Origin: Prevotella sp.
GTDB taxonomy: Bacteria; Bacillota; Clostridia; Oscillospirales; Ruminococcaceae
Length of the DNA stretch: 64,000 nucleotides
Assembly: GCA_023663025.1 (NCBI GenBank)
Contig: JAMPIC010000005.1
Coordinates: 13,735 to 77,734, forward strand
Direction: 5' to 3'
Shown: piece after piece, positions 1 through 64,000 of the stretch
Numbering within the stretch: position 1 is the first letter of the stretch
Layout: the number at the start of each line of letters is the position of its first letter
Notes under the pieces: model-generated
Databases searched by the model: none
What the model saw: only the letters and a program-made list of their open reading frames with translations
Told to the model about the DNA's origin: nothing
Position numbers and translations under genes: made by a program

Positions 1-709
1 CATACAAATCTCTGTACTTGCCCTTTGACTTAATTCCCTGAAAAACGGCAATCGGCTGTGACATATCTGGTATCGGTATACTTTCAATTTCAAGGTCGAG
101 TGCCTCTTGTATACGCGCACCTGTGAGGTACAAAAGTTTGTACAGAAGCCTATCCCGCTGTTTATCAAGAGCATTAAGAACCACCGACATTTCATCATCT
201 GTAACAAGTTTGAACTGCCGAGGACTTTCTTTAACCTTAAAAATGGACTGTTTCGTCATATTGTCACGTTTGGCGTGGTGCAGAATGCTTTTGAACATAT
301 TGAACGGACGTTTTACGTTCTCCATAAGAATAGGATTTTCAATGTCGCTCATATACGCTTGATACTGATAAAAGCTATGCACCGTGCTGAGTATGCGGTT
401 GATTGTGGTGTTGGTTCTTGCGCTTTCCTTGTGCAGAGCAATGATTTTTTCGGAATCATCGCCTCTGCGGAGAAAGTCCACAAAATCCAAAATCATATTG
501 GGCGTGACTTCATCATAATTCAGACTTTTCTCCGACAAAAAGCACCAAAACGCTTTTAAATCCGAAGCGTTGGCAATGAGGGTATTTAAAGCCCTGTCCT
601 TGCCGTACTGAAAACGAAGAAAATCGTTTACGGGTTTGACGGGTTTCATCAAGTCATCGAGCAAAATGACTAAACTCTCTCCGTCCCTTGTTACTGTGTG
701 AATTTCCAT
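1..709 (-). CDS. Tyrosine recombinase/integrase, 3'-partial (runs off the left edge)
   Basis: Absent from the ORF track because it has no stop inside the window. Reverse-strand translation from the ATG (complement of 707-709), with GGAGG about 9 nt upstream, gives MEIHTVTRDGESLVILLDDLMKPVKPVNDFLRFQYGKDRALNTLIANASDLKAFWCFL...LYKLLYLTGARIQEALDLEIESI. This is an N-terminal SAM-like core-binding domain followed by the box-I 'TGxRxxExLxL' arginine motif of tyrosine recombinases. Confidence 0.75.
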   Translation of the reverse strand, partial: MEIHTVTRDGESLVILLDDLMKPVKPVNDFLRFQYGKDRALNTLIANASDLKAFWCFLSEKSLNYDEVTPNMILDFVDFLRRGDDSEKIIALHKESARTNTTINRILSTVHSFYQYQAYMSDIENPILMENVKRPFNMFKSILHHAKRDNMTKQSIFKVKESPRQFKLVTDDEMSVVLNALDKQRDRLLYKLLYLTGARIQEALDLEIESIPIPDMSQPIAVFQGIKSKGKYRDLY

Positions 710-1104
710 TGGTTTTTACCTCCTGACAATGTGTATATGATTTATGCGTTTGCATTATCATTTTACACCTTTTTGTCAGATTTTGCAAGACCTTTGGAAA
801 TGTGTTATATGTTGAATGATTTTGCTTATGTTTTAACTGTCATTTTACAAAATCAAATTCCCTCAAATCTTTTGTACATAATGGGTTGAGACTATTCTAA
901 CGTATCATACACTGGGGGACTGAAGATAACATAAAATACCTCCGTTTATACTAATTCGCCTATCAAACATTATAGCATAAAATAAAATTTTGTCAATAAA
1001 TATTACAAAAATGTAATACCCAAAAGATACGCTCTTTTCGGGTAATTTATTTCAAGTTAAAAAAATGTGATTTTTTTCTCTTGACATTATAGCAATCCTC
1101 CTAA

Positions 1105-1645
1105 TTATCGCCTCAGAAAGCAAGAATAAAACCAGCCCAAGCAATCGCGAGAGGAAACAAGTTTAAAAGCCGCAGAAATCGCAGCAGACAAATCCGAAAC
1201 CGTTCTTGCTTTCAGTTTGCGGAGAATAGCTTTTATTTTAGACCACATCTTCTCAATAGGGTTAAAATCGGGACTGTACGGCGGCAAAAAATAACATTGA
1301 TTTTCAGTTCCTCAATTGCCTGTTTAACAGCTTTTAAATGATGTGTACGCATATTGTCCATAACAACTATGTCGCCCTCGTGAAGCGTCGGCGCAAGCAC
1401 ATTTTTTAGTAGAGCCTGTTCACATAAAACCCGCATCAAAAATCATAAATGCTTGTGCTGTCTATGCAAATAATTTCGGTGCGTATTTCAATAATATTTT
1501 CTTCCTGCAATGCCCTCCAATTGCAGCTGTTTTCGATTATGTACAGTAACCCGCATAAAAAATCATAATTTGATATTGTTGGCTTCTTCCGCAGTATCGT
1601 CATTAAATGCTCTATCCGCTCAAATTGTTCTCTTGTTAATTTCAT
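1105..1645 (-). pseudogene. IS630/Tc1-mariner-type transposase remnant split over three reading frames
   Basis: Three collinear ORFs lie in different frames and together are far too short for an intact transposase: 1436-1645 (MKLTREQFERIEHLM...NSCNWRAL, HTH part), 1233-1439 (GDIVVMDNMRTHH, DDE region) and 1105-1287 (MPPYSPDFNPIEKMWSKIK, the terminal SPxxNPIE motif of DDE_3). Confidence 0.7.
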
Positions 1646-2020
1646 TTTGGTACAATATAAGCATAGTCAAAACTAATTATTTAGTAGTGGATAGATCATG
1701 CTTATTTTAGTGATATCATCAAAACCGTGTTATATCCTAAATTCGGAAAATGTGTAAAAAAGTACACAAAAATGCTGCAAAAATGATTCAGCGGCTTGCG
1801 GTGAGTGCTGTGCTGCAAAAATGCGTATTAAATGACATCAAAAAAGTCGCAAAAAGTATGCAAAAATGATTCATATTTTTCACATTTGATATAATGATTG
1901 AGGTGATTGTTTGAGATTTACTGAAATATGTGATTTAAACGGCTGCCCCGTGAGCAAACGCAGCAAACGCAGCGAAACGGTTTTATACGCGGTTTACGGA
2001 AATTGTAAAAACGTATTTCG

Positions 2021-2893
2021 TCAAAGCTGCCGCCTTTCCGCCCTAAACCGCTTGGGAGTAACCCCTTTATATTTCTTAAAACTTTTTATAAAATGACTGC
2101 AATCGGAAAAACCCGTTTCCTGACTGATATAATTAAGGTCGAAATCGGTGAAAAGGAGAAATTCCTCCGCTTTGTAAAGTCTCATTCGTTCTATGTACTG
2201 CTTGCAGCTCATGCCGTACTGCTCACGGAATTTTTTCGCAAAGCAGGAGTAGCTTAGTCCGCACTGTTCCGCAATATCCGCAACACGCAGATTTTCCGAC
2301 AAAAAATCGTCGATATATTCCGTTATATTTTCAATGGCGCAGTCCTCCGTTTTGGGAATATTTCGGCTGTCAATTACCATTCCGCTGTCAAGCCACAGGC
2401 GAACGATATTCATAAGCAGCTCATATATATTTGACTGCAAAACAAGGTCCCTGCCGTATTTGTAACCGGTAAATTCCGACAGGCACGTCGTCCATATTCT
2501 TTCACATTCAAGCCTTTCGGATTCTTTTTTGTCAAAGAGAATTTTCATTCCGATTTTTTCGGCGTACTGAAAAATACCGCTCAGCTTCGGGGCGTACGCG
2601 GGGGTAAGATTGAACCTGTTTATATCAAATTTCAGCACGGCGTATCTGGGAAAATTTCCGTCCGCGGAATATATTGAATGTACCGCGGAGGGGTGAAAAA
2701 TTATCGTTTCCCCCTTATTAAGGGTGTAGGAAACGTCGCCGCAGCGCATTTCCGCGCAGCCGTCAAGCATATGGATAAATTCCGCGAAATAATGCCAGTG
2801 GGGCTTTACCGGGAATTTTTCATTTTTCGCGTCGAAAACAAAGCACTCTATGGGAGTGTTCAGCGCGTCGCTTTTTTCAAAAAGTCCGCTCAT
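2021..2893 (-). CDS. AraC family transcriptional regulator (cupin sensor domain plus C-terminal HTH)
   Basis: The C-terminus ...AEQCGLSYSCFAKKFREQYGMSCKQYIERMRLYKAEEFLLFTDFDLNYISQETGFSDCSHFIKSFKKYKGVTPKRFR is a typical double AraC HTH. The N-terminus has the cupin pattern HWHYFAEFIHMLDG...FHPSAVHS. Start chosen at MSGLFEKS (2893), which has GAGGTG upstream. Confidence 0.85.
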   Translation of the reverse strand: MSGLFEKSDALNTPIECFVFDAKNEKFPVKPHWHYFAEFIHMLDGCAEMRCGDVSYTLNKGETIIFHPSAVHSIYSADGNFPRYAVLKFDINRFNLTPAYAPKLSGIFQYAEKIGMKILFDKKESERLECERIWTTCLSEFTGYKYGRDLVLQSNIYELLMNIVRLWLDSGMVIDSRNIPKTEDCAIENITEYIDDFLSENLRVADIAEQCGLSYSCFAKKFREQYGMSCKQYIERMRLYKAEEFLLFTDFDLNYISQETGFSDCSHFIKSFKKYKGVTPKRFRAERRQL

Positions 2894-3003
2894 AATATCA
2901 CCTCGGAAATAGATTTTTACAATTTTTTCTGTATAAATATTATAGCACATTTCGGAATAAAATGCTATACTTAATTGTAAATTTCACAATTTCGGAGAAA
3001 AAT

Positions 3004-4830
3004 ATGAAAAAGCCAAAAGAACAAAAAGAGCATATTTTTGCGGAAAAGCTTACCAAAAACGCCGATATTGACGAGGACGTACTCCTCGAAAGCTTCCGCA
3101 GGAACGAAAACCACAGCCTTAAAATACTTATAGGACTTTACAAGGGGCAGTATTTCAAGCTGTTTCTGTCGGTGCTGATGTTTGCGGTGAAGCACACACC
3201 CGTGTGGGCGCTGCCAATAGTCACGGCGAATATCATAAACGCGGCGGTTTCCGCCGGTGAAAACGCCCTGCGGACTATTATAATAAACGTTTCGGTAATA
3301 ATACTCCTGGTGCTTCAGAATTTGCTGACAAATTACCTGCATACATATTTTTACGCAAAGGTGGTGCGGAACGTTGAATGCGGTCTGCGCAGCTCGATGA
3401 TACGCAAGCTGCAGCAGCTCTCGATAACCTACCACAACGAAATGCAGTCGGGAAGATTGCAGTCGAAAATAATGCGCGACGTGGAGCAGATAGAAAACCT
3501 TTCGGCGCAGATATTTATTTCGGTGCTTAGCATTATACTTAACGTGGCGGTGTCCCTTACGGTGGTGCTTAATTCGTCATTTACTGTGTTTCTTTTCTTT
3601 GCCGCGTCGATACCCGTGGCGGTCGTTATAAGAAACGCTTTCAAGGAAAAAATAAATACCCGCAACAGAAATTTCCGCCGCGAAATGGAGGAAACCTCCG
3701 TCAAGGTAATGGAAATGGTGGAACTTATCCCCGTTACCCGCGCTCACGCCCTTGAGGAAACCGAAACGAAAAAGCTGGGTTCTCAGCTTAAAAATGTTGC
3801 GGAACACGGCTTTAAGCTGGATATGATACAATCCTTTTTCGGCTCGGTAAGCTGGGCTTCGTTTCAGATTTTTCAGGTAATTTGCCTCGGCTTTACGGGC
3901 TGGCTTGCGGTGCAGGGCAAAATACTTCCCGGCGACGTTGTAATGTACCAGACATATTTCGGCACTATCGTAAATCAGGTCAGCGGCATAGTCACGCTCA
4001 TACCGATAATTTCAAAGGGACTTGAATCGGTAAATTCAGTGGGGGACATTCTTTTAAGCGCAGACGTTGAGGATACGGGAAACAAAAAGAAAATCAAAAA
4101 AGTAGAGGGAAAAATCGAGTTCAAAAACGTAAATTTCCGTTTTAAAGACGCTGAATTTCCCGTAATAAACGATTTGAGTTTTTCGGTAAAAAAGGGCGAG
4201 ACGGTCGCATTTGTTGGCGCTTCGGGTGCGGGAAAAACCACGCTGATAAATCTTGTGATAGGCTTTCTGCGCCCCAATTCGGGGCAGGTGCTTATCGACG
4301 GAAAAAATCTGAACGATATTGATCTGCAAAGCTACCGCAGGCATATTTCGGTAGTGCCCCAAACGCCGATTCTGTTTACGGGGACGATAAGAGAAAACAT
4401 AACCTACGGTTCGGAAAATATCAGCGACGAATTTTTAAACGAAGTCATAAACGCCGCCAATCTGCGGGAGCTTGTCGACTCGCTGCCCGACGGACTTGAC
4501 ACAAAAATTACCGAGCACGGTTCAAACCTTTCCGGCGGTCAGCGGCAGAGAGTTTCCATAGCGAGGGCGTTTGTGAGAGACCCGAAAATTCTCATTCTCG
4601 ACGAGGCGACGTCGGCTCTTGACACGGTTTCCGAAAAGAAAATCCAGGACAGCATAGAAAGGCTTGTCAAGGACAGAACGACGCTTATCGTCGCGCACCG
4701 TCTTTCAACCATAAGAAACGCGGACAAAATCGCGGTTATCGGCGACGGCGGCATGCTTGAATACGGCACATACGACGAGCTTATGGAAAAGCGGGGGGAA
4801 TTTTACAAGCTGAGGTCTTTGCAATTTTAA
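3004..4830 (+). CDS. ABC exporter, fused permease/ATPase (MsbA/multidrug type)
   Basis: Six-TM N-terminal half, then Walker A GASGAGKTT, signature LSGGQRQR and Walker B ILILDEATSALD. Start at MKKPKEQ (3004) with GGAG upstream. Confidence 0.9.
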   Translation: MKKPKEQKEHIFAEKLTKNADIDEDVLLESFRRNENHSLKILIGLYKGQYFKLFLSVLMFAVKHTPVWALPIVTANIINAAVSAGENALRTIIINVSVIILLVLQNLLTNYLHTYFYAKVVRNVECGLRSSMIRKLQQLSITYHNEMQSGRLQSKIMRDVEQIENLSAQIFISVLSIILNVAVSLTVVLNSSFTVFLFFAASIPVAVVIRNAFKEKINTRNRNFRREMEETSVKVMEMVELIPVTRAHALEETETKKLGSQLKNVAEHGFKLDMIQSFFGSVSWASFQIFQVICLGFTGWLAVQGKILPGDVVMYQTYFGTIVNQVSGIVTLIPIISKGLESVNSVGDILLSADVEDTGNKKKIKKVEGKIEFKNVNFRFKDAEFPVINDLSFSVKKGETVAFVGASGAGKTTLINLVIGFLRPNSGQVLIDGKNLNDIDLQSYRRHISVVPQTPILFTGTIRENITYGSENISDEFLNEVINAANLRELVDSLPDGLDTKITEHGSNLSGGQRQRVSIARAFVRDPKILILDEATSALDTVSEKKIQDSIERLVKDRTTLIVAHRLSTIRNADKIAVIGDGGMLEYGTYDELMEKRGEFYKLRSLQF

Positions 4831-4889
4831 TATTCCGCAGCAAAATTAATTTGGATATAAAAATAAAATTATGAAAGGAATTTGCCAAA

Positions 4890-5909
4890 ATGAAAATACT
4901 GATAATAGGCGGAACGGGAACGATAAGCACCGCTATTTCGCGCAGGCTTGCGGACAGCGGCCACGAGCTTTATCTGCTCAACCGAGGAAACGCCAACGAC
5001 AAATTGCAGTCCCACATAAAATTTATCGCGGCGGACATAAACGACGAAAAAGCCGTTTCGGAAAAGCTGAACGGAATGACATTCGACGCGGTATGCGATT
5101 TTATCGGTTTCGTTAAACCTCAGCTTGAACGGGATTTCCGTCTTTTCGGCGGACGTACAAAGCAGTTCGTTTATATCAGCTCCGCCTCCGCGTACAACAA
5201 GCCGCCTGCCGATTACGTCATAACCGAGGGGACTTCCCTTGCCAACCCTTACTGGGAATATTCGCGCAACAAAATACAGTGCGAGGAATACCTTATGAAA
5301 CTTTACAGAGACGAGGGTTTCCCCGTCACGATAGTCAGACCCAGCCACACCTACTGCGAGACTTCCGTGCCGCTTGGGGTTCACGGCAGAAACGGCAGCT
5401 GGCAGGTCATAAAGCGTATGCTTGATGGCAAGCCCGTTATAATTCACGGCGATGGAACGTCCCTTTGGACAATGACCGACAGCAGAGATTTTGCCGAGGG
5501 TTTCACCGGACTTTTGGGAAATCCCCACGCCATTGGCGAGACGTTTCAGATCACCTCGGACGAAACCCTTACTTGGAATCAAATTTACCGCACGATTGCG
5601 GACTGCCTGGGCGTGGAGCTAAAGCCGTACTATGTACCGTCGGAATTTCTCGCGGCGGTGAGCGACTATGATTTTACGGGAAGTCTTATCGGCGACAAGG
5701 CTAATTCGGTTGTTTTCGACAACAGCAAGCTGAAAAGAGCCGTGCCCTATTTTCAGCCGAAAATCAGCTTTGCGGAGGGAATAAAAAACACGCTGGATTA
5801 TGTGCTTCTGCACAAGGAATGTCAAGCAGAAGATGAAGAATTTGACAATTGGTGCGACAAGGTAATTGCCGCACTTGAAAACGCAAAAAAGGAGATTTTA
5901 AAATGGTAA
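4890..5909 (+). CDS. NAD-dependent epimerase/dehydratase family (extended SDR) protein
   Basis: N-terminal Rossmann motif MKILIIGGTGTIS and an active-site YSRNK (YxxxK). The stop overlaps the next start (ATGGTAA), suggesting translational coupling. Confidence 0.85.
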   Translation: MKILIIGGTGTISTAISRRLADSGHELYLLNRGNANDKLQSHIKFIAADINDEKAVSEKLNGMTFDAVCDFIGFVKPQLERDFRLFGGRTKQFVYISSASAYNKPPADYVITEGTSLANPYWEYSRNKIQCEEYLMKLYRDEGFPVTIVRPSHTYCETSVPLGVHGRNGSWQVIKRMLDGKPVIIHGDGTSLWTMTDSRDFAEGFTGLLGNPHAIGETFQITSDETLTWNQIYRTIADCLGVELKPYYVPSEFLAAVSDYDFTGSLIGDKANSVVFDNSKLKRAVPYFQPKISFAEGIKNTLDYVLLHKECQAEDEEFDNWCDKVIAALENAKKEILKW

Positions 5910-6673
5910 ACGTAAAAGGAAAATGGGCGCTCATCACGGGCGCGGCGAGAGGTATCGGAAATCTTACGGCGAAATTTATGGCGGAACAGGGCTGTAATCT
6001 CATACTCCACAGCAGGGATAAAGCGCACTGCGAAAGGCTTCTTGCGGAGGTCAAGGCTATGGGCGTCGAGGCTTGCGCAGTTCAGGCTGAATTGTCCGAT
6101 TTGGACGGCGTTCAGGCTATGCTTGACGAAATCGACGGTATGGGTATGGATGTTGATATTGTGCTGAACAACGCGGGTATGCAAATTGCCTACCGTACAG
6201 ATTATTACAAGACCCCCGTTTCGGACTACACCGAAAGTTTTAAGATAAACACAATCGCCCCTGCGATGATATGCTACCATTTTATGCCAAAAATGATCGA
6301 GCGGGGCTTCGGCAGAATTGTGAACACCACCAGCGGTATACGCCTTGAACCCGAGCAGGCGGGGTACTCCGCGAGCAAAGCCGCCCTTGACAAAATCACA
6401 ATCGACTTAGGCTCAAAGGTCGAGGGTACGGACGTTATGATAAACCTCACAGATCCGGGCTGGTGCAGAACTGATTTAGGCGGACCTCACGCTCCCAATG
6501 CCCCCGAAAGCGCGATCCCGGAATTGCCGTGGGCGCGTTTGTTGACGACAAAAAGTCGGGACGTTACCTTAACGCCCCCCATTTTACGGGACTTACCCTC
6601 GAAGAGGCGGTTGCAAAGGCGGAAAGAGAATTTGACAGTCCCTACGGGAAATAAGGCGGTGCGGTATGGATAA
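5903..6673 (+). CDS. Classical SDR family oxidoreductase with an apparent -1 frameshift near 6518-6522. The protein-like C-terminus continues in another frame and ends at 6654.
   Basis: TGAARGIG cofactor motif, NNAG and YSASKAAL (YxxxK). After ...APESAIP the listed frame turns into low-complexity junk. The -1 frame instead reads GIAVGAFVDDKKSGRYLNAPHFTGLTLEEAVAKAEREFDSPYGK* and stops 11 nt before the next ATG. Confidence 0.8.
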   Translation: MVNVKGKWALITGAARGIGNLTAKFMAEQGCNLILHSRDKAHCERLLAEVKAMGVEACAVQAELSDLDGVQAMLDEIDGMGMDVDIVLNNAGMQIAYRTDYYKTPVSDYTESFKINTIAPAMICYHFMPKMIERGFGRIVNTTSGIRLEPEQAGYSASKAALDKITIDLGSKVEGTDVMINLTDPGWCRTDLGGPHAPNAPESAIPELPWARLLTTKSRDVTLTPPILRDLPSKRRLQRRKENLTVPTGNKAVRYG

Positions 6674-7592
6674 AATTGCGGAGAATACTCCCTTTGCCGT
6701 TCACGGGGAGTTAGCCGTTGAGGGCGCGTATCTCGTCGATAAAAACGGGGAGAAAGTGCAGCTTCGGGGAATGTCTACCCACGGCATAGCTTGGCGGCCC
6801 GATTACATCAATTTTGAAACGTTTAAATTCCTGCGGGACAGCTGGAACAACAACTGCGTGCGCCTTGCCATGTACACCCACGAAAGCGGCGGTTACTGCA
6901 CCGACGGCGACAGGGAAAAGCTGAAAAGGCTTGTTAAAAACGGCGTTGAATACGCAACAGAGCTTGGTATGTACGTCATTGTCGACTGGCACGTCCTTAG
7001 GGAGAAAAATCCGCTGGTGTACAAGGACGATGCCGCCGCATTTTTTGAGGAAATGTCAAGGCTTTTCGCGGGCTGCGGAAACGTGATATACGAAATATGC
7101 AACGAGCCTAATTCCGCGCCCTGGGAGGATATCGCAGCCTACGCGGACGAAATTATTCCAATAATAAGGGCGAACAGCAACGGCGTGATTATCGTGGGAA
7201 CTCCCGACTGGAGCCAAGGAATTGACAAAGCCGCCGCCGCACCGTTAAATTATGAAAATATAATGTACACCCTGCATTTTTACGCTGCGACCCATACCGA
7301 CCGCCTGCGGGAGAGAATGTCGGTCTGCGCCGAGGGCGGTCTGCCCGTTTTCATAAGCGAGTTCGGCACTTGCGACGCGTCCGGCGGCGGAAAGGTTGAC
7401 CGTGAGCAGTCCGCAAAATGGAAAAAAATCATAGATAAATACGGCGCAAGCTATATCTGCTGGAATTTATCGAATACCGGACAGACGTGCAGTATAATTT
7501 CCCGCAGCTGCAATAAGCTGAGCGGCTGGACTGCGGAGGAGCTGAGCGAGCAGGGAAGGCTGGTTGCGGAATGGTTTAAGAGTGCGCATTAA
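6666..7592 (+). CDS. Glycoside hydrolase family 5 endo-beta-1,4-glucanase-like enzyme, no signal peptide
   Basis: VQLRGMSTHGIAW, NCVRLAMY, VIVDWH, the acid/base motif IYEICNEPN, HFYAATH and the nucleophile motif ISEFGT together form the classical GH5 (cellulase A) pattern. Confidence 0.9.
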   Translation: MDKIAENTPFAVHGELAVEGAYLVDKNGEKVQLRGMSTHGIAWRPDYINFETFKFLRDSWNNNCVRLAMYTHESGGYCTDGDREKLKRLVKNGVEYATELGMYVIVDWHVLREKNPLVYKDDAAAFFEEMSRLFAGCGNVIYEICNEPNSAPWEDIAAYADEIIPIIRANSNGVIIVGTPDWSQGIDKAAAAPLNYENIMYTLHFYAATHTDRLRERMSVCAEGGLPVFISEFGTCDASGGGKVDREQSAKWKKIIDKYGASYICWNLSNTGQTCSIISRSCNKLSGWTAEELSEQGRLVAEWFKSAH

Positions 7593-7621
7593 TAAAAGGC
7601 ATACTTGCGTTTGCGTAATTG

Positions 7622-8415
7622 TCATACAACCCTTTTAAAATCACAGTGTCCCCGTTCTTTTTTATATTCCAAAGGCGTAACGCCCTCATATTTTTTGAAA
7701 ACCGCGCTGAAATATCCAGCGTTTGCAAATCCCGAGGCAACTGCCGTTTTAGAAACGGACATATTTGTTTCCGACAGAGGGTTTTTGGTTTCTTCAAGCC
7801 TGTGTTTCGCGAGGTGTTCGGTGGGACGCATATTCATTGTCTCCTTGAAAATTCTGCAAAGGTGCTGCGGGGTAACGCCCGAAACCCGGGAAGCTCCGAC
7901 ATCGGAAAATCACGGCGGAAATTATCGTCAATATAAGTCAGAACGGGCATAAGAATACTGCTGCGGTCTTTTCCGCCGGACATATTTTTATCTATCACCA
8001 GCCTGTGAAATTCAAGCAGATACTCATAAACCAACCCCGAACATTTATAATCGCCGTAAACCTTGTCGGTTTTTTGCGCGATAAACATTTTATTGTATAT
8101 GGACTGCATTAAATCCGATTTTTCCAGTTTCAGCGCAATTGGCTTTGTCATATTGAATTTTTTCAGCACGTCGGCGCAGGCATAGCCGTCGAAAGCGACC
8201 CACCGCACGTCCCATTTTTCCCCGAGCGGACAGTACTCATGGGGGTAATTTGCAGGGAGGAAAAAATAAAAATTCTCGGCAAGGGTGACGGTAACGCCGT
8301 CATATTTGAGAAACCCTTTATCCCCCGCGCTGAAAAGTATCTGATGATTTGGGTACCCCTCGGGGCGCTGTATATGGTACTGATATTCGCGGTCTTGACT
8401 ATATGAACGACGATT
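7622..8415 (-). pseudogene. AraC family regulator, inactivated (frameshift near 7876-7890 and no usable start codon)
   Basis: ORF 7834-8208 plus its start-less upstream extension (..SQDREYQYHIQRPEGYPNHQILFSAGDKGFLKYDGVTVTLAENFYFFLPANYPHEYCPLGEKWDVRWVAFDG) form the cupin half. ORF 7622-7837, extended upstream as GVTPQHLCRIFKETMNMRPTEHLAKHRLEE...GFANAGYFSAVFKKYEGVTPLEYKKE, is the HTH half in another frame. The cupin frame has no ATG/GTG/TTG between the TGA at 8416-8418 and the GTG at 8208. Confidence 0.75.
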
Positions 8416-9122
8416 TCAAGGGCGTGAACAGACGGGCGGAGGAATGGTTCAAAAAAGGCGGCATTGTCACAATATGCTGGCATTGCGGCAGCAATTTCAG
8501 CGGCAGCTGGGACGAGTGCATGAAAACCGAAATAAAGGACTGGAACAAGGCTCTCACAAAGGGTACAGCCGAATATAAGGCGCTTATCGAGGGAATTGAC
8601 AAGGGCGCAAAGGCTTTGAAGGAGCTTAAAGAAAAGGGCATACCCGTACTTTGGAGACCTTTCCACGAATTTGACGGCGCGTGGTTCTGGTGGGGCAAGG
8701 GCGGTTCCGAAAATTTTGTGAAGCTTTGGCAGATAATGTACGACCGCTATACAAATTACTGGGAGCTGGACAATCTCATCTGGGTGCTGGGCTATTCGGG
8801 AAACGGCAGGGATTATGACAAATGGTATCCCGGGGACAAGTACGTTGATATTGTGGGCGCGGATTCATATTCCGACGGAGCGAACGCCGCTCTTTACAAA
8901 AAAACCGAGAATATTGCCGACGGTAAAATGCCCGTATGTTTCCACGAATGCGGACGTATTCCCACCGTCAAACAGCTTAATGACGGTGAGGCAAAATGGG
9001 TGTGGTTTATGACTTGGCATACTTCGTTTATTACGGACAATAACGATGCCAAAGATTTAAAAGCGATTTATAACGATAAGTACGTTATTACGCTTGACGA
9101 GCTGCCCGATATTTATAAATAA
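8349..9122 (+). CDS. Glycoside hydrolase family 26 (beta-mannanase-like), probably 5'-truncated
   Basis: GGIVTICWH, the acid/base motif WRPFHEFDGAWFWWG and the nucleophile region CFHECG match GH26. The frame opens only at 8334, just before the IRGLDYM segment, so the first barrel strands are missing. The 5' end overlaps the dead AraC gene on the opposite strand. Confidence 0.7.
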   Translation: MGTPRGAVYGTDIRGLDYMNDDFKGVNRRAEEWFKKGGIVTICWHCGSNFSGSWDECMKTEIKDWNKALTKGTAEYKALIEGIDKGAKALKELKEKGIPVLWRPFHEFDGAWFWWGKGGSENFVKLWQIMYDRYTNYWELDNLIWVLGYSGNGRDYDKWYPGDKYVDIVGADSYSDGANAALYKKTENIADGKMPVCFHECGRIPTVKQLNDGEAKWVWFMTWHTSFITDNNDAKDLKAIYNDKYVITLDELPDIYK

Positions 9123-9227
9123 TAAGCGTTTTACACGCGAAAATAAGCCGTTTACCGCGGCTTATTTTCGATTATTTTTATTGATTTATTTCCACAAAAT
9201 ATTTTAAATAAAAAATGGAGAGATAAT

Positions 9228-11366
9228 ATGAATAATTTTACGGCGCACCACGCTGACGGTCGTATTACGGCGGATTTTAATTCAAGCTGGCGGTTTATGA
9301 AGCTTACTCAAAAGGGCGGACTTTCCGAACTTGCCGTTGAAACGATTGATTTTGACGACAGCGATTGGACTGAAATTTCCCTGCCACACACCTGGAACGA
9401 CATTGACGGTGCGGACGGTTGGTCGGGCAAGGACGAGGGCGGCGAGAACTATTACCGCGATTTGGGCGGTTACAGAAAAACCTCTTATTTCCCCGAAAGC
9501 GAATACGGCGGGAAGTCCGTTTTTATCGAATTTGAGGGAGCAAACACTGTCACTGAGCTTTTTGTGAACGGCGTGTCGGCGGGCGTTCACGAGGGCGGTT
9601 ACTCCGCTTTCAGGTTTGAAATTACCAAACTTTTAAGGCTTGACGGGGAAAATCTTTTCGCGGTCAAGGTGAACAACGCTCCCACCGATTACATCGCGCC
9701 GATAACAAATCAAGGCGATTTTACGAAAATGGGCGGGATTTACCGCGATGTAAAAATTATCGTCGTCCCGAAAATTCATATCGACCTTACGGATTTCGGC
9801 TCGCCGGGAATTTACATTACTCCGAAAAATATTTATGAAAATCACGCAGACGCAGACATTGTTGCAATGCTTGCAAACGACGGCGGTGAAAGGGTTTCCG
9901 CAGATATTTCCGTAACAATTTTCGACGAAAATAAAAATATCATTTCCTCCGAAAAACGCGGGGTAACTTTTATTCCGCACAAAAAATTTCAGGCGGAATT
10001 TACCCTGCCGATTGAAAATCCGATTTTGTGGAACGGTACGGAAAATCCATATCTGTACACCGCCGAAATTACCGTTGAAACAGAGGGAAAAATTCTTGAC
10101 AGTCATAAGCAGAATTTCGGCGTACGCACATATTTTATCGACCCGGAAAAGGGTTTCTTTTTAAATGGAAAATACCTTGATTTGCGGGGTGTGAATTATC
10201 ATCAGGACAGCTTTGAAAACGGCTGGGCAATGACGGACGAACAGCGTGAACGCGATTGCAAAATGATGCGTGAAATGGGCTGTAACGCCGTCAGAATGGC
10301 GCATTACCAGCACGACGGTTACGAATATGATTTGTGCGACAGGCTGGGAATTACAGTGTGGACGGAAGTCGGAATTGTCAATAAAATGTCCGCCGACGAA
10401 AGCGGGAAATTAAAAATTGCCGACGGTTTTAAAGCCAACGCAAAACAGCAGCTTACCGAATTAATTCGGCAGAATTACAATCACCCGTCTGTAATTGTCT
10501 GGGGAATTTCCAACGAGCTTTATCAGATGTCGGACGAAATTTTTGATTTTTATACGGAATTAAATTCTCTTGCGAAAAACGAGGATAAAACAAGGCTTAC
10601 AACCTTTGCGGACGCGCAGTTTTGGGGACGTTTTCTTGAACTTCCCGCCGACGTTGTGGGGTACAACAGATATTTCGGCTGGTACAAGGACGCGGGTCCC
10701 GCGGAGAAATTCGGCGAATGGCTGGACGTTTACCGCAAAGAAAAAGAAAGCCGCCCCATATGCGTTTCGGAGTACGGCGGCGGCGCGGCAGTGTCCCAAT
10801 TTAAGGACAATATCGACTGGCAGACGGACATCGACCCTTGGGGTGAACGTCACTATCAGAATTACCAATCGGCAATGCACGAAAAAATTTGGGCGCAGTT
10901 TGCAAAGCGGAAATATCTTTGGGGCAAATATATTTGGTGTATGTTTGATTTTGCCTCCGACGGCAGGCAGGAGGGAGACACAAATGGTCAGAACGACAAG
11001 GGACTTGTCACACGCAGGCGCGTCCCGAAGGATTCATTTTATTTTTACAAATCGGTTTGGAACGGCACGCCTATGGTGCACCTCACGGAAAAGGGTTTTG
11101 CGCGGCGGGCAAGCGTTGTGCCGCAAATTAAGGCGTACTCAAACGCCGAAAGCGCGGAATTATTTATAAACGGCGTTTCTCGGGGAACGGTAAAACGCGC
11201 CGACCTTGACGAGGATTTTTCAACGGTGTTTATTTGGAAAAACGTAAAAATTGCCGAGGAAAAAGAAAGCGAAATTATTGTAAAAGGCACTTTTGCGGAC
11301 GGGTCTGTTTTGGAGGACAGGGCGGTTTGGACGGGGGTAAAAATACCGCTCAAGAATAATTTTTGA
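9228..11366 (+). CDS. Glycoside hydrolase family 2 enzyme (beta-galactosidase/glucuronidase/mannosidase class), cytoplasmic
   Basis: GH2 sugar-binding N-domain (WRFMK...SLPHTWN...GGYSAFRFEIT), TIM barrel with NAVRMAHYQHD, the acid/base motif VIVWGISNE and the nucleophile region VSEYGGGA. No signal peptide. Confidence 0.9.
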   Translation: MNNFTAHHADGRITADFNSSWRFMKLTQKGGLSELAVETIDFDDSDWTEISLPHTWNDIDGADGWSGKDEGGENYYRDLGGYRKTSYFPESEYGGKSVFIEFEGANTVTELFVNGVSAGVHEGGYSAFRFEITKLLRLDGENLFAVKVNNAPTDYIAPITNQGDFTKMGGIYRDVKIIVVPKIHIDLTDFGSPGIYITPKNIYENHADADIVAMLANDGGERVSADISVTIFDENKNIISSEKRGVTFIPHKKFQAEFTLPIENPILWNGTENPYLYTAEITVETEGKILDSHKQNFGVRTYFIDPEKGFFLNGKYLDLRGVNYHQDSFENGWAMTDEQRERDCKMMREMGCNAVRMAHYQHDGYEYDLCDRLGITVWTEVGIVNKMSADESGKLKIADGFKANAKQQLTELIRQNYNHPSVIVWGISNELYQMSDEIFDFYTELNSLAKNEDKTRLTTFADAQFWGRFLELPADVVGYNRYFGWYKDAGPAEKFGEWLDVYRKEKESRPICVSEYGGGAAVSQFKDNIDWQTDIDPWGERHYQNYQSAMHEKIWAQFAKRKYLWGKYIWCMFDFASDGRQEGDTNGQNDKGLVTRRRVPKDSFYFYKSVWNGTPMVHLTEKGFARRASVVPQIKAYSNAESAELFINGVSRGTVKRADLDEDFSTVFIWKNVKIAEEKESEIIVKGTFADGSVLEDRAVWTGVKIPLKNNF

Positions 11367-11376
11367 GCGGTAATTT

Positions 11377-12225
11377 TTATCGCAGTCCCGCCGCTTGAAA
11401 ACCGAGTACGCCAAGCACGCAAAGAATACTTCCCGCAAGGTTTAGTCCCGTGGGACGGGCGCTTTTTCTGAACAAATCGAGAATAAAAATCACAATAAGT
11501 ATCATCGGCTGAATAAATGAATAATTTGTAAGACTTTGCGCCGCAACGGCATTTTCGCCCAGTAATCCGAGGGCGTTTGGGAGCTTGCAGAAAACTACGG
11601 TTATAACGCCCCTGAGCCCTTCGGGACTGCCCGCGGCAATGGACATCGGCTTCGCGGACGGAATTAAAACAACCGCTAAAATTATCAGCGCGAAAAACAG
11701 CGTAAGCGTTGAGGATATGTATTTTTCCGCCGCTTTCATAATAACTCCGTAGCCGAATTTTACGCCGATGTAAATTATCAGCGGAATAATTATTTTGGGG
11801 TAATTTACTTTTTTTCGTCCCGATTTCGCAATCATTGCAAGCCCAACAGCGGTGATAATTATGCAAAGTATTTTCAGCACGCTCACGCCTTGACCGTACA
11901 TAATTATGTCCGTAAAATACGAAATAAACAGGGTTATTCCGAGCCAAGCCTTTAATTCAAAGGCGGACATTTCTATTAAAATTTTCGCGCCCATTGAGAA
12001 TTCAAAAAATTTGCAGGCGGCGATAAGCAGTATAAAAATAAATGTAAACGGCGAAAGCGTAAACGTTCTGTCGAAAAAAGGCAGCAGCAGCGCGAGGAAC
12101 GGAACAGTTCCCGCAGCCATTAAAAAAGTAAGCTGCGGACCGTTCAGTTTCGCCTTGCTGACCGCGTATTTATCGTTAAGCGAACAAACCGTGTACATCG
12201 CCACGACGAAAAGCATTTTAAGCAT
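11377..12225 (-). CDS. Ten-TM membrane protein, DMT/EamA-like transporter (tentative)
   Basis: About 10 hydrophobic helices in two similar halves. Start chosen at MLKMLFVV (12225) with AGAGGA 6 nt upstream. The family assignment rests on topology only. Confidence 0.5.
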   Translation of the reverse strand: MLKMLFVVAMYTVCSLNDKYAVSKAKLNGPQLTFLMAAGTVPFLALLLPFFDRTFTLSPFTFIFILLIAACKFFEFSMGAKILIEMSAFELKAWLGITLFISYFTDIIMYGQGVSVLKILCIIITAVGLAMIAKSGRKKVNYPKIIIPLIIYIGVKFGYGVIMKAAEKYISSTLTLFFALIILAVVLIPSAKPMSIAAGSPEGLRGVITVVFCKLPNALGLLGENAVAAQSLTNYSFIQPMILIVIFILDLFRKSARPTGLNLAGSILCVLGVLGFQAAGLR

Positions 12226-12549
12226 TTGCAGTCCTCTATTCCACAAGTATTTTTTAATTTCCGCGATTTATTTCCCGAAAAAAATAAACGCTGCTGCGGA
12301 CAAAGCCGCGGTAACTTTTTTCATAGTAAATATTTTCTTTCGTATATAATTATACACCATTTATTTGTTAAAATCAATAGTTTACAATAAAATTATATTA
12401 GAGAAGGTTTTGTTGAAAACAGCATAAGGGTATAATTTTAATAACATAAGTTTAAACTTTTTATTAAGATGAGATTGTGAGGTCCAAATTATATTACATT
12501 TTAGCAAAAAATAAGATTTTGGAAGCACAGTATATGGGCTGTATTTGAT

Positions 12550-12825
12550 ATGGTTTTGTTTATTGTGTCATTATTTTTTATTGTGCACTTATATTGTAAA
12601 TCTAAGCTCATAAACAAGCAGATTTCTCAATGCTGGCACATTGCCCGTGAAAAAATAAAGGACATTGCTTCAAAGGAGGAAACGGATATGCTTCGTATGC
12701 GCTTTTGCCTGGGCTGGCAATGGAAAAAATGCGCAGCGGAAATGCAGAAAAAATACGGCGCGAAATGGAACATAAATATGGTGTTTCGTACATATCGCCG
12801 ATTATTGGCTAAATGCACAAAATAA
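12550..12825 (+). CDS. Hypothetical phage protein, possible sigma-70 region-4-like HTH (start uncertain)
   Basis: The C-terminal part EETDMLRMRFCLGWQWKKCAAEMQKKYGAKWNINMVFRTYRRLLAKC resembles small phage late-transcription/sigma r4-like HTH proteins. The N-terminal 25 residues of the listed ORF look non-genic. Confidence 0.25.
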   Translation: MVLFIVSLFFIVHLYCKSKLINKQISQCWHIAREKIKDIASKEETDMLRMRFCLGWQWKKCAAEMQKKYGAKWNINMVFRTYRRLLAKCTK

Positions 12826-12908
12826 TCATAAAAAGTTATACATTTTGTAAATTGAAAAAAAGCCGTTTCGGTCTTAAAATTATATTATGAAATATTATAT
12901 ATCGCAGA

Positions 12909-12942
12909 AAATCCTGCCGGCTTTGTCGGCGGGATTTTGTTA
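12909..12942 (+). terminator. Rho-independent terminator
   Basis: AAATCCTGCCG-gctttgt-CGGCGGGATTT hairpin (one T*G pair) followed by TTTTGTT, directly upstream of the tRNA. Confidence 0.6.
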
Positions 12943-12945
12943 TAT

Positions 12946-13021
12946 TGTGACGTATTCAAGAGGTTAAGAAAGCAGACTTTGACCCTGCTGTTCGTTGGTT
13001 CGAATCCAACCGTCACAGCCA
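12946..13021 (+). tRNA. tRNA-Gln (anticodon TTG), CCA encoded
   Basis: Manual cloverleaf, 76 nt in total:
- Acceptor TGTGACG/CGTCACA, a perfect 7 bp.
- D arm TTCA-AGAGGTTA-AGAA.
- Anticodon arm GCAGA-CTTTGAC-CCTGC (loop C-U-UUG-A-C, with an A31*C39 mismatch).
- Variable loop TGTTC.
- T arm GTTGG-TTCGAAT-CCAAC.
- Discriminator G plus CCA.
Collinear with canonical Firmicutes tRNA-Gln. Confidence 0.85.
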
Positions 13022-13048
13022 CAGTCAAATTTCAAGGGGGAGGAATAA

Positions 13049-13444
13049 ATGCCGAACAATCCTAATTCCGCCGCCAAGCTTAAACCGGTGACATCAAGCG
13101 ACGAGGCAAAGGAACGGGGGCGTAACGGCGGTATCAAGTCGGAGAAGTCAAGACGCGCAAGAAAGCAAGCTCGGGAATGTATGGAAATAATCTTAAAAAG
13201 CAAGGTCGCTAAAGATGAACATAAACAAATTCTTGCAAATATGGGGATTAAGGACAAAGACAAACAAAATATTATGCTGCTTATGGCTTCCCTGTTTTTT
13301 AAGGGAGTAAGCACCGGAGACAGCGGCACGGTAAAAGCTATTCTTGAAATTTCGGGAGATTTAGAGCAACCGCAGGAAACGCGGGCTCCGCAAATCAATA
13401 TAACGGTGTCAGCGGCGACAGCCGATGATATAGAAAATACCTAA
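13049..13444 (+). CDS. Phage protein of unknown function (possible small terminase-like/DNA-binding)
   Basis: Good RBS (GGGGGAGG). The basic N-terminus KERGRNGGIKSEKSRRARKQ is a motif I associate with small phage DNA-binding proteins. The function is not established. Confidence 0.4.
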   Translation: MPNNPNSAAKLKPVTSSDEAKERGRNGGIKSEKSRRARKQARECMEIILKSKVAKDEHKQILANMGIKDKDKQNIMLLMASLFFKGVSTGDSGTVKAILEISGDLEQPQETRAPQINITVSAATADDIENT

Positions 13445-13464
13445 TTTGGAAAGGAGGAAAATTT

Positions 13465-13629
13465 ATGCCTGAAACAACGAAACAAACTATCGCAAGAACT
13501 TCGGGCGGCGGAAGCGCACCCACAAGGTTTAAAAAGTCGGCGTATACTTCCGCAAAGGCGTTTGCCCGCAGCGGCGTGCTCGGCAGAAACGTTCAGCGAC
13601 GCAAGTCGCTCGGCAGCAAAGGTGGTTAA
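13465..13629 (+). CDS. Small basic hypothetical protein (54 aa)
   Basis: Not in the ORF track (under 60 aa). Strong RBS AAGGAGG 7 nt upstream. Translation: MPETTKQTIARTSGGGSAPTRFKKSAYTSAKAFARSGVLGRNVQRRKSLGSKGG. Confidence 0.3.
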   Translation: MPETTKQTIARTSGGGSAPTRFKKSAYTSAKAFARSGVLGRNVQRRKSLGSKGG

Positions 13630-13959
13630 TAATGAGCAATTTATTATTCGACCCCGTCAAGACGCAGGCAAGCGTTACGGACAGCGTTATTGTCGCTTTT
13701 TCTCGTCTTTGAAAATGAAAAGGCGAAAGCAGAATTTTACAAGAAAATCAGCACGCCGATTTCTGAAGAGTACCTGACCGTCGACAAGCTTATGAGGCTT
13801 GCGCAAAATGACGGTTGAAGCAAGATGAAACCAAGATAAGCTATGCAGTATGGATATTACAATGGGAAAGCCGCACAAAGTTATAACGTATATTTTGTGC
13901 AATTTATACGTTGTAACCGAAACGTAATAATGGTATAATATTATTATGGAGGTGTTGTA

Positions 13960-14193
13960 ATGACTGTTACAAAAGCGCAAATGGCTGCAAATAAAAAACA
14001 CGATAGATCACATTTCAAATATCAATCCGTAAAGCTGAAAATATCCGAATATGAAAAACTTAAAGAGGCTGTAAGCATATCCAAAGAACCTATGAACGGA
14101 TTTTTGAGGTCTGCTATTATGGATAGAGTATCTGAGTATATTTCTAATAAGCCCGCTCCAAACGGAACGGAACGGGAGGAAAACATCGAATGA
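13960..14193 (+). CDS. Ribbon-helix-helix (Arc/CopG-like) protein, antitoxin-like
   Basis: YQSVKLKISEYEKLKEAVSISKEPMNGFLRSAIMDRV fits a beta-strand/helix/helix RHH pattern. Its stop overlaps (ATGA) the start of a RelE/ParE-like remnant. Paralogous to 15705-15893. Confidence 0.6.
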   Translation: MTVTKAQMAANKKHDRSHFKYQSVKLKISEYEKLKEAVSISKEPMNGFLRSAIMDRVSEYISNKPAPNGTEREENIE

Positions 14194-14319
14194 AAATAAA
14201 ATACTCAAAAGCGGCGTTGAAATTTCTCGCGGGTGTGCAAAAGAAAATCGCCGACAGCAAATGAATTGAAAATACTGTATATTATAGACATAGGCTCAAG
14301 GGGAGATATTTATAAATGA
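14190..14319 (+). pseudogene. RelE/ParE-family toxin remnant with an internal deletion/frameshift
   Basis: Frame 1 reads MKIKYSKAALKFLAGVQKKIADSK*, a typical toxin N-terminus. The +1 frame then reads ..ANELKILYIIDIGSRGDIYK*, a typical RelE/ParE C-terminus. The roughly 50 central residues are missing. Confidence 0.6.
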
Positions 14320-14331
14320 GGAGGTTGTTTT

Positions 14332-14553
14332 ATGTCGCCTAAAACACAGCAAATGGTTGAATTGTACGAAATGCTCCCCGAACGGGAGCAGGAGCTTGCC
14401 TTTGAAACGGTCAAGAGGTTTGTCCTTGCGTGGGACCCCGATTTTACGAAGGTTACTCCCGCCGAACGCAGACAGATTGACGAGGCTGAAAAGAGCGGGT
14501 TTGTTTCCGAAGATGAAATAGACTGGGATAATCTCGGTAAATATGCGGATTAG
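14332..14553 (+). CDS. Small acidic hypothetical protein (73 aa)
   Basis: RBS GAGGAGG. The acidic C-terminus GFVSEDEIDWDNLGKYAD suggests an antitoxin-like/adaptor protein. Function unknown. Confidence 0.4.
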   Translation: MSPKTQQMVELYEMLPEREQELAFETVKRFVLAWDPDFTKVTPAERRQIDEAEKSGFVSEDEIDWDNLGKYAD

Positions 14554-14581
14554 CAGAATGAGTATAAGGAGGGCGCACACA

Positions 14582-14755
14582 ATGAGTAACCGTGATTTAG
14601 CCAAAAATCTTATTGACAAAATCCCCGAAAGCAGGCTGTTTTATGTTATATCATATTTGCAGGGCGCGGCTGTCCCCGACGAAACGCCCAACGCCGAAAC
14701 ATTAGCGGCGTTCGCGGAACTTGACTTGAAAGCAGAAAAAGAAACGGAGGAATAA
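14582..14755 (+). CDS. Small hypothetical protein, RelB/DinJ-like C-terminal motif (57 aa)
   Basis: Start at MSNRDL with AAGGAGG 8 nt upstream. The TPNAETLAAFAELD motif resembles antitoxin C-termini. Confidence 0.4.
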   Translation: MSNRDLAKNLIDKIPESRLFYVISYLQGAAVPDETPNAETLAAFAELDLKAEKETEE

Positions 14756-14757
14756 CA

Positions 14758-15018
14758 ATGCCGACATTAAGCATATTCAGAGGTATTAAAGTTTATATGA
14801 ACTGGAATGAACATAATCCGCCGCATTTTCACGCAGTATACGGCGGTGAAGAGGTAACGGTGCTTATAAAGGAACTGGAAGTATTAAGCGGCAGCTTGCC
14901 AAACAAACAGCTTAAAATGCTTTTAGGCTGGGCGGCGTTCCATCAGGAGGAGTTAATGGAAAACTGGGAGCTTGCCGAAAAGAAACAGGAGCTTTTCCAG
15001 ATTGAACCTATGAAATAA
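14758..15018 (+). CDS. DUF4160 domain protein
   Basis: MPTLSIFRGIKVYMNWNEHNPPHFHAVYGGEE is the hallmark DUF4160 N-terminus (F.GI.I.M...DH.PPHFHA.Y). Confidence 0.85.
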   Translation: MPTLSIFRGIKVYMNWNEHNPPHFHAVYGGEEVTVLIKELEVLSGSLPNKQLKMLLGWAAFHQEELMENWELAEKKQELFQIEPMK

Positions 15019-15033
15019 GAAAGGTGTGATATT

Positions 15034-15384
15034 ATGCCGAACAGTATTGAATATTATCTTTCTAAAGGCTGTGACAGAGCTGCTGCCGAATATTATGCGT
15101 CCGGCAGGAAAAAAATCATTTCCGTATCGCCTAATGAAGATTTTACATTAACGCTTTGCTTTGAAAGCGGAGAAAGGCGTATACTGGACTGCAAGCCTTT
15201 TCTTGACGGTGCTGTTTTTAAACCTTTTAAGAACTATGAAAACTTCAAGAGAGTATACCTTGACGATACAAGCTGTGTTGCATGGGACATTGATCCGAAT
15301 ATCGACAGTAATGTCGTATGGAACAATAAAGTTGATTTATGTCCCGATAGCTGCTATATTGACAGCGTGCCGATAGCCTATTAA
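15034..15384 (+). CDS. DUF2442-like protein with an N-terminal extension
   Basis: The pattern FTLTLCFESGERRILDCKPFLDGAVFKPFKNYENFKRVYLDDTSCVAWD...DLCPDSCY matches DUF2442 (..F.dG..r..D..p.l....f..L.d...F..v.vd....i.W). Confidence 0.6.
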   Translation: MPNSIEYYLSKGCDRAAAEYYASGRKKIISVSPNEDFTLTLCFESGERRILDCKPFLDGAVFKPFKNYENFKRVYLDDTSCVAWDIDPNIDSNVVWNNKVDLCPDSCYIDSVPIAY

Positions 15385-15451
15385 AGGAGAACGGGATTGG
15401 GTTTGCTTGCTCCCATATCTTTTGTACAATTGGAACAAGAGGGTACACGCC

Positions 15452-15703
15452 ATGTTACAGCCTAAAGTATTGAATGTTACGCCCTTGGAGGATTACCGCC
15501 TTCTTGTCGAGTGGGAAACTGGTGAAAAGAAAATTTTCGACGTTAAACCGTATATTATTGGCTCTTGGTTCGGCAAACTTCGCGATGTTCGGACGTTCGG
15601 GACGGTGCACCCGCGCGGTTCAACCGTTGAATGGGCGGACGGTCAAGACATTGCGCCCCACGAGCTTTACGAGCTTTCGGTGCTTGCAGGGGGTGATTTG
15701 TAA
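15452..15703 (+). CDS. DUF2442 domain protein
   Basis: VLNVTPLEDYRLLVEWETGEKKIFDVKPYI...FGKLRDVRTFGTVHPRGSTVEWADGQDIAPHELYELS. Start at MLQPKV with AGAGGG upstream. Confidence 0.8.
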   Translation: MLQPKVLNVTPLEDYRLLVEWETGEKKIFDVKPYIIGSWFGKLRDVRTFGTVHPRGSTVEWADGQDIAPHELYELSVLAGGDL

Positions 15704-15704
15704 T

Positions 15705-15893
15705 ATGGCTGTAAGCAAAGCCCAGCAAAAGGCTGTTGCAAAGTATATGAAAGAAAATTACGACAATTTTCAACTGCGAATGCCAAAAGGCAAGAAAGCG
15801 ATTATAAAAGATTTTGCGGATAAGCAGGGGGAAACTATGAACGGCTTTATAAATAAAGCTGTTGACGAGAAAATGCAGCGTGATAAACAATAG
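15705..15893 (+). CDS. Ribbon-helix-helix (Arc-like) protein, paralog of 13960-14193
   Basis: MAVSKAQQKAVAKYMKENYDNFQLRMPKGKKAIIKDFADKQGETMNGFINKAVDEKM. It shares the KAQ..A..K N-terminus and the MNGF(L/I)..A motif with the first RHH gene. The ATG lies 2 nt after the preceding stop. Confidence 0.6.
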   Translation: MAVSKAQQKAVAKYMKENYDNFQLRMPKGKKAIIKDFADKQGETMNGFINKAVDEKMQRDKQ

Positions 15894-15895
15894 AC

Positions 15896-15926
15896 AAAAG
15901 CGGTTGAAATATCAGCCGCTTTTTTG
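15896..15926 (+). terminator. Rho-independent terminator between the small-gene array and the terminase
   Basis: AAAAGCGG-ttgaaatatcag-CCGCTTTT followed by TTGTG. Confidence 0.6.
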
Positions 15927-15963
15927 TGTTGTTTTTATTTTATACAGAAAGGTTTTGATATAT

Positions 15964-17199
15964 TTGAATATAAAAGTCAAAGCAAACAAAGTGTATATAC
16001 CGTATTTCAACAAACCGCAGTTCACGCAGATATATTACGGCGGGAGCAGCAGCGGGAAGTCTTACTTTTTAGCCTCAAAGGTCGTGCTGGACAATCTGAA
16101 CGGCGTTAATTGGCTTGTTTGCCGCAATGTTGCCGCAACCATCGGAATGTCGGTATTTAACGAGATAACGAAAGCCATATCCAATATGGGATTGATGAAA
16201 TACTACAAAATAAACCGCTCCACAATGTCGATAACCTGTTTGCTGAACAGCAGGCAGATACTTTTCGCGGGACTGGACGACGCCGAAAAAATAAAGTCGG
16301 TAACGCCGATTGACGACGTTCTGCACCGCATATGGATAGAGGAGGCTACCGAGGTTAAGCGCGAGGCTTACAAGCAGCTGACAAAACGTCTGCGCGGCAA
16401 TACGAAAAGCAAATTTTCAAAGTGCGTTATATTATCGTTCAACCCCATTTTGCGCTCCCATTGGATATATAAAGAATTTTTCGGCGAATGGCAGGACGAT
16501 AAAACGTCTTTTGAAAGCGAACGGTTAAGCATACTCAAAACGACCTATAAGGACAATTTATTTTTGACCGACGACGACCGAAAACAGCTTGAAGATGAAA
16601 CGGACGAGTATTATTATCAGGTCTATACGTTGGGGAATTTCGGCGTTTTGGGACACGTTATCTTCAAGAACTGGCATACGGAGGATTTAAGCGGACTTAT
16701 ACCGACGTTCGATAAAATATACAACGGTCTTGACTTCGGCTACAGCGTTGACCCTAACGCGCTGATAAGGGTACATCTTGATAAAAAGCGCAAAAAGATA
16801 TACGTTTTCGACGAATGGTATCAAGCGGGAATGTCGGACAGCGAGCTTATACGGCTGGTAAAAAATAAAATCGGCACGCAGTATGTCACCTGCGACAGCG
16901 CAGAGCCGAAAACTATTGATTTGCTGTATGCAAACGACGTCAGGGCGGTCGCGGCGGTTAAAGGCGCGGACAGTATCAATCGCGGCATAAGGTGGCTTCA
17001 GGACTACGAAATTATTGTCGACGTAAGGTGTCAGAATTTCAAAAACGAAATCGAGCAATATCATTGGAAAGAGGACAGAAAAGGAAATGTAATGGCAATT
17101 CCCGCAGATATGAACAATCATTTGCTTGACGCGCTGCGGTATGCGCTTTGCGATGAGATTTTAGCGGCGGAAGTAAAGGCGGGACGGAGGCTGATTTAA
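15964..17199 (+). CDS. Phage terminase large subunit (PBSX/Terminase_3 type)
   Basis: Walker A YYGGSSSGKSYF, then WIEEATEV (Walker B/coupling). The C-terminal nuclease half has DFGYSVDPNA and NHLLDALRYA. Start taken at the in-frame TTG at 15964 (MNIKVKANK); it could lie further upstream. Confidence 0.9.
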   Translation: MNIKVKANKVYIPYFNKPQFTQIYYGGSSSGKSYFLASKVVLDNLNGVNWLVCRNVAATIGMSVFNEITKAISNMGLMKYYKINRSTMSITCLLNSRQILFAGLDDAEKIKSVTPIDDVLHRIWIEEATEVKREAYKQLTKRLRGNTKSKFSKCVILSFNPILRSHWIYKEFFGEWQDDKTSFESERLSILKTTYKDNLFLTDDDRKQLEDETDEYYYQVYTLGNFGVLGHVIFKNWHTEDLSGLIPTFDKIYNGLDFGYSVDPNALIRVHLDKKRKKIYVFDEWYQAGMSDSELIRLVKNKIGTQYVTCDSAEPKTIDLLYANDVRAVAAVKGADSINRGIRWLQDYEIIVDVRCQNFKNEIEQYHWKEDRKGNVMAIPADMNNHLLDALRYALCDEILAAEVKAGRRLI

Positions 17200-17354
17200 T
17201 GTGCGGTCATGATTTTATAAAAATAAATGATGTTTCGGTTTGTCGGAAATGCGGCTTGACCCGCACCTACGACGGCAGAATATTTTTTGACAAAAAGCTG
17301 CCGAACCGCAAGCGCCCAAAACGAAAAAAGGAGAATAAAAATGTCAAGGACTAA
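17199..17354 (+). CDS. Small putative zinc-ribbon protein (51 aa)
   Basis: Not in the track. The ATG overlaps the terminase stop (TAATG). Translation: MCGHDFIKINDVSVCRKCGLTRTYDGRIFFDKKLPNRKRPKRKKENKNVKD, with a CxH...CxxC arrangement and a basic tail. Confidence 0.35.
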   Translation: MCGHDFIKINDVSVCRKCGLTRTYDGRIFFDKKLPNRKRPKRKKENKNVKD

Positions 17355-17646
17355 AATGGAATTGCTCCCCGAATTTTCGGCGGAGCTTGAGGAAATCCGC
17401 AAAAGCGGCATAACCAAAGAATTACTGCAAAAAATCATTTCAAAGCACCAAGCGAACGCCGTATATAACAAAAAACTTTACGAACGGTATATGACCTTGC
17501 GGGAAAACGTACCGATATTCGGCAGAAAACCTCGTTTTGAAGATGAAGATAACCCTATCAACAACAAGTTGAATAACGATTTTTTCGGCGAGATAGTAGA
17601 TTTTAAAACGGGATATTTCGCGGGAAAACCTATCGCGTACAGCTAA
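17341..17646 (+). pseudogene. Phage portal protein (SPP1 gp6-like), N-terminal stub only
   Basis: MSRTKMELLPEF...YERYMTLRENVPIFGRKPRFEDEDNPINNKLNNDFFGEIVDFKTGYFAGKPIAYS* matches portal N-termini but stops after about 100 of an expected 450 or more residues. RBS AAAGGAG. Confidence 0.65.
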
Positions 17647-17692
17647 TTCCTTTATTGCGGAAACATATACAAAATATTCGGACGGTAACGGA

Positions 17693-18994
17693 ATGCTGAC
17701 GGTCGCGCAATTACAGAGGAGTGCAAAACTGGCTTGGTTCCTGAATGAGATTGACAAAAACTGCAATGAATATCTTCCCGATGTTTCAAGTGAGATACAG
17801 AAGCTTATAAATACCGTATATGAGGAATGTTATATCGGTATGGTCGAGGCGGTAAATCAAGCGCATGACTTGTCGGCGCTGAGGGTGCGCCCCGAGGTAA
17901 TGAAATCGGCAATCGCGAACAATATTGAAAAGCTGACCTTGCCCGCGCTGCTTGAAAAGAACCGCAAGGAGATAGTATACGAAATCAAGCAGACGGTAAG
18001 CATAGGACTTATGAACGGCGAGCGGTACGAAACAATGTCCCGAAAGCTTGTTGACAGGCTTGATTTCAGCTATGGCAAGGCAAACAATGTTGTGCGTACA
18101 GAAACGCACAGAAACATTGAGGCGGGCTTAATGGACGGCGCAGCGGAAACGCAGAAAGCCTTGTTGGGCAGCGGACTGGTACATACCGCGATATGGCGCA
18201 CAATGGAGGACGAACGCGTCAGACCGCAGAGGCGTTATCATACAAAAACGGGCTGGAAAACCAAAACCGCAGGCAAGGCAAATCATATGAAAATGGAAGG
18301 TGTGGCAATAATCGTCGGCGATAAGTTCAAATTAGAGCCGAATGTGTACGCGCCCTGTCCCGGAATGAGCGGTACGGCAAGAAACGACTGCAATTGCCGC
18401 TGCTTTCTTGAATACGACCTGCTTACGCTTGACGAATGGGCGGCATTGCCGAATAAACAGGAAAATTTCCTGTCGGCGAAAAGTCTTGACAAATCGGGGG
18501 AAAGTGGTATAATAGGGGTAAGGAGTGATAAAGTGACGATTTCAGCCATTGAACAGCCGATAGAGCAGCAGCACACCGGCAAGGGCAACCCAAACGCGAT
18601 TTTGACATTCGACGCTCCGCTTAACAGCAGACAGCAGAAACTGCTTGAACAGCTTAGCGAATTTGACAGCAAGATAATTGTACCTAAAAAATCGGTTAAT
18701 ATGGCGGATTTATCTGCACTCACCGCTAAAACGGGCGACGAGTTTGCTATGTTTACCAAAGGCGGCGAACGGCTTATTATCCGAGGAAACAATGTAATGG
18801 TAAACATAGGTAAAGAGGACGCGCAGGAACTGGCTGAACAGGGCTACAAGTGGAGCGGACATACTCACCCGGGAGTTGACGAAAATTGTTTGCTCCCATC
18901 TGGCGGTGATAAGGGTATATTACAGTGCTTTAATCAAGAAATCAGCGTTATATATAATTCAAAGGGCAACCGCCAAACGTTTGAAAAGGAGTGA
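17693..18994 (+). CDS. Phage head-morphogenesis protein (MuF / SPP1 gp7 family) with a ~190-aa C-terminal extension bearing a JAMM-like motif
   Basis: MuF core: KANNVVRTETHRNIEAGLMDG...WRTMEDERVRPQRRYH...NDCNCRCFLEYDL. The C-terminal extension ends ...TGDEFAMFTKGGERLIIRG...GYKWSGHTHPGVDENCLLPSGGDKGIL (E...HxH-x10-SxxD). Confidence 0.85.
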   Translation: MLTVAQLQRSAKLAWFLNEIDKNCNEYLPDVSSEIQKLINTVYEECYIGMVEAVNQAHDLSALRVRPEVMKSAIANNIEKLTLPALLEKNRKEIVYEIKQTVSIGLMNGERYETMSRKLVDRLDFSYGKANNVVRTETHRNIEAGLMDGAAETQKALLGSGLVHTAIWRTMEDERVRPQRRYHTKTGWKTKTAGKANHMKMEGVAIIVGDKFKLEPNVYAPCPGMSGTARNDCNCRCFLEYDLLTLDEWAALPNKQENFLSAKSLDKSGESGIIGVRSDKVTISAIEQPIEQQHTGKGNPNAILTFDAPLNSRQQKLLEQLSEFDSKIIVPKKSVNMADLSALTAKTGDEFAMFTKGGERLIIRGNNVMVNIGKEDAQELAEQGYKWSGHTHPGVDENCLLPSGGDKGILQCFNQEISVIYNSKGNRQTFEKE

Positions 18995-18998
18995 TATT

Positions 18999-19256
18999 AT
19001 GTGCAAATTATTTGATGAGTGGTCTCCGCAGATTGAAAAATTCTGCAATGAAAACGGTTTTGACTTTGAAAAGGCTAAGAAATTATCGAAAAGCTGGGGA
19101 AAAGACAATTTAGCTTTGCAGCACTACGACCCCGAAAAGGGTAAAATGGGACTGCGCGACGAAACACCTATGCCGCTTGTGCTGCGGATTAAGAAAAACC
19201 CCGATGACACTCTTGAATTTGTTCAGACTGAATACACGAAAAAGTATCTTGTGTAA
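18999..19256 (+). CDS. Hypothetical 85-aa protein, candidate immunity partner of the MuF C-terminal domain
   Basis: The ATG lies 4 nt after the MuF stop and GGAG is upstream. A terminator hairpin follows (AACCGC...GCGGTTTTG, 19268-19299). The function is inferred from position only. Confidence 0.45.
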   Translation: MCKLFDEWSPQIEKFCNENGFDFEKAKKLSKSWGKDNLALQHYDPEKGKMGLRDETPMPLVLRIKKNPDDTLEFVQTEYTKKYLV

Positions 19257-19468
19257 AAATGATATTTAACCGCTTTGAGTTTTCAAGGCGGTTTTGTTTA
19301 TTACTTTGACATAATAAAAAGCAATATACTTTGTGCATTATGTCAATGGAAAAAGTTGCTTTATAATGATACAATTATAACATTTATTGTATACGAATCA
19401 GTATTTATGTCGTTTATTATTACACGAATTAAAAAATAAATTATGTTATATTTTATTCTGATGAAAGA

Positions 19469-19861
19469 GTGAGTGTATTGGTAGAATTTCATGCATGGAT
19501 AACAATACGTCAATCATATTTAAATATTGATGAAGATGACTGTGAATTACAGCGTATTATTTTAAATATTAAAAGAAAAATAAAGGGCAGTATTGCATCA
19601 TTGGTTATAAAAAATGGAGAGTATTGTTTAACAGCACATTCATATTCCAATCATTTGTCTAAAGAATATGAAGAATTTTTTGAAATTGTTGATTTTGTTC
19701 AAAAAGTTGCGGTAGGGAGCTATGGTGTAATATATATATATGATGACGAAAAGTTGGATAAAAATAATTTGTTTCAAGTATATGTCATTAAAAAAGGAAA
19801 ATTACAGATATTGGATGATGTGTATTTATCTCCATTTATACCTGAAGTAGAGGAAAAATAA
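19469..19861 (+). CDS. AT-rich hypothetical 130-aa protein, possible orphan immunity protein
   Basis: The N-terminus (M)SVLVEFHAWITIRQSYLNIDEDD is, from memory, like an immunity-protein family of polymorphic toxin loci (Imm7-like). I have not verified this. Confidence 0.4.
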   Translation: MSVLVEFHAWITIRQSYLNIDEDDCELQRIILNIKRKIKGSIASLVIKNGEYCLTAHSYSNHLSKEYEEFFEIVDFVQKVAVGSYGVIYIYDDEKLDKNNLFQVYVIKKGKLQILDDVYLSPFIPEVEEK

Positions 19862-20235
19862 TATTTTATAACAAAACATTATTTTTGGCAGACTAATAAT
19901 TCTTGACACAATTCTTAATGGTCTTGAAAGCATGTAATTTCCAAAAAACAATTTGTCTTTAAGTGTAGCTCTTGAATTTCTCTTCGGGGTCATATTTTAA
20001 AAATTGTTTCAATAAATTTGTAACTTTCTACAAACTTTTAAAAACTGTGGGAAAATCACACAAAGATAATCTTTATATGAACAAGGTATACAACTGATAC
20101 AAAGTTGTATACCTTGTTTTTGTATATTTTGTTTGAGAGAATAACGCAACTCCTTGCCGTTATCAACCGTGAAGCTCTTTTTCAGTTTTCCGAAATCTTC
20201 TCAAACGCCGCAATAGGTAACAAGCAGGTAACAAA

Positions 20236-20499
20236 TCAAGGAAGTAAATCTATCGCTTTTCGCAGTTCTGCGACGTCTTTATGGGTGTAAACTTTATCGG
20301 TTATATTCGTCGAAGAATGCCCCATTAATCTTTGAATGCACACTTTATTCATACCGTAATTGTCCGCGCGTGTGGCGAATGTATGTCTGCAACCGTGCGG
20401 ACTGTGTTTCATTCCGTGTTTTTCGCACACCGCGTCAAAATATTTTCGGTACATTGTATATGAATTTGACGGTATTATAGCAGATCTACAAAATAACAC
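20236..20499 (-). pseudogene. Tyrosine integrase, C-terminal fragment only
   Basis: HGCRHTFATRADNYGMNKVCIQRLMGHSSTNITDKVYTH contains the HxxR and terminal GH...Y catalytic boxes. The roughly 250-300 N-terminal residues are absent. Confidence 0.8.
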
Positions 20500-20604
20500 A
20501 TTTTTGTAGGGGCGGATTCCATATCCGCCCGCCGTGAACTCCCTTTTTCTTTTCTTGATTTCTCATAATATGCGCTTGTGGGCACAGCAGTTTCCCTCTC
20601 CGGC

Positions 20605-20633
20605 TTGACAAATGTTAAAATTTATATTATAAT
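20605..20633 (+). promoter_or_regulatory. Sigma-70 (sigA) type promoter
   Basis: TTGACA (20605-20610), a 17-nt spacer, then TATAAT (20628-20633), about 38 nt upstream of the CPBP gene ATG. Confidence 0.55.
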
Positions 20634-20670
20634 GATGTAAAGTTTTTTTGTTTTCCCGAAAGGAGCTTTT

Positions 20671-21699
20671 ATGGAACAATATTACACTGCGCCCGCGCCG
20701 CCCGCTCCGGTCAGCGTCAAACCCGATAAGGAAGAACGCAGACTGATACGGAAAAAATATAACCTGACCGCCGCCGTACTTCTGATAAATATTTTTATTT
20801 TCAACGGTCTTGCCATCGGCAGCGGAATATTCAGCAATTCCCCCGTTTGGAACGACGAGTTTTTCAGTACGGCGTTCTCCTGCTGCGTACCGATATTAAG
20901 CGAGACCGCCGCAATAATCGCCGGCTTAAAGTTTCTTAATATAGACTTCAAGCCCTTGGCGACGCTGAACGGCTTTAACGGCGGTACGATATTCAAGCTT
21001 GTTACGCTGGCTGTCGGTTTGCAGACGTCCGCGTCGATCATCGCCGCGATCGTGGCTTATGTACTTGAAATGTTCGGTATCAAACCCGCAGCCGTGGATC
21101 TGTCGGCGACATCGTCCCTGCCCGCAAATCTGCTTATGTACTTCTACGCCTGCCTGCTCGGACCCGTTCTGGAGGAGCTTTTGTACCGCGGCATACTTTT
21201 GCAGTCCATGAGAAAATACAACGAAAAATTCGCGATTTTTCTGTCCGCGCTGATATTCGGACTTATGCACCAGAATTATCAGCAGTTCATACTCGGTTTC
21301 CTGATAGGCATACCGCTTGCCGTGGTAACGATAAAGAGCGGCTCCATCGTTCCGGCGATTTTCACGCACATTATCGTGAATACGAGCGGAATGTTTTTCA
21401 ACTGCTGGATGCAGTATTCCGATCCGGATTTTTTCAATTCCGCGCTTAAAGGAACAACGGACGCGGTGAACTCCCTCGATATTTCGGCGGCGGTTGTCGT
21501 TACCGTGCTGTTCAGATTTGCGGTTATGATCGCGGCGGCTATCGTGGGAATAATCATACTCGTCAAGGGAGGCAATATGAGTCGTCCCACCCCTGCTGGA
21601 AAAGCTCGCGCAATGCCGATTTTGGTTACATCGGTTCTGTGGTGGGCAGTATTTATACTGTATGCGGTTCTTAACTTTGTGCTGCCTTTTATCGGATAA
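20671..21699 (+). CDS. CPBP family intramembrane glutamic endopeptidase (CAAX protease/Abi-like)
   Basis: Polytopic protein with the motifs PVLEELLYRG, FGLMHQ and FTHIIVN, which are the EExxxR / FxxxH / HxxxN triad of CPBP proteases. Confidence 0.85.
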   Translation: MEQYYTAPAPPAPVSVKPDKEERRLIRKKYNLTAAVLLINIFIFNGLAIGSGIFSNSPVWNDEFFSTAFSCCVPILSETAAIIAGLKFLNIDFKPLATLNGFNGGTIFKLVTLAVGLQTSASIIAAIVAYVLEMFGIKPAAVDLSATSSLPANLLMYFYACLLGPVLEELLYRGILLQSMRKYNEKFAIFLSALIFGLMHQNYQQFILGFLIGIPLAVVTIKSGSIVPAIFTHIIVNTSGMFFNCWMQYSDPDFFNSALKGTTDAVNSLDISAAVVVTVLFRFAVMIAAAIVGIIILVKGGNMSRPTPAGKARAMPILVTSVLWWAVFILYAVLNFVLPFIG

Positions 21700-21807
21700 C
21701 GTTTTTAAATCCCCCGCCGAGAACCGTTCTCTGCGGGGGTATTTCTGCTGTTTGGCAATTTATAAAAAAATACGGGAGACAGCCTTGCTGTCTCCCGTAA
21801 AATATTT

Positions 21808-23196
21808 TTAACTCTTGCTCTTGATGTATTCGTCCATAGCCTTTGCGGCGGTCTTTCCCGCGCCCATTGCAAGAATTACCGTAGCCGCGCCCGTTACCGC
21901 GTCCCCGCCGGCGTAAACGCCCTCGCGGGAGGTAAGACCGTTCTCGTCCGCGACGAAGCAGCCGCGGCGGTTGGTCTCCAAACCCTTGGTGGTGTTCCTG
22001 ATAAGCGGATTGGGGGACGTTCCTATCGACATAACAACGCAGTCAACGTCCAGAACGAACTCGGAGCCTTTCTTCTCCACCGGACTTCTTCTGCCGCTCT
22101 CGTCGGGTTCGCCCAGCTCCATTTCTATGCACTTCATTCCCGTCACAAGCTTGTGCTCGTCGCCGAGTATCTCCACGGGATTGTTAAGGGTCTTGAAGAT
22201 AATGCCCTCCTCCTTGGCGTGCTCGATCTCCTCGTTACGGGCGGGCATTTCCGCTTCGCCGCGGCGGTATACTATGTATACGTTCTCCGCGCCCAGACGT
22301 TTCGCGCAGCGCGCCGCGTCCATAGCAACGTTTCCTCCGCCCACTACCGCGACGTTTTTGGCGTGCTGAATAGGCATGTCCGCGTTTTCGGTGTAGGCTT
22401 TCATAAGATTTGTACGGGTCAGGAACTCGTTCGCCGAGTACACGCCCTTCAGGTTCTCGCCGGGGATACCCATAAATCTGGGCAGACCCGCTCCCGAACC
22501 GATGAAGACAGCTTCAAAGCCTTGCTCGAAAAGCTCGTCCACGGTGATCGTCCTGCCTACGACGATATTGGTGTTCACCGTTACGCCGAGAGCCTTAAGT
22601 CCCTCGATCTCTTTTTGGACGATAGCCTTGGGCAGACGGAACTCGGGTATGCCGTACACCAGAACTCCTCCCGCAAGGTGGAGAGCCTCGAACACAGTCA
22701 CCTCATAGCCCAGACGGGCAAGGTCTCCCGCGCAGGTAAGACCGGCGGGTCCCGCTCCTATAACCGCAGCCTTGTGACCGTTGGGAGCCGGCTTTTTAAC
22801 CTCGGCGGAGCTGTGCTCGTTGTGCCAGTCGGCGACAAAACGCTCCAGTCTGCCGATACCCACGGGATCGCCCTTGATGCCGCGGACGCATTTTCCCTCG
22901 CACTGCGTCTCCTGGGGACATACCCGTCCGCACACAGCCGGCAGGGAGCTTGACGCGCTTATGATATCGTAAGCTCCGTCGAAGTCCTCAGCCTTTACCT
23001 TTTGGATAAACGCGGGGATATCTATATTTACGGGACAGCCGCTCACACAGGGCTTGTTTTTGCAGTTAAGGCACCTGTCCGCCTCGTCCACGGCGGTCTC
23101 TTTGGAGTAGCCGAGAGCCACCTCTTTAAAGTTCTTGTTGCGGACGTTCGGCTCCTGAGCGGGCATTTCATTCTTTTTTAAGGACATATTGGGCAT
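21808..23196 (-). CDS. nfnB: NADPH-dependent glutamate-synthase small-chain-like oxidoreductase (NfnB/SudA type)
   Basis: N-terminal 2x[4Fe-4S] cysteines (CLNCKNKPCVSGCPV...CGRVCPQETQCEGKC) and two Rossmann motifs (VIGAGPAGL, VVGGGNVAMD). Lies directly downstream of the NfnA-like gene. Confidence 0.8.
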   Translation of the reverse strand: MPNMSLKKNEMPAQEPNVRNKNFKEVALGYSKETAVDEADRCLNCKNKPCVSGCPVNIDIPAFIQKVKAEDFDGAYDIISASSSLPAVCGRVCPQETQCEGKCVRGIKGDPVGIGRLERFVADWHNEHSSAEVKKPAPNGHKAAVIGAGPAGLTCAGDLARLGYEVTVFEALHLAGGVLVYGIPEFRLPKAIVQKEIEGLKALGVTVNTNIVVGRTITVDELFEQGFEAVFIGSGAGLPRFMGIPGENLKGVYSANEFLTRTNLMKAYTENADMPIQHAKNVAVVGGGNVAMDAARCAKRLGAENVYIVYRRGEAEMPARNEEIEHAKEEGIIFKTLNNPVEILGDEHKLVTGMKCIEMELGEPDESGRRSPVEKKGSEFVLDVDCVVMSIGTSPNPLIRNTTKGLETNRRGCFVADENGLTSREGVYAGGDAVTGAATVILAMGAGKTAAKAMDEYIKSKS

Positions 23197-23197
23197 T

Positions 23198-24040
23198 TCA
23201 GTTTACCTCCTTTTTGAAGAGATTGCAGACTTCCTCGTGCTTTTGGCGTTCAAAGGACTTGTACATGGCGCTGCGTTCCATAGCCTCGTCGAAGTCCACA
23301 AGATGTCCGTCAAAGTCGGGACCGTCAACGCAGGCGAACTTGGTCTCCCCGCCCACGGTGAGGCGGCAGCCGCCGCACATTCCCGTACCGTCTATCATGA
23401 TCGGGTTCATGGAAACAACGGTCTTTATACCGTACTGCTTTGTCAGCGCGCACACGAATTTCATCATTATCAGCGGACCTATGGCGATCACCTCGTCGTA
23501 CTTCCCGCCGCTTTCGATAAGCTGCTTAAGAGCGTCGGTAACAAGACCCTTTGTGCCGTAAGAACCGTCGTCGGTCATCATGCAGAGCTTGTCGGAGACA
23601 TTGCCGAATTCCTCTTCAAGGATAACAAGGTCTTTGTTTCTGAAGCCCACGACGGAATGCACCTCGCAGCCTAAATTGTGGAGCTTCTTGGCGATGGGGT
23701 ACGCGATCGCGCAGCCAACGCCGCCGCCCACAACGGCGACCTTTTTCAGCCCGTCGGTATGGGATTCGACTCCGAGAGGTCCCACAAAATCCTGTATGAA
23801 GTCTCCCTCGTTCTTTTGATTAAGCTTTTCCGTGGTAGCCCCCACTATCTGGAAGATGATCGTTACCGTACCCTTGTCCCTGTCGAAATCCGCCACGGTG
23901 AGAGGGATACGCTCGCCGTTTTCGTCCACCCTGAGAATGATGAACTGACCCGGCTCGGCTTTTTTTGCGACCATGGGCGCGTCGATGTCCATAAGAGTGA
24001 CTGTGGGGTTAAGCGATTTTTTTCTTACAATTTTATACAT
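23198..24040 (-). CDS. nfnA: Ferredoxin-NADP+ reductase-like FAD/NAD-binding subunit with a C-terminal [2Fe-2S] (NfnA/SudB type)
   Basis: FAD-binding barrel FIILRVDENGERIPLTV, NAD motif VVGGGVGCA and a C-terminal MCGGCR...CVDGP cluster. There is a 1-nt gap to the next gene. Confidence 0.8.
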   Translation of the reverse strand: MYKIVRKKSLNPTVTLMDIDAPMVAKKAEPGQFIILRVDENGERIPLTVADFDRDKGTVTIIFQIVGATTEKLNQKNEGDFIQDFVGPLGVESHTDGLKKVAVVGGGVGCAIAYPIAKKLHNLGCEVHSVVGFRNKDLVILEEEFGNVSDKLCMMTDDGSYGTKGLVTDALKQLIESGGKYDEVIAIGPLIMMKFVCALTKQYGIKTVVSMNPIMIDGTGMCGGCRLTVGGETKFACVDGPDFDGHLVDFDEAMERSAMYKSFERQKHEEVCNLFKKEVN

Positions 24041-24117
24041 TATCTCATTCCTTTGCTGTAATTTTATCAGTGAAGAAGCAAGGGGCAGGAGACGCCGCCC
24101 CTTGCCTGCGAACCGTT

Positions 24118-24918
24118 TTACGGTCTGAGACCCATACCGCCCTCAAGGGTGATGGTCTCGCCCGTCATATACTTGAAGTCGGGAGAAGCAAGCTGTACGC
24201 ACACTCTGCCTATCTCCAGCTCGGAGTTTCCGTAGTGACCCATGGGAGGCATATGCACGTTAGCCTTGAAAGCGTCGGGATAATTGTCCTGGAACTGTTC
24301 GAGCTGAGCCGTCCAAGCCAGAGGGCATACTATATTGACGTTTATGCCGTCCTTGCCCCACTCGGTAGCCGCAACTCTCGTAAGACCGCGTATACCCTCC
24401 TTTGCGGCTGCGTAGGAGCACTGACCGAAGTTGCCGAAAAGTCCCGCGCCCGAAGCAAAGTTGATAACCGTACCCTTTGTCTCTTTAAGATAGGGGTAGC
24501 AGGCTTTCATATAGTAGAACGTTGCGTAAAGTCCCGAATAAAGAGCGAGGTTGAACTGCTCGGTGGTATGCTCCGCAAGGGTAACGCCCGAAGCGGACGC
24601 CTGCGCGTTGTTGATGAGCACGTCTATTCTGCCGAAAGCTTCTACAGTTTTGTCGATAACATTTTTTACCACGGCTTCGTTGTCGCTGCCATCGCTCACG
24701 TCCGCCCGAACGGTAAGAACCTTTATGCCGTACAGTCTTTCAAGCTCTTCCTTTGCGTCGTCGAGCTTCTTCACGTTGCGTCCCGTAATGACGATATTTG
24801 CGCCCTCCTTGGCGTAAGCGGCGGCTATGCCGTAGCCGATCGAGCCGCAGCTTCCGTCCTTGAGGACGGCTCTGCCCGCTCCCGTGATAATGGCGGTTTT
24901 ACCTGTAAGATGACCCAT
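24118..24918 (-). CDS. SDR family oxidoreductase
   Basis: TGKTAIITGAG...NNAQ...YAAAKEG (YxxxK). Confidence 0.85.
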   Translation of the reverse strand: MGHLTGKTAIITGAGRAVLKDGSCGSIGYGIAAAYAKEGANIVITGRNVKKLDDAKEELERLYGIKVLTVRADVSDGSDNEAVVKNVIDKTVEAFGRIDVLINNAQASASGVTLAEHTTEQFNLALYSGLYATFYYMKACYPYLKETKGTVINFASGAGLFGNFGQCSYAAAKEGIRGLTRVAATEWGKDGINVNIVCPLAWTAQLEQFQDNYPDAFKANVHMPPMGHYGNSELEIGRVCVQLASPDFKYMTGETITLEGGMGLRP

Positions 24919-25032
24919 TTAATACCATTCCTTTCTATTTTGTACGGAAAAATTTTCCGCAAAATTTAACAAAACAAACAAAAAAACAAGTATTTTCCTG
25001 TGACAATTCATACAACATATATTATAACCCTA

Positions 25033-25791
25033 TTAAGCGGGATTGTCAAGAGTTAAACAATATAAAAAACTGTTCCCTTTTTTTCCGACCCGCGAGACCG
25101 CACCCGCTGCTGTCAGGACGTTCAGCATATAGGATGCGAAGCTCCTGCCCGCGCCGCTCAGCGAACCGAATTCGGAGGAAGTAAACTCCTCCGGAAGTCC
25201 TCGGGGAATAAAATATTCCCAATCCCGCAGACAGTCTATATGTATCTCGTCGGCAAGCTCCAGCGGTATCCTGTCGTACCGCACATATCCCCTCCGTCTG
25301 CCCCGTTTCAGACCCTCCGTTTCGGGAGGACGACGGTATTCCTCCACGTCCAGCATAACAATGCACAGGCGGAAATTCTCATGGCTCAGGAACTCCTTTA
25401 TCTTATACAGCTCCGGAAAAACGTCCCAAGGCTCGCCCTTTGCGGGGGACTTGCGCTTTCTGCCCCGCTCGCCGGTTTCGGGGTCTATGGAAATTATCCA
25501 CTTCTGCCGCGCTATGGGGTAGACCACCGTTACTCTGCCGACGGATAAAAATGCTTCAAGCTTTTTCCTTAATCTGGAGAAGTCACGGGTTTGTATCTCG
25601 ATAATGCCGTCCTCGCCGACGATGTCCGCAACGAAGCCGCCCACCCTGTTTTCGTGGCTGTCGGCGTAAGGCTCGAAGTAATTTTTCAGAACCGCGTGGA
25701 CGGTCTTTTCGCCGTAGGTGCCTATTCCCGCGCGGACGTGTTCGCCGTTCAGAACCTTGTCCCGCGCTTCGTAAAATCTCTGCCTGTCCAT
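25033..25791 (-). CDS. Conserved hypothetical protein, PD-(D/E)XK nuclease-like N-terminal domain (tentative)
   Basis: GEKTVHAVLKNY...GGFVADIVGEDGIIEIQTRDFSRLRKKL suggests a D...E-x-Q/K restriction-endonuclease-like core. The remainder is uncharacterised. Confidence 0.45.
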   Translation of the reverse strand: MDRQRFYEARDKVLNGEHVRAGIGTYGEKTVHAVLKNYFEPYADSHENRVGGFVADIVGEDGIIEIQTRDFSRLRKKLEAFLSVGRVTVVYPIARQKWIISIDPETGERGRKRKSPAKGEPWDVFPELYKIKEFLSHENFRLCIVMLDVEEYRRPPETEGLKRGRRRGYVRYDRIPLELADEIHIDCLRDWEYFIPRGLPEEFTSSEFGSLSGAGRSFASYMLNVLTAAGAVSRVGKKGNSFLYCLTLDNPA

Positions 25792-25925
25792 ATGCGTATC
25801 CTCCTTTCGTCAGATTATATCATATTTTCCGCATATAATCAATAAAACCGTGAAAACAAAAAAATCCCCCGACAAAAGGCTGAACACGGTAAAGAAGTAT
25901 TTTAAAATTTTGAGAAAGGCTGCAA

Positions 25926-27605
<1,680 letters not shown>

Positions 27606-27701
27606 TTATACCACATCTTATTTTAAAATTCAATATGGTAAATTGCTAAATTTTATCTGACTTTTTTGACATAATCCGCTAATTTGCCGATTATATCAAA
27701 T

Positions 27702-27866
27702 TTATGCTGACCTTTGAATTTCCTTTCTTATTAACCTTGCGAGAATGTCTTTCAGGCTTTCGCCGTTTAAATTGAATTTGGTAACTACTTCGTATGTAGT
27801 GTACCCTATTTTGTATTTTGTAACTTCCTTTGGTGTATAGGTATTTATATATCCATTTCTAATCAT
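27702..27866 (-). CDS. TnpW-like small transposon protein (54 aa)
   Basis: MIRNGYINTYTPKEVTKYKIGYTTYEVVTKFNLNGESLKDILARLIRKEI matches the 'IG.T.Y.V...F......l.d.l.RLi..E' pattern of small proteins found beside TnpX-type recombinases. RBS GAAAGGAG. Confidence 0.5.
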   Translation of the reverse strand: MIRNGYINTYTPKEVTKYKIGYTTYEVVTKFNLNGESLKDILARLIRKEIQRSA

Positions 27867-27966
27867 TGAACTCCTTTCTGTCAAAGCGGGGTGTGTTCCA
27901 GCGTTTTATCGAACCTCCTTACATTTAAAAATTCACTACAAGGCATAAATATACTTTGTAAAGAAT

Positions 27967-27995
27967 ATTATATTCATTATGCTGAATTTTGTCAA
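27967..27995 (-). promoter_or_regulatory. Consensus sigma-70 promoter driving tnpW and the recombinase
   Basis: The minus strand reads TTGACA (complement of 27990-27995), a 17-nt spacer, then TATAAT (complement of 27967-27972). Confidence 0.55.
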
Positions 27996-28115
27996 GCTTT
28001 TAGAAACAAGTTTACAGAATGTTAATATTTGCCGTTTGTGAGAATTTTCCCGAACGGCGGATACTATGAAATAGTCCTAACCCACTATGACTATTTCCTC
28101 CGTAAATAGTCCTGT

Positions 28116-28200
28116 GGGAAAAACCGTCCTGCGGACGGTTTGGCTGTTCCTCTTGACCCCTATTGCAAAAAATCCTACCGCGTATCGCGATAGGATTTTG
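28116..28200 (-). terminator. Two tandem rho-independent terminators (minus strand)
   Basis: Hairpin 1 is AAACCGTCC-tgc-GGACGGTTT (28121-28141). Hairpin 2 is AAAATCCTAcCGCG-tat-CGCGaTAGGATTTT (28169-28199). Read on the minus strand, each is followed by a run of 5-6 T. Confidence 0.55.
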
Positions 28201-28540
28201 CATTGAATAAGAGCGGTTTTAGGTGAAACCTAAAATTTGGTAAAGGCATATGCACTTTACTGGGTGAAAGTATATGTATACTTTCTATGGCTTGCGAGCC
28301 TATGAAAAAACATTTTAACGGCGAAACCGCACTGCTTACTTAGGCTTTGCCCTAAGTAACGCCATAGTACATATGACATTGCCCTTTAAGGCAATATCAT
28401 ATGTACTGGCGCTCTCCGAGGGCAATATTTGCGGCGGTCTTAGGTGCAGCCGTACCTGCTTAGGTTTTGTCTCAAGTAATTTCATATGTGCAGGTGCTCT
28501 CATAGCGAAAACAGGAAATCAAGTAATGATTTCCTGTAAT
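28201..28540. ncRNA. Candidate structured RNA or long structured 3' UTR (hairpin-dense, ORF-free)
   Basis: No ORF here has an RBS. Perfect or near-perfect hairpins lie at 28217-28235, 28336-28359, 28366-28407 (11+6 bp) and 28511-28537 (11 bp). The region is bounded by minus-strand terminators. Class unknown. Confidence 0.25.
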
Positions 28541-28609
28541 TGCTTCAATATTATTTTTGCCCCATACATTAATTTTTATATTTTTTCGTTGATTAAGATA
28601 TAACTGTAC

Positions 28610-30031
28610 TTAATATGTAACTGAAATAGTAGGTGTGTCAATTCCATTGTAATTATCGTCCTTAATTTTTAAAGTAATTTCAAAATTTTCTATGTCTTCC
28701 GCACAGGAAACATTCGAATCATCAAGATACATATCCCATAATTTGATTTCTAAAATTACTGATTTACCAGCAGAAATAGTTTGACCATAAAAGCTATAAT
28801 CCATCATAAATCCGTTTACAGAAAATGAATCGTATTCATCAGTAATATAAATATCTTTTGTACTGCTGTTTTCGGCTAAAAGCATTATATGTATATCATT
28901 GCTATAAGCGCTGCTGTCGTCAATAGCTTTCTTTGAAACAATCCGTATGCCATTATTGTTATATATTTCCTCACCGGAATTGTCAAAGGACGATTTTACT
29001 TTTGGAATAGTAATTTTAATATCTGAGGAATCAATTATTTTGTCATAACTGTCACCCCGAACTACTAAATTAAATTCTATTTCTCCAATTTTATCTATGC
29101 CATACAAATCCCAAATGTTTTTTTCAATCATATTTGAAAACGCCATATCAACAACACAGCGTTTTCCCATATTAACGGTTTTGCTTGTCCAATTTCCGCT
29201 TTCAATAGTCAAACCATTCAAAGCAATATCACTTATACCAATATTAACAATTTCATCTGAATTGTTTTCAATTTCTAACAGTATAATATCATCACCGTCC
29301 TTATTTTTAAACAACATTTCAGAAATTAGGCGTATTCCATTGACATCATATAGTATATCTTCCGAAGAATAATTCAATGAATAGTCATATTTACTTTGGA
29401 GGGTATTACTTGATATTGCGTCTTTATAAGAATCAATAGTATAATCATAGGAATCATAGGCAGTAGTTTTTATTTGCAACGGACCGGTATAAATTTTATT
29501 GTAATCATCGTCCTCAATTTCAATATCTATTTCGATATCAGCAATTTCATTAATTCCATACAGACTTAATTCATTATAGCTGAATCCTATTGAGTCCATT
29601 GCCTTTTTCCCTGCTGAAACATCGCAATTCAAATAACCGCCATTGTACATATAGCCATTTACAGAATTACCGCTATGTCCCAAAGAGCCGGCAATAAACG
29701 ACAAGCTTTTGTTGCTGTTATTTTCAATCATAAGCTTAAGTTCCGCTTCATAATTATTGTAACTGAGTTCTGTTGCAGTAATTTTTACATCATTTTCGTC
29801 ATAGATAAGTATCTCTTCAATAGTCGCATTTTGTTTGAGTTCGGTTTTGTTCTCTGATTTAGTTTCGGTTTGAGCTGTGTAGGTTTCTTCATATTCTTCA
29901 TTACTTGTTGATACATCCTCATAGATTGCGTTTTCTAATGTTGTATTTTTTGTAGTGTCATTATCTTCATAGCAAGCAGTCATTGTCGCTGCAAGTAATA
30001 TTGTCATAAGTATTACTATTATTTTTTTCAT
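28610..30031 (-). CDS. Lipoprotein with three tandem ~130-aa beta-rich repeats
   Basis: Signal peptide and lipobox MKKIIVILMTILLAATMTAC (start 30031, RBS AAAGGAGG). Three repeats each contain a (L/I)xxENNS...NG(Y/L/F)... core and a Y/DxI.EIE..L.. tail. Confidence 0.75.
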   Translation of the reverse strand: MKKIIVILMTILLAATMTACYEDNDTTKNTTLENAIYEDVSTSNEEYEETYTAQTETKSENKTELKQNATIEEILIYDENDVKITATELSYNNYEAELKLMIENNSNKSLSFIAGSLGHSGNSVNGYMYNGGYLNCDVSAGKKAMDSIGFSYNELSLYGINEIADIEIDIEIEDDDYNKIYTGPLQIKTTAYDSYDYTIDSYKDAISSNTLQSKYDYSLNYSSEDILYDVNGIRLISEMLFKNKDGDDIILLEIENNSDEIVNIGISDIALNGLTIESGNWTSKTVNMGKRCVVDMAFSNMIEKNIWDLYGIDKIGEIEFNLVVRGDSYDKIIDSSDIKITIPKVKSSFDNSGEEIYNNNGIRIVSKKAIDDSSAYSNDIHIMLLAENSSTKDIYITDEYDSFSVNGFMMDYSFYGQTISAGKSVILEIKLWDMYLDDSNVSCAEDIENFEITLKIKDDNYNGIDTPTISVTY

Positions 30032-30144
30032 ACTGATACCTCCTTTCATAAAATTGTTTGAAATAATTAGGTTGCTTGCTAATTTTGCAAGTAAACTCTT
30101 TTCTTTTCCACTTCTGTTCATTATAAAGCTCCTTTTTTCAATAT

Positions 30145-30561
30145 TTAGGCAACATTACATTCTCTAATGTGAGATTTTACCAATGTTTGATTGGGTTTAA
30201 GAGTAATATCTCGTTCAATGGCTTCAGCTATTTTTGCGGGAGATGGATGATAGCCATTTGGTAAATTTCTAATATGTTCACACACATTAACGGGTATTTT
30301 TGTTGTTTCTAAATGGATTTTTGGAATTGAAACCGTTGGGGCAATCGGTAAAACTGTAATTTTCTCCATGTCAGCATAAGAATTAGGTGGTATTTTAGTT
30401 TGTGGTTTTTCAATGCTCCTTTTTAAATACTCCCATAACATAGTAATTGAGTCTCTATTTCTAATTGCTAAGATTATTGCAGTAAGACTCACTCCAACAA
30501 GAATCAATTCGTTCTTATGCTCTTTAACCCACTTGATAAATTTACTCTTTTGTTCTCTCAT
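30145..30561 (-). CDS. Membrane-anchored hypothetical protein (138 aa)
   Basis: One N-terminal TM helix (LILVGVSLTAIILAI). The C-terminal segment CEHIRNLPNGYHPSPAKIAEAIERDITLKPNQTLVKSHIRE belongs to no family I recognise. Confidence 0.6.
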   Translation of the reverse strand: MREQKSKFIKWVKEHKNELILVGVSLTAIILAIRNRDSITMLWEYLKRSIEKPQTKIPPNSYADMEKITVLPIAPTVSIPKIHLETTKIPVNVCEHIRNLPNGYHPSPAKIAEAIERDITLKPNQTLVKSHIRECNVA

Positions 30562-30643
30562 AATAAACCTCCGTAATAAATTATTAATTTTTGATACATT
30601 GTTTTTATTATTGTCATAATCTTATTTTTAAAACTATATGATA

Positions 30644-31717
30644 TCAATCCTCCCTTTTGTAGTTTTCGCAATAAATTTGGAATGAATTTGCGATATATCG
30701 GAATATGTATACTTTTACATTTTTCTTCTTGCATAAAATATATTCATCACTACGCAATAAAAAATAATCCTTAATGTTATCCAATAAAATTATGTTGTAG
30801 TCTTTTGAAACAATTTCAATTTTGGTCAAAATGCCGCATATTTGCTCAATTTCCCATTGTACCTCAGCAGAGAATGGACTTTTTTTATTCACACAAAATT
30901 TATAAAGGTTTTCAAAACTTTCTGTAAGAACCTTATCTATTTCATTATCCGAATTTTTCACAGTTGTGCAATAATATTTCACGGCATTAATGAAGAATAA
31001 TGTCTCATCGCAAGTTACTGTTGGTTCATCACCTGTCATAAGCCACACAGCAACACCTTCAAAAAATATTACAGATTCCGAAATAACCTTCGAAATAATT
31101 TTATGTATTTCTGTAATTTTAAGCTGTACCTCTTCTGAATAATAGGAATATTTTTCAGCATAAAGTTTTTTGGTATTTTCAAGAGCTTCAATCAAAATAT
31201 CCACTTCTTCGTCTGTAAAAGCTTTACTGATAAGGTCGTCATATTCATCACTAAGGCTTTTTCCAAAGCGAAAATTTTTACCAATTAATGAGAGGTATTT
31301 TATAGTTTTATCATAGTTCCATTTACTGTTTAAGTTAAGAATAATCTCAGGTGTGATACCCGTTTCCAATATAGCTTCTTGGGCATCAATATCCCTGTCG
31401 TACTCTTCTCTGCGCTTTTTTAACTTATTAAGATATTTTTCATGAAATGTTTTATAATTAAAATCAGTAGATTTTCCATAAATAATTTTTTTAATCTCTG
31501 AATTAGTGTACCAATCTTTTTTATTTTTGCAAAGCCCATTATAATCTTTTATCTCTTTTATCATACGGATTTTTTTAATTTCCATTTCATCAAAATGTTG
31601 TGCAATTCCTTGCCCTGTTTTATGAGTATCAAGTATTGCATCTATCCATCCTTGAAGTGTTTGTTTCGGTACATCAAGTTCTTTACTCAATTGAGAAACG
31701 GTTTTGATTTTTTTCAT
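30644..31717 (-). CDS. HTH (MerR/excisionase-like) domain protein with a ~300-aa helical C-terminal region
   Basis: N-terminus MKKIKTVSQLSKELDVPKQTLQGWI (HTH). The remainder is helical with an internal duplication (SEEVQLKITEIHKIISK / SAEVQWEIEQICGILTK). RBS AAAGGAGG. Confidence 0.6.
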   Translation of the reverse strand: MKKIKTVSQLSKELDVPKQTLQGWIDAILDTHKTGQGIAQHFDEMEIKKIRMIKEIKDYNGLCKNKKDWYTNSEIKKIIYGKSTDFNYKTFHEKYLNKLKKRREEYDRDIDAQEAILETGITPEIILNLNSKWNYDKTIKYLSLIGKNFRFGKSLSDEYDDLISKAFTDEEVDILIEALENTKKLYAEKYSYYSEEVQLKITEIHKIISKVISESVIFFEGVAVWLMTGDEPTVTCDETLFFINAVKYYCTTVKNSDNEIDKVLTESFENLYKFCVNKKSPFSAEVQWEIEQICGILTKIEIVSKDYNIILLDNIKDYFLLRSDEYILCKKKNVKVYIFRYIANSFQIYCENYKRED

Positions 31718-31930
31718 ACAGATACCTCCTTTATTTAAGTATAAAACTTACTGAGATCAGAAAGCAATACTATATTTTCAACAAATTTTTACAATGCTTT
31801 TTGTTAAGTATGACAGAAATAAATTGCATATACAAAAGCTGCCGATACATTAGTATAAGTATCGACAGCCATATAATCCGCTGTATTTGTCTTTTAATAA
31901 TATTTTTGAAAAACTTCTACATCGCTGTCA

Positions 31931-32040
31931 GCCTAAAGGCTGAGCCTTTGCCCTTATGGGCGTATATTGCCTGTAAGGGTAAATTGCTCCCACGGGCAAC
32001 AATACTTCCGTACCGTTACCTGCCTAAAGCCGAGGGACTT
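31931..32040 (-). repeat. Structured intergenic repeat, copy A (functional strand inferred as minus)
   Basis: The plus strand reads gcctAAAGGCtgaGCCTTTgCCCTTAtgggcgtatattgcctgTAAGGGtaaattgctcccacgggcaacaatacttccgtaccgtt... It starts 35 nt after the stop of the minus-strand gene 32075-32971. Confidence 0.6.
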
Positions 32041-32074
32041 TATTCCGCTAAAAATTATTCAACGCCTTGTGGTA

Positions 32075-32971
32075 TCATTCGCTGTCGTCATCATCATCTT
32101 CGCCGCCGAGTACAGCGCCGCTTAAATTCACATAATTGCCTTTTGCCGCCAAATCCATAATCTTTTTGAGCACCTCGCCGTCCTTAATAACCGCGCCGCT
32201 TAAGTTAAGGAATGAGCCGTTGCCGTTGCCGCAGAAATAATTTTCGTTTTCCTGCCGCTCTTGTATCTCCCGCCAAACGTCCGCATATGTCCAATCCTCC
32301 AGCTCGGCGTAGGCGTCAAGCTCCTTTGCGGACATAACGGTTTCCGCAAAATGGAGGGCGTTCAGCAGGAACGTCACCAGCCCGCTTTCGCCGCTGTTGA
32401 ACGGTATTTCGTAGACCCTCAGCAGACCGTCCTGCGTTTTCTTGCTTAACGTTGGCTTGAAACGGCTTCTTTCAAGCGGGTACTGCAAACTGTTCTCCCA
32501 ATCCTTGCCGCGCTCGATAATAAAGCGGGACTGCCCGTCTCCCGTGTCGTTCACGCCGCCCTGCACCGCAAAGCGGAACACATAGTCGGTGTTGGGTTCA
32601 AGCTGTTTCTCGCACTTGATCTGCGACCATGTCCAGTGCCAGTCGCCTATCTCGAAAACCTGCACGTTCTCACCGTCAAAATCGGAAACGAACAGCCTGC
32701 CGCCCGCGTTTACGGGGTTACCGTCCGATGACTGACAATTTTCGTCGAATTTAAACTCCCCGGCGTTGAAATTTATAACTTTACTCATTTTAAAATCCTC
32801 CGTATCCTTTACGGGCGGAGTTTTCGCGCCTTCGAGCAGTCTTATCCGCAGTTCGGAGACGCGCTCCGCCCTGCCGCTTTTTACCAGTCCCCGCGCCCTT
32901 TTCGGGTACGTCCGACCGATTTCGTTATCGAATTTGTCCGTAACAATAACGTTTTTTTCTATGGGTGTCAC
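32075..32971 (-). CDS. Hypothetical protein with an RRXRR/PLMP-like N-terminal motif and an acidic tail
   Basis: N-terminus VIVTDKFDNEIGRTYPKRARGLVKSGRAERVSELRIRLL, a beta-rich middle, then two NLSGAV repeats and a C-terminal GGEDDDDDSE. GTG start with poor SD spacing. Confidence 0.55.
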   Translation of the reverse strand: MTPIEKNVIVTDKFDNEIGRTYPKRARGLVKSGRAERVSELRIRLLEGAKTPPVKDTEDFKMSKVINFNAGEFKFDENCQSSDGNPVNAGGRLFVSDFDGENVQVFEIGDWHWTWSQIKCEKQLEPNTDYVFRFAVQGGVNDTGDGQSRFIIERGKDWENSLQYPLERSRFKPTLSKKTQDGLLRVYEIPFNSGESGLVTFLLNALHFAETVMSAKELDAYAELEDWTYADVWREIQERQENENYFCGNGNGSFLNLSGAVIKDGEVLKKIMDLAAKGNYVNLSGAVLGGEDDDDDSE

Positions 32972-33347
32972 CCCCTTGCTACCTATTCGGTTTTTAGTAT
33001 ATGTCCTGCTGTTTTTTGTTATGGGTGTCGTCCCCTGTTACAATGATAACATATTTGCTATTTTGTGACAATTGACGTTTTTTACAATTTTCGCCCTGAT
33101 TTTTTGTACTGCGGCAAACCAATAAAATAACACCTTTTGCAGTGGCGGATTTGATTATTGTTTTGTAGGACTGCTATATATAAATATCCTGCGATTAAAG
33201 CCGGACGAAGCTGTTATGAGAACAACTCCACAGATATATAAGCAATATTTTTTACGGAAATTTTTTTAAAGGGTATTGCGAAATACGGCGGCATATGGTA
33301 AAATTATTATCAATTCAAGAGGTATTTTTACCGGAAAGGACGGTATT

Positions 33348-36300
33348 ATGAAAAAATTATTCAACGACGGCTGGAAATTCAAGAAAACCGACGTGGATCT
33401 GTCTTTGGAACAGCTCCCGGCGGACGGCTGGAAAAGAGTGGATATCCCCCACGACTGGCTGATACATCAGACAAAGAACCTTTACGAAACAAGCGCGGGC
33501 TGGTACAGAAAAAGCTTCACGGCAAGCGGCGAAGCTTCCGCGCGGATAGTCCGCTTCGAGGGCGTGTACATGGATACCGCAGTCTGGGTCAACGGCAGGC
33601 TTGCGGGCGAGTGGAAGTACGGCTACTCCACATTCGAGTTCGACATAACCGCTCTGGTGAACGAGGGTGAAAACGAGATAACCGTAAAGGTGTCTCACCG
33701 TGCGCCCAACTCCCGCTGGTACTCGGGCGCGGGAATTTTCCGGAACGTTTGGTTTTTGGAGCACAAGGGCGCATACCTGAAATCGGACGGCGTGTACTTC
33801 TCCGAAAAGCAGGACGGTCAGAACGCCAATGTCCGCAGGATCAAGCTGTCCGCGGAAAGCGTCGGCGGCGACGAGGTGGAGTATACCATATCCGACGGCG
33901 GCGGAAAAGTCCTGCTGACGGCAAAGGGCAAGCCAAACGAGGAGATATCCGCGACTGCGGAAAACCCGCTTCTGTGGGACGTGGCTTCGCCCGATCTGTA
34001 CACCCTCGAAACAAAGCTTTTCGACGGCGGAAAGCTTGCGGACAGCCAATCCTGCAAGATCGGCTTCAGGACGGTGGAGTTCAGGGCGGACAGCGGCTTT
34101 TGGCTCAACGGCAAAAATTTCAAGCTGAACGGAGTGTGCCTTCACCACGATCTGGGCGCACTGGGCGCGGCTGTGAACAGAACAGCTCTGCGGAGACAGC
34201 TGGCGTCTATGAAAGAAATGGGCGCGAACGCTGTGAGAACGTCCCACAATATGCCCGCCGTCGAGCTTATGGAGCTTTGCGACGAAATGGGAATTTTAGT
34301 CGACAGCGAAGCTTTCGATATGTGGGAGCTGAAAAAGACAGACTATGACTACGCCCGTTTCTTTGACGACTGGTACGCACGCGATGTGGCAAGCTGGGTG
34401 CGCCGGGACAGAAATCACCCCTCGGTAATAATGTGGAGCGTGGGCAACGAGATATACGATACGCATGTTTCCCCGCGCGGAGCCGAGGTGACGAAAATGC
34501 TCTGCGGCGAGGTAAGGAAGCACGACCCCAACCGAAACGCCTATACCACCATCGGCTCAAACTATATCGAGTGGGAGGGCGCGCAGAAGTGCGCCATGGA
34601 GATCGATACGGTGGGCTACAACTACGGCGAGCGTCTTTATGAGGATCATCACCGCCGTTTCCCGAACTGGATCATCTACGGCAGTGAGACTGCGGCAAGG
34701 GTGCAGAGCAGAAGCATTTACCACTTTCCGAAGTCGGCGGCGTACATAACTCATGACGACTTGCAGTGTTCAAATCTGGAAAACTGCCGCGCGGGACTTT
34801 CCGAGCGCACTTCCCAGACCTCGATAATCGCCGACAGGGATACGCCTTTCAGCGCGGGACAGTTTATCTGGACGGGCAGCGATTACCTTGGCGAACCCAG
34901 TCCCTATTCCACCAAAAACTCCTACTACGGTCCTATCGACACTGCGGGCTTCCGCAAGGACGTATATTACCTTTATCAGGCGGCGTGGACGGACAAGACC
35001 GTTCTGCACCTTATGCCCTACTGGGACTTTAACGACGGTCAGCTCATCGACGTGATGGTCTACACAAATCAGCCTTACGCCGAGCTGTTCTTTAACGGAA
35101 AATCCTTGGGCAAAAAGGCTGTGGAGGGTATCTACAGCGCAGATTGGCAGCTTCCCTACCAAAAGGGAGAGCTTCGCGCCGTCTCCTACGATAAGGACGG
35201 GAACGTCACCGCCGAGGACAGCGTGCGCTCTTTCGGCGATACGGCGGAGATACGTCTAACACCCGACAAAACGACCCTAAAAGCCGACGGCGAGGATATG
35301 ATCTTCCTTGACATTTCCGCTTACGACGCGGAGGGTACTTTTGCTGCCAATGCCCGTAACCGCGTGCTGGCAGAGGTAAGCGGCGCGGGACGTCTGGTAG
35401 GTCTGGACAGCGGCGACAGCACCGATTACGACGAATACAAGTCCTCCTCGAAAAAGCTTTTCGGCGGTAAGCTTCTTGCCATGATAGCGGGAAAAGACTG
35501 CGGCGGGGAGATTTCCGTAAAGGTCACGTCGGAGGGACTTCCCGCAGCGGAACTCACCCTTTACGCCGAGGACGCCGTTTTTCCCGAGGGCAGGGCTGAC
35601 GCTTTCGAGGAGAACGCTCCCATAGGAACGCTGAAAGAAATTCCCGTGCGGAAGATAGAGATTTCCGCTTCGGCGCAGCACTTAGGAAAGGACGCCGCCG
35701 AAGCCGAGGTCACGGCGAAGGTACTGCCCGAAAACGCAGAGTACGGCGTGGATTGGGCTGCCGTTACCGAAACGGGAGTAATTACCAATATAGCCTCCGT
35801 AGAGGGAGACGGTCTCAAAGCAAAGGTCAGGGTTTACGGGGACGGTAAATTCAGGCTCCGCTGCTATAGCTGTAACGGCAAGCCTCACCCCGAAATAATC
35901 TCAGAGCTTGAAATGGACGCCGCCGGACTTGGCAGCGTGGTGATAAACCCCTACGCCGCGCTTGTCAAGGGAAGCCTTTACAATATGAGTCCCACACAGC
36001 TTGACGAGGTGTCCGAGGGCGGCGTGAAGATCGCCAAAGGCAGCGGAAATATCGTAGGTTTCCGCAGCGTGAACTTCGGCAGAGCAGGCTCGGACAGCTT
36101 TTCGGTAAACCTTATCAACTGGCACAACAACGACAACGTGCGCTTCTCGCTGTGGAACGGTATGCCCGGGGAGGACGGTTCCGAAAAACTGGGGGATTTC
36201 GTTTACCGAGCGGACTTTATCTGGCAGACATATATCCCCAACAGCTTTAAGCTTGAGCGTCCCTTAAAGGGCGTTAAAGACTTGTGCTTCGAGTTTGAAA

Positions 36301-36713
36301 AGTCCGACAAGAGGATATATTTCGGCGGCTTTATTTTCGAGGGCGGAGACGAATCCTACTCCGAGATAAGCGCGGCGGAGTACTCCAATATACGCGGCGA
36401 CAGCTTCACGGCAGGTGAGAACGCCGTGGAACGTATCGGCAACAACGTTTTCATCGACTACGACGGTTTTGATTTTTCAAAGGGCGTGACAAGCGTTACC
36501 GTCAGGGGCAGGACCCGCAACGCCAACGATTCCGTGCATATGCGTATCGTGGGCGAAAGCGGCGAGATCAAGGAGATACTGGAGTTCCCTCGCAGCGAGG
36601 ACTATCTTGAGAAAACCTTTGCGGTAAGCGGCTTTACCGGCAAGGCGGACGTTAAGTTCGATTTCCTGCCCGGCTGCGATTTCGACTTCCTGAGCTTTAA
36701 ATTCAACGCGTAA
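33348..36713 (+). CDS. Large glycoside hydrolase family 2 enzyme (beta-galactosidase-like) with Ig-like and carbohydrate-binding-like C-terminal domains
   Basis: FNDGWKFKK...DIPHDW, GVYMDTAVWVNG, NAVRTSHNMP, the acid/base motif VIMWSVGNEI, the nucleophile region IYGSETA, and about 500 further residues of beta-rich domains. Start at MKKLFNDGW (33348). Confidence 0.9.
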   Translation: MKKLFNDGWKFKKTDVDLSLEQLPADGWKRVDIPHDWLIHQTKNLYETSAGWYRKSFTASGEASARIVRFEGVYMDTAVWVNGRLAGEWKYGYSTFEFDITALVNEGENEITVKVSHRAPNSRWYSGAGIFRNVWFLEHKGAYLKSDGVYFSEKQDGQNANVRRIKLSAESVGGDEVEYTISDGGGKVLLTAKGKPNEEISATAENPLLWDVASPDLYTLETKLFDGGKLADSQSCKIGFRTVEFRADSGFWLNGKNFKLNGVCLHHDLGALGAAVNRTALRRQLASMKEMGANAVRTSHNMPAVELMELCDEMGILVDSEAFDMWELKKTDYDYARFFDDWYARDVASWVRRDRNHPSVIMWSVGNEIYDTHVSPRGAEVTKMLCGEVRKHDPNRNAYTTIGSNYIEWEGAQKCAMEIDTVGYNYGERLYEDHHRRFPNWIIYGSETAARVQSRSIYHFPKSAAYITHDDLQCSNLENCRAGLSERTSQTSIIADRDTPFSAGQFIWTGSDYLGEPSPYSTKNSYYGPIDTAGFRKDVYYLYQAAWTDKTVLHLMPYWDFNDGQLIDVMVYTNQPYAELFFNGKSLGKKAVEGIYSADWQLPYQKGELRAVSYDKDGNVTAEDSVRSFGDTAEIRLTPDKTTLKADGEDMIFLDISAYDAEGTFAANARNRVLAEVSGAGRLVGLDSGDSTDYDEYKSSSKKLFGGKLLAMIAGKDCGGEISVKVTSEGLPAAELTLYAEDAVFPEGRADAFEENAPIGTLKEIPVRKIEISASAQHLGKDAAEAEVTAKVLPENAEYGVDWAAVTETGVITNIASVEGDGLKAKVRVYGDGKFRLRCYSCNGKPHPEIISELEMDAAGLGSVVINPYAALVKGSLYNMSPTQLDEVSEGGVKIAKGSGNIVGFRSVNFGRAGSDSFSVNLINWHNNDNVRFSLWNGMPGEDGSEKLGDFVYRADFIWQTYIPNSFKLERPLKGVKDLCFEFEKSDKRIYFGGFIFEGGDESYSEISAAEYSNIRGDSFTAGENAVERIGNNVFIDYDGFDFSKGVTSVTVRGRTRNANDSVHMRIVGESGEIKEILEFPRSEDYLEKTFAVSGFTGKADVKFDFLPGCDFDFLSFKFNA

Positions 36714-36720
36714 CGGTTCG

Positions 36721-36756
36721 CGGCGTACCCGATACAATTCGGGTACGCCGTTTTTG
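36721..36756 (+). terminator. Rho-independent terminator
   Basis: CGGCGTACCCG-atacaatt-CGGGTACGCCG followed by TTTTTGCCGTTTTT. Confidence 0.75.
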
Positions 36757-36784
36757 CCGTTTTTATTTTATATTGCAAAAGGAC

Positions 36785-36813
36785 TTGAAAAAATTGCTGT
36801 AATGTGCTACAAT
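36785..36813 (+). promoter_or_regulatory. Sigma-70 promoter with extended -10; implies a leaderless or near-leaderless mRNA
   Basis: TTGAAA (36785-36790), a 17-nt spacer, TGc-TACAAT (-10 at 36808-36813). The ATG at 36823 lies only 9 nt after the -10 hexamer and there is no SD. Confidence 0.5.
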
Positions 36814-36822
36814 GTTTATATT

Positions 36823-37401
36823 ATGAAAAAATATTTATTTTTTACCGTTTCAGCGGCAGCTGCGGTTTTTCTTTCCGCCTGCCAAAGAGACAGAACTGCC
36901 ACCGTCGTCTATACGGACGTTCCGTCTCCGCTTACACAAATGACGTTCAGCGAATCCCTGCCGCCCGAAACTTACAGCGAATATATGGCGACATATACTT
37001 CCGAGACCGAAACTTCGCGGGGGGGACATTACTTTTCAATGCTGATCGGAAGCGGTATCTATGCGGATACGGGAGTGACTGCGCCTCCCGGAATTGGAGG
37101 GGGTCTTGAAACGCTTAAAAAAGATACCGCCGTTGCGACTGCGCCGCCGGTTTCCGAACCCGACGGTGAGGAAACCGTAACCTGCGCCCCGACCGGTACG
37201 GACGTCCCGACCGATACGGATACCGATATCACGGAAACCGAAGTAACCGAGGAAACGACGACAGTCACCACGCTTGTGCGCCCCAAGGCGGATACCGGAA
37301 TATCGGCATTTGTAACGAAAGTGACAGGAATATCAGCCGATACCTCGCAGACAAGCCTTTCTTCCGAATCGGAAACAACAGATACCTCGGACGCCGAGTA
37401 G
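36823..37401 (+). CDS. Lipoprotein, T/E/S/D-rich low-complexity mature part
   Basis: MKKYLFFTVSAAAAVFLSAC lipobox, followed by a threonine/acidic-rich sequence. Confidence 0.6.
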   Translation: MKKYLFFTVSAAAAVFLSACQRDRTATVVYTDVPSPLTQMTFSESLPPETYSEYMATYTSETETSRGGHYFSMLIGSGIYADTGVTAPPGIGGGLETLKKDTAVATAPPVSEPDGEETVTCAPTGTDVPTDTDTDITETEVTEETTTVTTLVRPKADTGISAFVTKVTGISADTSQTSLSSESETTDTSDAE

Positions 37402-37430
37402 TCTAAAGAAATCAAAGGAGTTCCTTGCAA

Positions 37431-38360
37431 ATGCCTATCAATATCCCAAATAATCTTCCCGCCTACACCGTACTTAACAACGAAAATATTTTCGTGATGA
37501 CCGATACCGCCGCCGCGCACCAGGATATCCGTCCGCTGCGTATAGCCATCGTAAACCTGATGCCCAAAAAGATCGAGACCGAGACCCAGATACTCCGCCT
37601 GCTTTCCAATACGCCGCTTCAGGTGGACATTGAGCTTATCCAGATGGCAAGCCACGTCACAAAAAACACGCCCATCGAACATCTGACAAAGTTTTACAAA
37701 ACCTTTGACGACGTAAGCGGCGAGCGTTTCGACGGACTTATCATAACCGGCGCACCCGTGGAGCAGATACCCTTTGAGGAAGTCGACTACTGGAAAGAGC
37801 TTTGCGGCATTATGGAGTGGTCGAAAACCAATGTGTGCTCGACCCTCCACATCTGCTGGGGAGCGCAGGCGGGACTGTACTATCACTACGGCGTGCCGAA
37901 GTACGACCTGCCGCAGAAAATGTTCGGAGTGTTTCCCCACAGGGCGGAAGTGACCAACAATCCGCTGCTGAGAGGCTTCGACGAGAAGTTCAACGTCCCG
38001 CACTCGCGGCACACCGAGATACGGCGCATGGACGTGGAAAAGGTCAGGGAGCTGAAAATACTCGCGTCCTCGCCGGAATCGGGAATTGCGGTAATTTCCG
38101 ACGGTACGGACCGCCAGTTCTTTATTCTGGGACATCTGGAGTACGACCGCTTCACCCTCGCAAACGAGTACTTCCGCGACAGGGACAAGGGGCTGCCCAT
38201 AGAAGTCCCCAAGCATTACTTCCCCTATGACGATCCCTCCGAACCGCCGCACTTTAACTGGCGTTCCCACGCAAATCTGCTGTTTTCAAACTGGCTGAAC
38301 TACTGCGTTTACCAGAAAACTCCATACGACCTTGAAAAGCTTGAGCCGCTCGTTTACTGA
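37431..38360 (+). CDS. metA: Homoserine O-acyltransferase (MetA family)
   Basis: [23 protein letters not shown]...[28 protein letters not shown]...[15 protein letters not shown]...HSRHT is the canonical MetA sequence. RBS AAAGGAG. Confidence 0.9.
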
Positions 38361-38377
38361 GCGGCTCAAATTTTTTT
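38341..38377 (+). terminator. Bidirectional terminator shared by convergent metA and cheC
   Basis: TTGAGCCGCTC-gtttact-GAGCGGCTCAA followed by ATTTTTTT. The 5' arm overlaps the metA stop. Confidence 0.6.
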
Positions 38378-38388
38378 GGAAAGTAAGA

Positions 38389-39003
38389 TCAGCATTCCAC
38401 GCCGATCTTACCCATAAAGTTCTTGATAGTGCTAAGTTCCGGGAAAAACAGCACGTTGAACGCCTTGTGGCTGTCCGTTATTTCAATGGAATTATTTACA
38501 AAGCACATTGCGGAAGCATTCGCACCGCTGATGGAAATTATCTCCGCGGACGGCGAGGTCACGCTTTCGGGAACGGAAATATCCACCGTCATTCCCGACA
38601 TAAGCGCAAAGCTGTTTGCGTATGCCGCCGACACGATGTTCACTGTTTCGCGGACGACGGACGTGCTCATTTCGTCCATATCCTCCTTTTTCTGAATGGA
38701 CACTCCGGGAAAGAATGTCTCTGCCAATCTGTTGATAAAAGCGTAAGGGAACACAAACAGTACCGAGCCGAGCATATCTCCGCTGAGCTTGATGAGGAAA
38801 GCCTCAGCGTCGGAGCTGTGCATATCCGCGATCTTTCCCGCCAGCGCGGCGGCGAGTATTTTTACCTGCGGCGTTGAAATGTCCGTAGCGGAAGATATCA
38901 TCTGAGAAACGGCGGTGGCTGCGTTGCCCGCGCCGATGTTGCATATTTCCTGAAGCACAGACCTGTGCATTTCTTCAAATTCGTTAAAACTGTTAAGTGA
39001 CAT
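38389..39003 (-). CDS. cheC: CheC-family chemotaxis phosphatase
   Basis: EICNIGAGNAATAVSQMI and a second pseudo-repeat (VRETVNIVSAAYANSFA) are typical of CheC/CheX/FliY-type proteins. No other che genes are nearby. Confidence 0.7.
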   Translation of the reverse strand: MSLNSFNEFEEMHRSVLQEICNIGAGNAATAVSQMISSATDISTPQVKILAAALAGKIADMHSSDAEAFLIKLSGDMLGSVLFVFPYAFINRLAETFFPGVSIQKKEDMDEMSTSVVRETVNIVSAAYANSFALMSGMTVDISVPESVTSPSAEIISISGANASAMCFVNNSIEITDSHKAFNVLFFPELSTIKNFMGKIGVEC

Positions 39004-39161
39004 AAATAAGCTCTTGCCTCCATGGTTTTTTATATCCTATGCCGATTTGATTGCCGATGTAACTTTGAAACCGCGCAAATTGCGCAGGCAAAGCACGCAG
39101 ACAGCCGCACATAAAACCCGTTTATGTGCGGGAGCGCGCCGACCGGAAACGATCCGACCGA

Positions 39162-40949
39162 TCAATAAAGCAGCTTGAACAGCTTTTTCTTTTCGACAGC
39201 AAATTCACTTTCGGATATAATGCCGTTGTCAAGCATGGATTTAAGTTTTTTGACAGCGGTCTCAAAGTCCTCAAGGGACATATTTTCGACATTCTTACCT
39301 ACGACTTCCGCAGCGGGCTTTGAAGGCTCGGCGGGTACGGCGGCAGCGGGGACGGGTTTTTCCGCAGCATTGGTTTCCTCACTGCGTTCCGGAGCGGGAG
39401 CGGAAACGGGTTTCGGTTCTGCCGCAGGCGCGGAAACCGGTCTCGGTTCGGTTCTGACCTCGGGAGCAGGGGACGGCTTGGGAGTGAGACGTTTCGCGAT
39501 TTCCTTTGTGGGATCAAGCTCTTCGATCTCGGCGGGGATATATTTTTCCTCGCGCACTTCCTCAAGCTCGTATTCCCGCGTGTCAACAGGAATTGTCAGT
39601 TCCTCGATCTTATCGGGATTTTTCTGTATTGTCTCCACAGGCATGGAGTTGATCTCTTCCTCGTCGGGTCCTTCGGATATCTCGTCCATGAACGATGTAA
39701 CCGACGGCATATCGTCCGCTCTTATTCCCAGGATATCGTCAAGACCCAGTATATCCTCAACCGTGACGGATTCGTTTTTATGAACCGGAGCGGGAGCGGG
39801 TGCGGGTTTAGGCGCGGGAGCAGGTGCAGGTGCGGGTTTAGGTGCGGGAGCGGGCGCAGGTGCGGGAGCGGGCGCAGGTGCGGGTTTAGGTGCGGGAGCA
39901 GGTGCAGGTGCGGGTTTAGGCGCGGGAGCAGGAGCGGGTGCGGGTTTAGGCGCGGGAGCGGGCGCAGGTGCAGGTTTAGGTGCGGGCGCGGGTGCGGGTG
40001 CGGATACAGGTTTAGGCGCGGGAACGGGCGCAGACTCGGTCTTTGGCTTCGGTTCAGACTTGATCATGTCCCTATAGCCGCTCGTCATGCTTTCAAATTC
40101 ATCGTCCTGCGCTCTGCGGCGAGCCTCCGGATTGAGCTTGCGACCGTTTTCAAGCTCTTGTTTCCGGGCGAGCTTGGCGTCGTATTCCGCCTTTGCGCTG
40201 CTGACCGCCTGTACTATCTTTTCCTTGTCGTTTTCCTCGAATTTTGGGAGGATTATCCTGCGGCTTGTTTTTCCATTGGTATTGTCGTCTCCGCACTGAA
40301 TATAGATAGGAGCTATCTTGTTGCTGTTATTAATGTATATCTTCGTGATCTCGTCGAAGCTGCAGGTAAATCCCTTATAGACGGGGTCTTCCTCGTTTAT
40401 TCCTGTGCGGACGCATATAAAGCCCTTGCCGTACACATGCTGGGGCGTAACGGTAATACAGATATCCTGCGGTTTTGAGAGAACGTTTTCCCTGTAGACG
40501 GTCTCAAAGTAAGCAAGCTTTTTTTCGCTGTAAACGGCGGCTTGGTTATCGGCGGAGGCGGGCTGCTTTTCGGGACGGCTGTCAAACTTTTCCTTTCCGT
40601 CCTCGATAGTCTTGATGATCTCATCCTTATTGCCGAAGCCGGGCAGAATTATCCTGCGCTGGTTCATAACGCCCGTGGAATTGTCGGCGCACTGCACATA
40701 TACAGGCTGAAGCTTGTTGTTAAAATTTATGTATACCTTTGTTATAATATCAAAGCCGCATTCAAAATTGGAGTAAAACATATCATCTTCTTTAGTGCCT
40801 ATCTGGTCGCAGATAAAGGCAGTGCCGAATATTCCGTCCTCGGTGACGGTAACCTTGATATTCTGCGGTTTTGAGATTACGCTTTCCTTGTAGACCGTTT
40901 CAAAAGAAGCAAGCTTTTTTGCGGATGAAATGCTTACTTGATTATCCAT
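39162..40949 (-). CDS. SHOCT-domain protein with two ~125-aa N-terminal repeats and a long (PAPAPAPKPA)n linker
   Basis: The C-terminus SLEDFETAVKKLKSMLDNGIISESEFAVEKKKLFKLLY is a SHOCT motif. The N-terminal duplication reads KKLA(S/Y)FETVY(K/R)E(S/N)V(I/L)SKPQ...RRIILP. Start at MDNQVSI (40949). Confidence 0.7.
   Translation of the reverse strand: MDNQVSISSAKKLASFETVYKESVISKPQNIKVTVTEDGIFGTAFICDQIGTKEDDMFYSNFECGFDIITKVYINFNNKLQPVYVQCADNSTGVMNQRRIILPGFGNKDEIIKTIEDGKEKFDSRPEKQPASADNQAAVYSEKKLAYFETVYRENVLSKPQDICITVTPQHVYGKGFICVRTGINEEDPVYKGFTCSFDEITKIYINNSNKIAPIYIQCGDDNTNGKTSRRIILPKFEENDKEKIVQAVSSAKAEYDAKLARKQELENGRKLNPEARRRAQDDEFESMTSGYRDMIKSEPKPKTESAPVPAPKPVSAPAPAPAPKPAPAPAPAPKPAPAPAPAPKPAPAPAPAPKPAPAPAPAPAPAPAPKPAPAPAPAPKPAPAPAPVHKNESVTVEDILGLDDILGIRADDMPSVTSFMDEISEGPDEEEINSMPVETIQKNPDKIEELTIPVDTREYELEEVREEKYIPAEIEELDPTKEIAKRLTPKPSPAPEVRTEPRPVSAPAAEPKPVSAPAPERSEETNAAEKPVPAAAVPAEPSKPAAEVVGKNVENMSLEDFETAVKKLKSMLDNGIISESEFAVEKKKLFKLLY
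39787..40030. repeat. In-frame tandem repeat, ~30-bp unit, about 7-8 copies
   Basis: The unit GGTGCGGGTTTAGGYGCGGGAGCRGGYGCA repeats head-to-tail. On the coding (minus) strand it encodes APAPAPKPAP units inside the SHOCT protein. Confidence 0.8.
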
Positions 40950-41178
40950 TGACAAACACCACTTTCGTATAATATTGCAGTACAAATCCTGCGGACTGAT
41001 TTATTGACAGCACTTTGGCATTACAGTAATATTATAACATATATTCTTAAAATAGTCAAACATTATTAATAGAGGAACACATAAAATTTCGGCGTGTTTT
41101 TTTTAACGATATGCACAATGGAATTATTTCTGTGAAATTACAGATAATACTGCTGAAATTGGTTCCGGAGGCTTTGCT

Positions 41179-41979
41179 GTGAAAAATTGGATATTTCTTG
41201 CTCTTGCGTTTTACGGACTTGCCGCCGCCTATATATCGTCGCTTTTCTATGCTGAAGCTCTGGCTTACGTCCCGCCCGCCGCGGCAATGACGGATATGGA
41301 CTTCCTTGCGGCTAAGCCGGTTTCCGCCTATACCGAAAGCGACTTTGAGCTGATACGGGAGCAGACGGGTCTGGGACGTTCCGCCGTGGTTTCCCTCGGA
41401 AGTTATGAACAGCTTTCGGAGTATCGGGACAGATACTTCGGCGGCGCGGATTTTTCCTGCACCATGAACTCCCCCGTTTCCTTTGAGGAGCGTATCTGCG
41501 GCGCTCCCGCCCTGCTTGCCCCTCTGGAGGACGGAGACATACTCGTTACCAATTGCTCCCACGTTTTAAGCTGGAGGAACGGTCACGCCGCCATAGTCGT
41601 GGACGCGGAGAACGGCGTTACTCTCGAAGCCGTCGTCATTGGCTCAAACTCCCGTACTCAGGACATAAGCAAGTGGACGCGCTACCCGAATTTCGCGGTG
41701 CTCCGCCTCAAAAACGCGGACAAAAAAGAACGCGCCGAAATAGCGCGTTCCGCATTGGAAAATCTTAACAACATTCCCTACAAGGTCACAATAGGACTTT
41801 TTCCAGCCAAATATTCGGAGCTTAGCCTTGCCGCGGGTACGCAGTGCGCACATCTGGTGTGGCTTGCCTACGCGGCTCACGGGTACGACATAGACTCCGA
41901 TCACGGACTGATAGTCACCCCCGAGGATATTCTCGGCAGCGACCTTTTCGAGCGGGTGCAGGTGTTCGGTATGGGCTAA
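41179..41979 (+). CDS. Permuted papain-like amidase, YaeF/YiiX (C92) family, with an N-terminal membrane anchor
   Basis: GDILVTNCSHVLSWRNGHAAIVVDAENGVTLEA...IPYKV...GTQCAHLVWLAY shows the His-before-Cys permuted NlpC/P60-like arrangement. The N-terminal hydrophobic helix is WIFLALAFYGLAAAYI. Confidence 0.7.
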   Translation: MKNWIFLALAFYGLAAAYISSLFYAEALAYVPPAAAMTDMDFLAAKPVSAYTESDFELIREQTGLGRSAVVSLGSYEQLSEYRDRYFGGADFSCTMNSPVSFEERICGAPALLAPLEDGDILVTNCSHVLSWRNGHAAIVVDAENGVTLEAVVIGSNSRTQDISKWTRYPNFAVLRLKNADKKERAEIARSALENLNNIPYKVTIGLFPAKYSELSLAAGTQCAHLVWLAYAAHGYDIDSDHGLIVTPEDILGSDLFERVQVFGMG

Positions 41980-42050
41980 AGGCTGAGCCTTTACCCTTGC
42001 CGCCATTTACAGCACGCAAGAGAAATTTTGCTTCCGAGACGAAGGAGCGT
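41976..42050 (-). repeat. Structured intergenic repeat, diverged copy D
   Basis: The plus strand reads ctAAAGGCtgaGCCTTTaCCCTTGccgccatttacagcacgCAAGAGaaattttgcttccgagacgaagg. It lies between convergent genes, beginning about 23 nt after the stop of the minus-strand HD gene. Confidence 0.5.
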
Positions 42051-42072
42051 TTATCGCCCGCCGGACGGTGCG

Positions 42073-42741
42073 CTAAATTATTTCCCCGCCGTTGATCCGC
42101 AGGCGGAACTTCACTCCGAGGAACTCCGCCGAGCGTTTGCACAGCATCATTCTCTGGAGGAAAATCTCAAAATATTCCATAACCGAGGCTATGCCTGTGT
42201 CTATTTCCAGCTCCAGGATAAGAGCGGTCTTATCCGCGCCGAAAAACAGGTCGGACTTTTCAACGGCGTAGTTCACGCGGTCGTGAATGTCGAAGCTTTT
42301 CATATCGGCGTTGCGGACGCGGCTTCGGCGCACGTCGGTCTTGTCGGCGATTATAAGCGCTGCGGAGACCGCGTTCAGCGGCTGGGCGGTGGACTCGTCA
42401 TGGTTGCCGATCGCCGAGATTATCGCGCAGATCTCCTCGGCGGGCATATTGAGATTGTCCAGCAGACGGAAAGCCATTACCGCGCCGCTCTGAGCGTGGT
42501 CGATACGGTTTATCACGTTGCCGATATCGTGAAGATAGGCGGCGATTTTTCCCAGCTCGACTGTGCGGGAGGGGTAATTCAGTGTGGACAGTATCATCTC
42601 CACCGTCGCCGCGGCTTTCTCCACATGGGCAAAGGAATGCTCCGTGTAGCCCTGAGCCTCCACTGCGGCGTCGGCGTTCTTTATATATGTGCGTATGTCG
42701 GGATTCCGGCAGATATATTCATAGGTCACAATGCTGCTCAT
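42073..42741 (-). CDS. HD-domain phosphohydrolase
   Basis: HSFAHVEKAA...AAYLHDIGNVINRIDHAQSG...AIGNHDE contains the H...HD...H...D metal ligands. Confidence 0.8.
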   Translation of the reverse strand: MSSIVTYEYICRNPDIRTYIKNADAAVEAQGYTEHSFAHVEKAAATVEMILSTLNYPSRTVELGKIAAYLHDIGNVINRIDHAQSGAVMAFRLLDNLNMPAEEICAIISAIGNHDESTAQPLNAVSAALIIADKTDVRRSRVRNADMKSFDIHDRVNYAVEKSDLFFGADKTALILELEIDTGIASVMEYFEIFLQRMMLCKRSAEFLGVKFRLRINGGEII

Positions 42742-42769
42742 TCGGCAGTATCTTCCTTTCCGTGATGAA

Positions 42770-44302
42770 TTACAGTGACTTAGGCTTTACCTTGACCTTG
42801 ATCTTTCTTCTGACGGGTGCGCGGAAGTACCGTTTGGAGTATTTCAGTATCTTCTCGGCAAGCTTGTCGGTAAGGTCGTCCTCGCCGAGCCGCCAAGCCC
42901 AGTTGCCGTTGCCGACAGTGGAGGGGACGTTCATTCTCGCCTCCGAGCCAAGTCCCAGAAAGTCCTGCATCTGAATGACCGCAAGGTCGGAAACGCTTGC
43001 GTAAGCCGTCCTTATCATACCCCAGTTCGCGCCCTCCTTTTTGGTGAGAGCCATATATTTTTTCGCGTTTTTCCGCGTGGATTTGTCAAGGCTGCCGTAC
43101 CAGCCGAGAGCGGTGTCGTTGTCGTGGGTTCCGATATATGTTACGCTGTTTTTGACGTAATTGTGAGGAAGGTAGCCGCTGTCCTCGCCGCCGAAAGCGA
43201 ATTCGAGCACGTTCATGCCGGGGAAGCCCGATTCCTTCAGCATTTTTTTCACGTCAGCAGTAAGGAAGCCCAAATCCTCCGCAACAAGGTTGACATTGCC
43301 CAGCGTGGACTTTATCGCCCTGAACAGCTTCATGGACGGTCCGGGCAGCCAGTCGCCCACCTCGGCGGTCTCGTTTCCGTAGGGAATGGCGTAGAAGCTT
43401 TCAAAGCCGCGGAAATGGTCGATGCGGGTCAGGTCGAACAGTTCGCCCGAATACTTCACGCGGGACACCCACCAGCTGTAGCCTGTCAGCTCCATATAGT
43501 CCCAATCGTAGAGGGGATTGCCCCAAAGCTGTCCCGTGGGGGAGAAATCGTCGGGAGGACAGCCCGCCACCTTTGTGGGACGTCTGTTTACGTCCAGCAT
43601 GAAAAGCTCGGGAGCCGCCCATATGTCGGAGCTGTCCATGGAAACGTAGATGGGCATATCGCCGTACAGCTTTATTCCCCGCGAATTGGCGTAGCGTTTC
43701 AGCTCGAAGTACTGCTCGAAAAACTTGTACTGGATAAACTTGACGCATTGGATATCGTCCGCAAGCTCCTCGGAGTAACGTTTCATGGATTCGGGCAGGC
43801 GCAGGCGGATATCGTCGTCCCATTCAGTCCACATCACGCCGCGGAAATTCTTTTTCAGCGCGGTGAACAGGGCGTAGTCCTCCAGCCAGAAAGCGTTGAC
43901 CGTACAGAACCTTTCAAAGCCGGCAAGCTTTTCCTTGTCCGCGAGGGCGAAGAATGAAACGCAGGCTTTTTTCAGAACGGTCTGCTTGAAGCCGCCGAGC
44001 TGTGCGTAATCGGTAAAATCCCGCTTTTTTTCGATGACCCGCAGATCGGGATCGTCCGCGCTTATCAGTCCCTCGGCAATGAGAGCGTCGAGGTCGATGA
44101 GCAGGGGATTTCCCGCGAAAGCGGAGTAGCTCTGGTAGGGGGAATCGCCGAAGCCCGTAGGACCTATCGGCAGTATCTGCCAGTATTCCTGACCGCTTTT
44201 TACAAGGAAGTCCACAAATTTTTTCGCCCGGAAGCCGAGCGTGCCTATGCCGTACCGTCCCGGCAAACTGGAAATATGAAGCAAAATTCCGCTGCTGTGC
44301 AT
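42770..44302 (-). CDS. malQ: 4-alpha-glucanotransferase (amylomaltase, GH77)
   Basis: MHSSGILLHISSLPGRYGIGTLG, SPYQSYSAFAGNPLLID, RIDHFRGF, NLVAEDLG and GTHDNDT are all canonical MalQ motifs. Confidence 0.9.
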   Translation of the reverse strand: MHSSGILLHISSLPGRYGIGTLGFRAKKFVDFLVKSGQEYWQILPIGPTGFGDSPYQSYSAFAGNPLLIDLDALIAEGLISADDPDLRVIEKKRDFTDYAQLGGFKQTVLKKACVSFFALADKEKLAGFERFCTVNAFWLEDYALFTALKKNFRGVMWTEWDDDIRLRLPESMKRYSEELADDIQCVKFIQYKFFEQYFELKRYANSRGIKLYGDMPIYVSMDSSDIWAAPELFMLDVNRRPTKVAGCPPDDFSPTGQLWGNPLYDWDYMELTGYSWWVSRVKYSGELFDLTRIDHFRGFESFYAIPYGNETAEVGDWLPGPSMKLFRAIKSTLGNVNLVAEDLGFLTADVKKMLKESGFPGMNVLEFAFGGEDSGYLPHNYVKNSVTYIGTHDNDTALGWYGSLDKSTRKNAKKYMALTKKEGANWGMIRTAYASVSDLAVIQMQDFLGLGSEARMNVPSTVGNGNWAWRLGEDDLTDKLAEKILKYSKRYFRAPVRRKIKVKVKPKSL

Positions 44303-44430
44303 AAACATCATTCCTTTGCAAATAATTAATATCATTATACACCATGTTTTCTTGATTTTCAAGCGTTGTGTATAATTTGGCTCCGTGATTTTAAAATATA
44401 CGGAGAAAAAATTAAAGGAGAGCGAAAAAA

Positions 44431-44622
44431 ATGAGCTATCAGAACAATAACCGCAGCGACAGCCAGAACAGCCGCAGCAACGACAGCAAGAACCAGCAGA
44501 ACAATCAGAACAATCAGAACCGGCAGAACAACCAGAACAACCAGAACAGCCAGAACAGCCAGAACAGCAAGAACAACAGCAGCAACAAGAACAGCGGCAG
44601 CAGCTATCAGGACAACAAGTAA
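44431..44622 (+). CDS. 63-aa protein composed almost entirely of N, Q, S and K/R
   Basis: MSYQNNNRSDSQNSRSNDSKNQQNNQNNQNRQNNQNNQNSQNSQNSKNNSSNKNSGSSYQDNK. Strong RBS AAAGGAG 10 nt upstream, and a strong terminator follows immediately. Confidence 0.6.
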   Translation: MSYQNNNRSDSQNSRSNDSKNQQNNQNNQNRQNNQNNQNSQNSQNSKNNSSNKNSGSSYQDNK

Positions 44623-44640
44623 GCTTTGTCCCTCTTAACG

Positions 44641-44680
44641 AAGCAGCCCCCGATATTTTTCGGGGGCTGCTTTCGGTTTT
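44641..44680 (+). terminator. Rho-independent terminator
   Basis: AAGCAGCCCCCG-atattttt-CGGGGGCTGCTT followed by TCGGTTTTT. Confidence 0.75.
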
Positions 44681-44836
44681 TACGCCAAATCGCCCAAAGC
44701 TTTCGGGCGGCGCTTTCTATCGCAATTTTATCCGCGATTTTGCAAAAAACAGTTGCAGTTTGCACGGAAGTATGATATAATGGATTTGTATTGTATCCGC
44801 TCGGACGCAAGCGGCGTTTATTTTGCAGCAAAGGTG

Positions 44837-46129
44837 ATGCTCTTGAATTACTGCGAAGCAATGAAATATATTGAAGGTTTCTCAAAGCTCGGCAAGCCTG
44901 TCGCAAATCTTTCTCGGTTTGAAAGAATTATGAACGCATTGGGAGATCCCCAAAAGGAAATGAATTTCGTCCATGTGGCGGGAACCAATGGCAAAGGCTC
45001 GACAGTGCGTATGATCGCCGAAACGCTTACAAAAGCGGGCTATCGGACAGGCGAGTTCACTTCACCCTATATCAGGGTCTACAACGACAGAATACGCATC
45101 GACGGCGCGAATATAGCCGACGAAGAGCTTGCGGAAATAGTAACGCAGATCAAGCCCATACTGGACGGTCTGACCGAAGGCTGCTCTCAGTTCGAGATAA
45201 CGACGGCAATAGCGTTCATTTATTTCAAGGCTAAAAAGTGCGGTATCGTTGTGCTCGAAACGGGTCTGGGCGGACTGCTCGACTGCACCAATATTATCGA
45301 AAAGCCCTGCGTATCGGTGATAACCTCCATATCCCCCGACCACACCGCCATACTGGGTGACACCTTGGAACAGATCGCGCTCCACAAGGCGGGGATAATC
45401 AAGCAGGGCTGCCCCGTAGTAATATCGCCCTCCCAAAGCAAGGAGGCATACGCGGTGGTCTACAGGACGGCGGCGCGGTTTGAGGCGAAGCTCGTCACGC
45501 CCGACATGGACAGGCTGAAAATAAAAAGCTGCGGCTATACGGGCAACAGCTTTTACTACAGGGGACTGCCCTATAAGACCTCCATGGTGGGCAGACATCA
45601 GATAGACAACGCGCTCACGGCTCTGGAAACGCTCCGCGTACTGAAAAGGCGCGGCTTCGGACGGATATTTTATCCCCGCGTCTATAAGGGTCTGAAGGAA
45701 GCTTCCGTACCCAGCAGGTGTCAGACAATACGGGCAGACAAGCCTTTCGTCATGATGGACGGGGCGCACAATCCAGACGGAATGAGGGCGCTGGCGGACT
45801 TTGTGCGGACTGTCCCCAAAGCTCCGAAAATACTGGTGTGCGGCATGATGGCGGACAAGGACTGGCGCGCCTCGATAGGCTACATAAGCCGCTATATCGA
45901 CAGAGCGGTCTGTCTCGACGGATTTGCGCGGAACACCGTATCAGCACGCGAACTGGCGGGAATGTTCACCGAGGGAGAGATATCCAATCTGCGCGACGCC
46001 GCGTCAAGGGCTGTCACGCTGGCGGGAACGGACGGAATGGTGATAATCGCAGGCTCGCTTTATCTGGCGGCGGCTTTGCAAACTCACGGCGGACTTGAAA
46101 ATATCGCCGATGAAAACGAAGAAAAATAA
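44837..46129 (+). CDS. folC: Folylpolyglutamate synthase/dihydrofolate synthase (Mur ligase family)
   Basis: NYCEAMKYIEGFSKLG..., the P-loop VHVAGTNGKGST, and later DGAHNPDG. The start is ambiguous: the ATG at 44837 or the TTG at 44843. Confidence 0.85.
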   Translation: MLLNYCEAMKYIEGFSKLGKPVANLSRFERIMNALGDPQKEMNFVHVAGTNGKGSTVRMIAETLTKAGYRTGEFTSPYIRVYNDRIRIDGANIADEELAEIVTQIKPILDGLTEGCSQFEITTAIAFIYFKAKKCGIVVLETGLGGLLDCTNIIEKPCVSVITSISPDHTAILGDTLEQIALHKAGIIKQGCPVVISPSQSKEAYAVVYRTAARFEAKLVTPDMDRLKIKSCGYTGNSFYYRGLPYKTSMVGRHQIDNALTALETLRVLKRRGFGRIFYPRVYKGLKEASVPSRCQTIRADKPFVMMDGAHNPDGMRALADFVRTVPKAPKILVCGMMADKDWRASIGYISRYIDRAVCLDGFARNTVSARELAGMFTEGEISNLRDAASRAVTLAGTDGMVIIAGSLYLAAALQTHGGLENIADENEEK

Positions 46130-46147
46130 TTTGAAAGGACGGATAAA

Positions 46148-47185
46148 ATGGCAGTTTATCTGGTGGATTTTGAAAACGTTTCCTCTGCGGGAATATCGGG
46201 CATACAAAAGCTTACAAAGGAGGACAAGGTGTACATATTCTACACCGTGAACGCGGCGAATATGTCGTTCGCGGCTCATCTCAACCTGCTTTCAAGTCCC
46301 GCCGAGGTGGTGTACTACAACGTCGCCAGCGGCGGCAAAAACGCGCTGGACTTCCAGCTTGCAAGCTTTTTGGGATACCTTATATGTCAGGGCAGGGAGA
46401 AAAAATTCTGCATAATCAGCAACGACCGGGGCTTCGAGTACGTCAAGACTTTTTGGGAAAGGAACGGCATTGCGGCGGATATTTCCATATTCGGCTCACC
46501 GTCCATAAACCGCTCTCTGCTTGCGGCGGAGAAGCCTTACACGGCCCGTATCCAGCAGAACGCGGCAGCTCCGGCGGCGCAGGCGTCTGCGATGCCGGCG
46601 GCTGCGGTTCAAATTCCGGCGGAAACGGCTGCGGATAATGCCGCCGACGGTGAAAAGTCCGAAGCGGAGGTTTCCGAGACTGCGGCGGAAGCAAGGGACG
46701 TTCCCGAAGTTACGGAAGCGGAGCAGGCAGCGGAAAAACCCGCTCCGAAAAAGCGCGGCAGACCGAGAAGCGTCCCCAAGCAGGAAAAGCGGGAAACCGT
46801 ACAGGAAATCAAGTCCGAAGCGGAAACTCCCGCAGCGGAAGAACCTGCGGAACAGCCGAAACAAACCAAACGAACCCCAAGGCAGCCGGGGCGGACAAGG
46901 CAGTCCCCAAAAGAACCCGCGCCGAAGCAGACGGCTGAAGAAAGCGCTCCCAAGCCCGCCGACGTCGCGGGAGAAATTCCCGCAGCTCTGAAAAGCTCGC
47001 TGTCAAAGGCGGGGATCATCGACGACGCCGAGATCAGAAACGTTCTCGGTCTGCTGAAAAGCTCCGAGGGCAAGCAGCAGTTCTACCGCGGCATATTGAA
47101 ATTTTTCGGCATGGAACGGGGCGTTGAGGTGTACAAGGCGGTGCGCCCCGAGTATACTAATTTGACAAAGCTTATCAAGCAGTAA
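46148..47185 (+). CDS. PIN/NYN-like domain protein with a long A/P/E/K-rich disordered linker and a small C-terminal helical domain
   Basis: N-terminus MAVYLVDFENVSSAGISG...VYIFYT...NALDFQLASFLGYLI...ISNDRGF, then about 150 low-complexity residues, then a C-terminal ...GIIDDAEIRNVLGLLKSSEGKQQFYRGILKFFG. Confidence 0.5.
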   Translation: MAVYLVDFENVSSAGISGIQKLTKEDKVYIFYTVNAANMSFAAHLNLLSSPAEVVYYNVASGGKNALDFQLASFLGYLICQGREKKFCIISNDRGFEYVKTFWERNGIAADISIFGSPSINRSLLAAEKPYTARIQQNAAAPAAQASAMPAAAVQIPAETAADNAADGEKSEAEVSETAAEARDVPEVTEAEQAAEKPAPKKRGRPRSVPKQEKRETVQEIKSEAETPAAEEPAEQPKQTKRTPRQPGRTRQSPKEPAPKQTAEESAPKPADVAGEIPAALKSSLSKAGIIDDAEIRNVLGLLKSSEGKQQFYRGILKFFGMERGVEVYKAVRPEYTNLTKLIKQ

Positions 47186-47263
47186 GACTATATTTTGGTT
47201 AAAATATACAGATTTTTCGGGAAATTTTCGTCAGGAAAGTTTCCCGAAAATTTATCCGCACAC

Positions 47264-47292
47264 TTGCTATTAAACGTTTAACGTGATATAAT
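47264..47292 (+). promoter_or_regulatory. Promoter of the cellobiose phosphorylase gene with an embedded palindromic operator
   Basis: -35 TTGCTA (47264-47269), a 17-nt spacer, extended -10 TGaTATAAT (-10 at 47287-47292). The spacer contains the perfect 12-bp palindrome TTAAACGTTTAA (47270-47281). Confidence 0.55.
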
Positions 47293-47369
47293 AAGTCTAA
47301 ATGGTTCGGTTTGCGGCAGGATATTTCAGCCGCCAAAACCGTCGCAAGAAGAAAGGATGGTTTTTTCAG

Positions 47370-49844
47370 ATGAAATTCGGTTTCTATGACGACGCTAACA
47401 AGGAGTATGTTATCACTTCCCCGCAAACCCCTTATCCGTGGATAAACTACCTCGGCACGCAGGACTTTTTCGGACTTATCTCAAACACCGCAGGCGGCTA
47501 TAACTTCTACAAGGACGCACGTCTCGCACGTATCACGCGCTACCGCTACAACAACGTTCCCGCCGACGCGGGGGGACGGTATTTCTACATAAACGACAAC
47601 GGCACTGTGTGGAACCCCGGCTGGTCTCCCGTTAAGACCGACCTTGACGAGTACAAGTGCCGCCACGGTATGGGCTACACTATTATAAAAGGCAAAAAGA
47701 ACGACCTTTCCGCAGAGGTGACTTTCTTTGTACCAAACAATTTCAAGGGCGAGGTGCAGAAAGTCGTGCTCAAAAACGAGGGCGGCGCGGCTAAGACTTT
47801 CAAGCTGTTCTCCTTTATCGAGTGGTGTCTTTGGGACGCGCAGGACGACTCCACAAACTTCCAAAGAAATTTTAATACCGGCGAGGTTGAGCTGGAGAAA
47901 AACGGCGCGGTCATCTACCACAAAACCGAATACAAGGAAAGGCGCAACCATTTTGCGTTCTACGCGGTAAACGACGCGGTGGACGGCTACGACACCGACC
48001 GTGAGACGTTTATGGGCGATATTTACCACGATTTCCACAACCCGAAAACCGTTATGGAGGGAAAGCCTGCCAATTCCGTTGCGGACGGTTGGTCGCCCGT
48101 GGCTTCCCACTACAAGGAAATTACCCTTGCGGCGGGCGAGGAGAAAACTCTTGTTTTCATTCTCGGCTACGTTGAGAACCCCTACCCCGAAAAATTCAAC
48201 GCCGACGGAACAATGAACAAGTCCCAAGCGTATGAGATGATGAAGAAGTTCGATACCGCCGAAAAAGCGGACGCGGCTCTCGCGGAGCTTCGGAAGGACT
48301 GGGACGAGCTTCTTGCAAAATACACACTTACGTCCCCCGACGAAAAGCTCAACAGGCAGGTCAACATCTGGAACCAGTATCAGTGTATGGTTACGTTCAA
48401 TATGTCCCGCTCCGCTTCGTATTTTGAAAGCGGCATAGGCAGGGGTATGGGCTTCCGTGACTCCAATCAGGACTTGCTGGGCTTTGTACACCAAATCCCC
48501 GAACGCGCGAGGGAGAGAATACTCGACATTGCCGCCACACAGCTTGAGGACGGCGGCAACTACCACCAGTACCAGCCCCTTACCAAAAAGGGCAACGACG
48601 CTGCGGGAACGAATTTCAACGACGACCCGCTGTGGATGATTTTGTCCACCGCCGCCTATATCAAGGAAACGGGCGATTACGACATTCTCAAAGAGCAGGT
48701 GGACTACAAAAACGACCCCGCTTTGGCGCAGCCCCTGCTCGACCACCTGAAGAGAAGCTTCTACCATGTTGTGAACAATAAAGGACCTCACGGCTTGCCC
48801 CTTATCGGACGTGCCGACTGGAACGACTGCCTTAACCTGAACTGCTTCTCCCGCGTACCGGGCGAGAGTTTCCAGAATACGGCAAGCAACATTGCCAAAG
48901 AGGTAAACCCCGAAACGGGTGCGCCCCTGAACGAGGAGACTGCCGAGTCCGTGATGATCGCGGGTATGTTCACCTATATCGGACCGGAGTATGTGGAGCT
49001 TTGCCGCAGAATGGGCGACAACGCCGAAGCCGACAAGGCGCAGGCTGAAATCGACAAGATGAAAGAGGCTATCGTCAAGTACGGCTGGGACGGCGAGTGG
49101 TTCTTGCGCGCGTATGACGCTTACGGCAAGAAAGTCGGCTCCAACGAAAACAAAGAGGGCAAGATTTTCATTGAGCCTCAAGGTTTCTGCGTTATGTCCG
49201 ACGTGGGCGGAAAAGAGTTCACCGAAAAGACCATGGCAAGCATCGACAAGTATCTGGGCACGAAGCATGGTCTGGTGTTAAACAACCCCGCCTTTACAAG
49301 CTATATCGTTGAGTACGGCGAGATTTCCACCTACCCCGGCGGATATAAGGAAAACGCGGGAATTTTCTGCCACAACAACGCTTGGATTATGTGCGCCGCC
49401 GCACACGCGGGTATGGGCGACACGGCGTTCGACTACTACACAAGGATCGCCCCCGCTTATCAGGAGGACGAGAAACTCCACCGCACCGAGCCCTACGTTT
49501 ACGCACAGATGATTGCGGGCAAGGACGCAAAGCGTTTCGGCGAGGCGAAAAACAGCTGGCTGACGGGTACTGCCGCTTGGAATTTTGTGGCAATTTCCCA
49601 GTACATTCTGGGTATCATTCCCGACTACAGCGGACTGAAAATCGACCCGTCCATACCTAAGGCTTGGGACGGCTACACGGTTTCCCGTTTCTACCGCGGC
49701 GCGACCTACAACATCAAAATCGAGAACCCGAACCACGTTTCCAAGGGTATCAAGTCCGTTACCGTTGACGGCAAGGAGATCGAGGGTAATGTTCTTCCCG
49801 TATTCGAGGGCGGCGTTCACGAAGTTGTGGCTGTTATGGGTTAA
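47370..49844 (+). CDS. Cellobiose phosphorylase (GH94)
   Basis: [29 protein letters not shown] is the characteristic cellobiose phosphorylase N-terminus. At 824 aa it matches the cellobiose rather than the cellodextrin enzyme. It also has the [10 protein letters not shown] and RADWND motifs. Confidence 0.9.
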
Positions 49845-49870
49845 TTTATTCAAAGTATAAATGCAATAAG

Positions 49871-49917
49871 GTATACACCGTCCGTCCTCTCAATAAACAG
49901 AGGGCGGACGGGTGTAC
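49871..49917 (+). terminator. GC-rich hairpin terminator after the GH94 gene
   Basis: ACACCGTCCGTCCTCT-caataaac-AGAGGGCGGACGGGTGT. The trailing T-tract is weak (tgtataatttt). Confidence 0.55.
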
Positions 49918-49948
49918 TGTATAATTTTGCAAAAAAGGAGAATTTTTT

Positions 49949-49987
49949 ATGAAAAATAATCATGTAAGCACGCCGATTGCAGACTGA
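49949..49987 (+). CDS. 12-codon upstream ORF (candidate leader peptide)
   Basis: ATG AAA AAT AAT CAT GTA AGC ACG CCG ATT GCA GAC TGA (MKNNHVSTPIAD). There is a strong AAAGGAG 8 nt upstream and a TATAAT at 49919-49924. Confidence 0.3.
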   Translation: MKNNHVSTPIAD

Positions 49988-50019
49988 CCGGGAGGTTAGT
50001 TTTGCAGCAGCCTCCCGAA

Positions 50020-50120
50020 AAGGTCTTTGGAAGAAACAGTACGAAAGTATTGTTACCCGTGGGAGCATTTTCCTCTTATTGGTAAAGTATGCCTATAAGG
50101 GTAAAGGCTCAGCCTTTTTT
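50020..50120 (+). repeat. Structured intergenic repeat, copy C (functional strand plus), ending in a terminator-like hairpin with a T7 tract
   Basis: ...aacagtacgaaagtattgttacccgtgggagcattttCCtCTTAttggtaaagtatgcctaTAAGGGtAAAGGCtcaGCCTTTTTTTgg. This is the reverse complement of copies A, B and D and lies 14 nt upstream of the RNHCP gene start. Confidence 0.6.
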
Positions 50121-50133
50121 TGGAGGAATTTCA

Positions 50134-50568
50134 GTGAACAGAGAAAACAAAAGAAAAGCATACGAAAAGGGTTACTATAAAAGCCACCCCTGCAAGGACG
50201 TTTTTACCTGCAAAGTCTGCGGACGACAGGTCGTCTCCGAGGGGGCGGGAAGCGAACACAGAAACCATTGCCCAAACTGCCTGTCAAGTCTGCACGTTGA
50301 CAACGAGCCGGGGGACAGGTCGTCCGACTGCGGCGGAATAATGGAGCCTGTGGCGGTGTGGATTAAAAAGGGCGGCGAGTGGTCGGTGGTACACCGCTGC
50401 AAACGCTGCGGGAAGTTCACCGCAAACCGCACAGCCGCCGACGATAACCCCGTGAAACTAATGTCAATCGCAATGAAGCCGCTGGCGAACCCGCCGTTCC
50501 CCATAGAGTTCCTGGAGGAGCTTACGGAGCAGATGGGCGGCGGTTCGATACCGAACGTCGGGGAGTAG
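50134..50568 (+). CDS. RNHCP-domain zinc-ribbon protein
   Basis: FTCKVCGRQV...EHRNHCPNCLSSLHVD...CGG...HRCKRCG contains the RNHCP motif and paired CxxC motifs. GTG start at 50134 with GGAGG 7 nt upstream. Confidence 0.75.
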   Translation: MNRENKRKAYEKGYYKSHPCKDVFTCKVCGRQVVSEGAGSEHRNHCPNCLSSLHVDNEPGDRSSDCGGIMEPVAVWIKKGGEWSVVHRCKRCGKFTANRTAADDNPVKLMSIAMKPLANPPFPIEFLEELTEQMGGGSIPNVGE

Positions 50569-50701
50569 GCTTACCTATATGCAATAAAAAACCGGAGCAA
50601 AGCCGTTAAAAAGTTGTGGCTTTTGCGCCGGTTTTTTGCGTTTTCAATCGCATATCTGTCTATGTCAATTCCGCAAAAAACAAATTTCAACAGGCGGGAA
50701 C

Positions 50702-50795
50702 AAAGACTGAGCCTTTACCCTTTTAGACGCAATATGTTAAAAAGGGTAAATTGTTCCCATGTGTAACAATACTTCCGTAACACTGCCTATCTAAG
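50702..50795 (-). repeat. Structured intergenic repeat, copy B
   Basis: The plus strand reads AAAGACtgaGCCTTTaCCCTTTTagacgcaatatgttaAAAAGGGtaaattgttcccatgtgtaacaatacttccgtaacactgcc. It begins about 9 nt after the stop of the minus-strand histidine kinase gene. Confidence 0.6.
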
Positions 50796-50803
50796 TCCCC
50801 GCC

Positions 50804-52438
50804 CTATGCTTTTACGGGTATCTTTATCACCGCGCTGAACCCTATCCCCTCCCCCGACCTGAACACTGCCGTTCCGCCGAGAGCTTCCGTCCTTTCGGTT
50901 ATGCCTTTCAGACCGTCGTGAGCGGTTATTTCCGCGCAGCCCCTGCCGTTGTCGAACACATACAGCTCCATAGACGTTCCGAGAAATTTTATGATAACGT
51001 CTATCCTGTCCGCACCCGAATACCTTACCGCATTGGTGATAAGCTCCCGAAAGCTGCTGTACACGCTCTGCACGCAGAACGCGTAGCTGCTGTCCTCCGC
51101 GCCCTGCGCGCACACTTTGACGCTTATGTCCCTCACCGCGTTCGCAACCGTCCTTACGGCGGCGGTGACGGTAGTCATAAAGCTGTCCTCCCGCAGGTCG
51201 TTTATTGAGCACCTCAGCTGGGTAAGTCCCCCTCTTGCCAGCGATTCCGTCTGCTCGGCGAAATCAAGCAGCTCCTCCGCTTCGGGCACAGCCCGTATAT
51301 TGGCGATACGCGACTTTGACAGCTTTGCGAGGGAGCTTATCATCGTAAAGGTATGCCCCGCAGTGTCGTGTACCTCTTGGGCTATCCTGTTCCGCTCCTG
51401 CTCCAGAGCCAGCTTCTGCCGCGCGAGAGCAAGCTCGTCGTTTTTTTCGATAAGCTGATAGTAACGGGATATATCTGAAATGATTATCAGCCGCGCTATC
51501 GGTATGCCGTTTCCGTTGCGGCAGAAATAGTGCTTTATGCCGTACACAATCCCGTCTTTTTCGATTTCCGCGCGGTCGAAGCTTTCGCTTATCCTTTTGC
51601 CGTTGAGTTCGGAAATATACTCCATAAAAGAAGCAAGGTCGGTTTTTGCGGTAATGCCCAGCTGCTTTTTCGCCATACCGTTGATGTAGGAAATACGCCC
51701 GCGCCTGTTGAAAACCGCCACGCCCTCCTCAATGGAGTTGAACGCGTCCTCAAAGGCGATCTCGTTCACGTTCAGAAAACCGTAACGGTATGTCGCGAGA
51801 AGCACCAGTATACCCGACAAAACAAAGGATACGGGGGTCAGCGCAAAGTCAAGGGTTATCACGTCCGCAAGGGTGAGCAGGTTTATCGTCAGGGGTACGG
51901 CGGTACTTAACGTCAGCAGCACTGCCTGTCCCCGCGAACGTTCTTTTATCTCAAAGCATTTTTTGCAGATAAGGACAATGCCCGCAAGCATAACCGTATA
52001 TGTATACACCTGTAAAACGTAGAAAAGCGGACCGTGTACGATCCTATCCGCCGAAAATTCGGAGTAGTAAAGCCGGTGCAGCGGATTTGCCGCCGCGCAT
52101 ACAAACATAACGGCGGAAAAGGTCAGAGTTTCGATAACAAGGGGTTTTGAAAGCTCCCTGTCCATATAGCTCACAGCGAACAGCAGCCAGCAGCTCCCAA
52201 GAAAGCTGATACCGAGGTTGCCCACGGCGTAGCTTACGGCAAGCTGACGTTCGCTTTCCGAAAAGATTATCATAAGCTGGGAGACTATCCAAAGGAGCTG
52301 CGAAAGCAGGCAGCAGACGAAAAGGAACGTCACCCTGCTGCGGCTGCCCCCGAAAGCGAGCCACAGTATCAGCCCGCACACCGTAAAAAGAGCCGCCAGC
52401 AGCATTCCCGTTATTACGGGCAGCAATTCTGTATTCAT
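50804..52438 (-). CDS. Sensor histidine kinase (N-terminal 7TM domain, PAS-like, HisKA_3, HATPase_c); no cognate response regulator adjacent
   Basis: Seven N-terminal TM helices, the H-box QERNRIAQEVHDTAGHTFTMI (HisKA_3, the NarL/LuxR-partner type), and N and G boxes (ELITNAVRYSGA, DNGRG, GLKGITER). Confidence 0.85.
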   Translation of the reverse strand: MNTELLPVITGMLLAALFTVCGLILWLAFGGSRSRVTFLFVCCLLSQLLWIVSQLMIIFSESERQLAVSYAVGNLGISFLGSCWLLFAVSYMDRELSKPLVIETLTFSAVMFVCAAANPLHRLYYSEFSADRIVHGPLFYVLQVYTYTVMLAGIVLICKKCFEIKERSRGQAVLLTLSTAVPLTINLLTLADVITLDFALTPVSFVLSGILVLLATYRYGFLNVNEIAFEDAFNSIEEGVAVFNRRGRISYINGMAKKQLGITAKTDLASFMEYISELNGKRISESFDRAEIEKDGIVYGIKHYFCRNGNGIPIARLIIISDISRYYQLIEKNDELALARQKLALEQERNRIAQEVHDTAGHTFTMISSLAKLSKSRIANIRAVPEAEELLDFAEQTESLARGGLTQLRCSINDLREDSFMTTVTAAVRTVANAVRDISVKVCAQGAEDSSYAFCVQSVYSSFRELITNAVRYSGADRIDVIIKFLGTSMELYVFDNGRGCAEITAHDGLKGITERTEALGGTAVFRSGEGIGFSAVIKIPVKA

Positions 52439-52644
52439 ATGTATATTTTCCTTTCGGGTTTTATTGCAATTTTACTTTTATTTTACAGTATTTTGGGGGA
52501 AAAATCAACAGTAATTTACAACTTTCCTCTTGCTTATTGCTCCTGCAAAAACGTTATTTTACAAGCTTGCTGCAAACAGTAAAGAGCCGCCGTTTAAGTT
52601 ATACGCGTATTATGAATAGGACAATTGTTAACAAATTAAGACGC

Positions 52645-52787
52645 TTTTCACATTTTTCACACTGCATAATCGCAAATTTGGTTCTATACCTTGATTTGAA
52701 GGACTGTGAAAAATGTGAAGCAAAAATGTAAGGTTCTCTAAAAAAGTTTTCTCGATTGCTTACATAAACTTTTCACATTTTTCACAG
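52645..52787. promoter_or_regulatory. Three copies of a TTCACATTTTTCACA motif (two direct, one inverted)
   Basis: Copies at 52645-52662 (ttttcacatttttcacac), 52694-52710 (ctgtgaaaaatgtgaag, inverted) and 52768-52787 (acttttcacatttttcacag), in the 406-bp gap upstream of the kinase gene. Confidence 0.4.
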
Positions 52788-52844
52788 ATTTAAAAATTGC
52801 CATAAAAATTCCTTGCTTCTTGCCTCTTAACCTCTTGCCTCCGG

Positions 52845-55800
52845 TCACCATTTCCAATCCTCGAAAAATCTTCCCGCCTTTTCTTTAAGCTCCTTGCCCT
52901 TGCGGACAAAATACTCGTTCGCCGCGGATACCGCTATAAGGATGAGACCAACGGCAAGGAGGTATATCCACCAGTCTATCATTGTGAAAAAGTCCCTGAA
53001 CATATAGACCGTCAGACCGAGAAGCGATACCGACGACACCGCGAACCAGCGTTTTTTCTTCGAGATAAAGGAGTAAAGCAGTATTGCCGCCGATACTCCC
53101 AAAACCGTAAGAGTGTTGAAAAGATTTTGGTGTACAAGCGCGTCTATGACAAGGCTGACAAAGCATATGCCGTATACCGCCGAGGAAAAGTTTTCCGACA
53201 GCGAGGGGTATTTTGCCCAGATTTTGGAAAAGGCAAAACCGAAGCCGCAGATTATCAGCAGGGTTATTTTCGGCGAAATATTGCCGCTTATCAGCAAGAA
53301 AGGTCTGAATATGAAAGCGAGAGTGAGAAGTCCGCTTGCGGCGGTGAGGGCGGCGCGGTTGAAGTCCCCACTATGCTCCCTGCGGACGAGATTGGCGGCA
53401 AAGACAGCAAGTATGACAAGTACCGCGAACGCCGTTACTCTGCCGTTTTCCGAGCGTATCATGGGCAGGGCGAGAAGTATCCCCGAACAGCAAGTATCAA
53501 GCTTGAACCGCCCGTTTTCGCGGTCAAGGAAACGTCCGCCGTAAAATATTCTCGAAGCCGCAAGAGAAGCTGCCGCGAATATTGCCGCCAGTAAAAGGGA
53601 TATGTTGAATTCCGTTTGGTACGACGCAGTTTCCGCAATACGGTACATCACCGCCGCCGTTCCCGCCATAGTAACCAGCGAGGGCAGATTGTTCCCGCAT
53701 TTGCAGAACAGAACGGTCAGCAAAACGCTTACCGCGAGGAGAAGCAGCATCATACCGTGTACCTCGGAAGCCGCGCCGATAAAAAGCATTGCCGCCGCCG
53801 TAAAGGCAAAGGAGTAAAAGGTTTTGTTCCCGCCTTTTATTTTGAAAATCACCGCTGCCGCCGCCGCAAGGACAGCCGCGTTTAACGCCGCCATATCGGC
53901 GAAAAGGCTTGAAAAGCTGTAGTATGCAAAGGTCAGAACCATTCCCGACGCGGGAAGAGGGAGAAGAATTTTAAATATTTCCGATAATTTGCTTTCTTTT
54001 TCTGCGGACTTTATCAGCATTGCCGCACCCAAAAGCGCGAAGCCGATTATGCCGAAAATATTGTGTTCAGCCGCGCAGGCAATTGCCGAAACCGTCAGAG
54101 CCGCAGGAAGATAAATGTCGGAAAATAAAGTCCGCAGGGGCTTTGCGAAATGGTGCGCGAGGGTAAGTGCAAACAGCATACACACAAGCAGAAATTCGGG
54201 GGCGGCAATACGCCATTCCTCTGCGGCACAGCAAAGATTGAACGCCGCAATACCGGCGAGGAAGCATTCCGCCGCCTTTAGCGGACTGTTGTTATTCCGC
54301 ACGCCTCTGACTGCGGTGTAGCCTATATAAAGCAGCGCGGTCAGGAAGCAGTAAATATTCCAGTCACCGAAATTGCCCAGCATAATTCCCGCCGCCGGAA
54401 TTGCAGCAGCTATGTTGAAGATTATGTCAACGGAATTTACAGTTTTATCCCACCTTTCGGGGAGCTTCAGAAACGCAAGGCAAACCGCCGCAGAGTACAA
54501 AGCTCCGTATGCCGCAAAAATCAAAACAAACAATTCAGCTGTTTCAATTTTTTTGTAAATAATTATAAGCGGAATTACAATTGCAATAAACTGTGAAACC
54601 GCCGCCCAGCGGGCTTTGGAGTATTCCCCATGCTTTAAGAACGCCATTGCCGTGACTGCAGCCGCATAGGCGATATAAATTCCCGCCGAAACATAAAATT
54701 GATAAGTCCACTCGCTATAGAAAAGCATTTGCGGAATTGTAAAAACCGCTCCCAATAAACCGAGAATGCAAGAAAAAACTTTGAGGGAAATTTCCCAGTT
54801 TTCCGGTTTTTTTATCTTGAAAGTGTGTACAAAATTTAAGTATGCAACAGCAAAAATTGTCAGGTACAGCATAAAGTCAACGCTGTTTTCCGCAAGCTGA
54901 GCAAGGGTGAGTACCGCGAAAAATATACCGGCAAGCTGGGACAGTACCGCCCAGCGGCATTTGGAATACTCGGCGTGACTGCGGTACGCAGCCGCCGTGA
55001 TGACCGCCGCTTGCAGAATATAAAGCAGAGAAACGGTATAGCAGGACGCGTCCCAATTTCCGAAACTGTCAATAAATGTGAACGCCGTACAGAAAACGCT
55101 TATCAGCCCGAGCAAAGCCGACGTTACGTCCGCGGCGGTTTTCCAGTTTTCGGGAAGTCTCGAACGGGCGGTATAAACAGCGTTCACAAACACAAGAAGC
55201 ATAACCGTAAGGCATAACGCGGCGGATGCCATGCTTGCGGAAAGCTCCGCGACGAGCATTACCGAAAAGGCGAGACCCGTAAACATCGAGGCAAAGGCTG
55301 AGGGCGTTTCGCCGTACCGCTCATGCCCGCGAACCGCCATTATGCCGACCGCAAAGGAGGATACAATGTATACTCCCGCCGCCGCGAAGCAAACGCCGTT
55401 CCAATCGCCGAAATTCCTCATAAGGACGTAAAACGCCGATATTACGCCGACCGCGTTCAGAACAAAGGCTGTCGTTTTTACGGGAACGTTCCAATCCTCG
55501 GGTACGGAAAGTCCGAACGTGAACATTCCGAGAGCGAACAGTATACCGAAAACAGCTGCGGAAAGAGCGAATACCTCCGCGCTTGCGGACAGCTTAAACA
55601 TAGCGAGCAGCGCGAAAAACGCTCCCGACGAGAGAGAGGATACCGCCGCAGGACGAGTCTTATATACGCGGCGACCCTTAAATCCCATAACAGCCGCCGC
55701 GATACTGCGTATCACGAAAACAGCCGCTGCCGCGTAAAACATCGGGGAACTGCCGAAAGCCGCGCTTACCCCGCCAAGCAGGGCAACGGCATTCATAACG

Positions 55801-56867
55801 GGGACGACGATATGCAGGGGTTTTTCCCATTTATCGGAAATTTTGAGACCGAGGACATACACGGAAATGTTTACCGCAGCGGCAAACAGCGCGGCAAGGA
55901 GAGCAAATACGCCCGTATCCGGGGAAAGCTGAACGAGCAGGAGCACCGCCGCAAATACCCCGCAGAATACGGAAATATAGGCGGCTGCGGGTATGTCAAA
56001 AATACAGCGCCCCTTTGCGGAGAAAAGAGCTATTATGAGCAGGGCGGCGGCGTAGAGCAGGCAGGCGCCCTCTCCCGCGACGGAAAAATACGCGCCCATA
56101 ACGCCGAAAAATCCCGCTGTTATCAGCGTTATAGCCGAGAAAAACGCGCCGAGGGTGTAAAACGCGAAAGACGTGCGTTCAAGCTTCATTTTTTTCCATG
56201 TGAACGCGCCGATACCGAAAAACATGGCGGCGACAGTTCCCACGGAAAGAGTTCGTCCGATCTCGCCCAGATTTACCCACACCGCAGTCGAGAAAACAAG
56301 TCCCGCAAGAACAACGAAAATAATGCCTATCATCATCAGTACGGACATTGCTGCGGCGCGTTTTTTGCCTGCGGGAGCTTTTTCCTTTTTGATTTTTGGA
56401 GCGGCTTCCTTGGTGGACGCCGTTTTTTCCACGGCTGCTTCAACCGGCTTGGCGTCGGGAAGTCTGCGGGGTTCGGCGGCGGGGTACGTTTTGTTTTCGT
56501 TCGCCGAAAGAACGTTTTTTTCCTGCGCGTAAACGGGTATGTCACGCAAATATTTATTCGCTTCGGATTGAATTCCGGGCGCGGCGGATATCGCGGCAGT
56601 ACCCGTTACGGCAGCTTTTTCCTCCGCAGCCGTATTTGCGGGCGCGGAGGCTCTTGCGGAGTTCCCGCCGTTATCCGCAGACAAGGGAGCGGAAACCGTT
56701 TTTTCGGCTTTGAGGTTTGCATACTCCGAGTTGCTTATCCTGCCGCAGCGGCAAAGGTCGTCAACAAAATGCTGCAGCTCGTTCGCCGTTTTTGTCTTTT
56801 TTATCAAAAGCGGAATGAGAACCAGCGGCGACAGTATCCACCCGATTATCAGAATAATATAAAACAT
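52845..56867 (-). CDS. 1340-aa polytopic membrane protein containing at least five tandem ~115-aa multi-helix modules
   Basis: Roughly 40 predicted hydrophobic helices. There is a recurring (D/E)xW module start (ISDKWEKP, VPEDWNVP, LPENWKTA, KPENWEIS, LPERWDKT) and a mid-module FG(D/N)W(N/D)xxC(F/Y). The N-terminal cytoplasmic region is A/E/K-rich. Confidence 0.8.
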   Translation of the reverse strand: MFYIILIIGWILSPLVLIPLLIKKTKTANELQHFVDDLCRCGRISNSEYANLKAEKTVSAPLSADNGGNSARASAPANTAAEEKAAVTGTAAISAAPGIQSEANKYLRDIPVYAQEKNVLSANENKTYPAAEPRRLPDAKPVEAAVEKTASTKEAAPKIKKEKAPAGKKRAAAMSVLMMIGIIFVVLAGLVFSTAVWVNLGEIGRTLSVGTVAAMFFGIGAFTWKKMKLERTSFAFYTLGAFFSAITLITAGFFGVMGAYFSVAGEGACLLYAAALLIIALFSAKGRCIFDIPAAAYISVFCGVFAAVLLLVQLSPDTGVFALLAALFAAAVNISVYVLGLKISDKWEKPLHIVVPVMNAVALLGGVSAAFGSSPMFYAAAAVFVIRSIAAAVMGFKGRRVYKTRPAAVSSLSSGAFFALLAMFKLSASAEVFALSAAVFGILFALGMFTFGLSVPEDWNVPVKTTAFVLNAVGVISAFYVLMRNFGDWNGVCFAAAGVYIVSSFAVGIMAVRGHERYGETPSAFASMFTGLAFSVMLVAELSASMASAALCLTVMLLVFVNAVYTARSRLPENWKTAADVTSALLGLISVFCTAFTFIDSFGNWDASCYTVSLLYILQAAVITAAAYRSHAEYSKCRWAVLSQLAGIFFAVLTLAQLAENSVDFMLYLTIFAVAYLNFVHTFKIKKPENWEISLKVFSCILGLLGAVFTIPQMLFYSEWTYQFYVSAGIYIAYAAAVTAMAFLKHGEYSKARWAAVSQFIAIVIPLIIIYKKIETAELFVLIFAAYGALYSAAVCLAFLKLPERWDKTVNSVDIIFNIAAAIPAAGIMLGNFGDWNIYCFLTALLYIGYTAVRGVRNNNSPLKAAECFLAGIAAFNLCCAAEEWRIAAPEFLLVCMLFALTLAHHFAKPLRTLFSDIYLPAALTVSAIACAAEHNIFGIIGFALLGAAMLIKSAEKESKLSEIFKILLPLPASGMVLTFAYYSFSSLFADMAALNAAVLAAAAAVIFKIKGGNKTFYSFAFTAAAMLFIGAASEVHGMMLLLLAVSVLLTVLFCKCGNNLPSLVTMAGTAAVMYRIAETASYQTEFNISLLLAAIFAAASLAASRIFYGGRFLDRENGRFKLDTCCSGILLALPMIRSENGRVTAFAVLVILAVFAANLVRREHSGDFNRAALTAASGLLTLAFIFRPFLLISGNISPKITLLIICGFGFAFSKIWAKYPSLSENFSSAVYGICFVSLVIDALVHQNLFNTLTVLGVSAAILLYSFISKKKRWFAVSSVSLLGLTVYMFRDFFTMIDWWIYLLAVGLILIAVSAANEYFVRKGKELKEKAGRFFEDWKW

Positions 56868-57102
56868 AATGACCCCTCCCCTTGAGCTTTAGCTAAATTA
56901 TACCATTCAAGCCGATCGGGGGCAATATGCCGTTTGTAATTATCGGAGTGACATTTGTCATTTTACTGCCCGGGGAAAAATCCGCCGCAAAGCAAATTGC
57001 TCCGTAGGGCATGAAAAATATATCGGGACTTCCTTTCCCTATGAGAAGCATATTTTTATTTCTGCGGAATATCTATATATAAAAACCTATATGGAGGGAT
57101 AA

Positions 57103-58128
57103 ATGATGCAGGACAAAAACAATCTTGACGATATGGCGAAAAAGTACAAAGAGGAAATGATGAGATTATACAGCAAAAAGCCAAAATCCGCGGTTCAGAC
57201 TGTTCCCGCCGCTGTTTCCTCTCCGCCGTCCGGACAGACGTCTCATGCTGCGGCTTCCGTGGCTTCCGAAAAACAGGCGCAGACTGTCAGGCTCATGCCC
57301 GCACAGACTGCGGCGTCCTCCCGAAGCGCCCCGTCAGCTTCTTCTGCGGCGGTACACAAACAGCCTGCCGCCGCAAGCTCCGACGGTATTTCCGAGGAGC
57401 GGCGCAGGGAGCTTTCCCAGCCGCCCATGCCCGAGATACCGCAGAACTACCCCGACGCGGGCGTCAAGAGCGCAGAGACGTCAAACTCTCCCGCGCCGAA
57501 GTTTCCGCCTGCGGAAGAGCTGATACGCGGCGAGACAACGGAAAGACCCGCTCGCACTTCTGCGGAAAACACCGTCCCGGAAAACCGTTCCGCAGTATCC
57601 GAGGAACACAATCAGGGAAACTACACAGCCGCCGAGCCGCCCGCCGCCAATACGGACAGTTCCGCCGAGCCGCCGCAGGTAAACGAAAGCTATCCCGATG
57701 AGAACACTGATTTTTCTTCTGTGAATACGGGAGAAAATTTCACGGGAGAAAACCCTCCCGACATGAGCGGACAGGGCTACTTGCAGATAGAGGTCACGAC
57801 CGCCTCGGGAGCGATACCCGTAAGGGACGCGACGGTCATAATCACCGAAAAGACCGACGGAGTTGACGCTCTGATCGGAATGGTCGTAACCGACGAAAAC
57901 GGAACTACTCCCGTCGTTCCGCTGCCCGCTCCCCCGCAGGCGCTTTCCGAAGCTCCCGACCCGAGCGAAAGACCCTACAGCGAATACAATATAAGCGTTT
58001 ACAAAAAAGGCTTTTACAGTATCCCGCAGCTTACCGTGCCTGTGTTCGATACCATAAAATCCATTCAGCCCGTGTCTGTAATACCTCTTGCGGAATTTGA
58101 GCGCAGCGGCGCGGAAGTCCCCAATTAA
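57103..58128 (+). CDS. SleC N-terminal (prepro-like) domain protein with a long S/A/P-rich linker
   Basis: The C-terminal ~120 aa, GYLQIEVTTASGAIPVRDATVIITE...VVPLPAPPQALSEAPDPSERPYSEYNISVYKKGFYS, align by eye with the N-terminal region of clostridial SleC (FLTVSIIDA...VLPAPDVDYSLQPSDVRPYSQY). Confidence 0.6.
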   Translation: MMQDKNNLDDMAKKYKEEMMRLYSKKPKSAVQTVPAAVSSPPSGQTSHAAASVASEKQAQTVRLMPAQTAASSRSAPSASSAAVHKQPAAASSDGISEERRRELSQPPMPEIPQNYPDAGVKSAETSNSPAPKFPPAEELIRGETTERPARTSAENTVPENRSAVSEEHNQGNYTAAEPPAANTDSSAEPPQVNESYPDENTDFSSVNTGENFTGENPPDMSGQGYLQIEVTTASGAIPVRDATVIITEKTDGVDALIGMVVTDENGTTPVVPLPAPPQALSEAPDPSERPYSEYNISVYKKGFYSIPQLTVPVFDTIKSIQPVSVIPLAEFERSGAEVPN

Positions 58129-58155
58129 AGCCGCTGATGAAAGGAGGTTTTGCAT

Positions 58156-59553
58156 ATGCCCGAATCTGTTCCGTACATTCCGGAAACGGTCACGGTACAT
58201 CTGGGGCGTCCGAATAATCAGAACGCCGCCAATGTTACCGTAAGCTTTCCCGACTACATAAAAAACGTCGCTTCCAGCGAACTTTACCCCACCTGGCCCG
58301 AAAACGCGCTGAGAGCGAACATTTACGCAATTATTTCCTTTACCCTGAACAGGATATACACCGAGTGGTACCGCTCGCAGGGCTATGATTTTGATATTAC
58401 CAATTCCACCCAGTACGACCACTACTTCGTGGAGAACCGCGATATCTTCGAGCCGATAAGCCGTATCGTGGACGATATCTTCGACGAGTACCTTGTCCGT
58501 CAGGGCAGCGTTGAACCTCTTTTCGCCACCTACTGCGACGGCGTGGAGGTCACCTGCGACGGTCTCTACCAATGGGGAAGCGTCGAGCTTGCCAATCAGG
58601 GAATGACCCCTTACGAAATTTTAACATATTATTACGGAGATGATATTAACATTTTGACCGCCGATATCAGACCCAATATCCCCACCTATCCCGGAACTCC
58701 GCTTACCATCGGTTCGGGAGGAACGGACGTCAACCGCATCGAGATACAGCTTAACAGGATATCCACAAACTATCCCGCCATACCGAAAATATACCCCGTG
58801 GACGTTACCTACGACGACAAGACCGCCGACGCGGTGCGGGAGTTCCAGCGGATATTCAATCTGCCCCAGACCGGAGTTGTGGACAAAGCCACCTGGTATA
58901 AGATAAACTACATCTACACCAGCGTGAAAAAGCTCGCCCAGCTTAATTCGGAAGGACTTTCCCTGCAGGAGCTGCCCGAGCAGTTCACAGTGCCCGTCGG
59001 TCTCGGCGCGACGGGATTTCCCACACAGTACATACAGTACTACCTTGAAGTTATCGGAGCGTACTACAAAAACGTGCTGCCCGTGGAAAGCACAGGCGTT
59101 TACGACGAGCAGACCGCCAATGCGGTGCGTTCCTTCCAGCAGGTGTTCGGACTTCCCCAAACGGGAACGGTTGACGAACGGACTTGGGACGATCTTTACC
59201 GCGCCTACGCGGGTATTGTGGAGAACGTCCCCATAAACACGGAGGGCGAAAACGCTGTGCTTTTCCCGGGAACAGTCCTGACCGAGGGAATGACAAGTCC
59301 CTATGTGAAAGTGCTTCAGGAATATCTTTCCTATATCCATAAGACCTATCCCAATATACCCGACGTCAGCGCGACGGGATATTTCGGTCCCATCACAAGA
59401 AACGCCGTGACCGAGTTCCAAAGGCAGTTCGGTCTCCAGCAGACAGGCTCTGTGGGACCCGGCGCTTGGGACGCGATCTCGGACGTTTACTCCGACCTGC
59501 GGTTCGGATACGTAAAACAGCCGGGACAATATCCCGGCTACATCATAGAATAG
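58156..59553 (+). CDS. sleC: Spore cortex-lytic enzyme SleC-like catalytic domain plus three peptidoglycan-binding (PG_binding_1) repeats
   Basis: FPDYIKNVASSELYPTWPENALRANIYAIISFTLNRIYTEWYRSQGYDFDITNSTQYDHYF...ATYCDG...LYQWGSVELANQG closely parallels SleC. It is followed by three xxVREFQRIFNLPQTGVVDKATW-type repeats. ATG at 58156, 8 nt after GGAGG. Confidence 0.8.
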   Translation: MPESVPYIPETVTVHLGRPNNQNAANVTVSFPDYIKNVASSELYPTWPENALRANIYAIISFTLNRIYTEWYRSQGYDFDITNSTQYDHYFVENRDIFEPISRIVDDIFDEYLVRQGSVEPLFATYCDGVEVTCDGLYQWGSVELANQGMTPYEILTYYYGDDINILTADIRPNIPTYPGTPLTIGSGGTDVNRIEIQLNRISTNYPAIPKIYPVDVTYDDKTADAVREFQRIFNLPQTGVVDKATWYKINYIYTSVKKLAQLNSEGLSLQELPEQFTVPVGLGATGFPTQYIQYYLEVIGAYYKNVLPVESTGVYDEQTANAVRSFQQVFGLPQTGTVDERTWDDLYRAYAGIVENVPINTEGENAVLFPGTVLTEGMTSPYVKVLQEYLSYIHKTYPNIPDVSATGYFGPITRNAVTEFQRQFGLQQTGSVGPGAWDAISDVYSDLRFGYVKQPGQYPGYIIE

Positions 59554-59569
59554 AAAGAGGGCGTATAAA

Positions 59570-60166
59570 ATGGCATACACCGACGAAGAAAAAAAGCGGC
59601 ACATTTCCGAAATACAGAAATATCTGCGCACCGTCGCGCAAGCCAATGAAAATATTCCCGTTGTGATCCCCACGGGAGTTTACGATGAAAAGACCGCCGA
59701 AGCGGTAAGGGCGTTCCAAAAGGAATACGGACTTCCCGTAACCGGAACGGTCGACCGCGAAACATGGGATCTGCTTTTCGAGGTATACCTTGCGGTGCAG
59801 GAATACTTCACCGAAAACGCGGCGATAATGCCTTTCCCCGACTCCGCGTATACCATATGCGAGGGGGACAAAAACAATACCGTCTACATTTTGCAGGCAA
59901 TGCTCAACACCGTCGCGGAGTACTACTCCAATGTGAATTCGGTAGCCATAGACGGCGTTTACGGCAATTCCACCGTTGAGGCGGTGAAAAATATGCAGAC
60001 CGTTACAGGCGAGGAATGTACGGGAACAGTGGACTACAAGACATGGAACAAGCTTGCGAGGCTGTACAATTTCCATGCCATGCAGTATGCGGAGCAATGC
60101 GAAAAGCAGCACAAGGCGGCTTTGAAAAAAAGCTCGGAGGTCTCGGGAAAGTCCGTCAATAGCTGA
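59570..60166 (+). CDS. Peptidoglycan-binding domain protein (two PG_binding_1 repeats)
   Basis: GVYDEKTAEAVRAFQKEYGLPVTGTVDRETW and GVYGNSTVEAVKNMQTVTGEECTGTVDYKTW. Confidence 0.75.
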   Translation: MAYTDEEKKRHISEIQKYLRTVAQANENIPVVIPTGVYDEKTAEAVRAFQKEYGLPVTGTVDRETWDLLFEVYLAVQEYFTENAAIMPFPDSAYTICEGDKNNTVYILQAMLNTVAEYYSNVNSVAIDGVYGNSTVEAVKNMQTVTGEECTGTVDYKTWNKLARLYNFHAMQYAEQCEKQHKAALKKSSEVSGKSVNS

Positions 60167-61106
60167 AGCTGCTGCCGCCGATAAATTCTCTTACCAGCGA
60201 ATCGGCGGGAACGCTGTCCATATCCGCGGGCGCAAGCCTGCTCATGGTGCGGAGCAGCGCGCCGCCGTCCTCGCCGAAGCAGCCCGACTCGGCGGCTTTT
60301 TCAAGCTCGGGCAGAAGCATGGCTCTGTAGACCGAGGGTTCGTAGGCGAGAAAGGTGTCTATATCGAAATGAGCGCGGCTTTTGTGGGGCATTATGTATA
60401 AGTCCTCGCCGCGGGTAACGCCGGGGAGCATTGAAAAAACGTCCTCCGCGCTGCGCCCGCGGAAAAGCTTGTCGCGGCAAAGTCTGCGCATAAGGCGTAC
60501 CGTACGCGGGTGGAGCACGGTGTCGTCCCCCGAAACGATACGGGTGCGGACGCTGACGTACACGCAGTTTGTGAAATCGTCGGTATCTCCCGTGACCTGC
60601 GGGTTAAGGGCGTGGATACCCTCGATAATGATGATCTCGTCCTTTTGTCTGCGAAGCGGCTCGCCGAAAACGCGGCTCTGGGTCTTGAAGCTGAATTTTG
60701 GGACGTTTATCGGCTCGCAGCGGAACAGCTTTTCCAAGTGCTCCGAAAAGAGGGGTATATCCATTCTCAGCGGGGATTCAAGGTCGACCTTTCCGTTTTC
60801 GTCCAAAGGTATGTCCCCTATCGACGGCGCGTCGGCGGGGAGAAAATAGTTGTCCATGGAAATGATGTGTACGGGCTTTCCCTTTTCGCGCAGACGTTTT
60901 CCTATACGGAGCGCGCTTGTGGTCTTGCCCGATCCGGAAGGTCCCGAAAGAAGCACAAGGGGACGGTCTTTTGAATCGAGGTATATTTTTTCGGCAGCCT
61001 CCGCAAGCCGCTGGTTGTAGATATCCTCGCATTTTCGGATATATCCCGCAGCGTCTGCGGAAAGTCCTCTGTTTATTTCGGGAACTCCTATAAAATTAAC
61101 TGCCAT
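60156..61106 (-). CDS. Uridine kinase/phosphoribulokinase-family P-loop nucleoside kinase-like protein
   Basis: Walker A LLSGPSGSGKTT, ISMDNYF and IIIEGIHALNP are typical of the Udk/PRK family. Confidence 0.7.
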   Translation of the reverse strand: MAVNFIGVPEINRGLSADAAGYIRKCEDIYNQRLAEAAEKIYLDSKDRPLVLLSGPSGSGKTTSALRIGKRLREKGKPVHIISMDNYFLPADAPSIGDIPLDENGKVDLESPLRMDIPLFSEHLEKLFRCEPINVPKFSFKTQSRVFGEPLRRQKDEIIIIEGIHALNPQVTGDTDDFTNCVYVSVRTRIVSGDDTVLHPRTVRLMRRLCRDKLFRGRSAEDVFSMLPGVTRGEDLYIMPHKSRAHFDIDTFLAYEPSVYRAMLLPELEKAAESGCFGEDGGALLRTMSRLAPADMDSVPADSLVREFIGGSSFSY

Positions 61107-61289
61107 AACTGTGATATCCTTTCTCGGTGTTTTATCCGAACGTCCGGCGGGAGCGATCCCGTCGGACGTTTTTTCGGGACGGTATTATATATATTATACA
61201 TTATTTTACGGCAAAAGTCTACAGTTTTTTTGTTTGTTTGCAAAAATATGCCGAAGTTACCTCAATCGGTACAAAATGCCATTTAAAGG

Positions 61290-61318
61290 TTGACATTCGG
61301 GAAAAATCGGTGTATAAT
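61290..61318 (+). promoter_or_regulatory. Perfect-consensus sigma-70 promoter
   Basis: TTGACA (61290-61295), a 17-nt spacer, then TATAAT (61313-61318), upstream of the Mrp/ApbC gene. Confidence 0.6.
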
Positions 61319-61354
61319 AGTGCTATAGCTATTATGCCGAAAGGAATTGATGAA

Positions 61355-62182
61355 ATGAGCGAATGTACACACGATTGTTCTTCATGCGGTGAGAACTGCG
61401 GCGACAGAACCGAACCCCAAAGCCTTATCGAACAGGTGAACTCCCAAAGCAAGGTAAAAAAGGTCATCGGCGTCGTCAGCGGCAAGGGCGGCGTGGGCAA
61501 GTCCCTGGTTACGGGTATGCTGGCTACTCTCTTTGCGCGCAAGGGTTATAAAACCGCTGTTATGGACGCCGATATAACAGGTCCGTCGATCCCGAAAATG
61601 TTCGGCATTGGCGGCAGAGCAAAAGGCACCAGCGAGGGCATTCTCCCCGCGGTATCGCGCGACGGGATCAAGATCATGTCCGTAAACCTGCTTCTCGAAA
61701 ACCCCGGCGACCCCGTTATCTGGCGCGGCCCCATAATCGCGGGCGTGGTAAAGCAGTTCTGGACGGACGTTATCTGGGGCGATATCGACTATATGTTCGT
61801 TGATATGCCTCCGGGAACGGGCGACGTTCCGCTGACCGTTTTTCAGTCCATACCTCTGGACGGCGCGGTCATAGTTTCCTCCCCTCAGGACTTGGTGGCG
61901 ATGATCGTCAACAAGGCGGTCGGCATGGCTAATATGATGAATATTCCCATTGTGGGAGTTGTCGAGAATATGAGCTATGTGCAGTGTCCCGACTGCGATA
62001 AGAAGATATATATTTACGGCGAGAGCCATATCGACGCGATCTGCGAGGAAAACGGCATGCCGCTTTTGGGACGTATTCCCATTTCTCCCGAAATAACCCA
62101 TCAGTGCGATATGGGTCTTATCGAGGACTTCACCGGAGACTTCCTCGATCTTGCTGTCAAGGAAATTGAAAATATCCAATAA
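61355..62182 (+). CDS. Mrp/NBP35/ApbC family Fe-S cluster carrier ATPase
   Basis: N-terminal Cys-rich MSECTHDCSSCGENCG, the deviant Walker A VVSGKGGVGKS, DMPPGTGD and a CPDC motif. Start at 61355 with AAAGGAA upstream. Confidence 0.9.
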   Translation: MSECTHDCSSCGENCGDRTEPQSLIEQVNSQSKVKKVIGVVSGKGGVGKSLVTGMLATLFARKGYKTAVMDADITGPSIPKMFGIGGRAKGTSEGILPAVSRDGIKIMSVNLLLENPGDPVIWRGPIIAGVVKQFWTDVIWGDIDYMFVDMPPGTGDVPLTVFQSIPLDGAVIVSSPQDLVAMIVNKAVGMANMMNIPIVGVVENMSYVQCPDCDKKIYIYGESHIDAICEENGMPLLGRIPISPEITHQCDMGLIEDFTGDFLDLAVKEIENIQ

Positions 62183-62283
62183 GCATTTCCCCGAAACAAC
62201 CGATTTGCCGAAAATAAATTATAACCTAAAAACGGTCACCGCCCTGCGCAAGCACATCGGTGACCGTTTTTTCAATTTTAATT

Positions 62284-63450
62284 TCAGCCGCTGCCGCCGC
62301 ATTTTGCCGTTTTCCTGAAAGTCGTTTCCGTCATGCAAATCATTAATGCGATAAAAAAGCTCAGATAGAACGGCATTGCCGCAAAACCGATACGGCTACC
62401 GAGAAGTCCGAACAGCGGCGGCATAAATGTCGAGCCGACGTATGCGCTCGCCATTTGTATGCCGATTATCGCGCCCGAATTTTCCGCGCCGAAATTGTCG
62501 GGCGTGGAATGGATAATGCACGGATATATCGGTGCGCAGCCGAAGCCGATAATGATAAATCCCGCAAGGGGCGCTGCCGGGTTTTCCGAGGGAATAATCA
62601 GAGATATTATTCCGCAGGACAAAATACAAGTGCCGATAATTATCATTTTTCTGTCGCCCAGACTGTTCATGACAAATCCGCTCAGAAACCTGCCCGCCGT
62701 AATTCCTATGTAGAACAGCGAAGCGAACCTTGCCGCCGTTTCCGCAGCTATGCCCCTGACCTCAACCAAGTAGGTGCTTGCCCAGCCCATGGCGGTGGCT
62801 TCGGCGGAACAGTAAGCAAAAAATCCCAGCAGAAGATAGGGTACGCCTTTTATTTTCAGCGCGCCGATCAATCCGACGCTTTTGCCGTTCTCCTCAGCTT
62901 CCTGACTGTGTATCTTCCACACGGGCAGGGTGACGAGCAGCAGCAGTCCTATGCCAAGCTGAATAAAAGCAACGATACGGTAACCGCCGTTCCAGTCCAG
63001 ATTTGTCAGAGCGTAGCTCATCACAAAGGGACTGATTATCGTCCCCACGCCCCAGAAGCAGTGCAGCCAGCTCATATGCTTTGAGGTGTAGTGCAGAGCA
63101 ACATAATTGTTTAACGCAGCGTCGATAGCTCCCGCGCCGAGACCGTAGGGTACGGCAAATATTATCAGCTGCCAAAATCTGTCGGATATTGAAAAGCCGA
63201 ACAAGGCTACCGCCGTCAGAAAGACGCTTGTTACCGTTACGACCCGCGTGCCCAGTTTTCTCGTCAGTTTATCCGAGAAAAGGCTGGAGACGATAGTCCC
63301 GCCCGATATAATCATGGAAACTATTCCCATAAAGGATATGGGAACGTTCAGCGAGCCATGCATAACGGGCCACCCCGAGCCGAGCAGCGAATCCGGCAAA
63401 CCGAGACTGATAAAGGCGATGTAAATCAGCGTCAGCAAAAGCGTATACAT
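62284..63450 (-). CDS. MFS transporter
   Basis: Twelve TM helices in two halves, with an MFS loop 2-3 motif SDKLTRKLGTR. Confidence 0.85.
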   Translation of the reverse strand: MYTLLLTLIYIAFISLGLPDSLLGSGWPVMHGSLNVPISFMGIVSMIISGGTIVSSLFSDKLTRKLGTRVVTVTSVFLTAVALFGFSISDRFWQLIIFAVPYGLGAGAIDAALNNYVALHYTSKHMSWLHCFWGVGTIISPFVMSYALTNLDWNGGYRIVAFIQLGIGLLLLVTLPVWKIHSQEAEENGKSVGLIGALKIKGVPYLLLGFFAYCSAEATAMGWASTYLVEVRGIAAETAARFASLFYIGITAGRFLSGFVMNSLGDRKMIIIGTCILSCGIISLIIPSENPAAPLAGFIIIGFGCAPIYPCIIHSTPDNFGAENSGAIIGIQMASAYVGSTFMPPLFGLLGSRIGFAAMPFYLSFFIALMICMTETTFRKTAKCGGSG

Positions 63451-63660
63451 AAATTACCTCCGATTTTATTTCCGCTGCCGCCCGAATTATTTCGGTTTTA
63501 TCCGGCTGCGCAGTCCGTATGCAGTCTTTGCGCGGCATTAATTTTTATTACATTATAGCATATCCTTTTGATAAGTCAAGCGTTTTATAAATTTTTTCGG
63601 CAGCATTTCCCGCTGTTCCGCAAAACAGTCAGCCCCGGGAAATTCCCGGGGCTGATAGTT

Positions 63661-64000
63661 TTACTTATTATCCTTGTCGCGGATCTCTACCCGCCTGATC
63701 TTGCCGCTTATGGTTTTGGGAAGCTCGTCCACAAACTCCACAATTCTGGGGTACTTGTAAGGCGCGGTGTTTTTCTTTACATAGTCCTGCAATTCCTTGA
63801 CGAGAGCCTCGCCGCCCTTGTCCTTGTAGTCCTTTGTGAGGACGATCGTCGCCTTTACCACCTGACCTCTGATAGGGTCTTTCGCGCCTGTTACCGCAAC
63901 CTCAAGAACGGCGGGGTGTTCCATAAGAACGCTCTCTATCTCGAACGGTCCTATGCGGTAGCCCGAAGCCTTGATAACGTCGTCGGTGCGTCCCACATAC
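63661..64000 (-). CDS. AMP-forming acyl/acetyl-CoA synthetase, C-terminal part (5' end beyond the right edge)
   Basis: [36 protein letters not shown]...[24 protein letters not shown] is the ANL-superfamily C-terminal domain. A hairpin CAGCCCCGGGaaattCCCGGGGCTG lies downstream (63630-63654). Confidence 0.85.

Follow-up and report, generated by a model that had tools for sequence, protein, structure and literature searches.

The window, as we call the whole stretch of 64,000 nucleotides analysed here, carries at positions 18486-19300 what is probably (we put it at about 60%) an autonomous toxin-immunity cassette, moron-like and of the MuF type. Its parts are a consensus sigma-A promoter, a ribosome binding site (RBS), a C-terminal domain (CTD), an 85-aa partner protein (p85) and a terminator, and it would act in the way proposed below. 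This reading builds on the observed anatomy of the locus, its conservation and synteny, the polymorphism of the carrier protein, the boundaries of the indel and the conservation of the promoter. Toxicity and catalysis by the CTD, and its neutralisation by p85, we infer from sequence. The cassette is embedded in the remains of a prophage in a gut Clostridia genome, of which the left part contains the following features:

15862-17199, plus strand: terminase large subunit gene (Pfam Terminase_3, E 3.5e-49; Terminase_3C, E 2e-21), in the left part of the remnant
17342-17646, plus strand: portal gene fragment with the first ~101 codons left (SPP1_portal profile positions 2-67 of 416)
17645-17649, no strand: deletion joint, at which 1,279 bp of phage L137 are absent from the window
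17693-18994, plus strand: MuF gene, 5'-truncated and fused in frame to the CTD (433-aa ORF)
17981-18409, plus strand: MuF domain, residues 97-239 (PF04233 Phage_Mu_F, E 3.4e-11, 44.3 bits against a cut-off of 29.6)

Judged by comparison with the intact relative phage L137, the surrounding prophage is a decayed remnant. By blastn, window 15804-17645, including the terminase gene, corresponds to L137 7011-8848 with ~86% nucleotide identity, and window 17649-18492 corresponds to L137 10128-10971; the order of terminase, portal fragment and MuF is collinear with that phage. The portal fragment matches PHROG 64 portal (E 1.6e-15). The L137 portal has 480 aa, and the likeness to it breaks off at window 17645 (L137 8848). 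Lost at the joint are the portal codons after ~101 and MuF codons 1-42. No scaffold, capsid, tail or lysis genes are found in the remnant, and the comparison with L137 confirmed the earlier suggestion that the prophage around the cassette had lost its capsid, tail and lysis genes.

The initial annotation had taken the 17693-18994 ORF for a MuF protein with the architecture of a polymorphic toxin. The Phage_Mu_F match above cut-off confirmed the former, and the best PHROG matches were head-morphogenesis and minor-head families. The latter is supported by the combination of a MuF domain, a variable C-terminal region, a small downstream ORF and a location in a phage head module. The closest MuF relatives (87-89% identity, 327-329 aa) have no CTD and end, with a stop codon, at '...SLDNNGV', where the window ORF runs on into the CTD. 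In relatives at 57% identity, the same 'DKSGGSGII' junction is followed by another C-terminal domain, of ~108 aa. One and the same MuF scaffold occurs without extension, with a different C-terminal domain, or with the CTD. The 5' truncation of the ORF had been overlooked. Its ATG is a native internal Met at about codon 58 with no obvious RBS upstream, and alignment with full-length relatives (L093, L044, P0379-P0383) revealed that 57-58 N-terminal residues, all upstream of the Pfam domain, are absent. With these 57 codons and the greater part of the portal gene lost, the window gene is unable to make full MuF, and expression probably depends on the internal promoter alone. The features of the cassette itself, and of the phage sequence behind it, are:

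18486-18513, plus strand: embedded sigma-70-type promoter, TTGACA, 16 nt, TG-n-TATAAT (12/12, extended -10)
18494-19286, plus strand: the cassette as an indel, 793 bp replacing 26 bp of L137 (blastn and pairwise alignments)
18521-18535, plus strand: internal RBS AGGAG (18521-18525) and GTG start (18533) of a predicted free 153-aa CTD protein
18533-18994, plus strand: CTD, 153 aa, a putative JAB-like metal-dependent hydrolase toxin, with motif codons E350 (18740-18742), H390 (18860-18862), H392 (18866-18868), S403 (18899-18901) and D406 (18908-18910)
18999-19256, plus strand: p85, 85 aa, a putative cognate immunity or inhibitor protein
19268-19300, plus strand: intrinsic terminator closing the cassette, with an 11-bp stem (19268-19293), 5 GC pairs and a T-run
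19287-19380, plus strand: last L137-like stretch, the MuF-scaffold intergenic region (85% identity to L137 10998-11090)

The indel begins just after the -35 hexamer and ends within the 3' half of the terminator, and the 26 bp replaced in the ~86% identical L137 include the stop codon of the short MuF. The locus resembles a prophage moron in being a predicted promoter-to-terminator unit that is present in the window and absent from the collinear L137. It also resembles a type II toxin-antitoxin (TA) system in having two small adjacent genes with a predicted promoter, RBS and terminator of their own, of which stand-alone copies exist. The CTD/p85 cassette recurs in more than 100 phages and bacterial chromosomes. 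Purely chromosomal copies running from promoter to terminator were found at the end of a radical-SAM gene (L130/L131) and in L132; the stand-alone cassettes L130 and L132 likewise end with terminator-like hairpins. In one orphan copy (L005) a carrier remnant of 133 aa is still joined to the cassette.

The junction of carrier and CTD encodes a predicted, perfect sigma-70 promoter, an RBS and a GTG start, a feature that is new. In the fusion protein the promoter is read as the linker ...LDKSGESGII..., and in-frame fusions generally have 'DKSGxSGII'. The motif was present with at most 2 mismatches in 96 of 110 non-redundant CTD loci and perfect in 62; random windows from the same loci, which served as control, gave 2.8% and 0.46%, respectively. 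It was found both in fusions (42/53) and in short forms (54/57). At 13 loci the motif lies outside the ORF and is non-coding because of an in-frame stop downstream of the -35 element. Most loci have a Shine-Dalgarno-like motif 6-8 nt past the -10, and many CTD homologs are annotated as 153-154-aa proteins from the same start, GTG or ATG. The same promoter occurs at the junction of a different C-terminal cassette (L134). Promoter activity and internal translation of the CTD are predicted from these motifs, and the conservation of the promoter DNA could partly reflect a recombination joint. The promoter, RBS and GTG start inside the MuF ORF (18486-18535) were overlooked in the initial annotation.

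The p85 ORF begins 4 nt past the TGA stop of the MuF-CTD ORF, with the RBS AAAGGAG at 18985-18991. It had previously been described as an 85-aa ORF starting 4 nt after the stop and followed by a terminator, which agrees with our result. Whether homologs of the CTD and of this ORF always co-occur had been suggested as a check. By HMM, 126 of 129 loci had p85 as the gene right after the CTD, usually with a gap of 2-12 nt, and the remaining three had a divergent copy with the C-terminus ...TEHTxKYL. In essentially all homologous loci the first ORF 3' of the domain is syntenic; a lack of such synteny would have spoken against the initial annotation. The p85 family forms 113 clusters at 90% identity. 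Although its AF2 model is of high confidence (pLDDT 91), p85 had no match in Pfam, NCBIfam or PADLOC and no structural match, and falls in no known immunity family or fold among those searched. Identity of p85 drops together with that of the CTD (r = 0.67), a correlation not much above that between the CTD and the N-terminal carrier (r = 0.56). We regard p85 as the obligate partner of the CTD and as its putative immunity protein.

We hypothesize that the CTD is a JAB/MPN-like metal-dependent hydrolase that would be harmful in the bacterial cytoplasm, and that p85 would be its cognate inhibitor, acting through direct binding. In intact phages the reading frame of a gene for a head-internal protein (MuF, minor capsid protein 2, VG15 or portal) would continue at its 3' end into the cassette, so that late transcription would make a carrier-CTD fusion. 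This fusion would be packaged in the capsid and ejected with the DNA into the next host. In the lysogen, with the late genes silent, the embedded promoter would supply p85 and probably free CTD from the internal GTG or ATG, with immunity and perhaps addiction as the result. The conserved promoter sequence may double as a joint for cassette exchange. Delivery from the window is impossible because the prophage is a remnant (cut portal, MuF minus 57 codons, scaffold, capsid, tail and lysis genes gone), and this copy could act only via the promoter it carries, in immunity and/or addiction. We extend this proposal, tentatively and with rather less than even confidence, to the phages of gut and rumen Clostridia. 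Cassettes at their MuF ends would be autonomous morons, in which the promoter serves as 'DKSGxSGII' linker and as a recombination joint of ~30 nt. As the promoter doubles as linker, each locus would yield two products, a packaged carrier-toxin fusion from late transcription, and free toxin plus immunity protein in the lysogen. The CTD would be an unnamed JAB-like clade, and p85 an inhibitor with a new small-protein fold. Cassettes would be swapped at the promoter joint and from there escape into chromosomes as TA-like pairs.

The short or stand-alone forms, which make up 57 of the 110 non-redundant loci, raise the question of whether the pair is mainly an intracellular TA moron, acting in addiction or abortive infection to the benefit of prophage or lysogen, with head-protein fusions being secondary. 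We consider this unlikely. It would account for a consensus promoter, RBS, start codon and terminator that belong to the cassette itself, and for the fact that eroded prophages and phage-free housekeeping neighbourhoods have kept the pair, as is seen for addictive modules; the stronger RBS and ATG of p85, compared with the GTG of the CTD, would favour an excess of p85. However, in-frame fusion to four capsid-internal carrier types is kept in the other 53 loci, which argues that packaging is selected. Neither a recognisable DNA-binding domain, as expected for autoregulation, nor TA-family membership was found for p85, and no TA or defence model in Pfam or PADLOC matched the pair. A TA moron is compatible with the main explanation rather than exclusive of it.

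The CTD of the proposed toxin-immunity cassette carries the residues E350, H390, H392, S403 and D406 within 'GDEFAMF...WSGHTHPGVDENCLLPSGGD', with 10 residues between H392 and S403 where the usual JAB spacer is 7. Both the E/HxH/SxxD residues and the longer spacer had been noticed before and are present in the domain as delimited here. All five positions were invariant in 63 close homologs and each was at least 90% conserved in 135 representatives of clusters at 50% identity; the conservation of the motif had been one of the points on which the earlier reading could have failed. In total 757 homologs were found (711 clusters at 50% identity). The CTD is always C-terminal on a carrier or stands alone, and lies 0-2 residues from the C-terminus in 220 of 248 proteins. 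Carriers among the 135 representatives were MuF (38), Phage_min_cap2 (28), VG15 (7) and portal (1). No Pfam model covers the CTD, which on these searches is an unnamed family. The CTD/p85 pair had no match in PADLOC and none in GenBank phage records, and so has no characterised relative there.

The JAB-likeness of the CTD is probable, with every signal below its significance threshold. As in JAB domains, the AF2 model (pLDDT 86) has E where a strand begins, HxH where a strand ends and SxxD where a helix begins, and the order of secondary structures and the placement of the motif in this predicted structure agree with a cytidine-deaminase-like/JAB fold. The top Foldseek matches in the PDB were BRCC36, CSN6, Rpn8/11 and cytidine deaminase, all weak (E at least 0.09, TM 0.24-0.40), and a RadC protein was among the structural matches in BFVD (E 0.024). 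Sub-threshold profile matches were obtained to Toxin-JAB1 (E 0.014) in 2 of 135 CTD members and to Prok-JAB (E 0.069, spanning HxH..SxxD) in 1 of 10 relatives. Hhalign placed 'HNHPSGE---VTPSKAD' of the E. coli RadC-like protein YeeS against 'HTHPGVDENCLLPSGGD' of the CTD, with all five residues of E, HxH and SxxD in register, though marginally (P 0.046, probability 1%). The window protein itself had no match to JAB, Prok-JAB, RadC, Toxin-JAB1 or DUF4329 at E up to 10, and DUF4329 was never matched by any member. These weak signals are mutually concordant. Of the earlier JAB/JAMM reading, the conserved motif residues stand; a match to a JAB model in Pfam at threshold was not obtained, and the best Foldseek match in the PDB had E 0.09.

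The same domain could be a non-toxic counter-defence effector delivered by the virion, for example a JAB-type deconjugating peptidase or an enzyme acting on nucleotides or nucleic acids, with p85 as chaperone, regulator or substrate; we find this improbable. It has been proposed that MuF and portal proteins fused to enzymatic domains are injected to act as early effectors, and RadC-type JAB domains occur in polyvalent-protein effectors (Iyer et al. 2017, PMC5512222). CTD identity of 62-80% across many species is unusually high for a polymorphic toxin, unlike the fast diversification of toxins, and MPN deubiquitinase-type structures head the weak Foldseek list. Against this, an obligate coupled small partner and a constitutive-type promoter are typical of toxin/immunity pairs and would not be needed by a counter-defence effector, the p85 model has neither a beta-grasp or ubiquitin-like fold nor a GG terminus, and the survival of the pair at phage-free chromosomal sites is hard to explain. 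That the CTD is a structural or assembly element of the head (a scaffold, decoration or DNA-binding module, its HxH/SxxD without catalytic meaning) is very improbable: the gene lies within a head-morphogenesis module, its best PHROG matches are minor head protein and head morphogenesis and its best BFVD match is annotated 'minor capsid protein', but these annotations stem from the MuF/min_cap2 carrier part, the closest MuF relatives do without the CTD in an intact phage, the CTD occurs alone with p85 in chromosomes without head genes, and family and fold searches returned no structural or DNA-binding head family or fold for it, a match that would have spoken against the initial annotation.

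The proposed cassette shares several characters with MuF toxins, whose genes are described as being followed by small immunity ORFs (Jamet et al. 2017, PMC5576092) and of which Apk2-IapK-Aph1 of a Streptococcus pneumoniae prophage is an example (PMC12226406). It has a MuF domain with a variable C-terminal extension and a small ORF (<150 aa) immediately 3', it lies in a Firmicute prophage beside the genes for terminase and portal, and short MuFs occur next to long ones with differing C-terminal domains on related scaffolds. It differs in that CTD and p85 belong to no described toxin or immunity family, that the embedded promoter, RBS and start are not described in PMC5576092 or PMC12226406, that the cassette is also found free of any MuF gene, and that in the window the prophage is a remnant and the MuF carrying the cassette is 5'-truncated. 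The JAB toxin signature 'E, H[ST]H, S, D' was listed by Zhang et al. 2012 (PMC3482391), who also recorded Tox-JAB-2 in Caudovirales. With Tox-JAB-1 (Toxin-JAB1, PF15659) and Tox-JAB-2 (DUF4329) the CTD shares this signature, a predicted alpha+beta fold, probably of deaminase/JAB type, and the position at the very C-terminal end of a trafficking protein, with a small gene following. Unlike them, its members are below both Pfam thresholds and have the 10-residue HxH-S spacer, its partner is neither Imm65 nor Imm-NTF2-2, and it has ~45 extra N-terminal residues including a conserved disordered segment. The core size is similar to that of RadC-like JAB domains (E. coli YeeS, CP4-44), but RadC proteins have no head-protein fusion and no p85-like partner.

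Parallels are also found outside phage heads. In cdiA-CT/cdiI and rhs-CT/immunity modules, toxin tip and immunity gene are exchanged together at a conserved junction, and orphan modules of both kinds can persist stand-alone, as the CTD/p85 cassette does. Colicin immunity genes have their own promoters, from which immunity is expressed independently of the main operon, and prophage morons are promoter-to-terminator units inserted between late genes; both resemble the cassette. Unlike in cdi, rhs and colicin modules, the junction of the cassette is itself a consensus promoter, translated as linker peptide, and the internal start would give a free toxin domain besides the immunity protein. In contrast to cdi and rhs modules, the carrier is a capsid-internal protein and no substrate of a secretion system.

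MuF toxins are a recognised class, and the embedded promoter offers testable answers to how lysogens are immune, how cassettes are exchanged and why fragments persist. Gut Clostridia of human, Hadza, rabbit and ruminant origin are rich in both CTD and p85, which could enter domain databases. If the CTD is of JAB type, identifying what it acts on, be it protein, conjugate or nucleic acid, would settle an activity so far only proposed for toxin-type JAB domains. For the window genome the significance is modest, the cassette being a leftover with a probable remaining role in immunity and/or addiction.

Beyond 19380, where similarity to the phage stops, the window contains:

19469-19861, plus strand: solitary Imm7-family immunity gene outside the CTD/p85 cassette, likely start TTG at 19478
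20079-20128, plus strand: strong terminator-like hairpin with a 17-bp stem, 3' of the Imm7 gene
20236-20499, minus strand: 87-aa remnant of a tyrosine recombinase, C-terminal part (Phage_integrase, E 3.3e-12, profile positions 107-170 of 172)

The initial annotation had included the first of these, an AT-rich 130-aa orphan ORF, in a toxin/immunity cassette together with the CTD and the 85-aa ORF. The CTD and the 85-aa ORF stand as members. The 130-aa ORF is present and AT-rich (GC 27%, neighbours 43-49%), but by its profile match it is no orphan: it covers positions 2-130 of 130 of Imm7 (PF15585, E 1.8e-27, 96.6 bits against a cut-off of 25). The recommended search of Pfam toxin and immunity families identified this ORF and left CTD and p85 unmatched. 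It is a true Imm7, a separate solitary immunity gene unrelated to the putative CTD toxin; an Imm7 gene accompanied the CTD in 0 of 129 loci, and IMG/VR and JGI metagenomes held no close relative of the window copy. Imm7 is linked to Tox-REase-3 toxins and not to JAB toxins (Zhang et al. 2012, PMC3482391). Although the full model is matched, the ORF differs from Imm7 elsewhere in that among the neighbours from 17.2 kb to 21.7 kb no Tox-REase-3 toxin is adjacent and no polyimmunity locus surrounds it. It is flanked by p85 with its terminator on one side and by the integrase fragment on the other. The recombinase fragment marks the right edge of the mobile-element debris, and the next gene, from 20671, is a host CAAX-protease gene.

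A MuF protein with a C-terminal JAMM-motif domain, followed by two small ORFs, had been proposed in the initial annotation as a phage-borne polymorphic toxin/immunity cassette. The 433-aa ORF was confirmed as a MuF protein, with Phage_Mu_F at residues 97-239 (Pfam, E 3.4e-11) and matches to minor-head and head-morphogenesis families in PHROGs. All residues of the reported motif (E350, H390, H392, S403, and D406) are present in its 153-aa C-terminal domain (CTD), and the gap from H392 to S403 is 10 residues. The 85-aa ORF (product p85) was found as described, starting 4 nt past the stop codon with the RBS AAAGGAG upstream and an 11-bp-stem terminator following it, as was the AT-rich 130-aa ORF (27% GC). 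The best supported explanation, with a probability of about 0.6, is a toxin/immunity cassette of the MuF type that at the same time constitutes an autonomous moron. The features of the region are as follows.

Features of the packaging and cassette region (window coordinates)
14758-15018: DUF4160-like ORF (PHROG 14333), just upstream of the TerL region
15034-15384 and 15407-15703: two DUF2442-like ORFs, just upstream of TerL
17693-18994: 433-aa MuF ORF
18486-18513: predicted promoter within the MuF-CTD ORF
18521-18525: AGGAG
18533-18994: CTD
18999-19256: 85-aa ORF (p85)
19268-19293: terminator
19469-19861: 130-aa ORF

A search with the MuF part alone (residues 1-258) showed that the MuF ending varies. 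The closest relatives (87-89% identity) are short proteins of 327-329 aa, terminating after '...SLDNNGV' exactly where the window runs on 'SLDKSGESGII...' into the CTD. A large set of relatives from Porcipelethomonas prophages is 57% identical and 438 aa long; after '...VDKSGGSGIIKTD' these proteins carry a different C-terminal domain of ~108 aa, and a 53-aa ORF comes next. This alternative domain, of which protein P0427 is the type, matched no Pfam family. At another locus (L050), a CTD 80% identical to that of the window is attached to a carrier that differs from the MuFs and aligns with them poorly. Judged from sequence, such alternation of short, alternative, and CTD-bearing forms is what defines polymorphic toxin families (Jamet et al. 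2017, PMC5576092), and the proposed architecture held on every point that could be tested.

The CTD belongs to a large family. A word-indexed search yielded 757 homologs at 62-80% identity, and searching 1.84 billion cluster representatives with a profile gave 711 clusters at E <=1e-3, 242 of them at E <=1e-30. It is always the C-terminal-most part of the protein, with at most 2 residues beyond it in 220/248 proteins. Among 135 representatives the N-terminal partners were Phage_Mu_F (38), Phage_min_cap2 (28), VG15 (7), and portal (1), and many others are proteins of ~153 aa consisting of the domain alone. Residues ~281-433 had no match in Pfam, NCBIfam, or PDB sequences, permissive thresholds included, and no solved structure was reached by sequence with either a single-sequence or a profile query. 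PADLOC and NCBIfam returned no relevant matches, the CTD was not found in GenBank phage records (INPHARED), and exact-sequence records were lacking for the MuF-CTD protein, p85, and two start variants of the 130-aa ORF.

At the junction of MuF and CTD, a promoter scan identified a perfect TTGACA-16 nt-TATAAT with TG extension, followed by AGGAG and then GTG at 18533, the codon where the stand-alone 153-aa homologs start. Translated, this predicted promoter reads 'LDKSGESGII'. Across 110 non-redundant loci the motif was perfect (12/12) in 62 and had at most two mismatches in 96, 83 of which also carried the TG extension; in random 112-nt windows of the same loci the corresponding values were 0.46% perfect and 2.8% within two mismatches. 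It was present in 42/53 in-frame fusions and in 54/57 short forms, and it is conserved even in 13 loci where an in-frame stop downstream of the -35 makes it non-coding. A 70-sequence consensus showed T, T, and G of the -35 at 100% and all six -10 positions at 99-100%, with an SD-like motif 6-8 nt on. An identical perfect promoter stands at the junction of the different cassette of L134, a locus with the alternative C-terminal domain. The MuF-toxin papers PMC5576092 and PMC12226406 describe no native promoter or junction of this kind, and a literature search on internal promoters and immunity in MuF genes retrieved no relevant paper.

Promoter, RBS, CTD, p85, and terminator make up one unit. 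Compared with L137, an intact phage relative of the prophage remnant whose short MuF has no CTD, the cassette (18494-19286) is a 793-bp indel replacing 26 bp, with its left edge just past the shared 'CTTGACAA' and its right edge in the 3' half of the terminator. Complete promoter-to-terminator cassettes occupy purely chromosomal sites in three loci. In two of these (L130, 9054-10725; L131, 6066-7779) the cassette is joined to the 3' terminus of a radical-SAM gene that lies between rpsR and thrS among housekeeping genes (rpsF-ssb-rpsR ... thrS); the last residues of that gene's product (...VLTMSPK) and its stop codon are encoded by the promoter sequence. In the third (L132) it lies between two terminators. 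A further orphan copy (L005), in a non-phage neighbourhood, still has a 133-aa Phage_min_cap2 carrier remnant attached. A moron acting mainly inside the cell, as a toxin-antitoxin or abortive-infection system, is compatible with the main explanation and by itself rather unlikely.

Under the favoured toxin/immunity reading, the carrier-CTD fusion of intact phages would be made from late transcription, packaged, and ejected with the DNA; SPP1 gp7-type proteins are known to be packaged and ejected in this way (cited by Jamet et al., PMC5576092; Iyer et al., PMC5512222). In lysogens the embedded promoter would express p85 and probably free CTD too. Only the lysogen-type route is left in the window, which would restrict the cassette there to a role in immunity and/or addiction. 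We infer that the CTD is toxic and a metal-dependent hydrolase, that p85 inhibits it by binding, that the promoter is active, and that translation also starts internally. MuF polymorphic toxins are an already known class, represented here by a putative toxin identified by sequence; the CTD/p85 pair and the use of a promoter as linker are not described in PMC5576092, PMC12226406, or the domain families compared. That the junction is conserved and has a dual use, and that the unnamed CTD family is so large, is surprising and directly testable.

The association of the CTD with p85 was assessed in 129 loci (8 metagenomic, 41 IMG/VR viral, and 80 from GTDB species genomes), nearly all from gut or rumen Clostridia. 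With the p85 profile, 126/129 were found to have a homolog as the next gene after the CTD, usually at a distance of 2-12 nt; the 3 apparent exceptions, and several weak hits, have a divergent small ORF with the family's terminal '...TEHTxKYL' motif. The co-occurrence expected for an immunity gene was borne out. Identity of p85 drops from 67% to 24% while that of the CTD drops from 75% to 52%. Mirror-tree analysis adds little, since the CTD-p85 correlation (r 0.67) is not clearly above that of CTD and carrier (r 0.56). The p85 family comprises 113 clusters of always stand-alone proteins of 84-105 aa with no Pfam domain. Its AlphaFold2 model is confident (pLDDT 91), with two helices, a four-stranded sheet, and a helix, and matched no known fold in Foldseek. 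One loop of the protein, G51-L-x-D54-E-T56-P57, is conserved. That p85 is a non-toxic injected effector's regulator, the CTD being that effector, is improbable. A role as ubiquitin-like substrate of a JAB peptidase was ruled out: Foldseek gave no beta-grasp hit, and the C-terminus is ...TEYTKKYL, not GG. In a viral contig (L048, 5229-6950) a frameshift interrupts the CTD and the p85-like gene downstream is intact, as would be expected of an immunity gene that persists longer than its toxin.

The E/H/H/S/D residues are invariant in 63 close CTD homologs and at least 90% conserved in 135 distant ones. An alignment-based AlphaFold2 model of the CTD was confident (pLDDT 86, pTM 0.78), and its secondary-structure elements follow one another as in a JAB domain, with the Glu at the beginning of a strand, HxH at the end of a strand, and S-x-x-D leading into the next helix. 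Foldseek found no significant match in the PDB (best E 0.09); the top hits, all non-significant, were mostly MPN/JAB proteins (BRCC36, CSN6, Rpn8/Rpn11, EMC8/9) together with cytidine deaminases, which share a common fold class. In BFVD the sole strong hit, at E 3e-15, was a member of the CTD family that carries the annotation 'minor capsid protein', and a RadC protein scored E 0.024; that the CTD is a structural head element is highly improbable. Sub-threshold matches were obtained to Toxin-JAB1 (E 0.014, 2/135 family members) and to Prok-JAB (E 0.069, one divergent member, precisely over the HxH...SxxD stretch), and hhalign placed all five residues in register with E. coli YeeS, a RadC-like JAB protein (P 0.046). 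Zhang et al. 2012 (PMC3482391) distinguished two toxin JAB clades, one of which, Tox-JAB-2/DUF4329, is characterised by 'E, H[ST]H, S, D' and is found in Caudovirales too; DUF4329 matched none of the CTD sequences tested. The CTD thus probably has a JAB-like fold and metal site, family membership not being demonstrated. By the sequence-family criterion it falls in no JAB family, which is why we liken its working to that of a Tox-JAB domain and do not call it a member. CTD residues 3-22 (18539-18598), ISAIEQPIEQQHTGKGNPNA, rank with the best-conserved stretches in the family, with P9, E11, K17, G18, and N19 invariant, and are mostly predicted to be disordered (residues 1-18 at pLDDT <50). A binding peptide and a processing site are both possible roles for this segment.

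Both downstream ORFs had been included in the proposed cassette; p85, syntenic with the CTD, stays in it as the putative immunity protein, and the 130-aa ORF does not. The latter encodes a full-length Imm7 immunity protein (PF15585, Pfam, E 1.8e-27) and was rejected as a second immunity gene of the CTD toxin, being present in 0/129 CTD loci. Imm7 is associated with Tox-REase-3 toxins (Zhang et al. 2012, PMC3482391). On both grounds we regard it as a separate, solitary immunity gene and a chance neighbour of the cassette. IMG/VR and JGI metagenomes contained no close relatives of it.

The surrounding prophage is a remnant. L137 has the gene order DUF4160, DUF2442, TerL, 51-aa ORF, 480-aa portal, short MuF, scaffold, capsid, tail, and the window is ~86% identical to it in DNA. 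Through a deletion of 1,279 bp the window has portal codon ~101 next to MuF codon 43; the 433-aa ORF consequently begins at an internal Met codon of the native gene (~codon 58), and no clear RBS precedes it. Phage similarity resumes at 19287-19380 (94 bp) and then stops; in place of the scaffold gene come Imm7, a second terminator, and an integrase fragment of 87 aa, beyond which host genes begin. No att-type direct repeats were found around the remnant. A tRNA-Gln gene (anticodon TTG, 12946-13021) was ruled out as its edge or attachment site, as it lies inside phage-derived sequence: its flanks (12607-12945 and 13021-13702) are contiguous in L137 (3374-3712 and 3713-4396), making the tRNA a 76-nt insertion borne by the remnant.

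The DUF4160/DUF2442 pair holds the same position in the packaging region of L137 as in the window. Between TerL and portal, a 51-aa ORF (17199-17354) has two CxxC-like pairs (MCGHDFIKINDVSVCRKCGL...), and a small ORF of 46-51 aa stands there in L137 and L134 as well. The L134 type (6001-7468) is very abundant, P0427 occurring on 467 contigs by protein search and in 1,024 collection blocks by index, and a TIR_2-domain gene lies just upstream of the small terminase in L134. At another CTD locus, in phage L001, the cassette comes after a tape-measure-like and a portal-like gene and before Dit, and CTD/p85 is followed by an 86-aa and a 52-aa ORF (6736-7204). The 52-aa ORF is perhaps an orphan immunity gene, since it resembles the 53-aa partner in L134; the 86-aa ORF shares a repeated module ending 'FPPLEVVDEE' with the N-terminus of an upstream HAD-like 194-aa protein (5298-5882). 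Elsewhere in the window, 27000-32000 is a low-GC block (29-38% vs ~50% around it) with several minus-strand ORFs of 357-552 aa.

Follow-up and report, generated by a model that had tools for sequence, protein, structure and literature searches.

Elements of the Tn4451/Tn4453 family carry TnpX, TnpW and TnpZ/Mob_Pre with an RSA oriT; to our knowledge, the hairpin block described below has no described counterpart in Tn4451. Mimics of oriT occur on non-mobilizable staphylococcal plasmids. As for single-strand origins, ssoU, which adjoins oriT/mobM in pMV158, and sso1 in ICEBs1 both start complementary-strand synthesis. Relaxase-less integrative mobilizable elements (IMEs) with an oriT only are a recognised class, class IV, with MGIs such as MTnSag1/tISCpe8 (PMC5704250). 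In pMV158 the MobM (MOBV) site and nick sequence AAGtaTAGTGTG/TTATAC overlaps the mob promoter (PMC5863519).

The block analysed here, from a stretch of 64,000 nt (the window), may well belong to a small IME of ~6 kb (~25.85-32.05 kb of the window). As in Tn4451/Tn4453, a DUF4368 serine recombinase adjoins TnpW. In the Tn4451/Tn4453-like siblings (loci L001, L011, L013, L100 and L107) the gene immediately upstream of tnpW is Mob_Pre, whose promoter bears a pMV158-like nick motif; the window element differs from Tn4451/Tn4453 in having no Mob_Pre and in placing tnpX at the element end with its 3′ end outward. All that the window has of this kind is CTTGTAGTGAAT, located in the tnpW leader, and exact TATAGTG is absent; the fuller CTTATAGTG(T/A)AT motif is found at the Mob_Pre promoter/oriT of sibling elements. 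No gene for MobC, a PF03432 relaxase or Mob_Pre was seen in the 64-kb window, and exact-protein look-ups for the window's own TnpW and TnpX returned nothing on record. The element resembles oriT-only IMEs in being small, with a recombinase, cargo, a putative oriT, no relaxase and a presumed dependence on helpers in trans; it differs from them in using a TnpX-type large serine recombinase and in having two to three candidate sites in tandem that are unlike in sequence type. The cargo is a lipoprotein in the window element, whereas siblings carry LRR and S8-peptidase proteins.

The true tnpW start is ATG 27866, preceded by RBS AAAGGAG, and the intergenic region is therefore 27867-28609. The tnpW promoter that the preliminary description had placed at 27995 is borne out by a perfect consensus match, and this promoter with ~40 nt upstream is highly conserved in homologs. 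Within the intergenic region the hairpin-dense, gene-free block at 28000-28610 is a real and conserved feature. On the minus strand it reads: decayed unit, module A, module B, terminator T1 (conserved), terminator T2 (window-specific), module C and the tnpW promoter (Table 1). All hairpins that had been listed earlier were found in the sequence, and one of the 17 pairs of P2 is U.G. The minus-strand fold of the 611-nt block has −208.8 kcal/mol versus −136.7 ± 6.1 for shuffles (z = −11.8); for the plus strand z = −8.8. Both of the tandem minus-strand terminators noticed before are visible and form in the MFE fold; a simple terminator scanner missed them, probably because their stems extend into the T-runs.

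Table 1. Features of the hairpin block and of the adjoining genes, in window coordinates
Feature	Position	Strand	Remarks
tnpX-type large serine recombinase	25926..27563	−	Resolvase + Recombinase + Zn_ribbon + DUF4368
tnpW	27702..27866	−	54 aa; weak PF14202 match; homologs found
tnpW 5′ leader	27867..27966	−	holds CTTGTAGTGAAT, a degenerate copy of the CTTATAGTG(T/A)AT motif
tnpW-tnpX promoter	27967..27995	−	TTGACA-17-TATAAT, 12/12 consensus match
Module C	28000..28120	−	CCCAC..GUGGG hairpin 28118-28081; variable hairpin 28058-28031; three copies of GACTATTT/AAATAGTC
Terminator T2	28121..28141	−	9-bp stem + U5; window-specific
Terminator T1	28169..28199	−	13-14-bp stem + U6
Module B, candidate oriT-like unit	28205..28311	−	R1 matches; composite motif common with mobC-proximal sites
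Conserved tail of module B	28216-28209	−	CCGCTCTT
P8, short hairpin of module B	28235-28217	−	
P7 of module B	28260-28240	−	
P6 of module B	28285-28266	−	
P5 of module B	28300-28289	−	CAAGC box 28295-28289 inside
Module A, candidate oriT-like unit	28312..28428	−	R2 matches in 11 loci
P4, small GC hairpin of module A	~28330-28316	−	
P3, short hairpin of module A	28357-28338	−	abuts P1; hairpin 28336-28359
P2, inner stem of module A	28406-28390 / 28383-28367	−	17 bp; hairpin 28366-28407
P1, outer stem of module A	28413-28408 / 28363-28358	−	
Decayed third unit	28431..28510	−	D2, D3, D4 repeats, 75-83% identity
Lipoprotein-gene hairpin	28511..28537	−	11-bp hairpin, then UUUUCGCU; not conserved in relatives; probable terminator of the lipoprotein gene

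The segment 28428-27867 recurs, with 72-78% identity, in no fewer than six further TnpX/TnpW serine-recombinase elements (Ruminococcus/Oscillospiraceae); homologs lie in L012, L006 (L007 and L010 have the same block unchanged), L101 (=L102), L104 and L106. Thus homologous blocks near other TnpX-type recombinases, proposed earlier as a check together with covariation analysis, do exist, and they covary. Modules A and B occur independently of each other: L105 has only B-T1-C without A, and L001, L011, L013, L107 and L056 have A without B. L103 carries the 3′ part of the L101-type block. Since the block is conserved in related elements and the comparison with coding sequences (below) gave no sign of a decayed coding region, we take the feature to be real.

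Several hairpins contain compensatory changes. In the alignment of module A, 94% of cells are paired, with 10 double-change cells, contributed by four P2 pairs changed on both sides (0/500 shuffles); P3 has a compensatory change in L056. In module B the paired fraction is 98.5%; P6 carries compensatory changes, and P8 has one in L049; in L012 and L006 P6 is a perfect 20-bp palindrome. T1 is retained by all full-length homologs and is conserved in seven loci; it too has compensatory changes, pairs 129-137 and 130-136 varying yet staying paired. Cells with G.T outnumber those with A.C by 20 to 4 in A, 9 to 3 in B and 8 to 0 in T1, i.e. wobble pairs are found almost only on the window's minus strand. 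The relatives have other elements in place of T2, namely a TTCACTATAGTGAA palindrome and a hairpin of the form GCAG..CTGC. Module C, found only in full-length homologs, is nearly invariant in sequence and does not covary; its GACTATTT motif is unique to this spot in the element, with copies 16-20 nt apart just upstream of the promoter. Module C, which lies ahead of the tnpW promoter, probably serves in protein binding or regulation. A part of the tnpW leader (27937-27957) resembles the P6 hairpin and could pair with its 3′ arm; this similarity is not conserved in relatives, and we treat it as chance.

The preliminary description had also proposed three successive units. The internal repeats D2, D3 and D4 agree with this, but the third unit (28510-28431) is decayed and has no conserved equivalent elsewhere (L012, L006, L101 and L104 were compared). 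It consists of the 5′ part of an A-like unit (GAGAGCACCTGCACATATGA...CTTGAG..CCTAAG) and a remnant of a B-type short hairpin and tail (GGCTGCACCTAAGACCGC, 28451-28434). The related statement that the block holds no ORF with an RBS needs some qualification, as ORFs of 39-76 aa are present on both strands; still, the homologous blocks preserve neither the frame nor the position of any of them, and a 55-aa ORF across module A used as a protein query found nothing.

Database searches gave few leads. No Rfam family matches the block, including the ROOL, GOLLD, OLE, HEARO and raiA models suggested earlier: at gathering thresholds the sole match in the whole window is a tRNA at 12946-13018, and at E ≤ 10 the region 27500-29000 shows only sub-threshold miRNA/snoRNA look-alikes of the long hairpin. 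A blastn search (distant mode) with the block against PLSDB plasmids and INPHARED phages produced no match. The apex pattern of the long hairpin had one chance match in metagenome contigs (L005) and none in viral contigs; the TACTATGGYGTTACTTA pattern had nine chance matches in viral contigs.

Module B has one relative directly upstream of a mobC gene and shares a motif with other mobC-proximal sites. R1, built only from window-type B, matches L067 at E about 1e-6. There the B-type site and tnpX are on opposite strands, and a MobC gene (PF05713, 28 bits) co-oriented with the site begins 114 nt further downstream; after this gene comes the remnant of a relaxase N-terminus. A composite motif that opens with a CAAGC box and closes with a short hairpin and its AAGACC-like tail (span mostly 77-92 nt, up to 181 nt) occurs upstream of mobC-relaxase (MOBP) operons. 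It was found at 30 places in ~1.1 Mb of loci, including window 28297-28207; 20 of the 30 are co-oriented with a mobC-like gene of the same locus, and the other ten are module B of mob-less elements. The regular expression was hand-written after viewing the sequences, hence these counts are not an independent test of the signature. An nhmmer profile of 10 mobC-proximal sites detected 35 loci, 25 of them with a MobC-like ORF directly downstream in the same orientation. At E ≤ 10 the profile misses window B and L067, so that the link of window B to these sites comes from one R1 match beside MobC and the hand-written motif.

The presumed oriT regions of MobC/NikA + MOBP (PF03432) systems in Firmicutes plasmids and IMEs have in common with window B the CAAGC box and the 77-92-nt span in most cases, as well as a short hairpin, either G/C-rich or of TTAGG type, with an AAGACC/AAGCCCC-like tail behind it. 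They lie directly upstream of, and co-oriented with, the mobC-relaxase operon, whereas the window has no mob gene within 64 kb; in them the short hairpin is also immediately preceded by a long inverted repeat that CAAGC and GCTTG close, whereas in window B the GCTTG partner is absent and P6 and P7 form separate hairpins instead. YATCCTG, the nick consensus of RP4/R64, was not seen. By eye P7 (GTAAAGTGCATATGCCTTTAC) resembles ATAAGTGCGCCCTTAC, the MOBQ nick region; P7 is not kept in distant B relatives, and for this reason the idea was dropped.

Among the mobC-proximal sites, that of L083 is followed by MobC/NikA and a relaxase (PF03432, 110 bits), that of Ruminococcus albus 7 pRUMAL01 (typed MOBP) by a mobC-like ORF and a relaxase, and that of the Enterococcus faecium plasmid NZ_LR135359.1 by a RefSeq-annotated mobC. 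As judged by eye, the short-hairpin subtype appears to track the MobC subtype. Sibling elements contain orphan tandem arrays of such sites: three in L065 (then a flavodoxin-like gene), two in L069 and two in L024. A blastn search with the L073 site against plasmids gave no match, and literature searches on the sequence words of the site returned only unrelated primers. About 230 nt upstream of the mobC-proximal sites a promoter-like sequence, TTGACT/TTGACG-17-TATAGT/TATATT, was seen by eye. The sites thus seem to belong to the 5′ leader of mobC, where they may have a role at the RNA level.

Module A differs in sequence from the mobC-proximal long-hairpin sites. Folded as ssDNA, it forms a long bipartite hairpin followed by a short one (z = −7.1; for module B z = −6.3), the same architecture as in the L073 and L083 sites, where a long bipartite hairpin abuts a short one. 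It was never seen beside a relaxase gene, and its assignment as a candidate oriT is drawn solely from this architecture.

The best of the readings, which we judge about as likely to be right as wrong, is that the block is a row of orphan oriT-like sites and belongs to a mobilizable element with no relaxase. Such a DNA-level role, which the preliminary description had mentioned as its alternative, fits the comparative data better than the RNA it had favoured. The element would have lost, or never had, its own relaxase, and modules A and B with the decayed upstream unit would be orphan origin-of-transfer-like sites, each a series of inverted-repeat hairpins, the last of them short and of TTAGG/CCTAA type, with a conserved single-stranded tail after it. 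Module A would then be an oriT as well as module B, and the sites would work with proteins provided in trans. Excision by TnpX would yield a circular form of the element; one of the minus-strand sites would then be recognised by a MOBP (PF03432) relaxase together with an accessory protein of MobC/NikA type, both coming from a sibling element or a plasmid in the same cell; the relaxase would nick beside the short hairpin and pilot the strand into the recipient via the conjugation pore of the helper; and the inverted repeats would refold in the transferred single strand to bring about termination. T1 and T2 may shield tnpW-tnpX from read-through of the cargo gene, and module C together with the perfect-consensus promoter may control tnpW-tnpX.

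We consider it unlikely that A and B form a structured minus-strand RNA of ~260 nt, running from 28430 to 28165, ending at T1 and acting in cis or in trans. The main proposal of the preliminary description, a long structured 3′ UTR or a 300-400 nt RNA, was of this kind. Either the cargo-gene 3′ UTR or read-through transcription would give rise to the RNA, which might serve either as a processive antiterminator of the canT/EAR/put kind, letting transcription cross T1/T2 into tnpW-tnpX, or as an sRNA regulating the element. What stands of the proposal is the covarying structure with its strong fold, one-sided changes giving G.U almost only on the minus strand, and a conserved, covarying intrinsic terminator directly after it on the same strand. 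In L001, L011, L013 and L107 module A is likewise followed by a terminator, and in L101, L011 and L013 it begins 35-60 nt past a stop codon with no terminator between. Lying between a stop codon and a conserved same-strand intrinsic terminator, A and B are probably transcribed. There is also a precedent in the canT RNA of the mobile element Tn916, an antiterminator of 341-452 nt that acts in cis and lies ahead of terminators; like the block, canT with the T1 insulator terminator of Tn916 is a structured non-coding stretch of a few hundred nucleotides before terminators shielding mobility genes (PMC11658703). The likeness is one of position, and the modules of the block are found in other orientations and contexts: B has no co-oriented upstream gene in L047 and L049, is inverted relative to tnpX upstream of mobC in L067, and each module is found without the other. 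Moreover, no conserved promoter precedes A, a terminator-like hairpin separates the cargo gene from A in L006 and the window, and Rfam is silent even at E ≤ 10. Since tnpW has its own perfect promoter downstream of T1, antitermination is not needed; and as hairpins of ssDNA also tolerate G.T wobbles, the strand bias does not discriminate RNA from ssDNA. A stronger version, that A and B represent a new class of conserved ~260-nt RNA which travels with TnpX/TnpW elements and acts on their own mobility, seems to us distinctly unlikely. Such an RNA may be a canT-like antiterminator coupling cargo-gene transcription to tnpW-tnpX, or an RNA cofactor of excision/integration, and the likeness to mobC-proximal sites would then reflect a shared leader RNA, not an oriT. 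If the block is an RNA instead, it would make a new mobile-element RNA class.

Very unlikely, in our view, is a single-strand origin comprising the block or module A alone, with hairpins recruiting RNA polymerase or primase for complementary-strand synthesis. The block does share with ssoA, ssoU, ssoT and ICEBs1 sso1 the character of a strand-specific, multi-hairpin, non-coding region of a few hundred nucleotides in a mobilizable element, and ssos are orientation-specific, structured and able to sit in ICEs (PMC4595007). The mob promoter of the Mob_Pre-bearing siblings L001, L011, L013 and L107 has TTATAGTGTATTATA, which agrees with the nick region of pMV158 at 13/15 positions; A lies in these siblings on the coding strand of mob, and in pMV158 this is the strand that is transferred (PMC5863519). 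Yet the RSB (TTATGCCGAGAAAATTT) reported for ssoA, U, T and W and the CS-6 sequence (TAGCGT) usually located in the sso loop (PMC4598088, PMC5703833) are lacking, as no conserved match to RSB within 5 edits or to TAGCG[TA] was found on either strand of the eight homologous blocks. The block has no similarity to any PLSDB plasmid, no promoter-like −35/−10 pair was seen by eye in the P1/P2 stem, and the kinship of B to mobC-proximal sites favours oriT over sso. It is highly improbable that the palindromes are merely double-stranded binding sites for proteins of the element (MerR-like or HTH regulators, TnpW, or TnpX at accessory sites) that control the tnpW-tnpX promoter or recombination with no single-stranded role. 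The upper stems of A and B change in sequence while keeping complementarity, and asymmetric changes lead to G.T rather than A.C, neither of which is expected for duplex operators; the 17-bp arms of P2 are also far above a typical operator half-site. The perfect P6 palindrome of L012 and L006, the relatives' operator-like TTCACTATAGTGAA palindrome, which is related to Mob_Pre promoter repeats, and module C, near-invariant and free of covariation with its three GACTATTT copies just upstream of the promoter, are more in keeping with duplex operators, a reading that plausibly applies to module C only. Finally, a decayed coding region (e.g. of HTH or Mob genes) or a chance cluster of hairpins can practically be discounted. 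HTH and Mob_Pre genes do sit between module A and tnpW in L001-type elements; however, tblastn of HTH and Mob proteins against five blocks gave nothing better than E about 1, the ORFs are not conserved, substitutions follow base pairing and the fold is far stronger than that of shuffles, and we rejected this origin.

The candidate oriT signature of CAAGC box, hairpin and AAGACC-like tail, which precedes mobC in plasmids of Ruminococcus and Enterococcus, could help in oriT annotation; it is widespread and, as far as we found in the literature searched, unmapped, no experimental oriT mapping for this site family having been met with there. If the array of orphan oriT-like sites is confirmed, the window element would be a clear genomic case of a relaxase-less integrative element in gut/rumen Clostridia that keeps only cis-acting transfer sites, and several site types in a row would widen the range of helper relaxases that it can exploit. 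This would bear on the spread of surface-protein cargo among Ruminococcus/Oscillospiraceae, and on the view of many 'non-mobilizable' islands as oriT-only hitchers.

The block lies in a low-GC island at ∼25.85–32.05 kb of the window (GC 0.29–0.44 vs ∼0.5 in the flanks), which carries on the minus strand, in this order, genes for a MerR-like protein, a 138-aa protein and a lipoprotein-like protein, then the block, then genes for a TnpW-like protein and a TnpX-type recombinase. This island is a small Tn4451-like integrative element without a relaxase; no mob genes were found within the 64-kb window. At 19–20 kb (19001–20000) GC drops sharply once more, to 0.30, and a tRNA gene at 12946–13018 is the sole Rfam match in the window.

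Features of the element and of its hairpin-dense block (window coordinates)
Feature	Position	Strand	Remarks
MerR-like protein	30644–31717	minus	
138-aa protein		minus	between MerR-like and lipoprotein-like genes
Lipoprotein-like protein	28610–30121	minus	503 aa
Probable lipoprotein terminator	28537–28511	minus	
Decayed unit	28510–28431	minus	
Module A	28428–28312	minus	P1/P2 long bipartite hairpin, P3 short hairpin, P4
Module B	28311–28205	minus	CAAGC box in P5; P6, P7, P8 short hairpin; tail CCGCTCTT
Terminator T1	28199–28169	minus	
Terminator T2	28141–28121	minus	window only
Module C	28120–28000	minus	
Promoter	27995–27967	minus	
Leader	27966–27867	minus	
TnpW-like protein	27702–27866	minus	54 aa; RBS AAAGGAG
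TnpX-type large serine recombinase	25926–27563	minus	Resolvase, Recombinase, Zn_ribbon and DUF4368 domains

Every hairpin listed in the preliminary description was found in the sequence. The minus-strand fold of the 611-nt block has a free energy of −208.8 kcal/mol vs −136.7 ± 6.1 for shuffled sequences (z = −11.8); for the plus strand z = −8.8. Both minus-strand terminators proposed earlier end in a U-run and appear in the MFE structure, the tnpW promoter matches the sigma-70 consensus at 12 of 12 positions, and the repeated units are backed by internal repeats D2–D4. The claim that the block is free of ORFs holds in part: short ORFs do exist, but none is conserved. A decayed gene was excluded by tblastn with sibling HTH and Mob_Pre proteins and by ORF comparison.

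Neither Rfam nor the plasmid and phage collections searched gave a match to the block. Relatives were gathered via TnpW and TnpX homologs, and block homologs, which the preliminary description had proposed to look for next to related recombinases, were found there by blastn, nhmmer and two covariance models. Homologs of 28428–27867 with 72–78% identity are present in five compared loci (L012, L006, L101, L104 and L106); L007 and L010 are identical to L006 over the block, L102 is the same as L101, and L103 has the 3′ part. Locus L105 carries a B-T1-C version without A, while A only is found in L001, L011, L013, L107 and, more diverged, L056. Conservation begins at ∼28428, the segment 28431–28610 being specific to the window; its decayed unit retains GGCTGCACCTAAGACCGC, a B-type hairpin with tail.

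Aligned over eight sequences, module A has 94% of its cells paired, and the 17-bp helix P2 has four pairs altered on both sides (10 cells); the observed level of covariation was reached by none of 500 shuffles. Further changes are A-U to G-C in P6 (with double changes, by eye, in extra P6 copies of L047), U-A to C-G in P8 of L049, a supporting change in P3 of L056, and CGCG to CGUG/CACG in T1. One-sided changes on the window's minus strand give G.T rather than A.C cells (20 vs 4 in A, 9 vs 3 in B and 8 vs 0 in T1); base pairing is thus selected in a single strand, the minus strand of the window.

Each element has a different cargo gene immediately ahead of module A, often a large one: a lipoprotein-like protein in the window (28610–30121), and elsewhere an LRR protein, an S8 peptidase or a 1674-aa protein (L006 4306–7017, L001 3504–7421, L013 165–5189). 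The upstream edge of A seems to be a point of cargo exchange. L104 (6955–9727) is a minimal version that lacks cargo genes: ∼180 nt separate the start of its block from a pstS-like gene of the host, and its module A has lost 11 nt (CCTCGGAGAGC) at the beginning. In L013 (9490–11110) tnpX is directly followed by another serine recombinase, truncated at its N-terminus and sharing 35% identity with TnpX; next come the 3′ half of A alone, beginning exactly at TATGGCGTTACTTACG, and the terminator-HTH-Mob_Pre-tnpW-tnpX series once more, in a copy with 87% identity. The breakpoint is within module A, a hint that A may be a hot spot of recombination or nicking.

Two 16-nt sequences, AAATACAGCGGATTAT/ATAATCCGCTGTATTT (27583–27598 and 31873–31888), form a perfect inverted repeat; one copy is near the left end of the element and the other between tnpW and tnpX, a short way past the tnpX promoter (TTGAAT-17-TGgTATAAT). 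Upstream of that promoter is a third copy, which is imperfect (AAATTAGCGGATTATG, ∼27655–27670). In L034 and L047 the motif likewise flanks the promoter of tnpX, and L101 has it at its left end. It may serve as a binding site for TnpX or a regulator, coupling the element end to tnpX expression.

Module B has a relative next to a mobilization gene. Model R1, built from window-type B alone, matches locus L067 (E ∼1e-6) on the strand opposite tnpX, 114 nt upstream of a co-oriented MobC-family gene (PF05713, 28 bits vs cut-off 23.2) that is followed by an N-terminal relaxase remnant. In many TnpX-family loci mobC is divergent from tnpW, with or without a PF03432 relaxase (110 bits in L083), and the mobC-bearing loci have one common layout directly upstream of mobC: a (T)AGCAAGCA box; a long inverted repeat, which CAAGC/GCTTG closes and in which the inner arms vary by locus with complementarity kept; a short hairpin (TTAGGG..CCCTAA, GGGGACACCCC or GGCAGAGGGCGCTGCCCC); and a tail (AAGACC/AAGCCCCGAAT/ACGACCCCGAAT). 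A composite regular expression, hand-written after the data had been seen, finds this layout at 30 places in ∼1.1 Mb; at 20 of them the locus also has a mobC-like gene in the same orientation, and the remaining 10 are module B of mob-less elements, window 28297–28207 among them. A profile of ten mobC-proximal sites found 35 loci, 25 with a co-oriented MobC-like ORF directly downstream and eight, including L024, L069 and L065 with their tandem doubles and triples, with none detectable; it missed both window B, which is without the GCTTG closing arm, and L067, so that the bridge from window B to these sites consists of one R1 match and the post hoc motif. The site also precedes a mobC-like ORF and relaxase in pRUMAL01 of cultured R. 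albus 7 and a RefSeq-annotated mobC in E. faecium NZ_LR135359.1, both typed as MOBP by MOB-suite. Module A, never seen beside a relaxase, matches the L073 and L083 sites when folded as ssDNA, with a short hairpin directly adjoining a long bipartite one. In sibling loci, A and C are preceded by hairpins (GCAGAGGGAACGGCTGCCCC) similar to the L054-type short hairpin.

Orphan tandem arrays of two or three mobC-type sites (L065 4607–5040, where the gene next to the triple is flavodoxin-like; L069 5522–5774; L024 4808–5069) resemble that of the window but have the opposite orientation with respect to tnpX. At L034 150–200, L047 7085–7130 and L049 6840–6870 an orphan B-type site is followed by a strong RBS (AAGGAGG) leading into a 2–5-codon mini-ORF starting ATGAAA, which resembles what a deleted mobC gene would leave behind. 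The long inverted repeat at L082 634–733 is a chimera of a 5′ arm of L073 type (TTGTGAATT) and a 3′ arm of L083 type (AAAATACA), which breaks the hairpin; it looks as if two site variants had recombined within the loop.

The canonical oriT lies upstream of a relaxosome operon (cf. R64 nikAB, RP4) and has an inverted repeat adjoining a conserved single-stranded stretch. We give about an even chance to the modules being orphan oriT-like sites on a relaxase-less IME. That they form a structured RNA is possible, if unlikely: the mobC-proximal sites seem, by eye, to be inside the mobC leader, past promoter-like sequence, and A and B are placed between a stop codon and a terminator, so a function at the RNA level is conceivable. 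A dedicated RNA gene is at odds with the lack of a conserved promoter upstream of A, the independent occurrence of A and B, and the module B copies of L047 and L049 without a co-oriented upstream gene. We regard a single-strand origin as improbable, since RSB and CS-6 are absent; the block belongs to no Rfam family and to no classical sso class. Sites for proteins on duplex DNA are a very improbable account of the modules as a whole, one that probably applies to module C, which is nearly invariant, shows no covariation and contains three GACTATTT/AAATAGTC copies absent from the rest of the element; we infer that C is a protein-binding control region.

Under the oriT reading, the element would be a relaxase-less integrative mobilizable element excised by TnpX. 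A sibling element or plasmid would supply MobC and a MOBP relaxase to nick the minus strand at A or B, the nicked strand would be transferred through a helper pore, and the inverted repeats would serve in single strand for recognition and termination. If the nick were 3′ of the repeats, tnpW-tnpX would, speculatively, be the first DNA into the recipient. T1, which is conserved, and T2 would insulate tnpW-tnpX from cargo-gene transcription, in parallel to the insulator terminator of Tn916 (PMC11658703).

The closest known systems are MOBP/MobC oriT regions, oriT-only mobilizable islands and the Tn4451 family. Mob_Pre is present in the sibling elements L001, L011, L013, L100 and L107, and at its promoter there is a pMV158-like sequence, TTATAGTGTATTATA. 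The tnpW promoter (AAGCTTGACAAAAT...TATAAT, window 27967–28005) and the Mob_Pre promoter/oriT region of siblings (L100 575–640, L001 8505–8560) have AAGCTTGACAAA and a CTTATAGTGAAT-like motif in common; the mob-less elements may thus have arisen by deletion from Mob_Pre-bearing ones.

Relaxase-less IMEs with oriT alone are a recognised class (PMC5704250). The block is real, conserved and previously unannotated, and its likeliest explanation agrees with current ideas on hitchhiking elements, a notable twist being the tandem arrangement of several different units, which recurs in sibling elements.

Follow-up and report, generated by a model that had tools for sequence, protein, structure and literature searches.

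Large serine recombinases (LSRs) of the DUF4368 type make up a multi-targeting clade to which the TndX-like transposases belong, and for one multi-targeting LSR 21 targets have been described, with a common TT core and A/T-rich flanks (bioRxiv 10.1101/2021.11.05.467528). Recombination of Tn4451 takes place at 2-bp identical sequences and with low target specificity (PMC5704250), and the core used by TndX of Tn5397 is GA (PMC4430133). In the 2024 review of prokaryotic MITEs the word 'serine' is absent (PMC10969869). The window analysed here (the whole stretch of DNA, 64 kb in length) holds members of a high-copy miniature family that resides in terminator loops and, probably, a serine-recombinase partner for it. 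The repeated units of this family are very probably inserted mobile DNA and not a gene-linked RNA module.

The first-pass annotation of the window described a collinear intergenic repeat in four copies. An nhmmer profile built from them found exactly these four (E = 3e-30 to 4e-20), and a covariance model from 41 family members, run over the window with filters off, returned the same four at 101, 93, 90 and 26 bits, both searches agreeing with the annotation on their places (Table 1). No fifth copy was found in the nhmmer scan of the 64-kb window, where the remaining matches are antisense echoes of palindromic parts. The refined limits of the copies count the flanking T's; the core of copy A, AGGCAGG...GCTCAGCC, spans 31938-32025 with TTT on either side. 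Copy A had been thought to end at 31931, but the unit-like 'cap' of a 6-kb island directly adjoins it, and the repeat at 41976-42050, taken for a short copy, proved to be full length and a member of a divergent subfamily once it was clustered with more members. This copy B takes up all the space that separates two convergent genes and runs into the stop codon of each: the TAG at 42073-42075 takes the first AG of the unit, the TAA at 41977-41979 takes its terminal TT, and the insertion seems to have re-defined the C-termini of both genes. The terminator arms around copy D are GGGCGGGGAC (50795-50804) and GTTCCCGCC (50693-50701), followed by a T-rich tail. A comparison with Rfam had also been suggested, and no Rfam 15 family matches the copies: at the gathering threshold the sole match in the whole window is a tRNA, and for copies A, C and D scans at E <= 10 returned nothing but weak, unrelated matches. 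A terminator scan over copies C and D (49840-50860) flagged nothing at the 3' hairpin of the unit, and exact-protein look-ups with two proteins of the window returned no match. At 50576-50648, a bidirectional terminator after the RNHCP gene attracts spurious matches to mir-30 (E = 0.001) and mir-2813 (E = 0.38), which are hairpin-driven false matches. The window also contains, at 39162-40985 on the minus strand, a 607-aa ORF with a long PAPAPK-type proline/alanine repeat and duplicated N-terminal domains, unrelated to the repeat family.

Table 1. Repeat copies, island features and split terminator in the window (positions are those of the window).
Feature	Position	Strand	Remarks
Copy A, subfamily 1 unit	31935..32028	(-)	nhmmer E = 3e-30; covariance model 100.9 bits
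Copy B, divergent subfamily with 'CGTCTCGGAAGCAAAA' motif	41978..42077	(-)	nhmmer E = 4e-20; covariance model 25.7 bits
Copy C, in T-run between leader hairpin and RBS of the RNHCP gene (50134-50568)	50026..50117	(+)	93.2 bits
Copy D, terminator loop of histidine-kinase gene 50804-52438	50702..50794	(-)	flank duplex dG -23.0
Low-GC 6057-bp island joined head-to-tail to copy A	25878..31934	(-)	GC 0.26-0.34 vs ~0.5 outside
Large serine recombinase gene (545 aa), island 3' end	25929..27563	(-)	Pfam domains (see text)
Cap, island 5' terminal module	31873..31934	(-)	unit-like start, 19-mer GACAAATACAGCGGATTAT at its end (31873-31891); recurs in relatives
Intrinsic-terminator-like hairpin GCTGTCGATAC...GTATCGGCAGC, then TTTTG	31833..31870	(-)	directly after cap
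Inverted cap 19-mer in recombinase 5' leader	27580..27598	(+)	between promoter-like TTGAAT-N17-TGGTATAAT and RBS
5' arm (AAAGTCCCTCGGC) of split terminator, gene 32075-32971	32029..32041	(-)	pairs with 25858-25874, duplex dG -22.4
3' arm and T-run (TGTCGGGGGATTTTTTT), same terminator of gene 32075-32971	25858..25874	(-)	now 6.15 kb from partner

The family was searched for with a 21-nt pattern from the 3' end of the unit, AAGGGYAAAGGCTCAGYCTTT, against a collection of species-representative genomes. Further copies in relatives, proposed in the annotation as a check, are present: among the matches listed, the pattern occurs in more than 111 stretches from about 12 MAGs, named as Ruminococcus sp., Oscillospiraceae and uncultured Clostridia, at least 3 to 15 loci per MAG, and the sole match outside these MAGs, again among those listed, is a chance match within a gene of a Geopsychrobacteraceae MAG. 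Profile searches of the matched loci and the window yielded at least 159 units in at least 126 arrays (101 single, 20 double, 2 triple and 3 quadruple). Each unit measures 91-95 bp, all multi-unit arrays are head-to-tail with a period of 91-94, and the consensus reads TT(T)-AGGCAGGTAACGATACAGAAGT ... AAGGGTAAAGGCTCAGCC-TTT, where the hyphens mark the unit limits. Clustering separates several subfamilies, which have the 3' block and a 5' block, AGGC..GTAACGATACAGAAG, in common and differ in their internal parts; arrays often combine subfamilies, the recurring order being subfamily 2 and then subfamily 3. Units at unrelated loci are 80-90% identical across the internal sequence. Judged by sequence, the units are probably a mobile non-coding 91-95-bp DNA family that extends across a clade of gut Ruminococcus/Oscillospiraceae. 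A literature search for a described equivalent, that is, ~92-bp units with matching ends or a terminator-loop preference, found none.

Two pairs of filled and empty sites, at copies A and C, demonstrate insertion. The site of copy A is represented by three states of one locus. In a 76% ortholog of gene 32075-32971 (L211) the terminator is intact, AAAGTCCCTCGGC-TGC-TGTCGTGGGACTTTTTT, and has no insert; in the window the site reads AAAGTCCCTCGGC-TTT-(copy A + 6057 bp)-TTT-TGTCGGGGGATTTTTTT; and in an 89% ortholog (L210, 1882-1937) a different terminator (AAAATGTTCCCC/GGGGAACATTTT) has a loop occupied by just the H1 hairpin, which is the first 34 nt of a unit. At copy C, loci L192 and L197/L198 are without the unit and the RNHCP leader is otherwise conserved: the RNHCP orthologs at 90% and 87% identity (P0003, P0004) retain the GH94...RNHCP neighbourhood, and their leaders keep the small ORF and the hairpin CCGGGAGG...CCTCCCG, with the unit absent. 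Where L192 has CCTCCCGAAAGGTATTTAC directly followed by TTTTTAGGAGG, the window has CCTCCCGAAAAGGTC-(TTT-unit)-TTTTTTTGGAGG. The small ORF, of 12 codons (MKNNHVSTPIAD and a stop), overlaps the hairpin 5' of the RNHCP gene at 49930-50015 and is conserved in the 87-90% relatives L192 and L198; the two may form a leader-peptide attenuator, with copy C sitting between it and the RBS. A riboswitch or 5'-leader role, an idea that arose from the place of copy C 5' of the RNHCP gene, was dropped, since convergent genes flank copies B and D and copy C is missing from relatives. The pairs L052/L074 and L070/L077 were rejected as clean empty sites, their intergenic regions having diverged, and a metagenome scan with the RNHCP protein returned only 74-78% relatives, without synteny and without units.

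The surroundings of the units point to a preferred kind of target. In an alignment of 71 full copies with their flanks, many flank pairs are mutual inverted repeats followed by a T-run, for example in L028 (GGCTGCGC...GCGCAGCCTTTTGTTTTTTT), L106, L008 and copy D of the window. Over 80 arrays the energy of the 5'/3' flank duplex has a mean of -13.0 kcal/mol, compared with -8.3 kcal/mol for shuffled partners (Mann-Whitney p = 2e-7), and 37.5% of these arrays lie below the 5th percentile of the shuffled-partner control; T-runs stand 3' of the array in 37/80 and A-runs 5' of it in 34/80. Because the flanks pair and a T-run follows, many units are located in the loop of an intrinsic, often bidirectional, terminator, each of these arrays being surrounded by a copy-specific inverted repeat with the T-run after it. 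About half of the arrays have no obvious enclosing hairpin, and among the other sites are positions after a complete terminator hairpin (L009, L052, L087) or beside the RBS of a divergent gene (L042, L043, L026). Of 79 arrays, 71 have a T at position -2 relative to the unit and 64 have one at position -1. With a greedy ORF model, the gene context is convergent in 31 cases, tandem co-oriented in 35, tandem anti-oriented in 28 and divergent in 11, and tandem units of either orientation are some 30-40 nt away from a gene 3' end. The copies had been described as always placed 3' of a gene on the strand of that gene; the nearness to 3' ends is general, but the co-orientation is not, and copy C lies in the RNHCP 5' leader, 182 nt past the previous stop, and not just 3' of a gene. 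That the copies look as if placed just 3' of genes is explained by their usual target, the loop of an intrinsic terminator.

The island that adjoins copy A, a candidate for the autonomous partner of the units, starts with AGGCTGACAGCGATGTAGAAGT... and ends with ...CTTCTTTACCGTGTTCAGCC, followed by TTT at 25875-25877 and then by the missing terminator arm. It encodes a 545-aa LSR, a MerR-like protein and proteins without a Pfam match. The recombinase has the Resolvase (E = 6e-19), Recombinase (2e-19), Zn_ribbon_recom (9e-14) and DUF4368 (1e-24) domains, i.e., the domain set of TnpX/TndX-like LSRs, and on these domains it is classed as a DUF4368-type LSR of the TnpX/TndX 'multi-targeting' clade; homologs with 76-90% identity occupy different insertion sites. 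The cap sequence, AGGCTGAYAGCGATATAGAAGTTTTTCAAAATATCGTTATAAAGACAAATACAGCGGATTAT, is found at the end of several arrays, and the cap module follows units in L032, L040, L054, L056, L079, L094, L108, L201 and L207. A terminator hairpin stands after every cap, with a sequence that varies among most islands and is common to L054, L079, L108, L201 and L209. The 19-mer of the recombinase leader is conserved in L201 and L206-L209. Together with the cap end it makes a 19-nt inverted repeat (27580-27598 + / 31873-31891 -) that is perfect in the window, and the differences across islands are a compensated double change in L209, a G.U in L201 and a mismatch in L207; a transcript running through the cap would be antisense to the leader of the recombinase gene. 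The idea of an invertible segment between the 19-mers at 27580 and 31891 was set aside because the true island ends are 25878 and 31934 and the internal copy lies in the recombinase leader in every island. The island also includes a non-coding stretch of about 244 nt (28168-28411), with GC above its surroundings, which has no family match in Rfam and is 79% identical to L032 18-269, inside a related island with different cargo.

Most cases of a cap next to a unit come from loci chosen for containing units. Islands were also collected independently of units, from the surroundings of recombinase homologs, and of the four complete islands found via the recombinase alone, two abut a unit. One of these, L201 (recombinase 89%), is laid out as ThiF gene, AAATCCCCGCTG arm, unit, cap, cargo, recombinase, ...TATCAGCC-TTT and CAGCGGGGATTTTTT arm, with a duplex of -29.2; the other, L207 (recombinase 86%), has the same layout, an insert of 9.9 kb and a duplex of -18.5. 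The islands without a unit are L208 (recombinase 81%), which lies alone in a terminator loop, and L209 (recombinase 76%), which is nested in another recombinase gene and has a Mob_Pre relaxase. L206 (recombinase 87%) has the same 3' end, and its 5' end is beyond the contig edge. The flanks differ among the window, L201, L206, L207 and L209, with TT(T) at the junctions in each; the flank of L208 is also different, with the 5' junction ATT and a divergent 3' terminus (CCCCCTACATTT). The islands are thus found at many insertion sites with a short identical core, as is typical of TnpX/TndX-like elements. Locus L108 can be compared with its orthologs L042 and L043, which have a unit in a terminator loop: the synteny breaks exactly at the 3' end of the unit, where the cap and foreign DNA begin. 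In L209 (211-11971) the N- and C-terminal parts of the other large serine recombinase gene flank the island, and with more recombinase and relaxase genes in the vicinity such elements seem to have piled up here. In L207 (870-10690) a complete pst phosphate-transport operon lies between cap and recombinase, together with PhoU and a two-component system, and this segment may be either an unusually large cargo or two ends from separate events.

The termini of the island in the window (AGGCTGAYAGCGATATAGAAGT...TCAGCCTTT) resemble those of the units, with matches at 16/22 nt at the 5' end and 10/12 nt at the 3' end; in the other islands the matches to the unit consensus are 15-18/22 nt and 9-10/12 nt (6/12 at the 3' end of L208). 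The internal ~45 nt of the unit and most of its 3' arm past TCAGCCTTT have no counterpart in the islands. The island ends are imperfect inverted repeats of each other, and the joint between unit and island, TCAGCC-TTTA-GGCTGA, is a dyad-symmetric core. Shared termini, junction, target and adjacency suggest, at the level of sequence, that the units are tied evolutionarily and mechanistically to the LSR islands, and we consider this rather likely. We favour, with moderate confidence, the reading that the units are non-autonomous relatives of serine-recombinase islands in miniature form, or else the landing pads that such islands prefer. That the island recombinase itself might move the units, in trans, is a narrower claim, on which we are somewhat more doubtful than convinced.

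According to the mechanism proposed here, the units would be miniature kin of 5-10-kb integrative islands with a DUF4368-type LSR of the TnpX/TndX kind, one of which adjoins copy A. Units and islands have in common the 5' terminus, the 3' terminus TCAGCCTTT, the TT(T) junction and the type of site that they enter, where inverted-repeat arms enclose a T-rich centre and which is most often the loop of an intrinsic terminator. The crossover would occur at TT; TT(T) at both junctions fits the crossover core of a serine recombinase and a target-site duplication equally well. The joint at the 3' end of the unit (TCAGCC-TTT-A) would mimic the end-to-end joint of the island (TCAGCC-TTTA-GGCTGA), which in the circular island would read ...ACCGTGTTCAGCCTTTAGGCTGACAGCG..., and because of this mimicry new units and islands would land head-to-tail behind existing units, building arrays. 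The hairpins would be either dyad-symmetric protein-binding ends or selected for compact folding, so that the split terminator still works and the folding of the insert preserves termination. The main obstacle to the recombinase moving the units is the stiffness of a 92-bp double-stranded circle, a poor serine-recombinase substrate; possible ways round it are multimer circles formed from arrays and unequal exchange between sister duplexes. Neither an excised form nor a polymorphism in unit presence within one species was observed, and this counts against the favoured reading, as do the parts of the unit without an island counterpart, the arrays outside an obvious hairpin and the choice of most cap-bearing loci by their units. 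In its most extended form, which we regard as possible though rather unlikely as a whole, the proposal states that the units are the first miniature elements of a multi-targeting LSR, that terminator hairpins serve the enzyme as pseudo-att sites by virtue of their dyad-symmetric arms and TT core, that units seed safe landing pads behind which islands integrate, and that the cap encodes a terminator-ended antisense RNA whose 19-nt seed pairs with the recombinase leader, coupling expression to the integrated state.

The hairpins of the units matter, and the counts given here do not tell apart a role in RNA, a role in single-stranded DNA and a role as protein sites with dyad symmetry. The structure was assessed on a gapless alignment of 41 units (A4) because a consensus fold computed over all subfamilies together recovered the 3' hairpin alone. 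The helices have 81-100% standard pairs vs 33-55% with partners slid by 1-3 columns, and both-side changes occur in 42-49 cells vs about 19 in shuffles, the counts being inflated by shared descent. In the 5' half two mutually exclusive helices, H1 (12-22/27-37) and H2 (29-37/42-49), both gain support, and H2, the middle helix of the first-pass annotation, is the one retained across subfamilies. The compensatory change reported for it is borne out among the 41 family members, with 5/12 pairs changed on both sides; the reported 3' hairpin AAAGGC-TCA-GCCTTT likewise has compensated variants elsewhere in the family (CAAGGC/GCCTTG, AATGGC/GCCATT, AAAGTC/GACTTT), and the G.U pair that had been described is present in copy D. 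The ratio of G.U to A.C is 72:18 in H1, 50:10 in H2 and 32:40 in H3, and the strand asymmetry that had been put forward as an RNA-level sign holds in the 5' half (H1, H2) but not in H3, which has no strand preference. The G.U excess in H1 and H2 hints at a constraint on single strands or at the level of RNA, for which a mechanism confined to double-stranded DNA has no need. A functional RNA element, i.e., a 3'-UTR stabiliser, terminator module or small RNA with dispersal as a secondary matter, would account for this excess and for helices that stay paired through both-side changes. It would also agree with the fold of each copy being better than its shuffles (z = -2.2 to -4.1), with a consensus fold score of -19 on the sense and -9 on the antisense strand, and with the transcription of the units that follows from their location inside terminators. 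However, the orientation to neighbouring genes is unbiased (35 vs 28), copies occur in 5' leaders and antisense beside RBSs of divergent genes, Rfam has no family for them at the gathering threshold or at E <= 10, and H3 is without a strand preference; common ancestry inflates the covariation counts, and the best-conserved block, AAGGGTAAAGGCTCAGCCTTT, is kept in sequence even without its pairing partner (e.g., in subfamily 3). We thus regard an RNA function as a quite improbable account of the units, and a 3'-UTR or small-RNA module as their primary nature, an option of the annotation, is unsupported.

The chief rival to mobile units is that they are immobile, being preferred attB sites for islands or remnants of imprecise excision that accumulate in arrays at repeatedly hit terminators. 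Islands do adjoin the 3' end of a unit in the window, L201 and L207, an island was gained or lost exactly at the unit junction in L108 compared with L042/L043, the first 22 nt of the unit are like the island 5' end, L210 holds just the first 34 nt of a unit, and arrays of mixed subfamilies have a recurring order, all of which would suit such sites or scars. However, units at unrelated loci are 80-90% identical over an internal sequence that is absent from islands, copy C lies in a T-run with no trace of an island, and independent excision scars are unlikely to give tight subfamilies of 91-95 bp; we find this explanation unlikely. Still less probable, in our opinion, and very much so, is a miniature element of another transposase, e.g., of the IS200/IS605 'peel and paste' type (PATE/REP-like), with the likeness to the island due to coincidence or target mimicry. 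Such an origin would be in line with the absence of long terminal inverted repeats, the subterminal hairpins and the strand-asymmetric wobble pairs, and with the fact that the short T-rich motif 5' of each insertion is the same as the 3' end of the element itself, which would explain tandem arrays. This single-strand model was demoted because an orientation bias is lacking and the termini match the LSR island at both ends: the strong replication-linked bias of PATEs is not seen, the ratio being 35 vs 28 with gene direction as a proxy for replication direction, and in 790 kb of loci no unit halves split by a coding insert were found, the orphan 5' halves being island caps only. Mobile units remain the preferred reading, and of the options in the annotation the MITE-like element is favoured by the many dispersed copies, the head-to-tail arrays and the two filled/empty pairs.

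If the link between units and islands holds, a serine-recombinase-driven class would join the miniature elements of bacteria, so far attributed to DDE or HUH enzymes. Targets would be chosen by a simple rule, inverted-repeat arms around TT, which in practice means a terminator loop, and terminators would offer a nearly harmless home to a mobile element. Multi-targeting LSRs are under development as integration tools, and natural target rules and 'landing pads' would be useful for genome engineering. For RNA-motif discovery the family is a caution: conserved covarying intergenic hairpins near stop codons may turn out to be mobile DNA lodged in terminators and not regulators in the 3'-UTR.

By its sequence features, the island itself falls in a known kind, that of Tn4451, Tn4453 and Tn5397 (TnpX/TndX), with which it has in common the LSR domains, many sites and a short identical T-rich core at both junctions; the relative L209 has a Mob_Pre relaxase, as does Tn4451. 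Its core is TT(T), unlike the GA of Tn5397/TndX, and in contrast to TnpX/TndX elements the islands favour terminator-hairpin loops and are accompanied by high-copy ~92-bp units with matching ends, of which no description was found for those elements. The units resemble prokaryotic MITEs, and classical ones in this respect, in being small, non-coding, multi-copy and intergenic, with stable hairpins and ends akin to those of a larger coding element. They differ in that the terminal inverted repeat has only 6-7 nt (AGGC.../...GCCT), that a clear target-site duplication is not seen, and that the candidate parent encodes a serine recombinase and not a DDE transposase; the inverted repeats of at least 10 nt and the DDE target-site duplication of classical MITEs are thus not a property of the units. 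With REP/BIME (REPIN) sequences they share an extragenic position, palindromes and a frequent location at gene 3' ends, and IS1397, which targets REP loops, is a precedent for insertion into a hairpin loop. However, REPs are single palindromes of 20-40 nt in clusters of alternating orientation, associated with RAYT transposases, and the units are 91-95 nt long (92 nt as a rule), with three hairpins, strictly head-to-tail in direct arrays and within host terminators, so that the REP/BIME-like option of the annotation fails on anatomy. No RAYT gene was noticed in the vicinity of the units. The BOX elements of Streptococcus pneumoniae (boxA-boxB(n)-boxC, with RUP and SPRITE) are likewise modular intergenic repeats with variable tandem internal modules, often clustered, often near gene 3' ends and with a stable predicted RNA structure (PMC10969869). 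They have no evident sequence relation to the units, which are repeated as a whole head-to-tail, often inside the stem of a host terminator, and for which, in contrast to BOX, a candidate mobilising enzyme can be identified.
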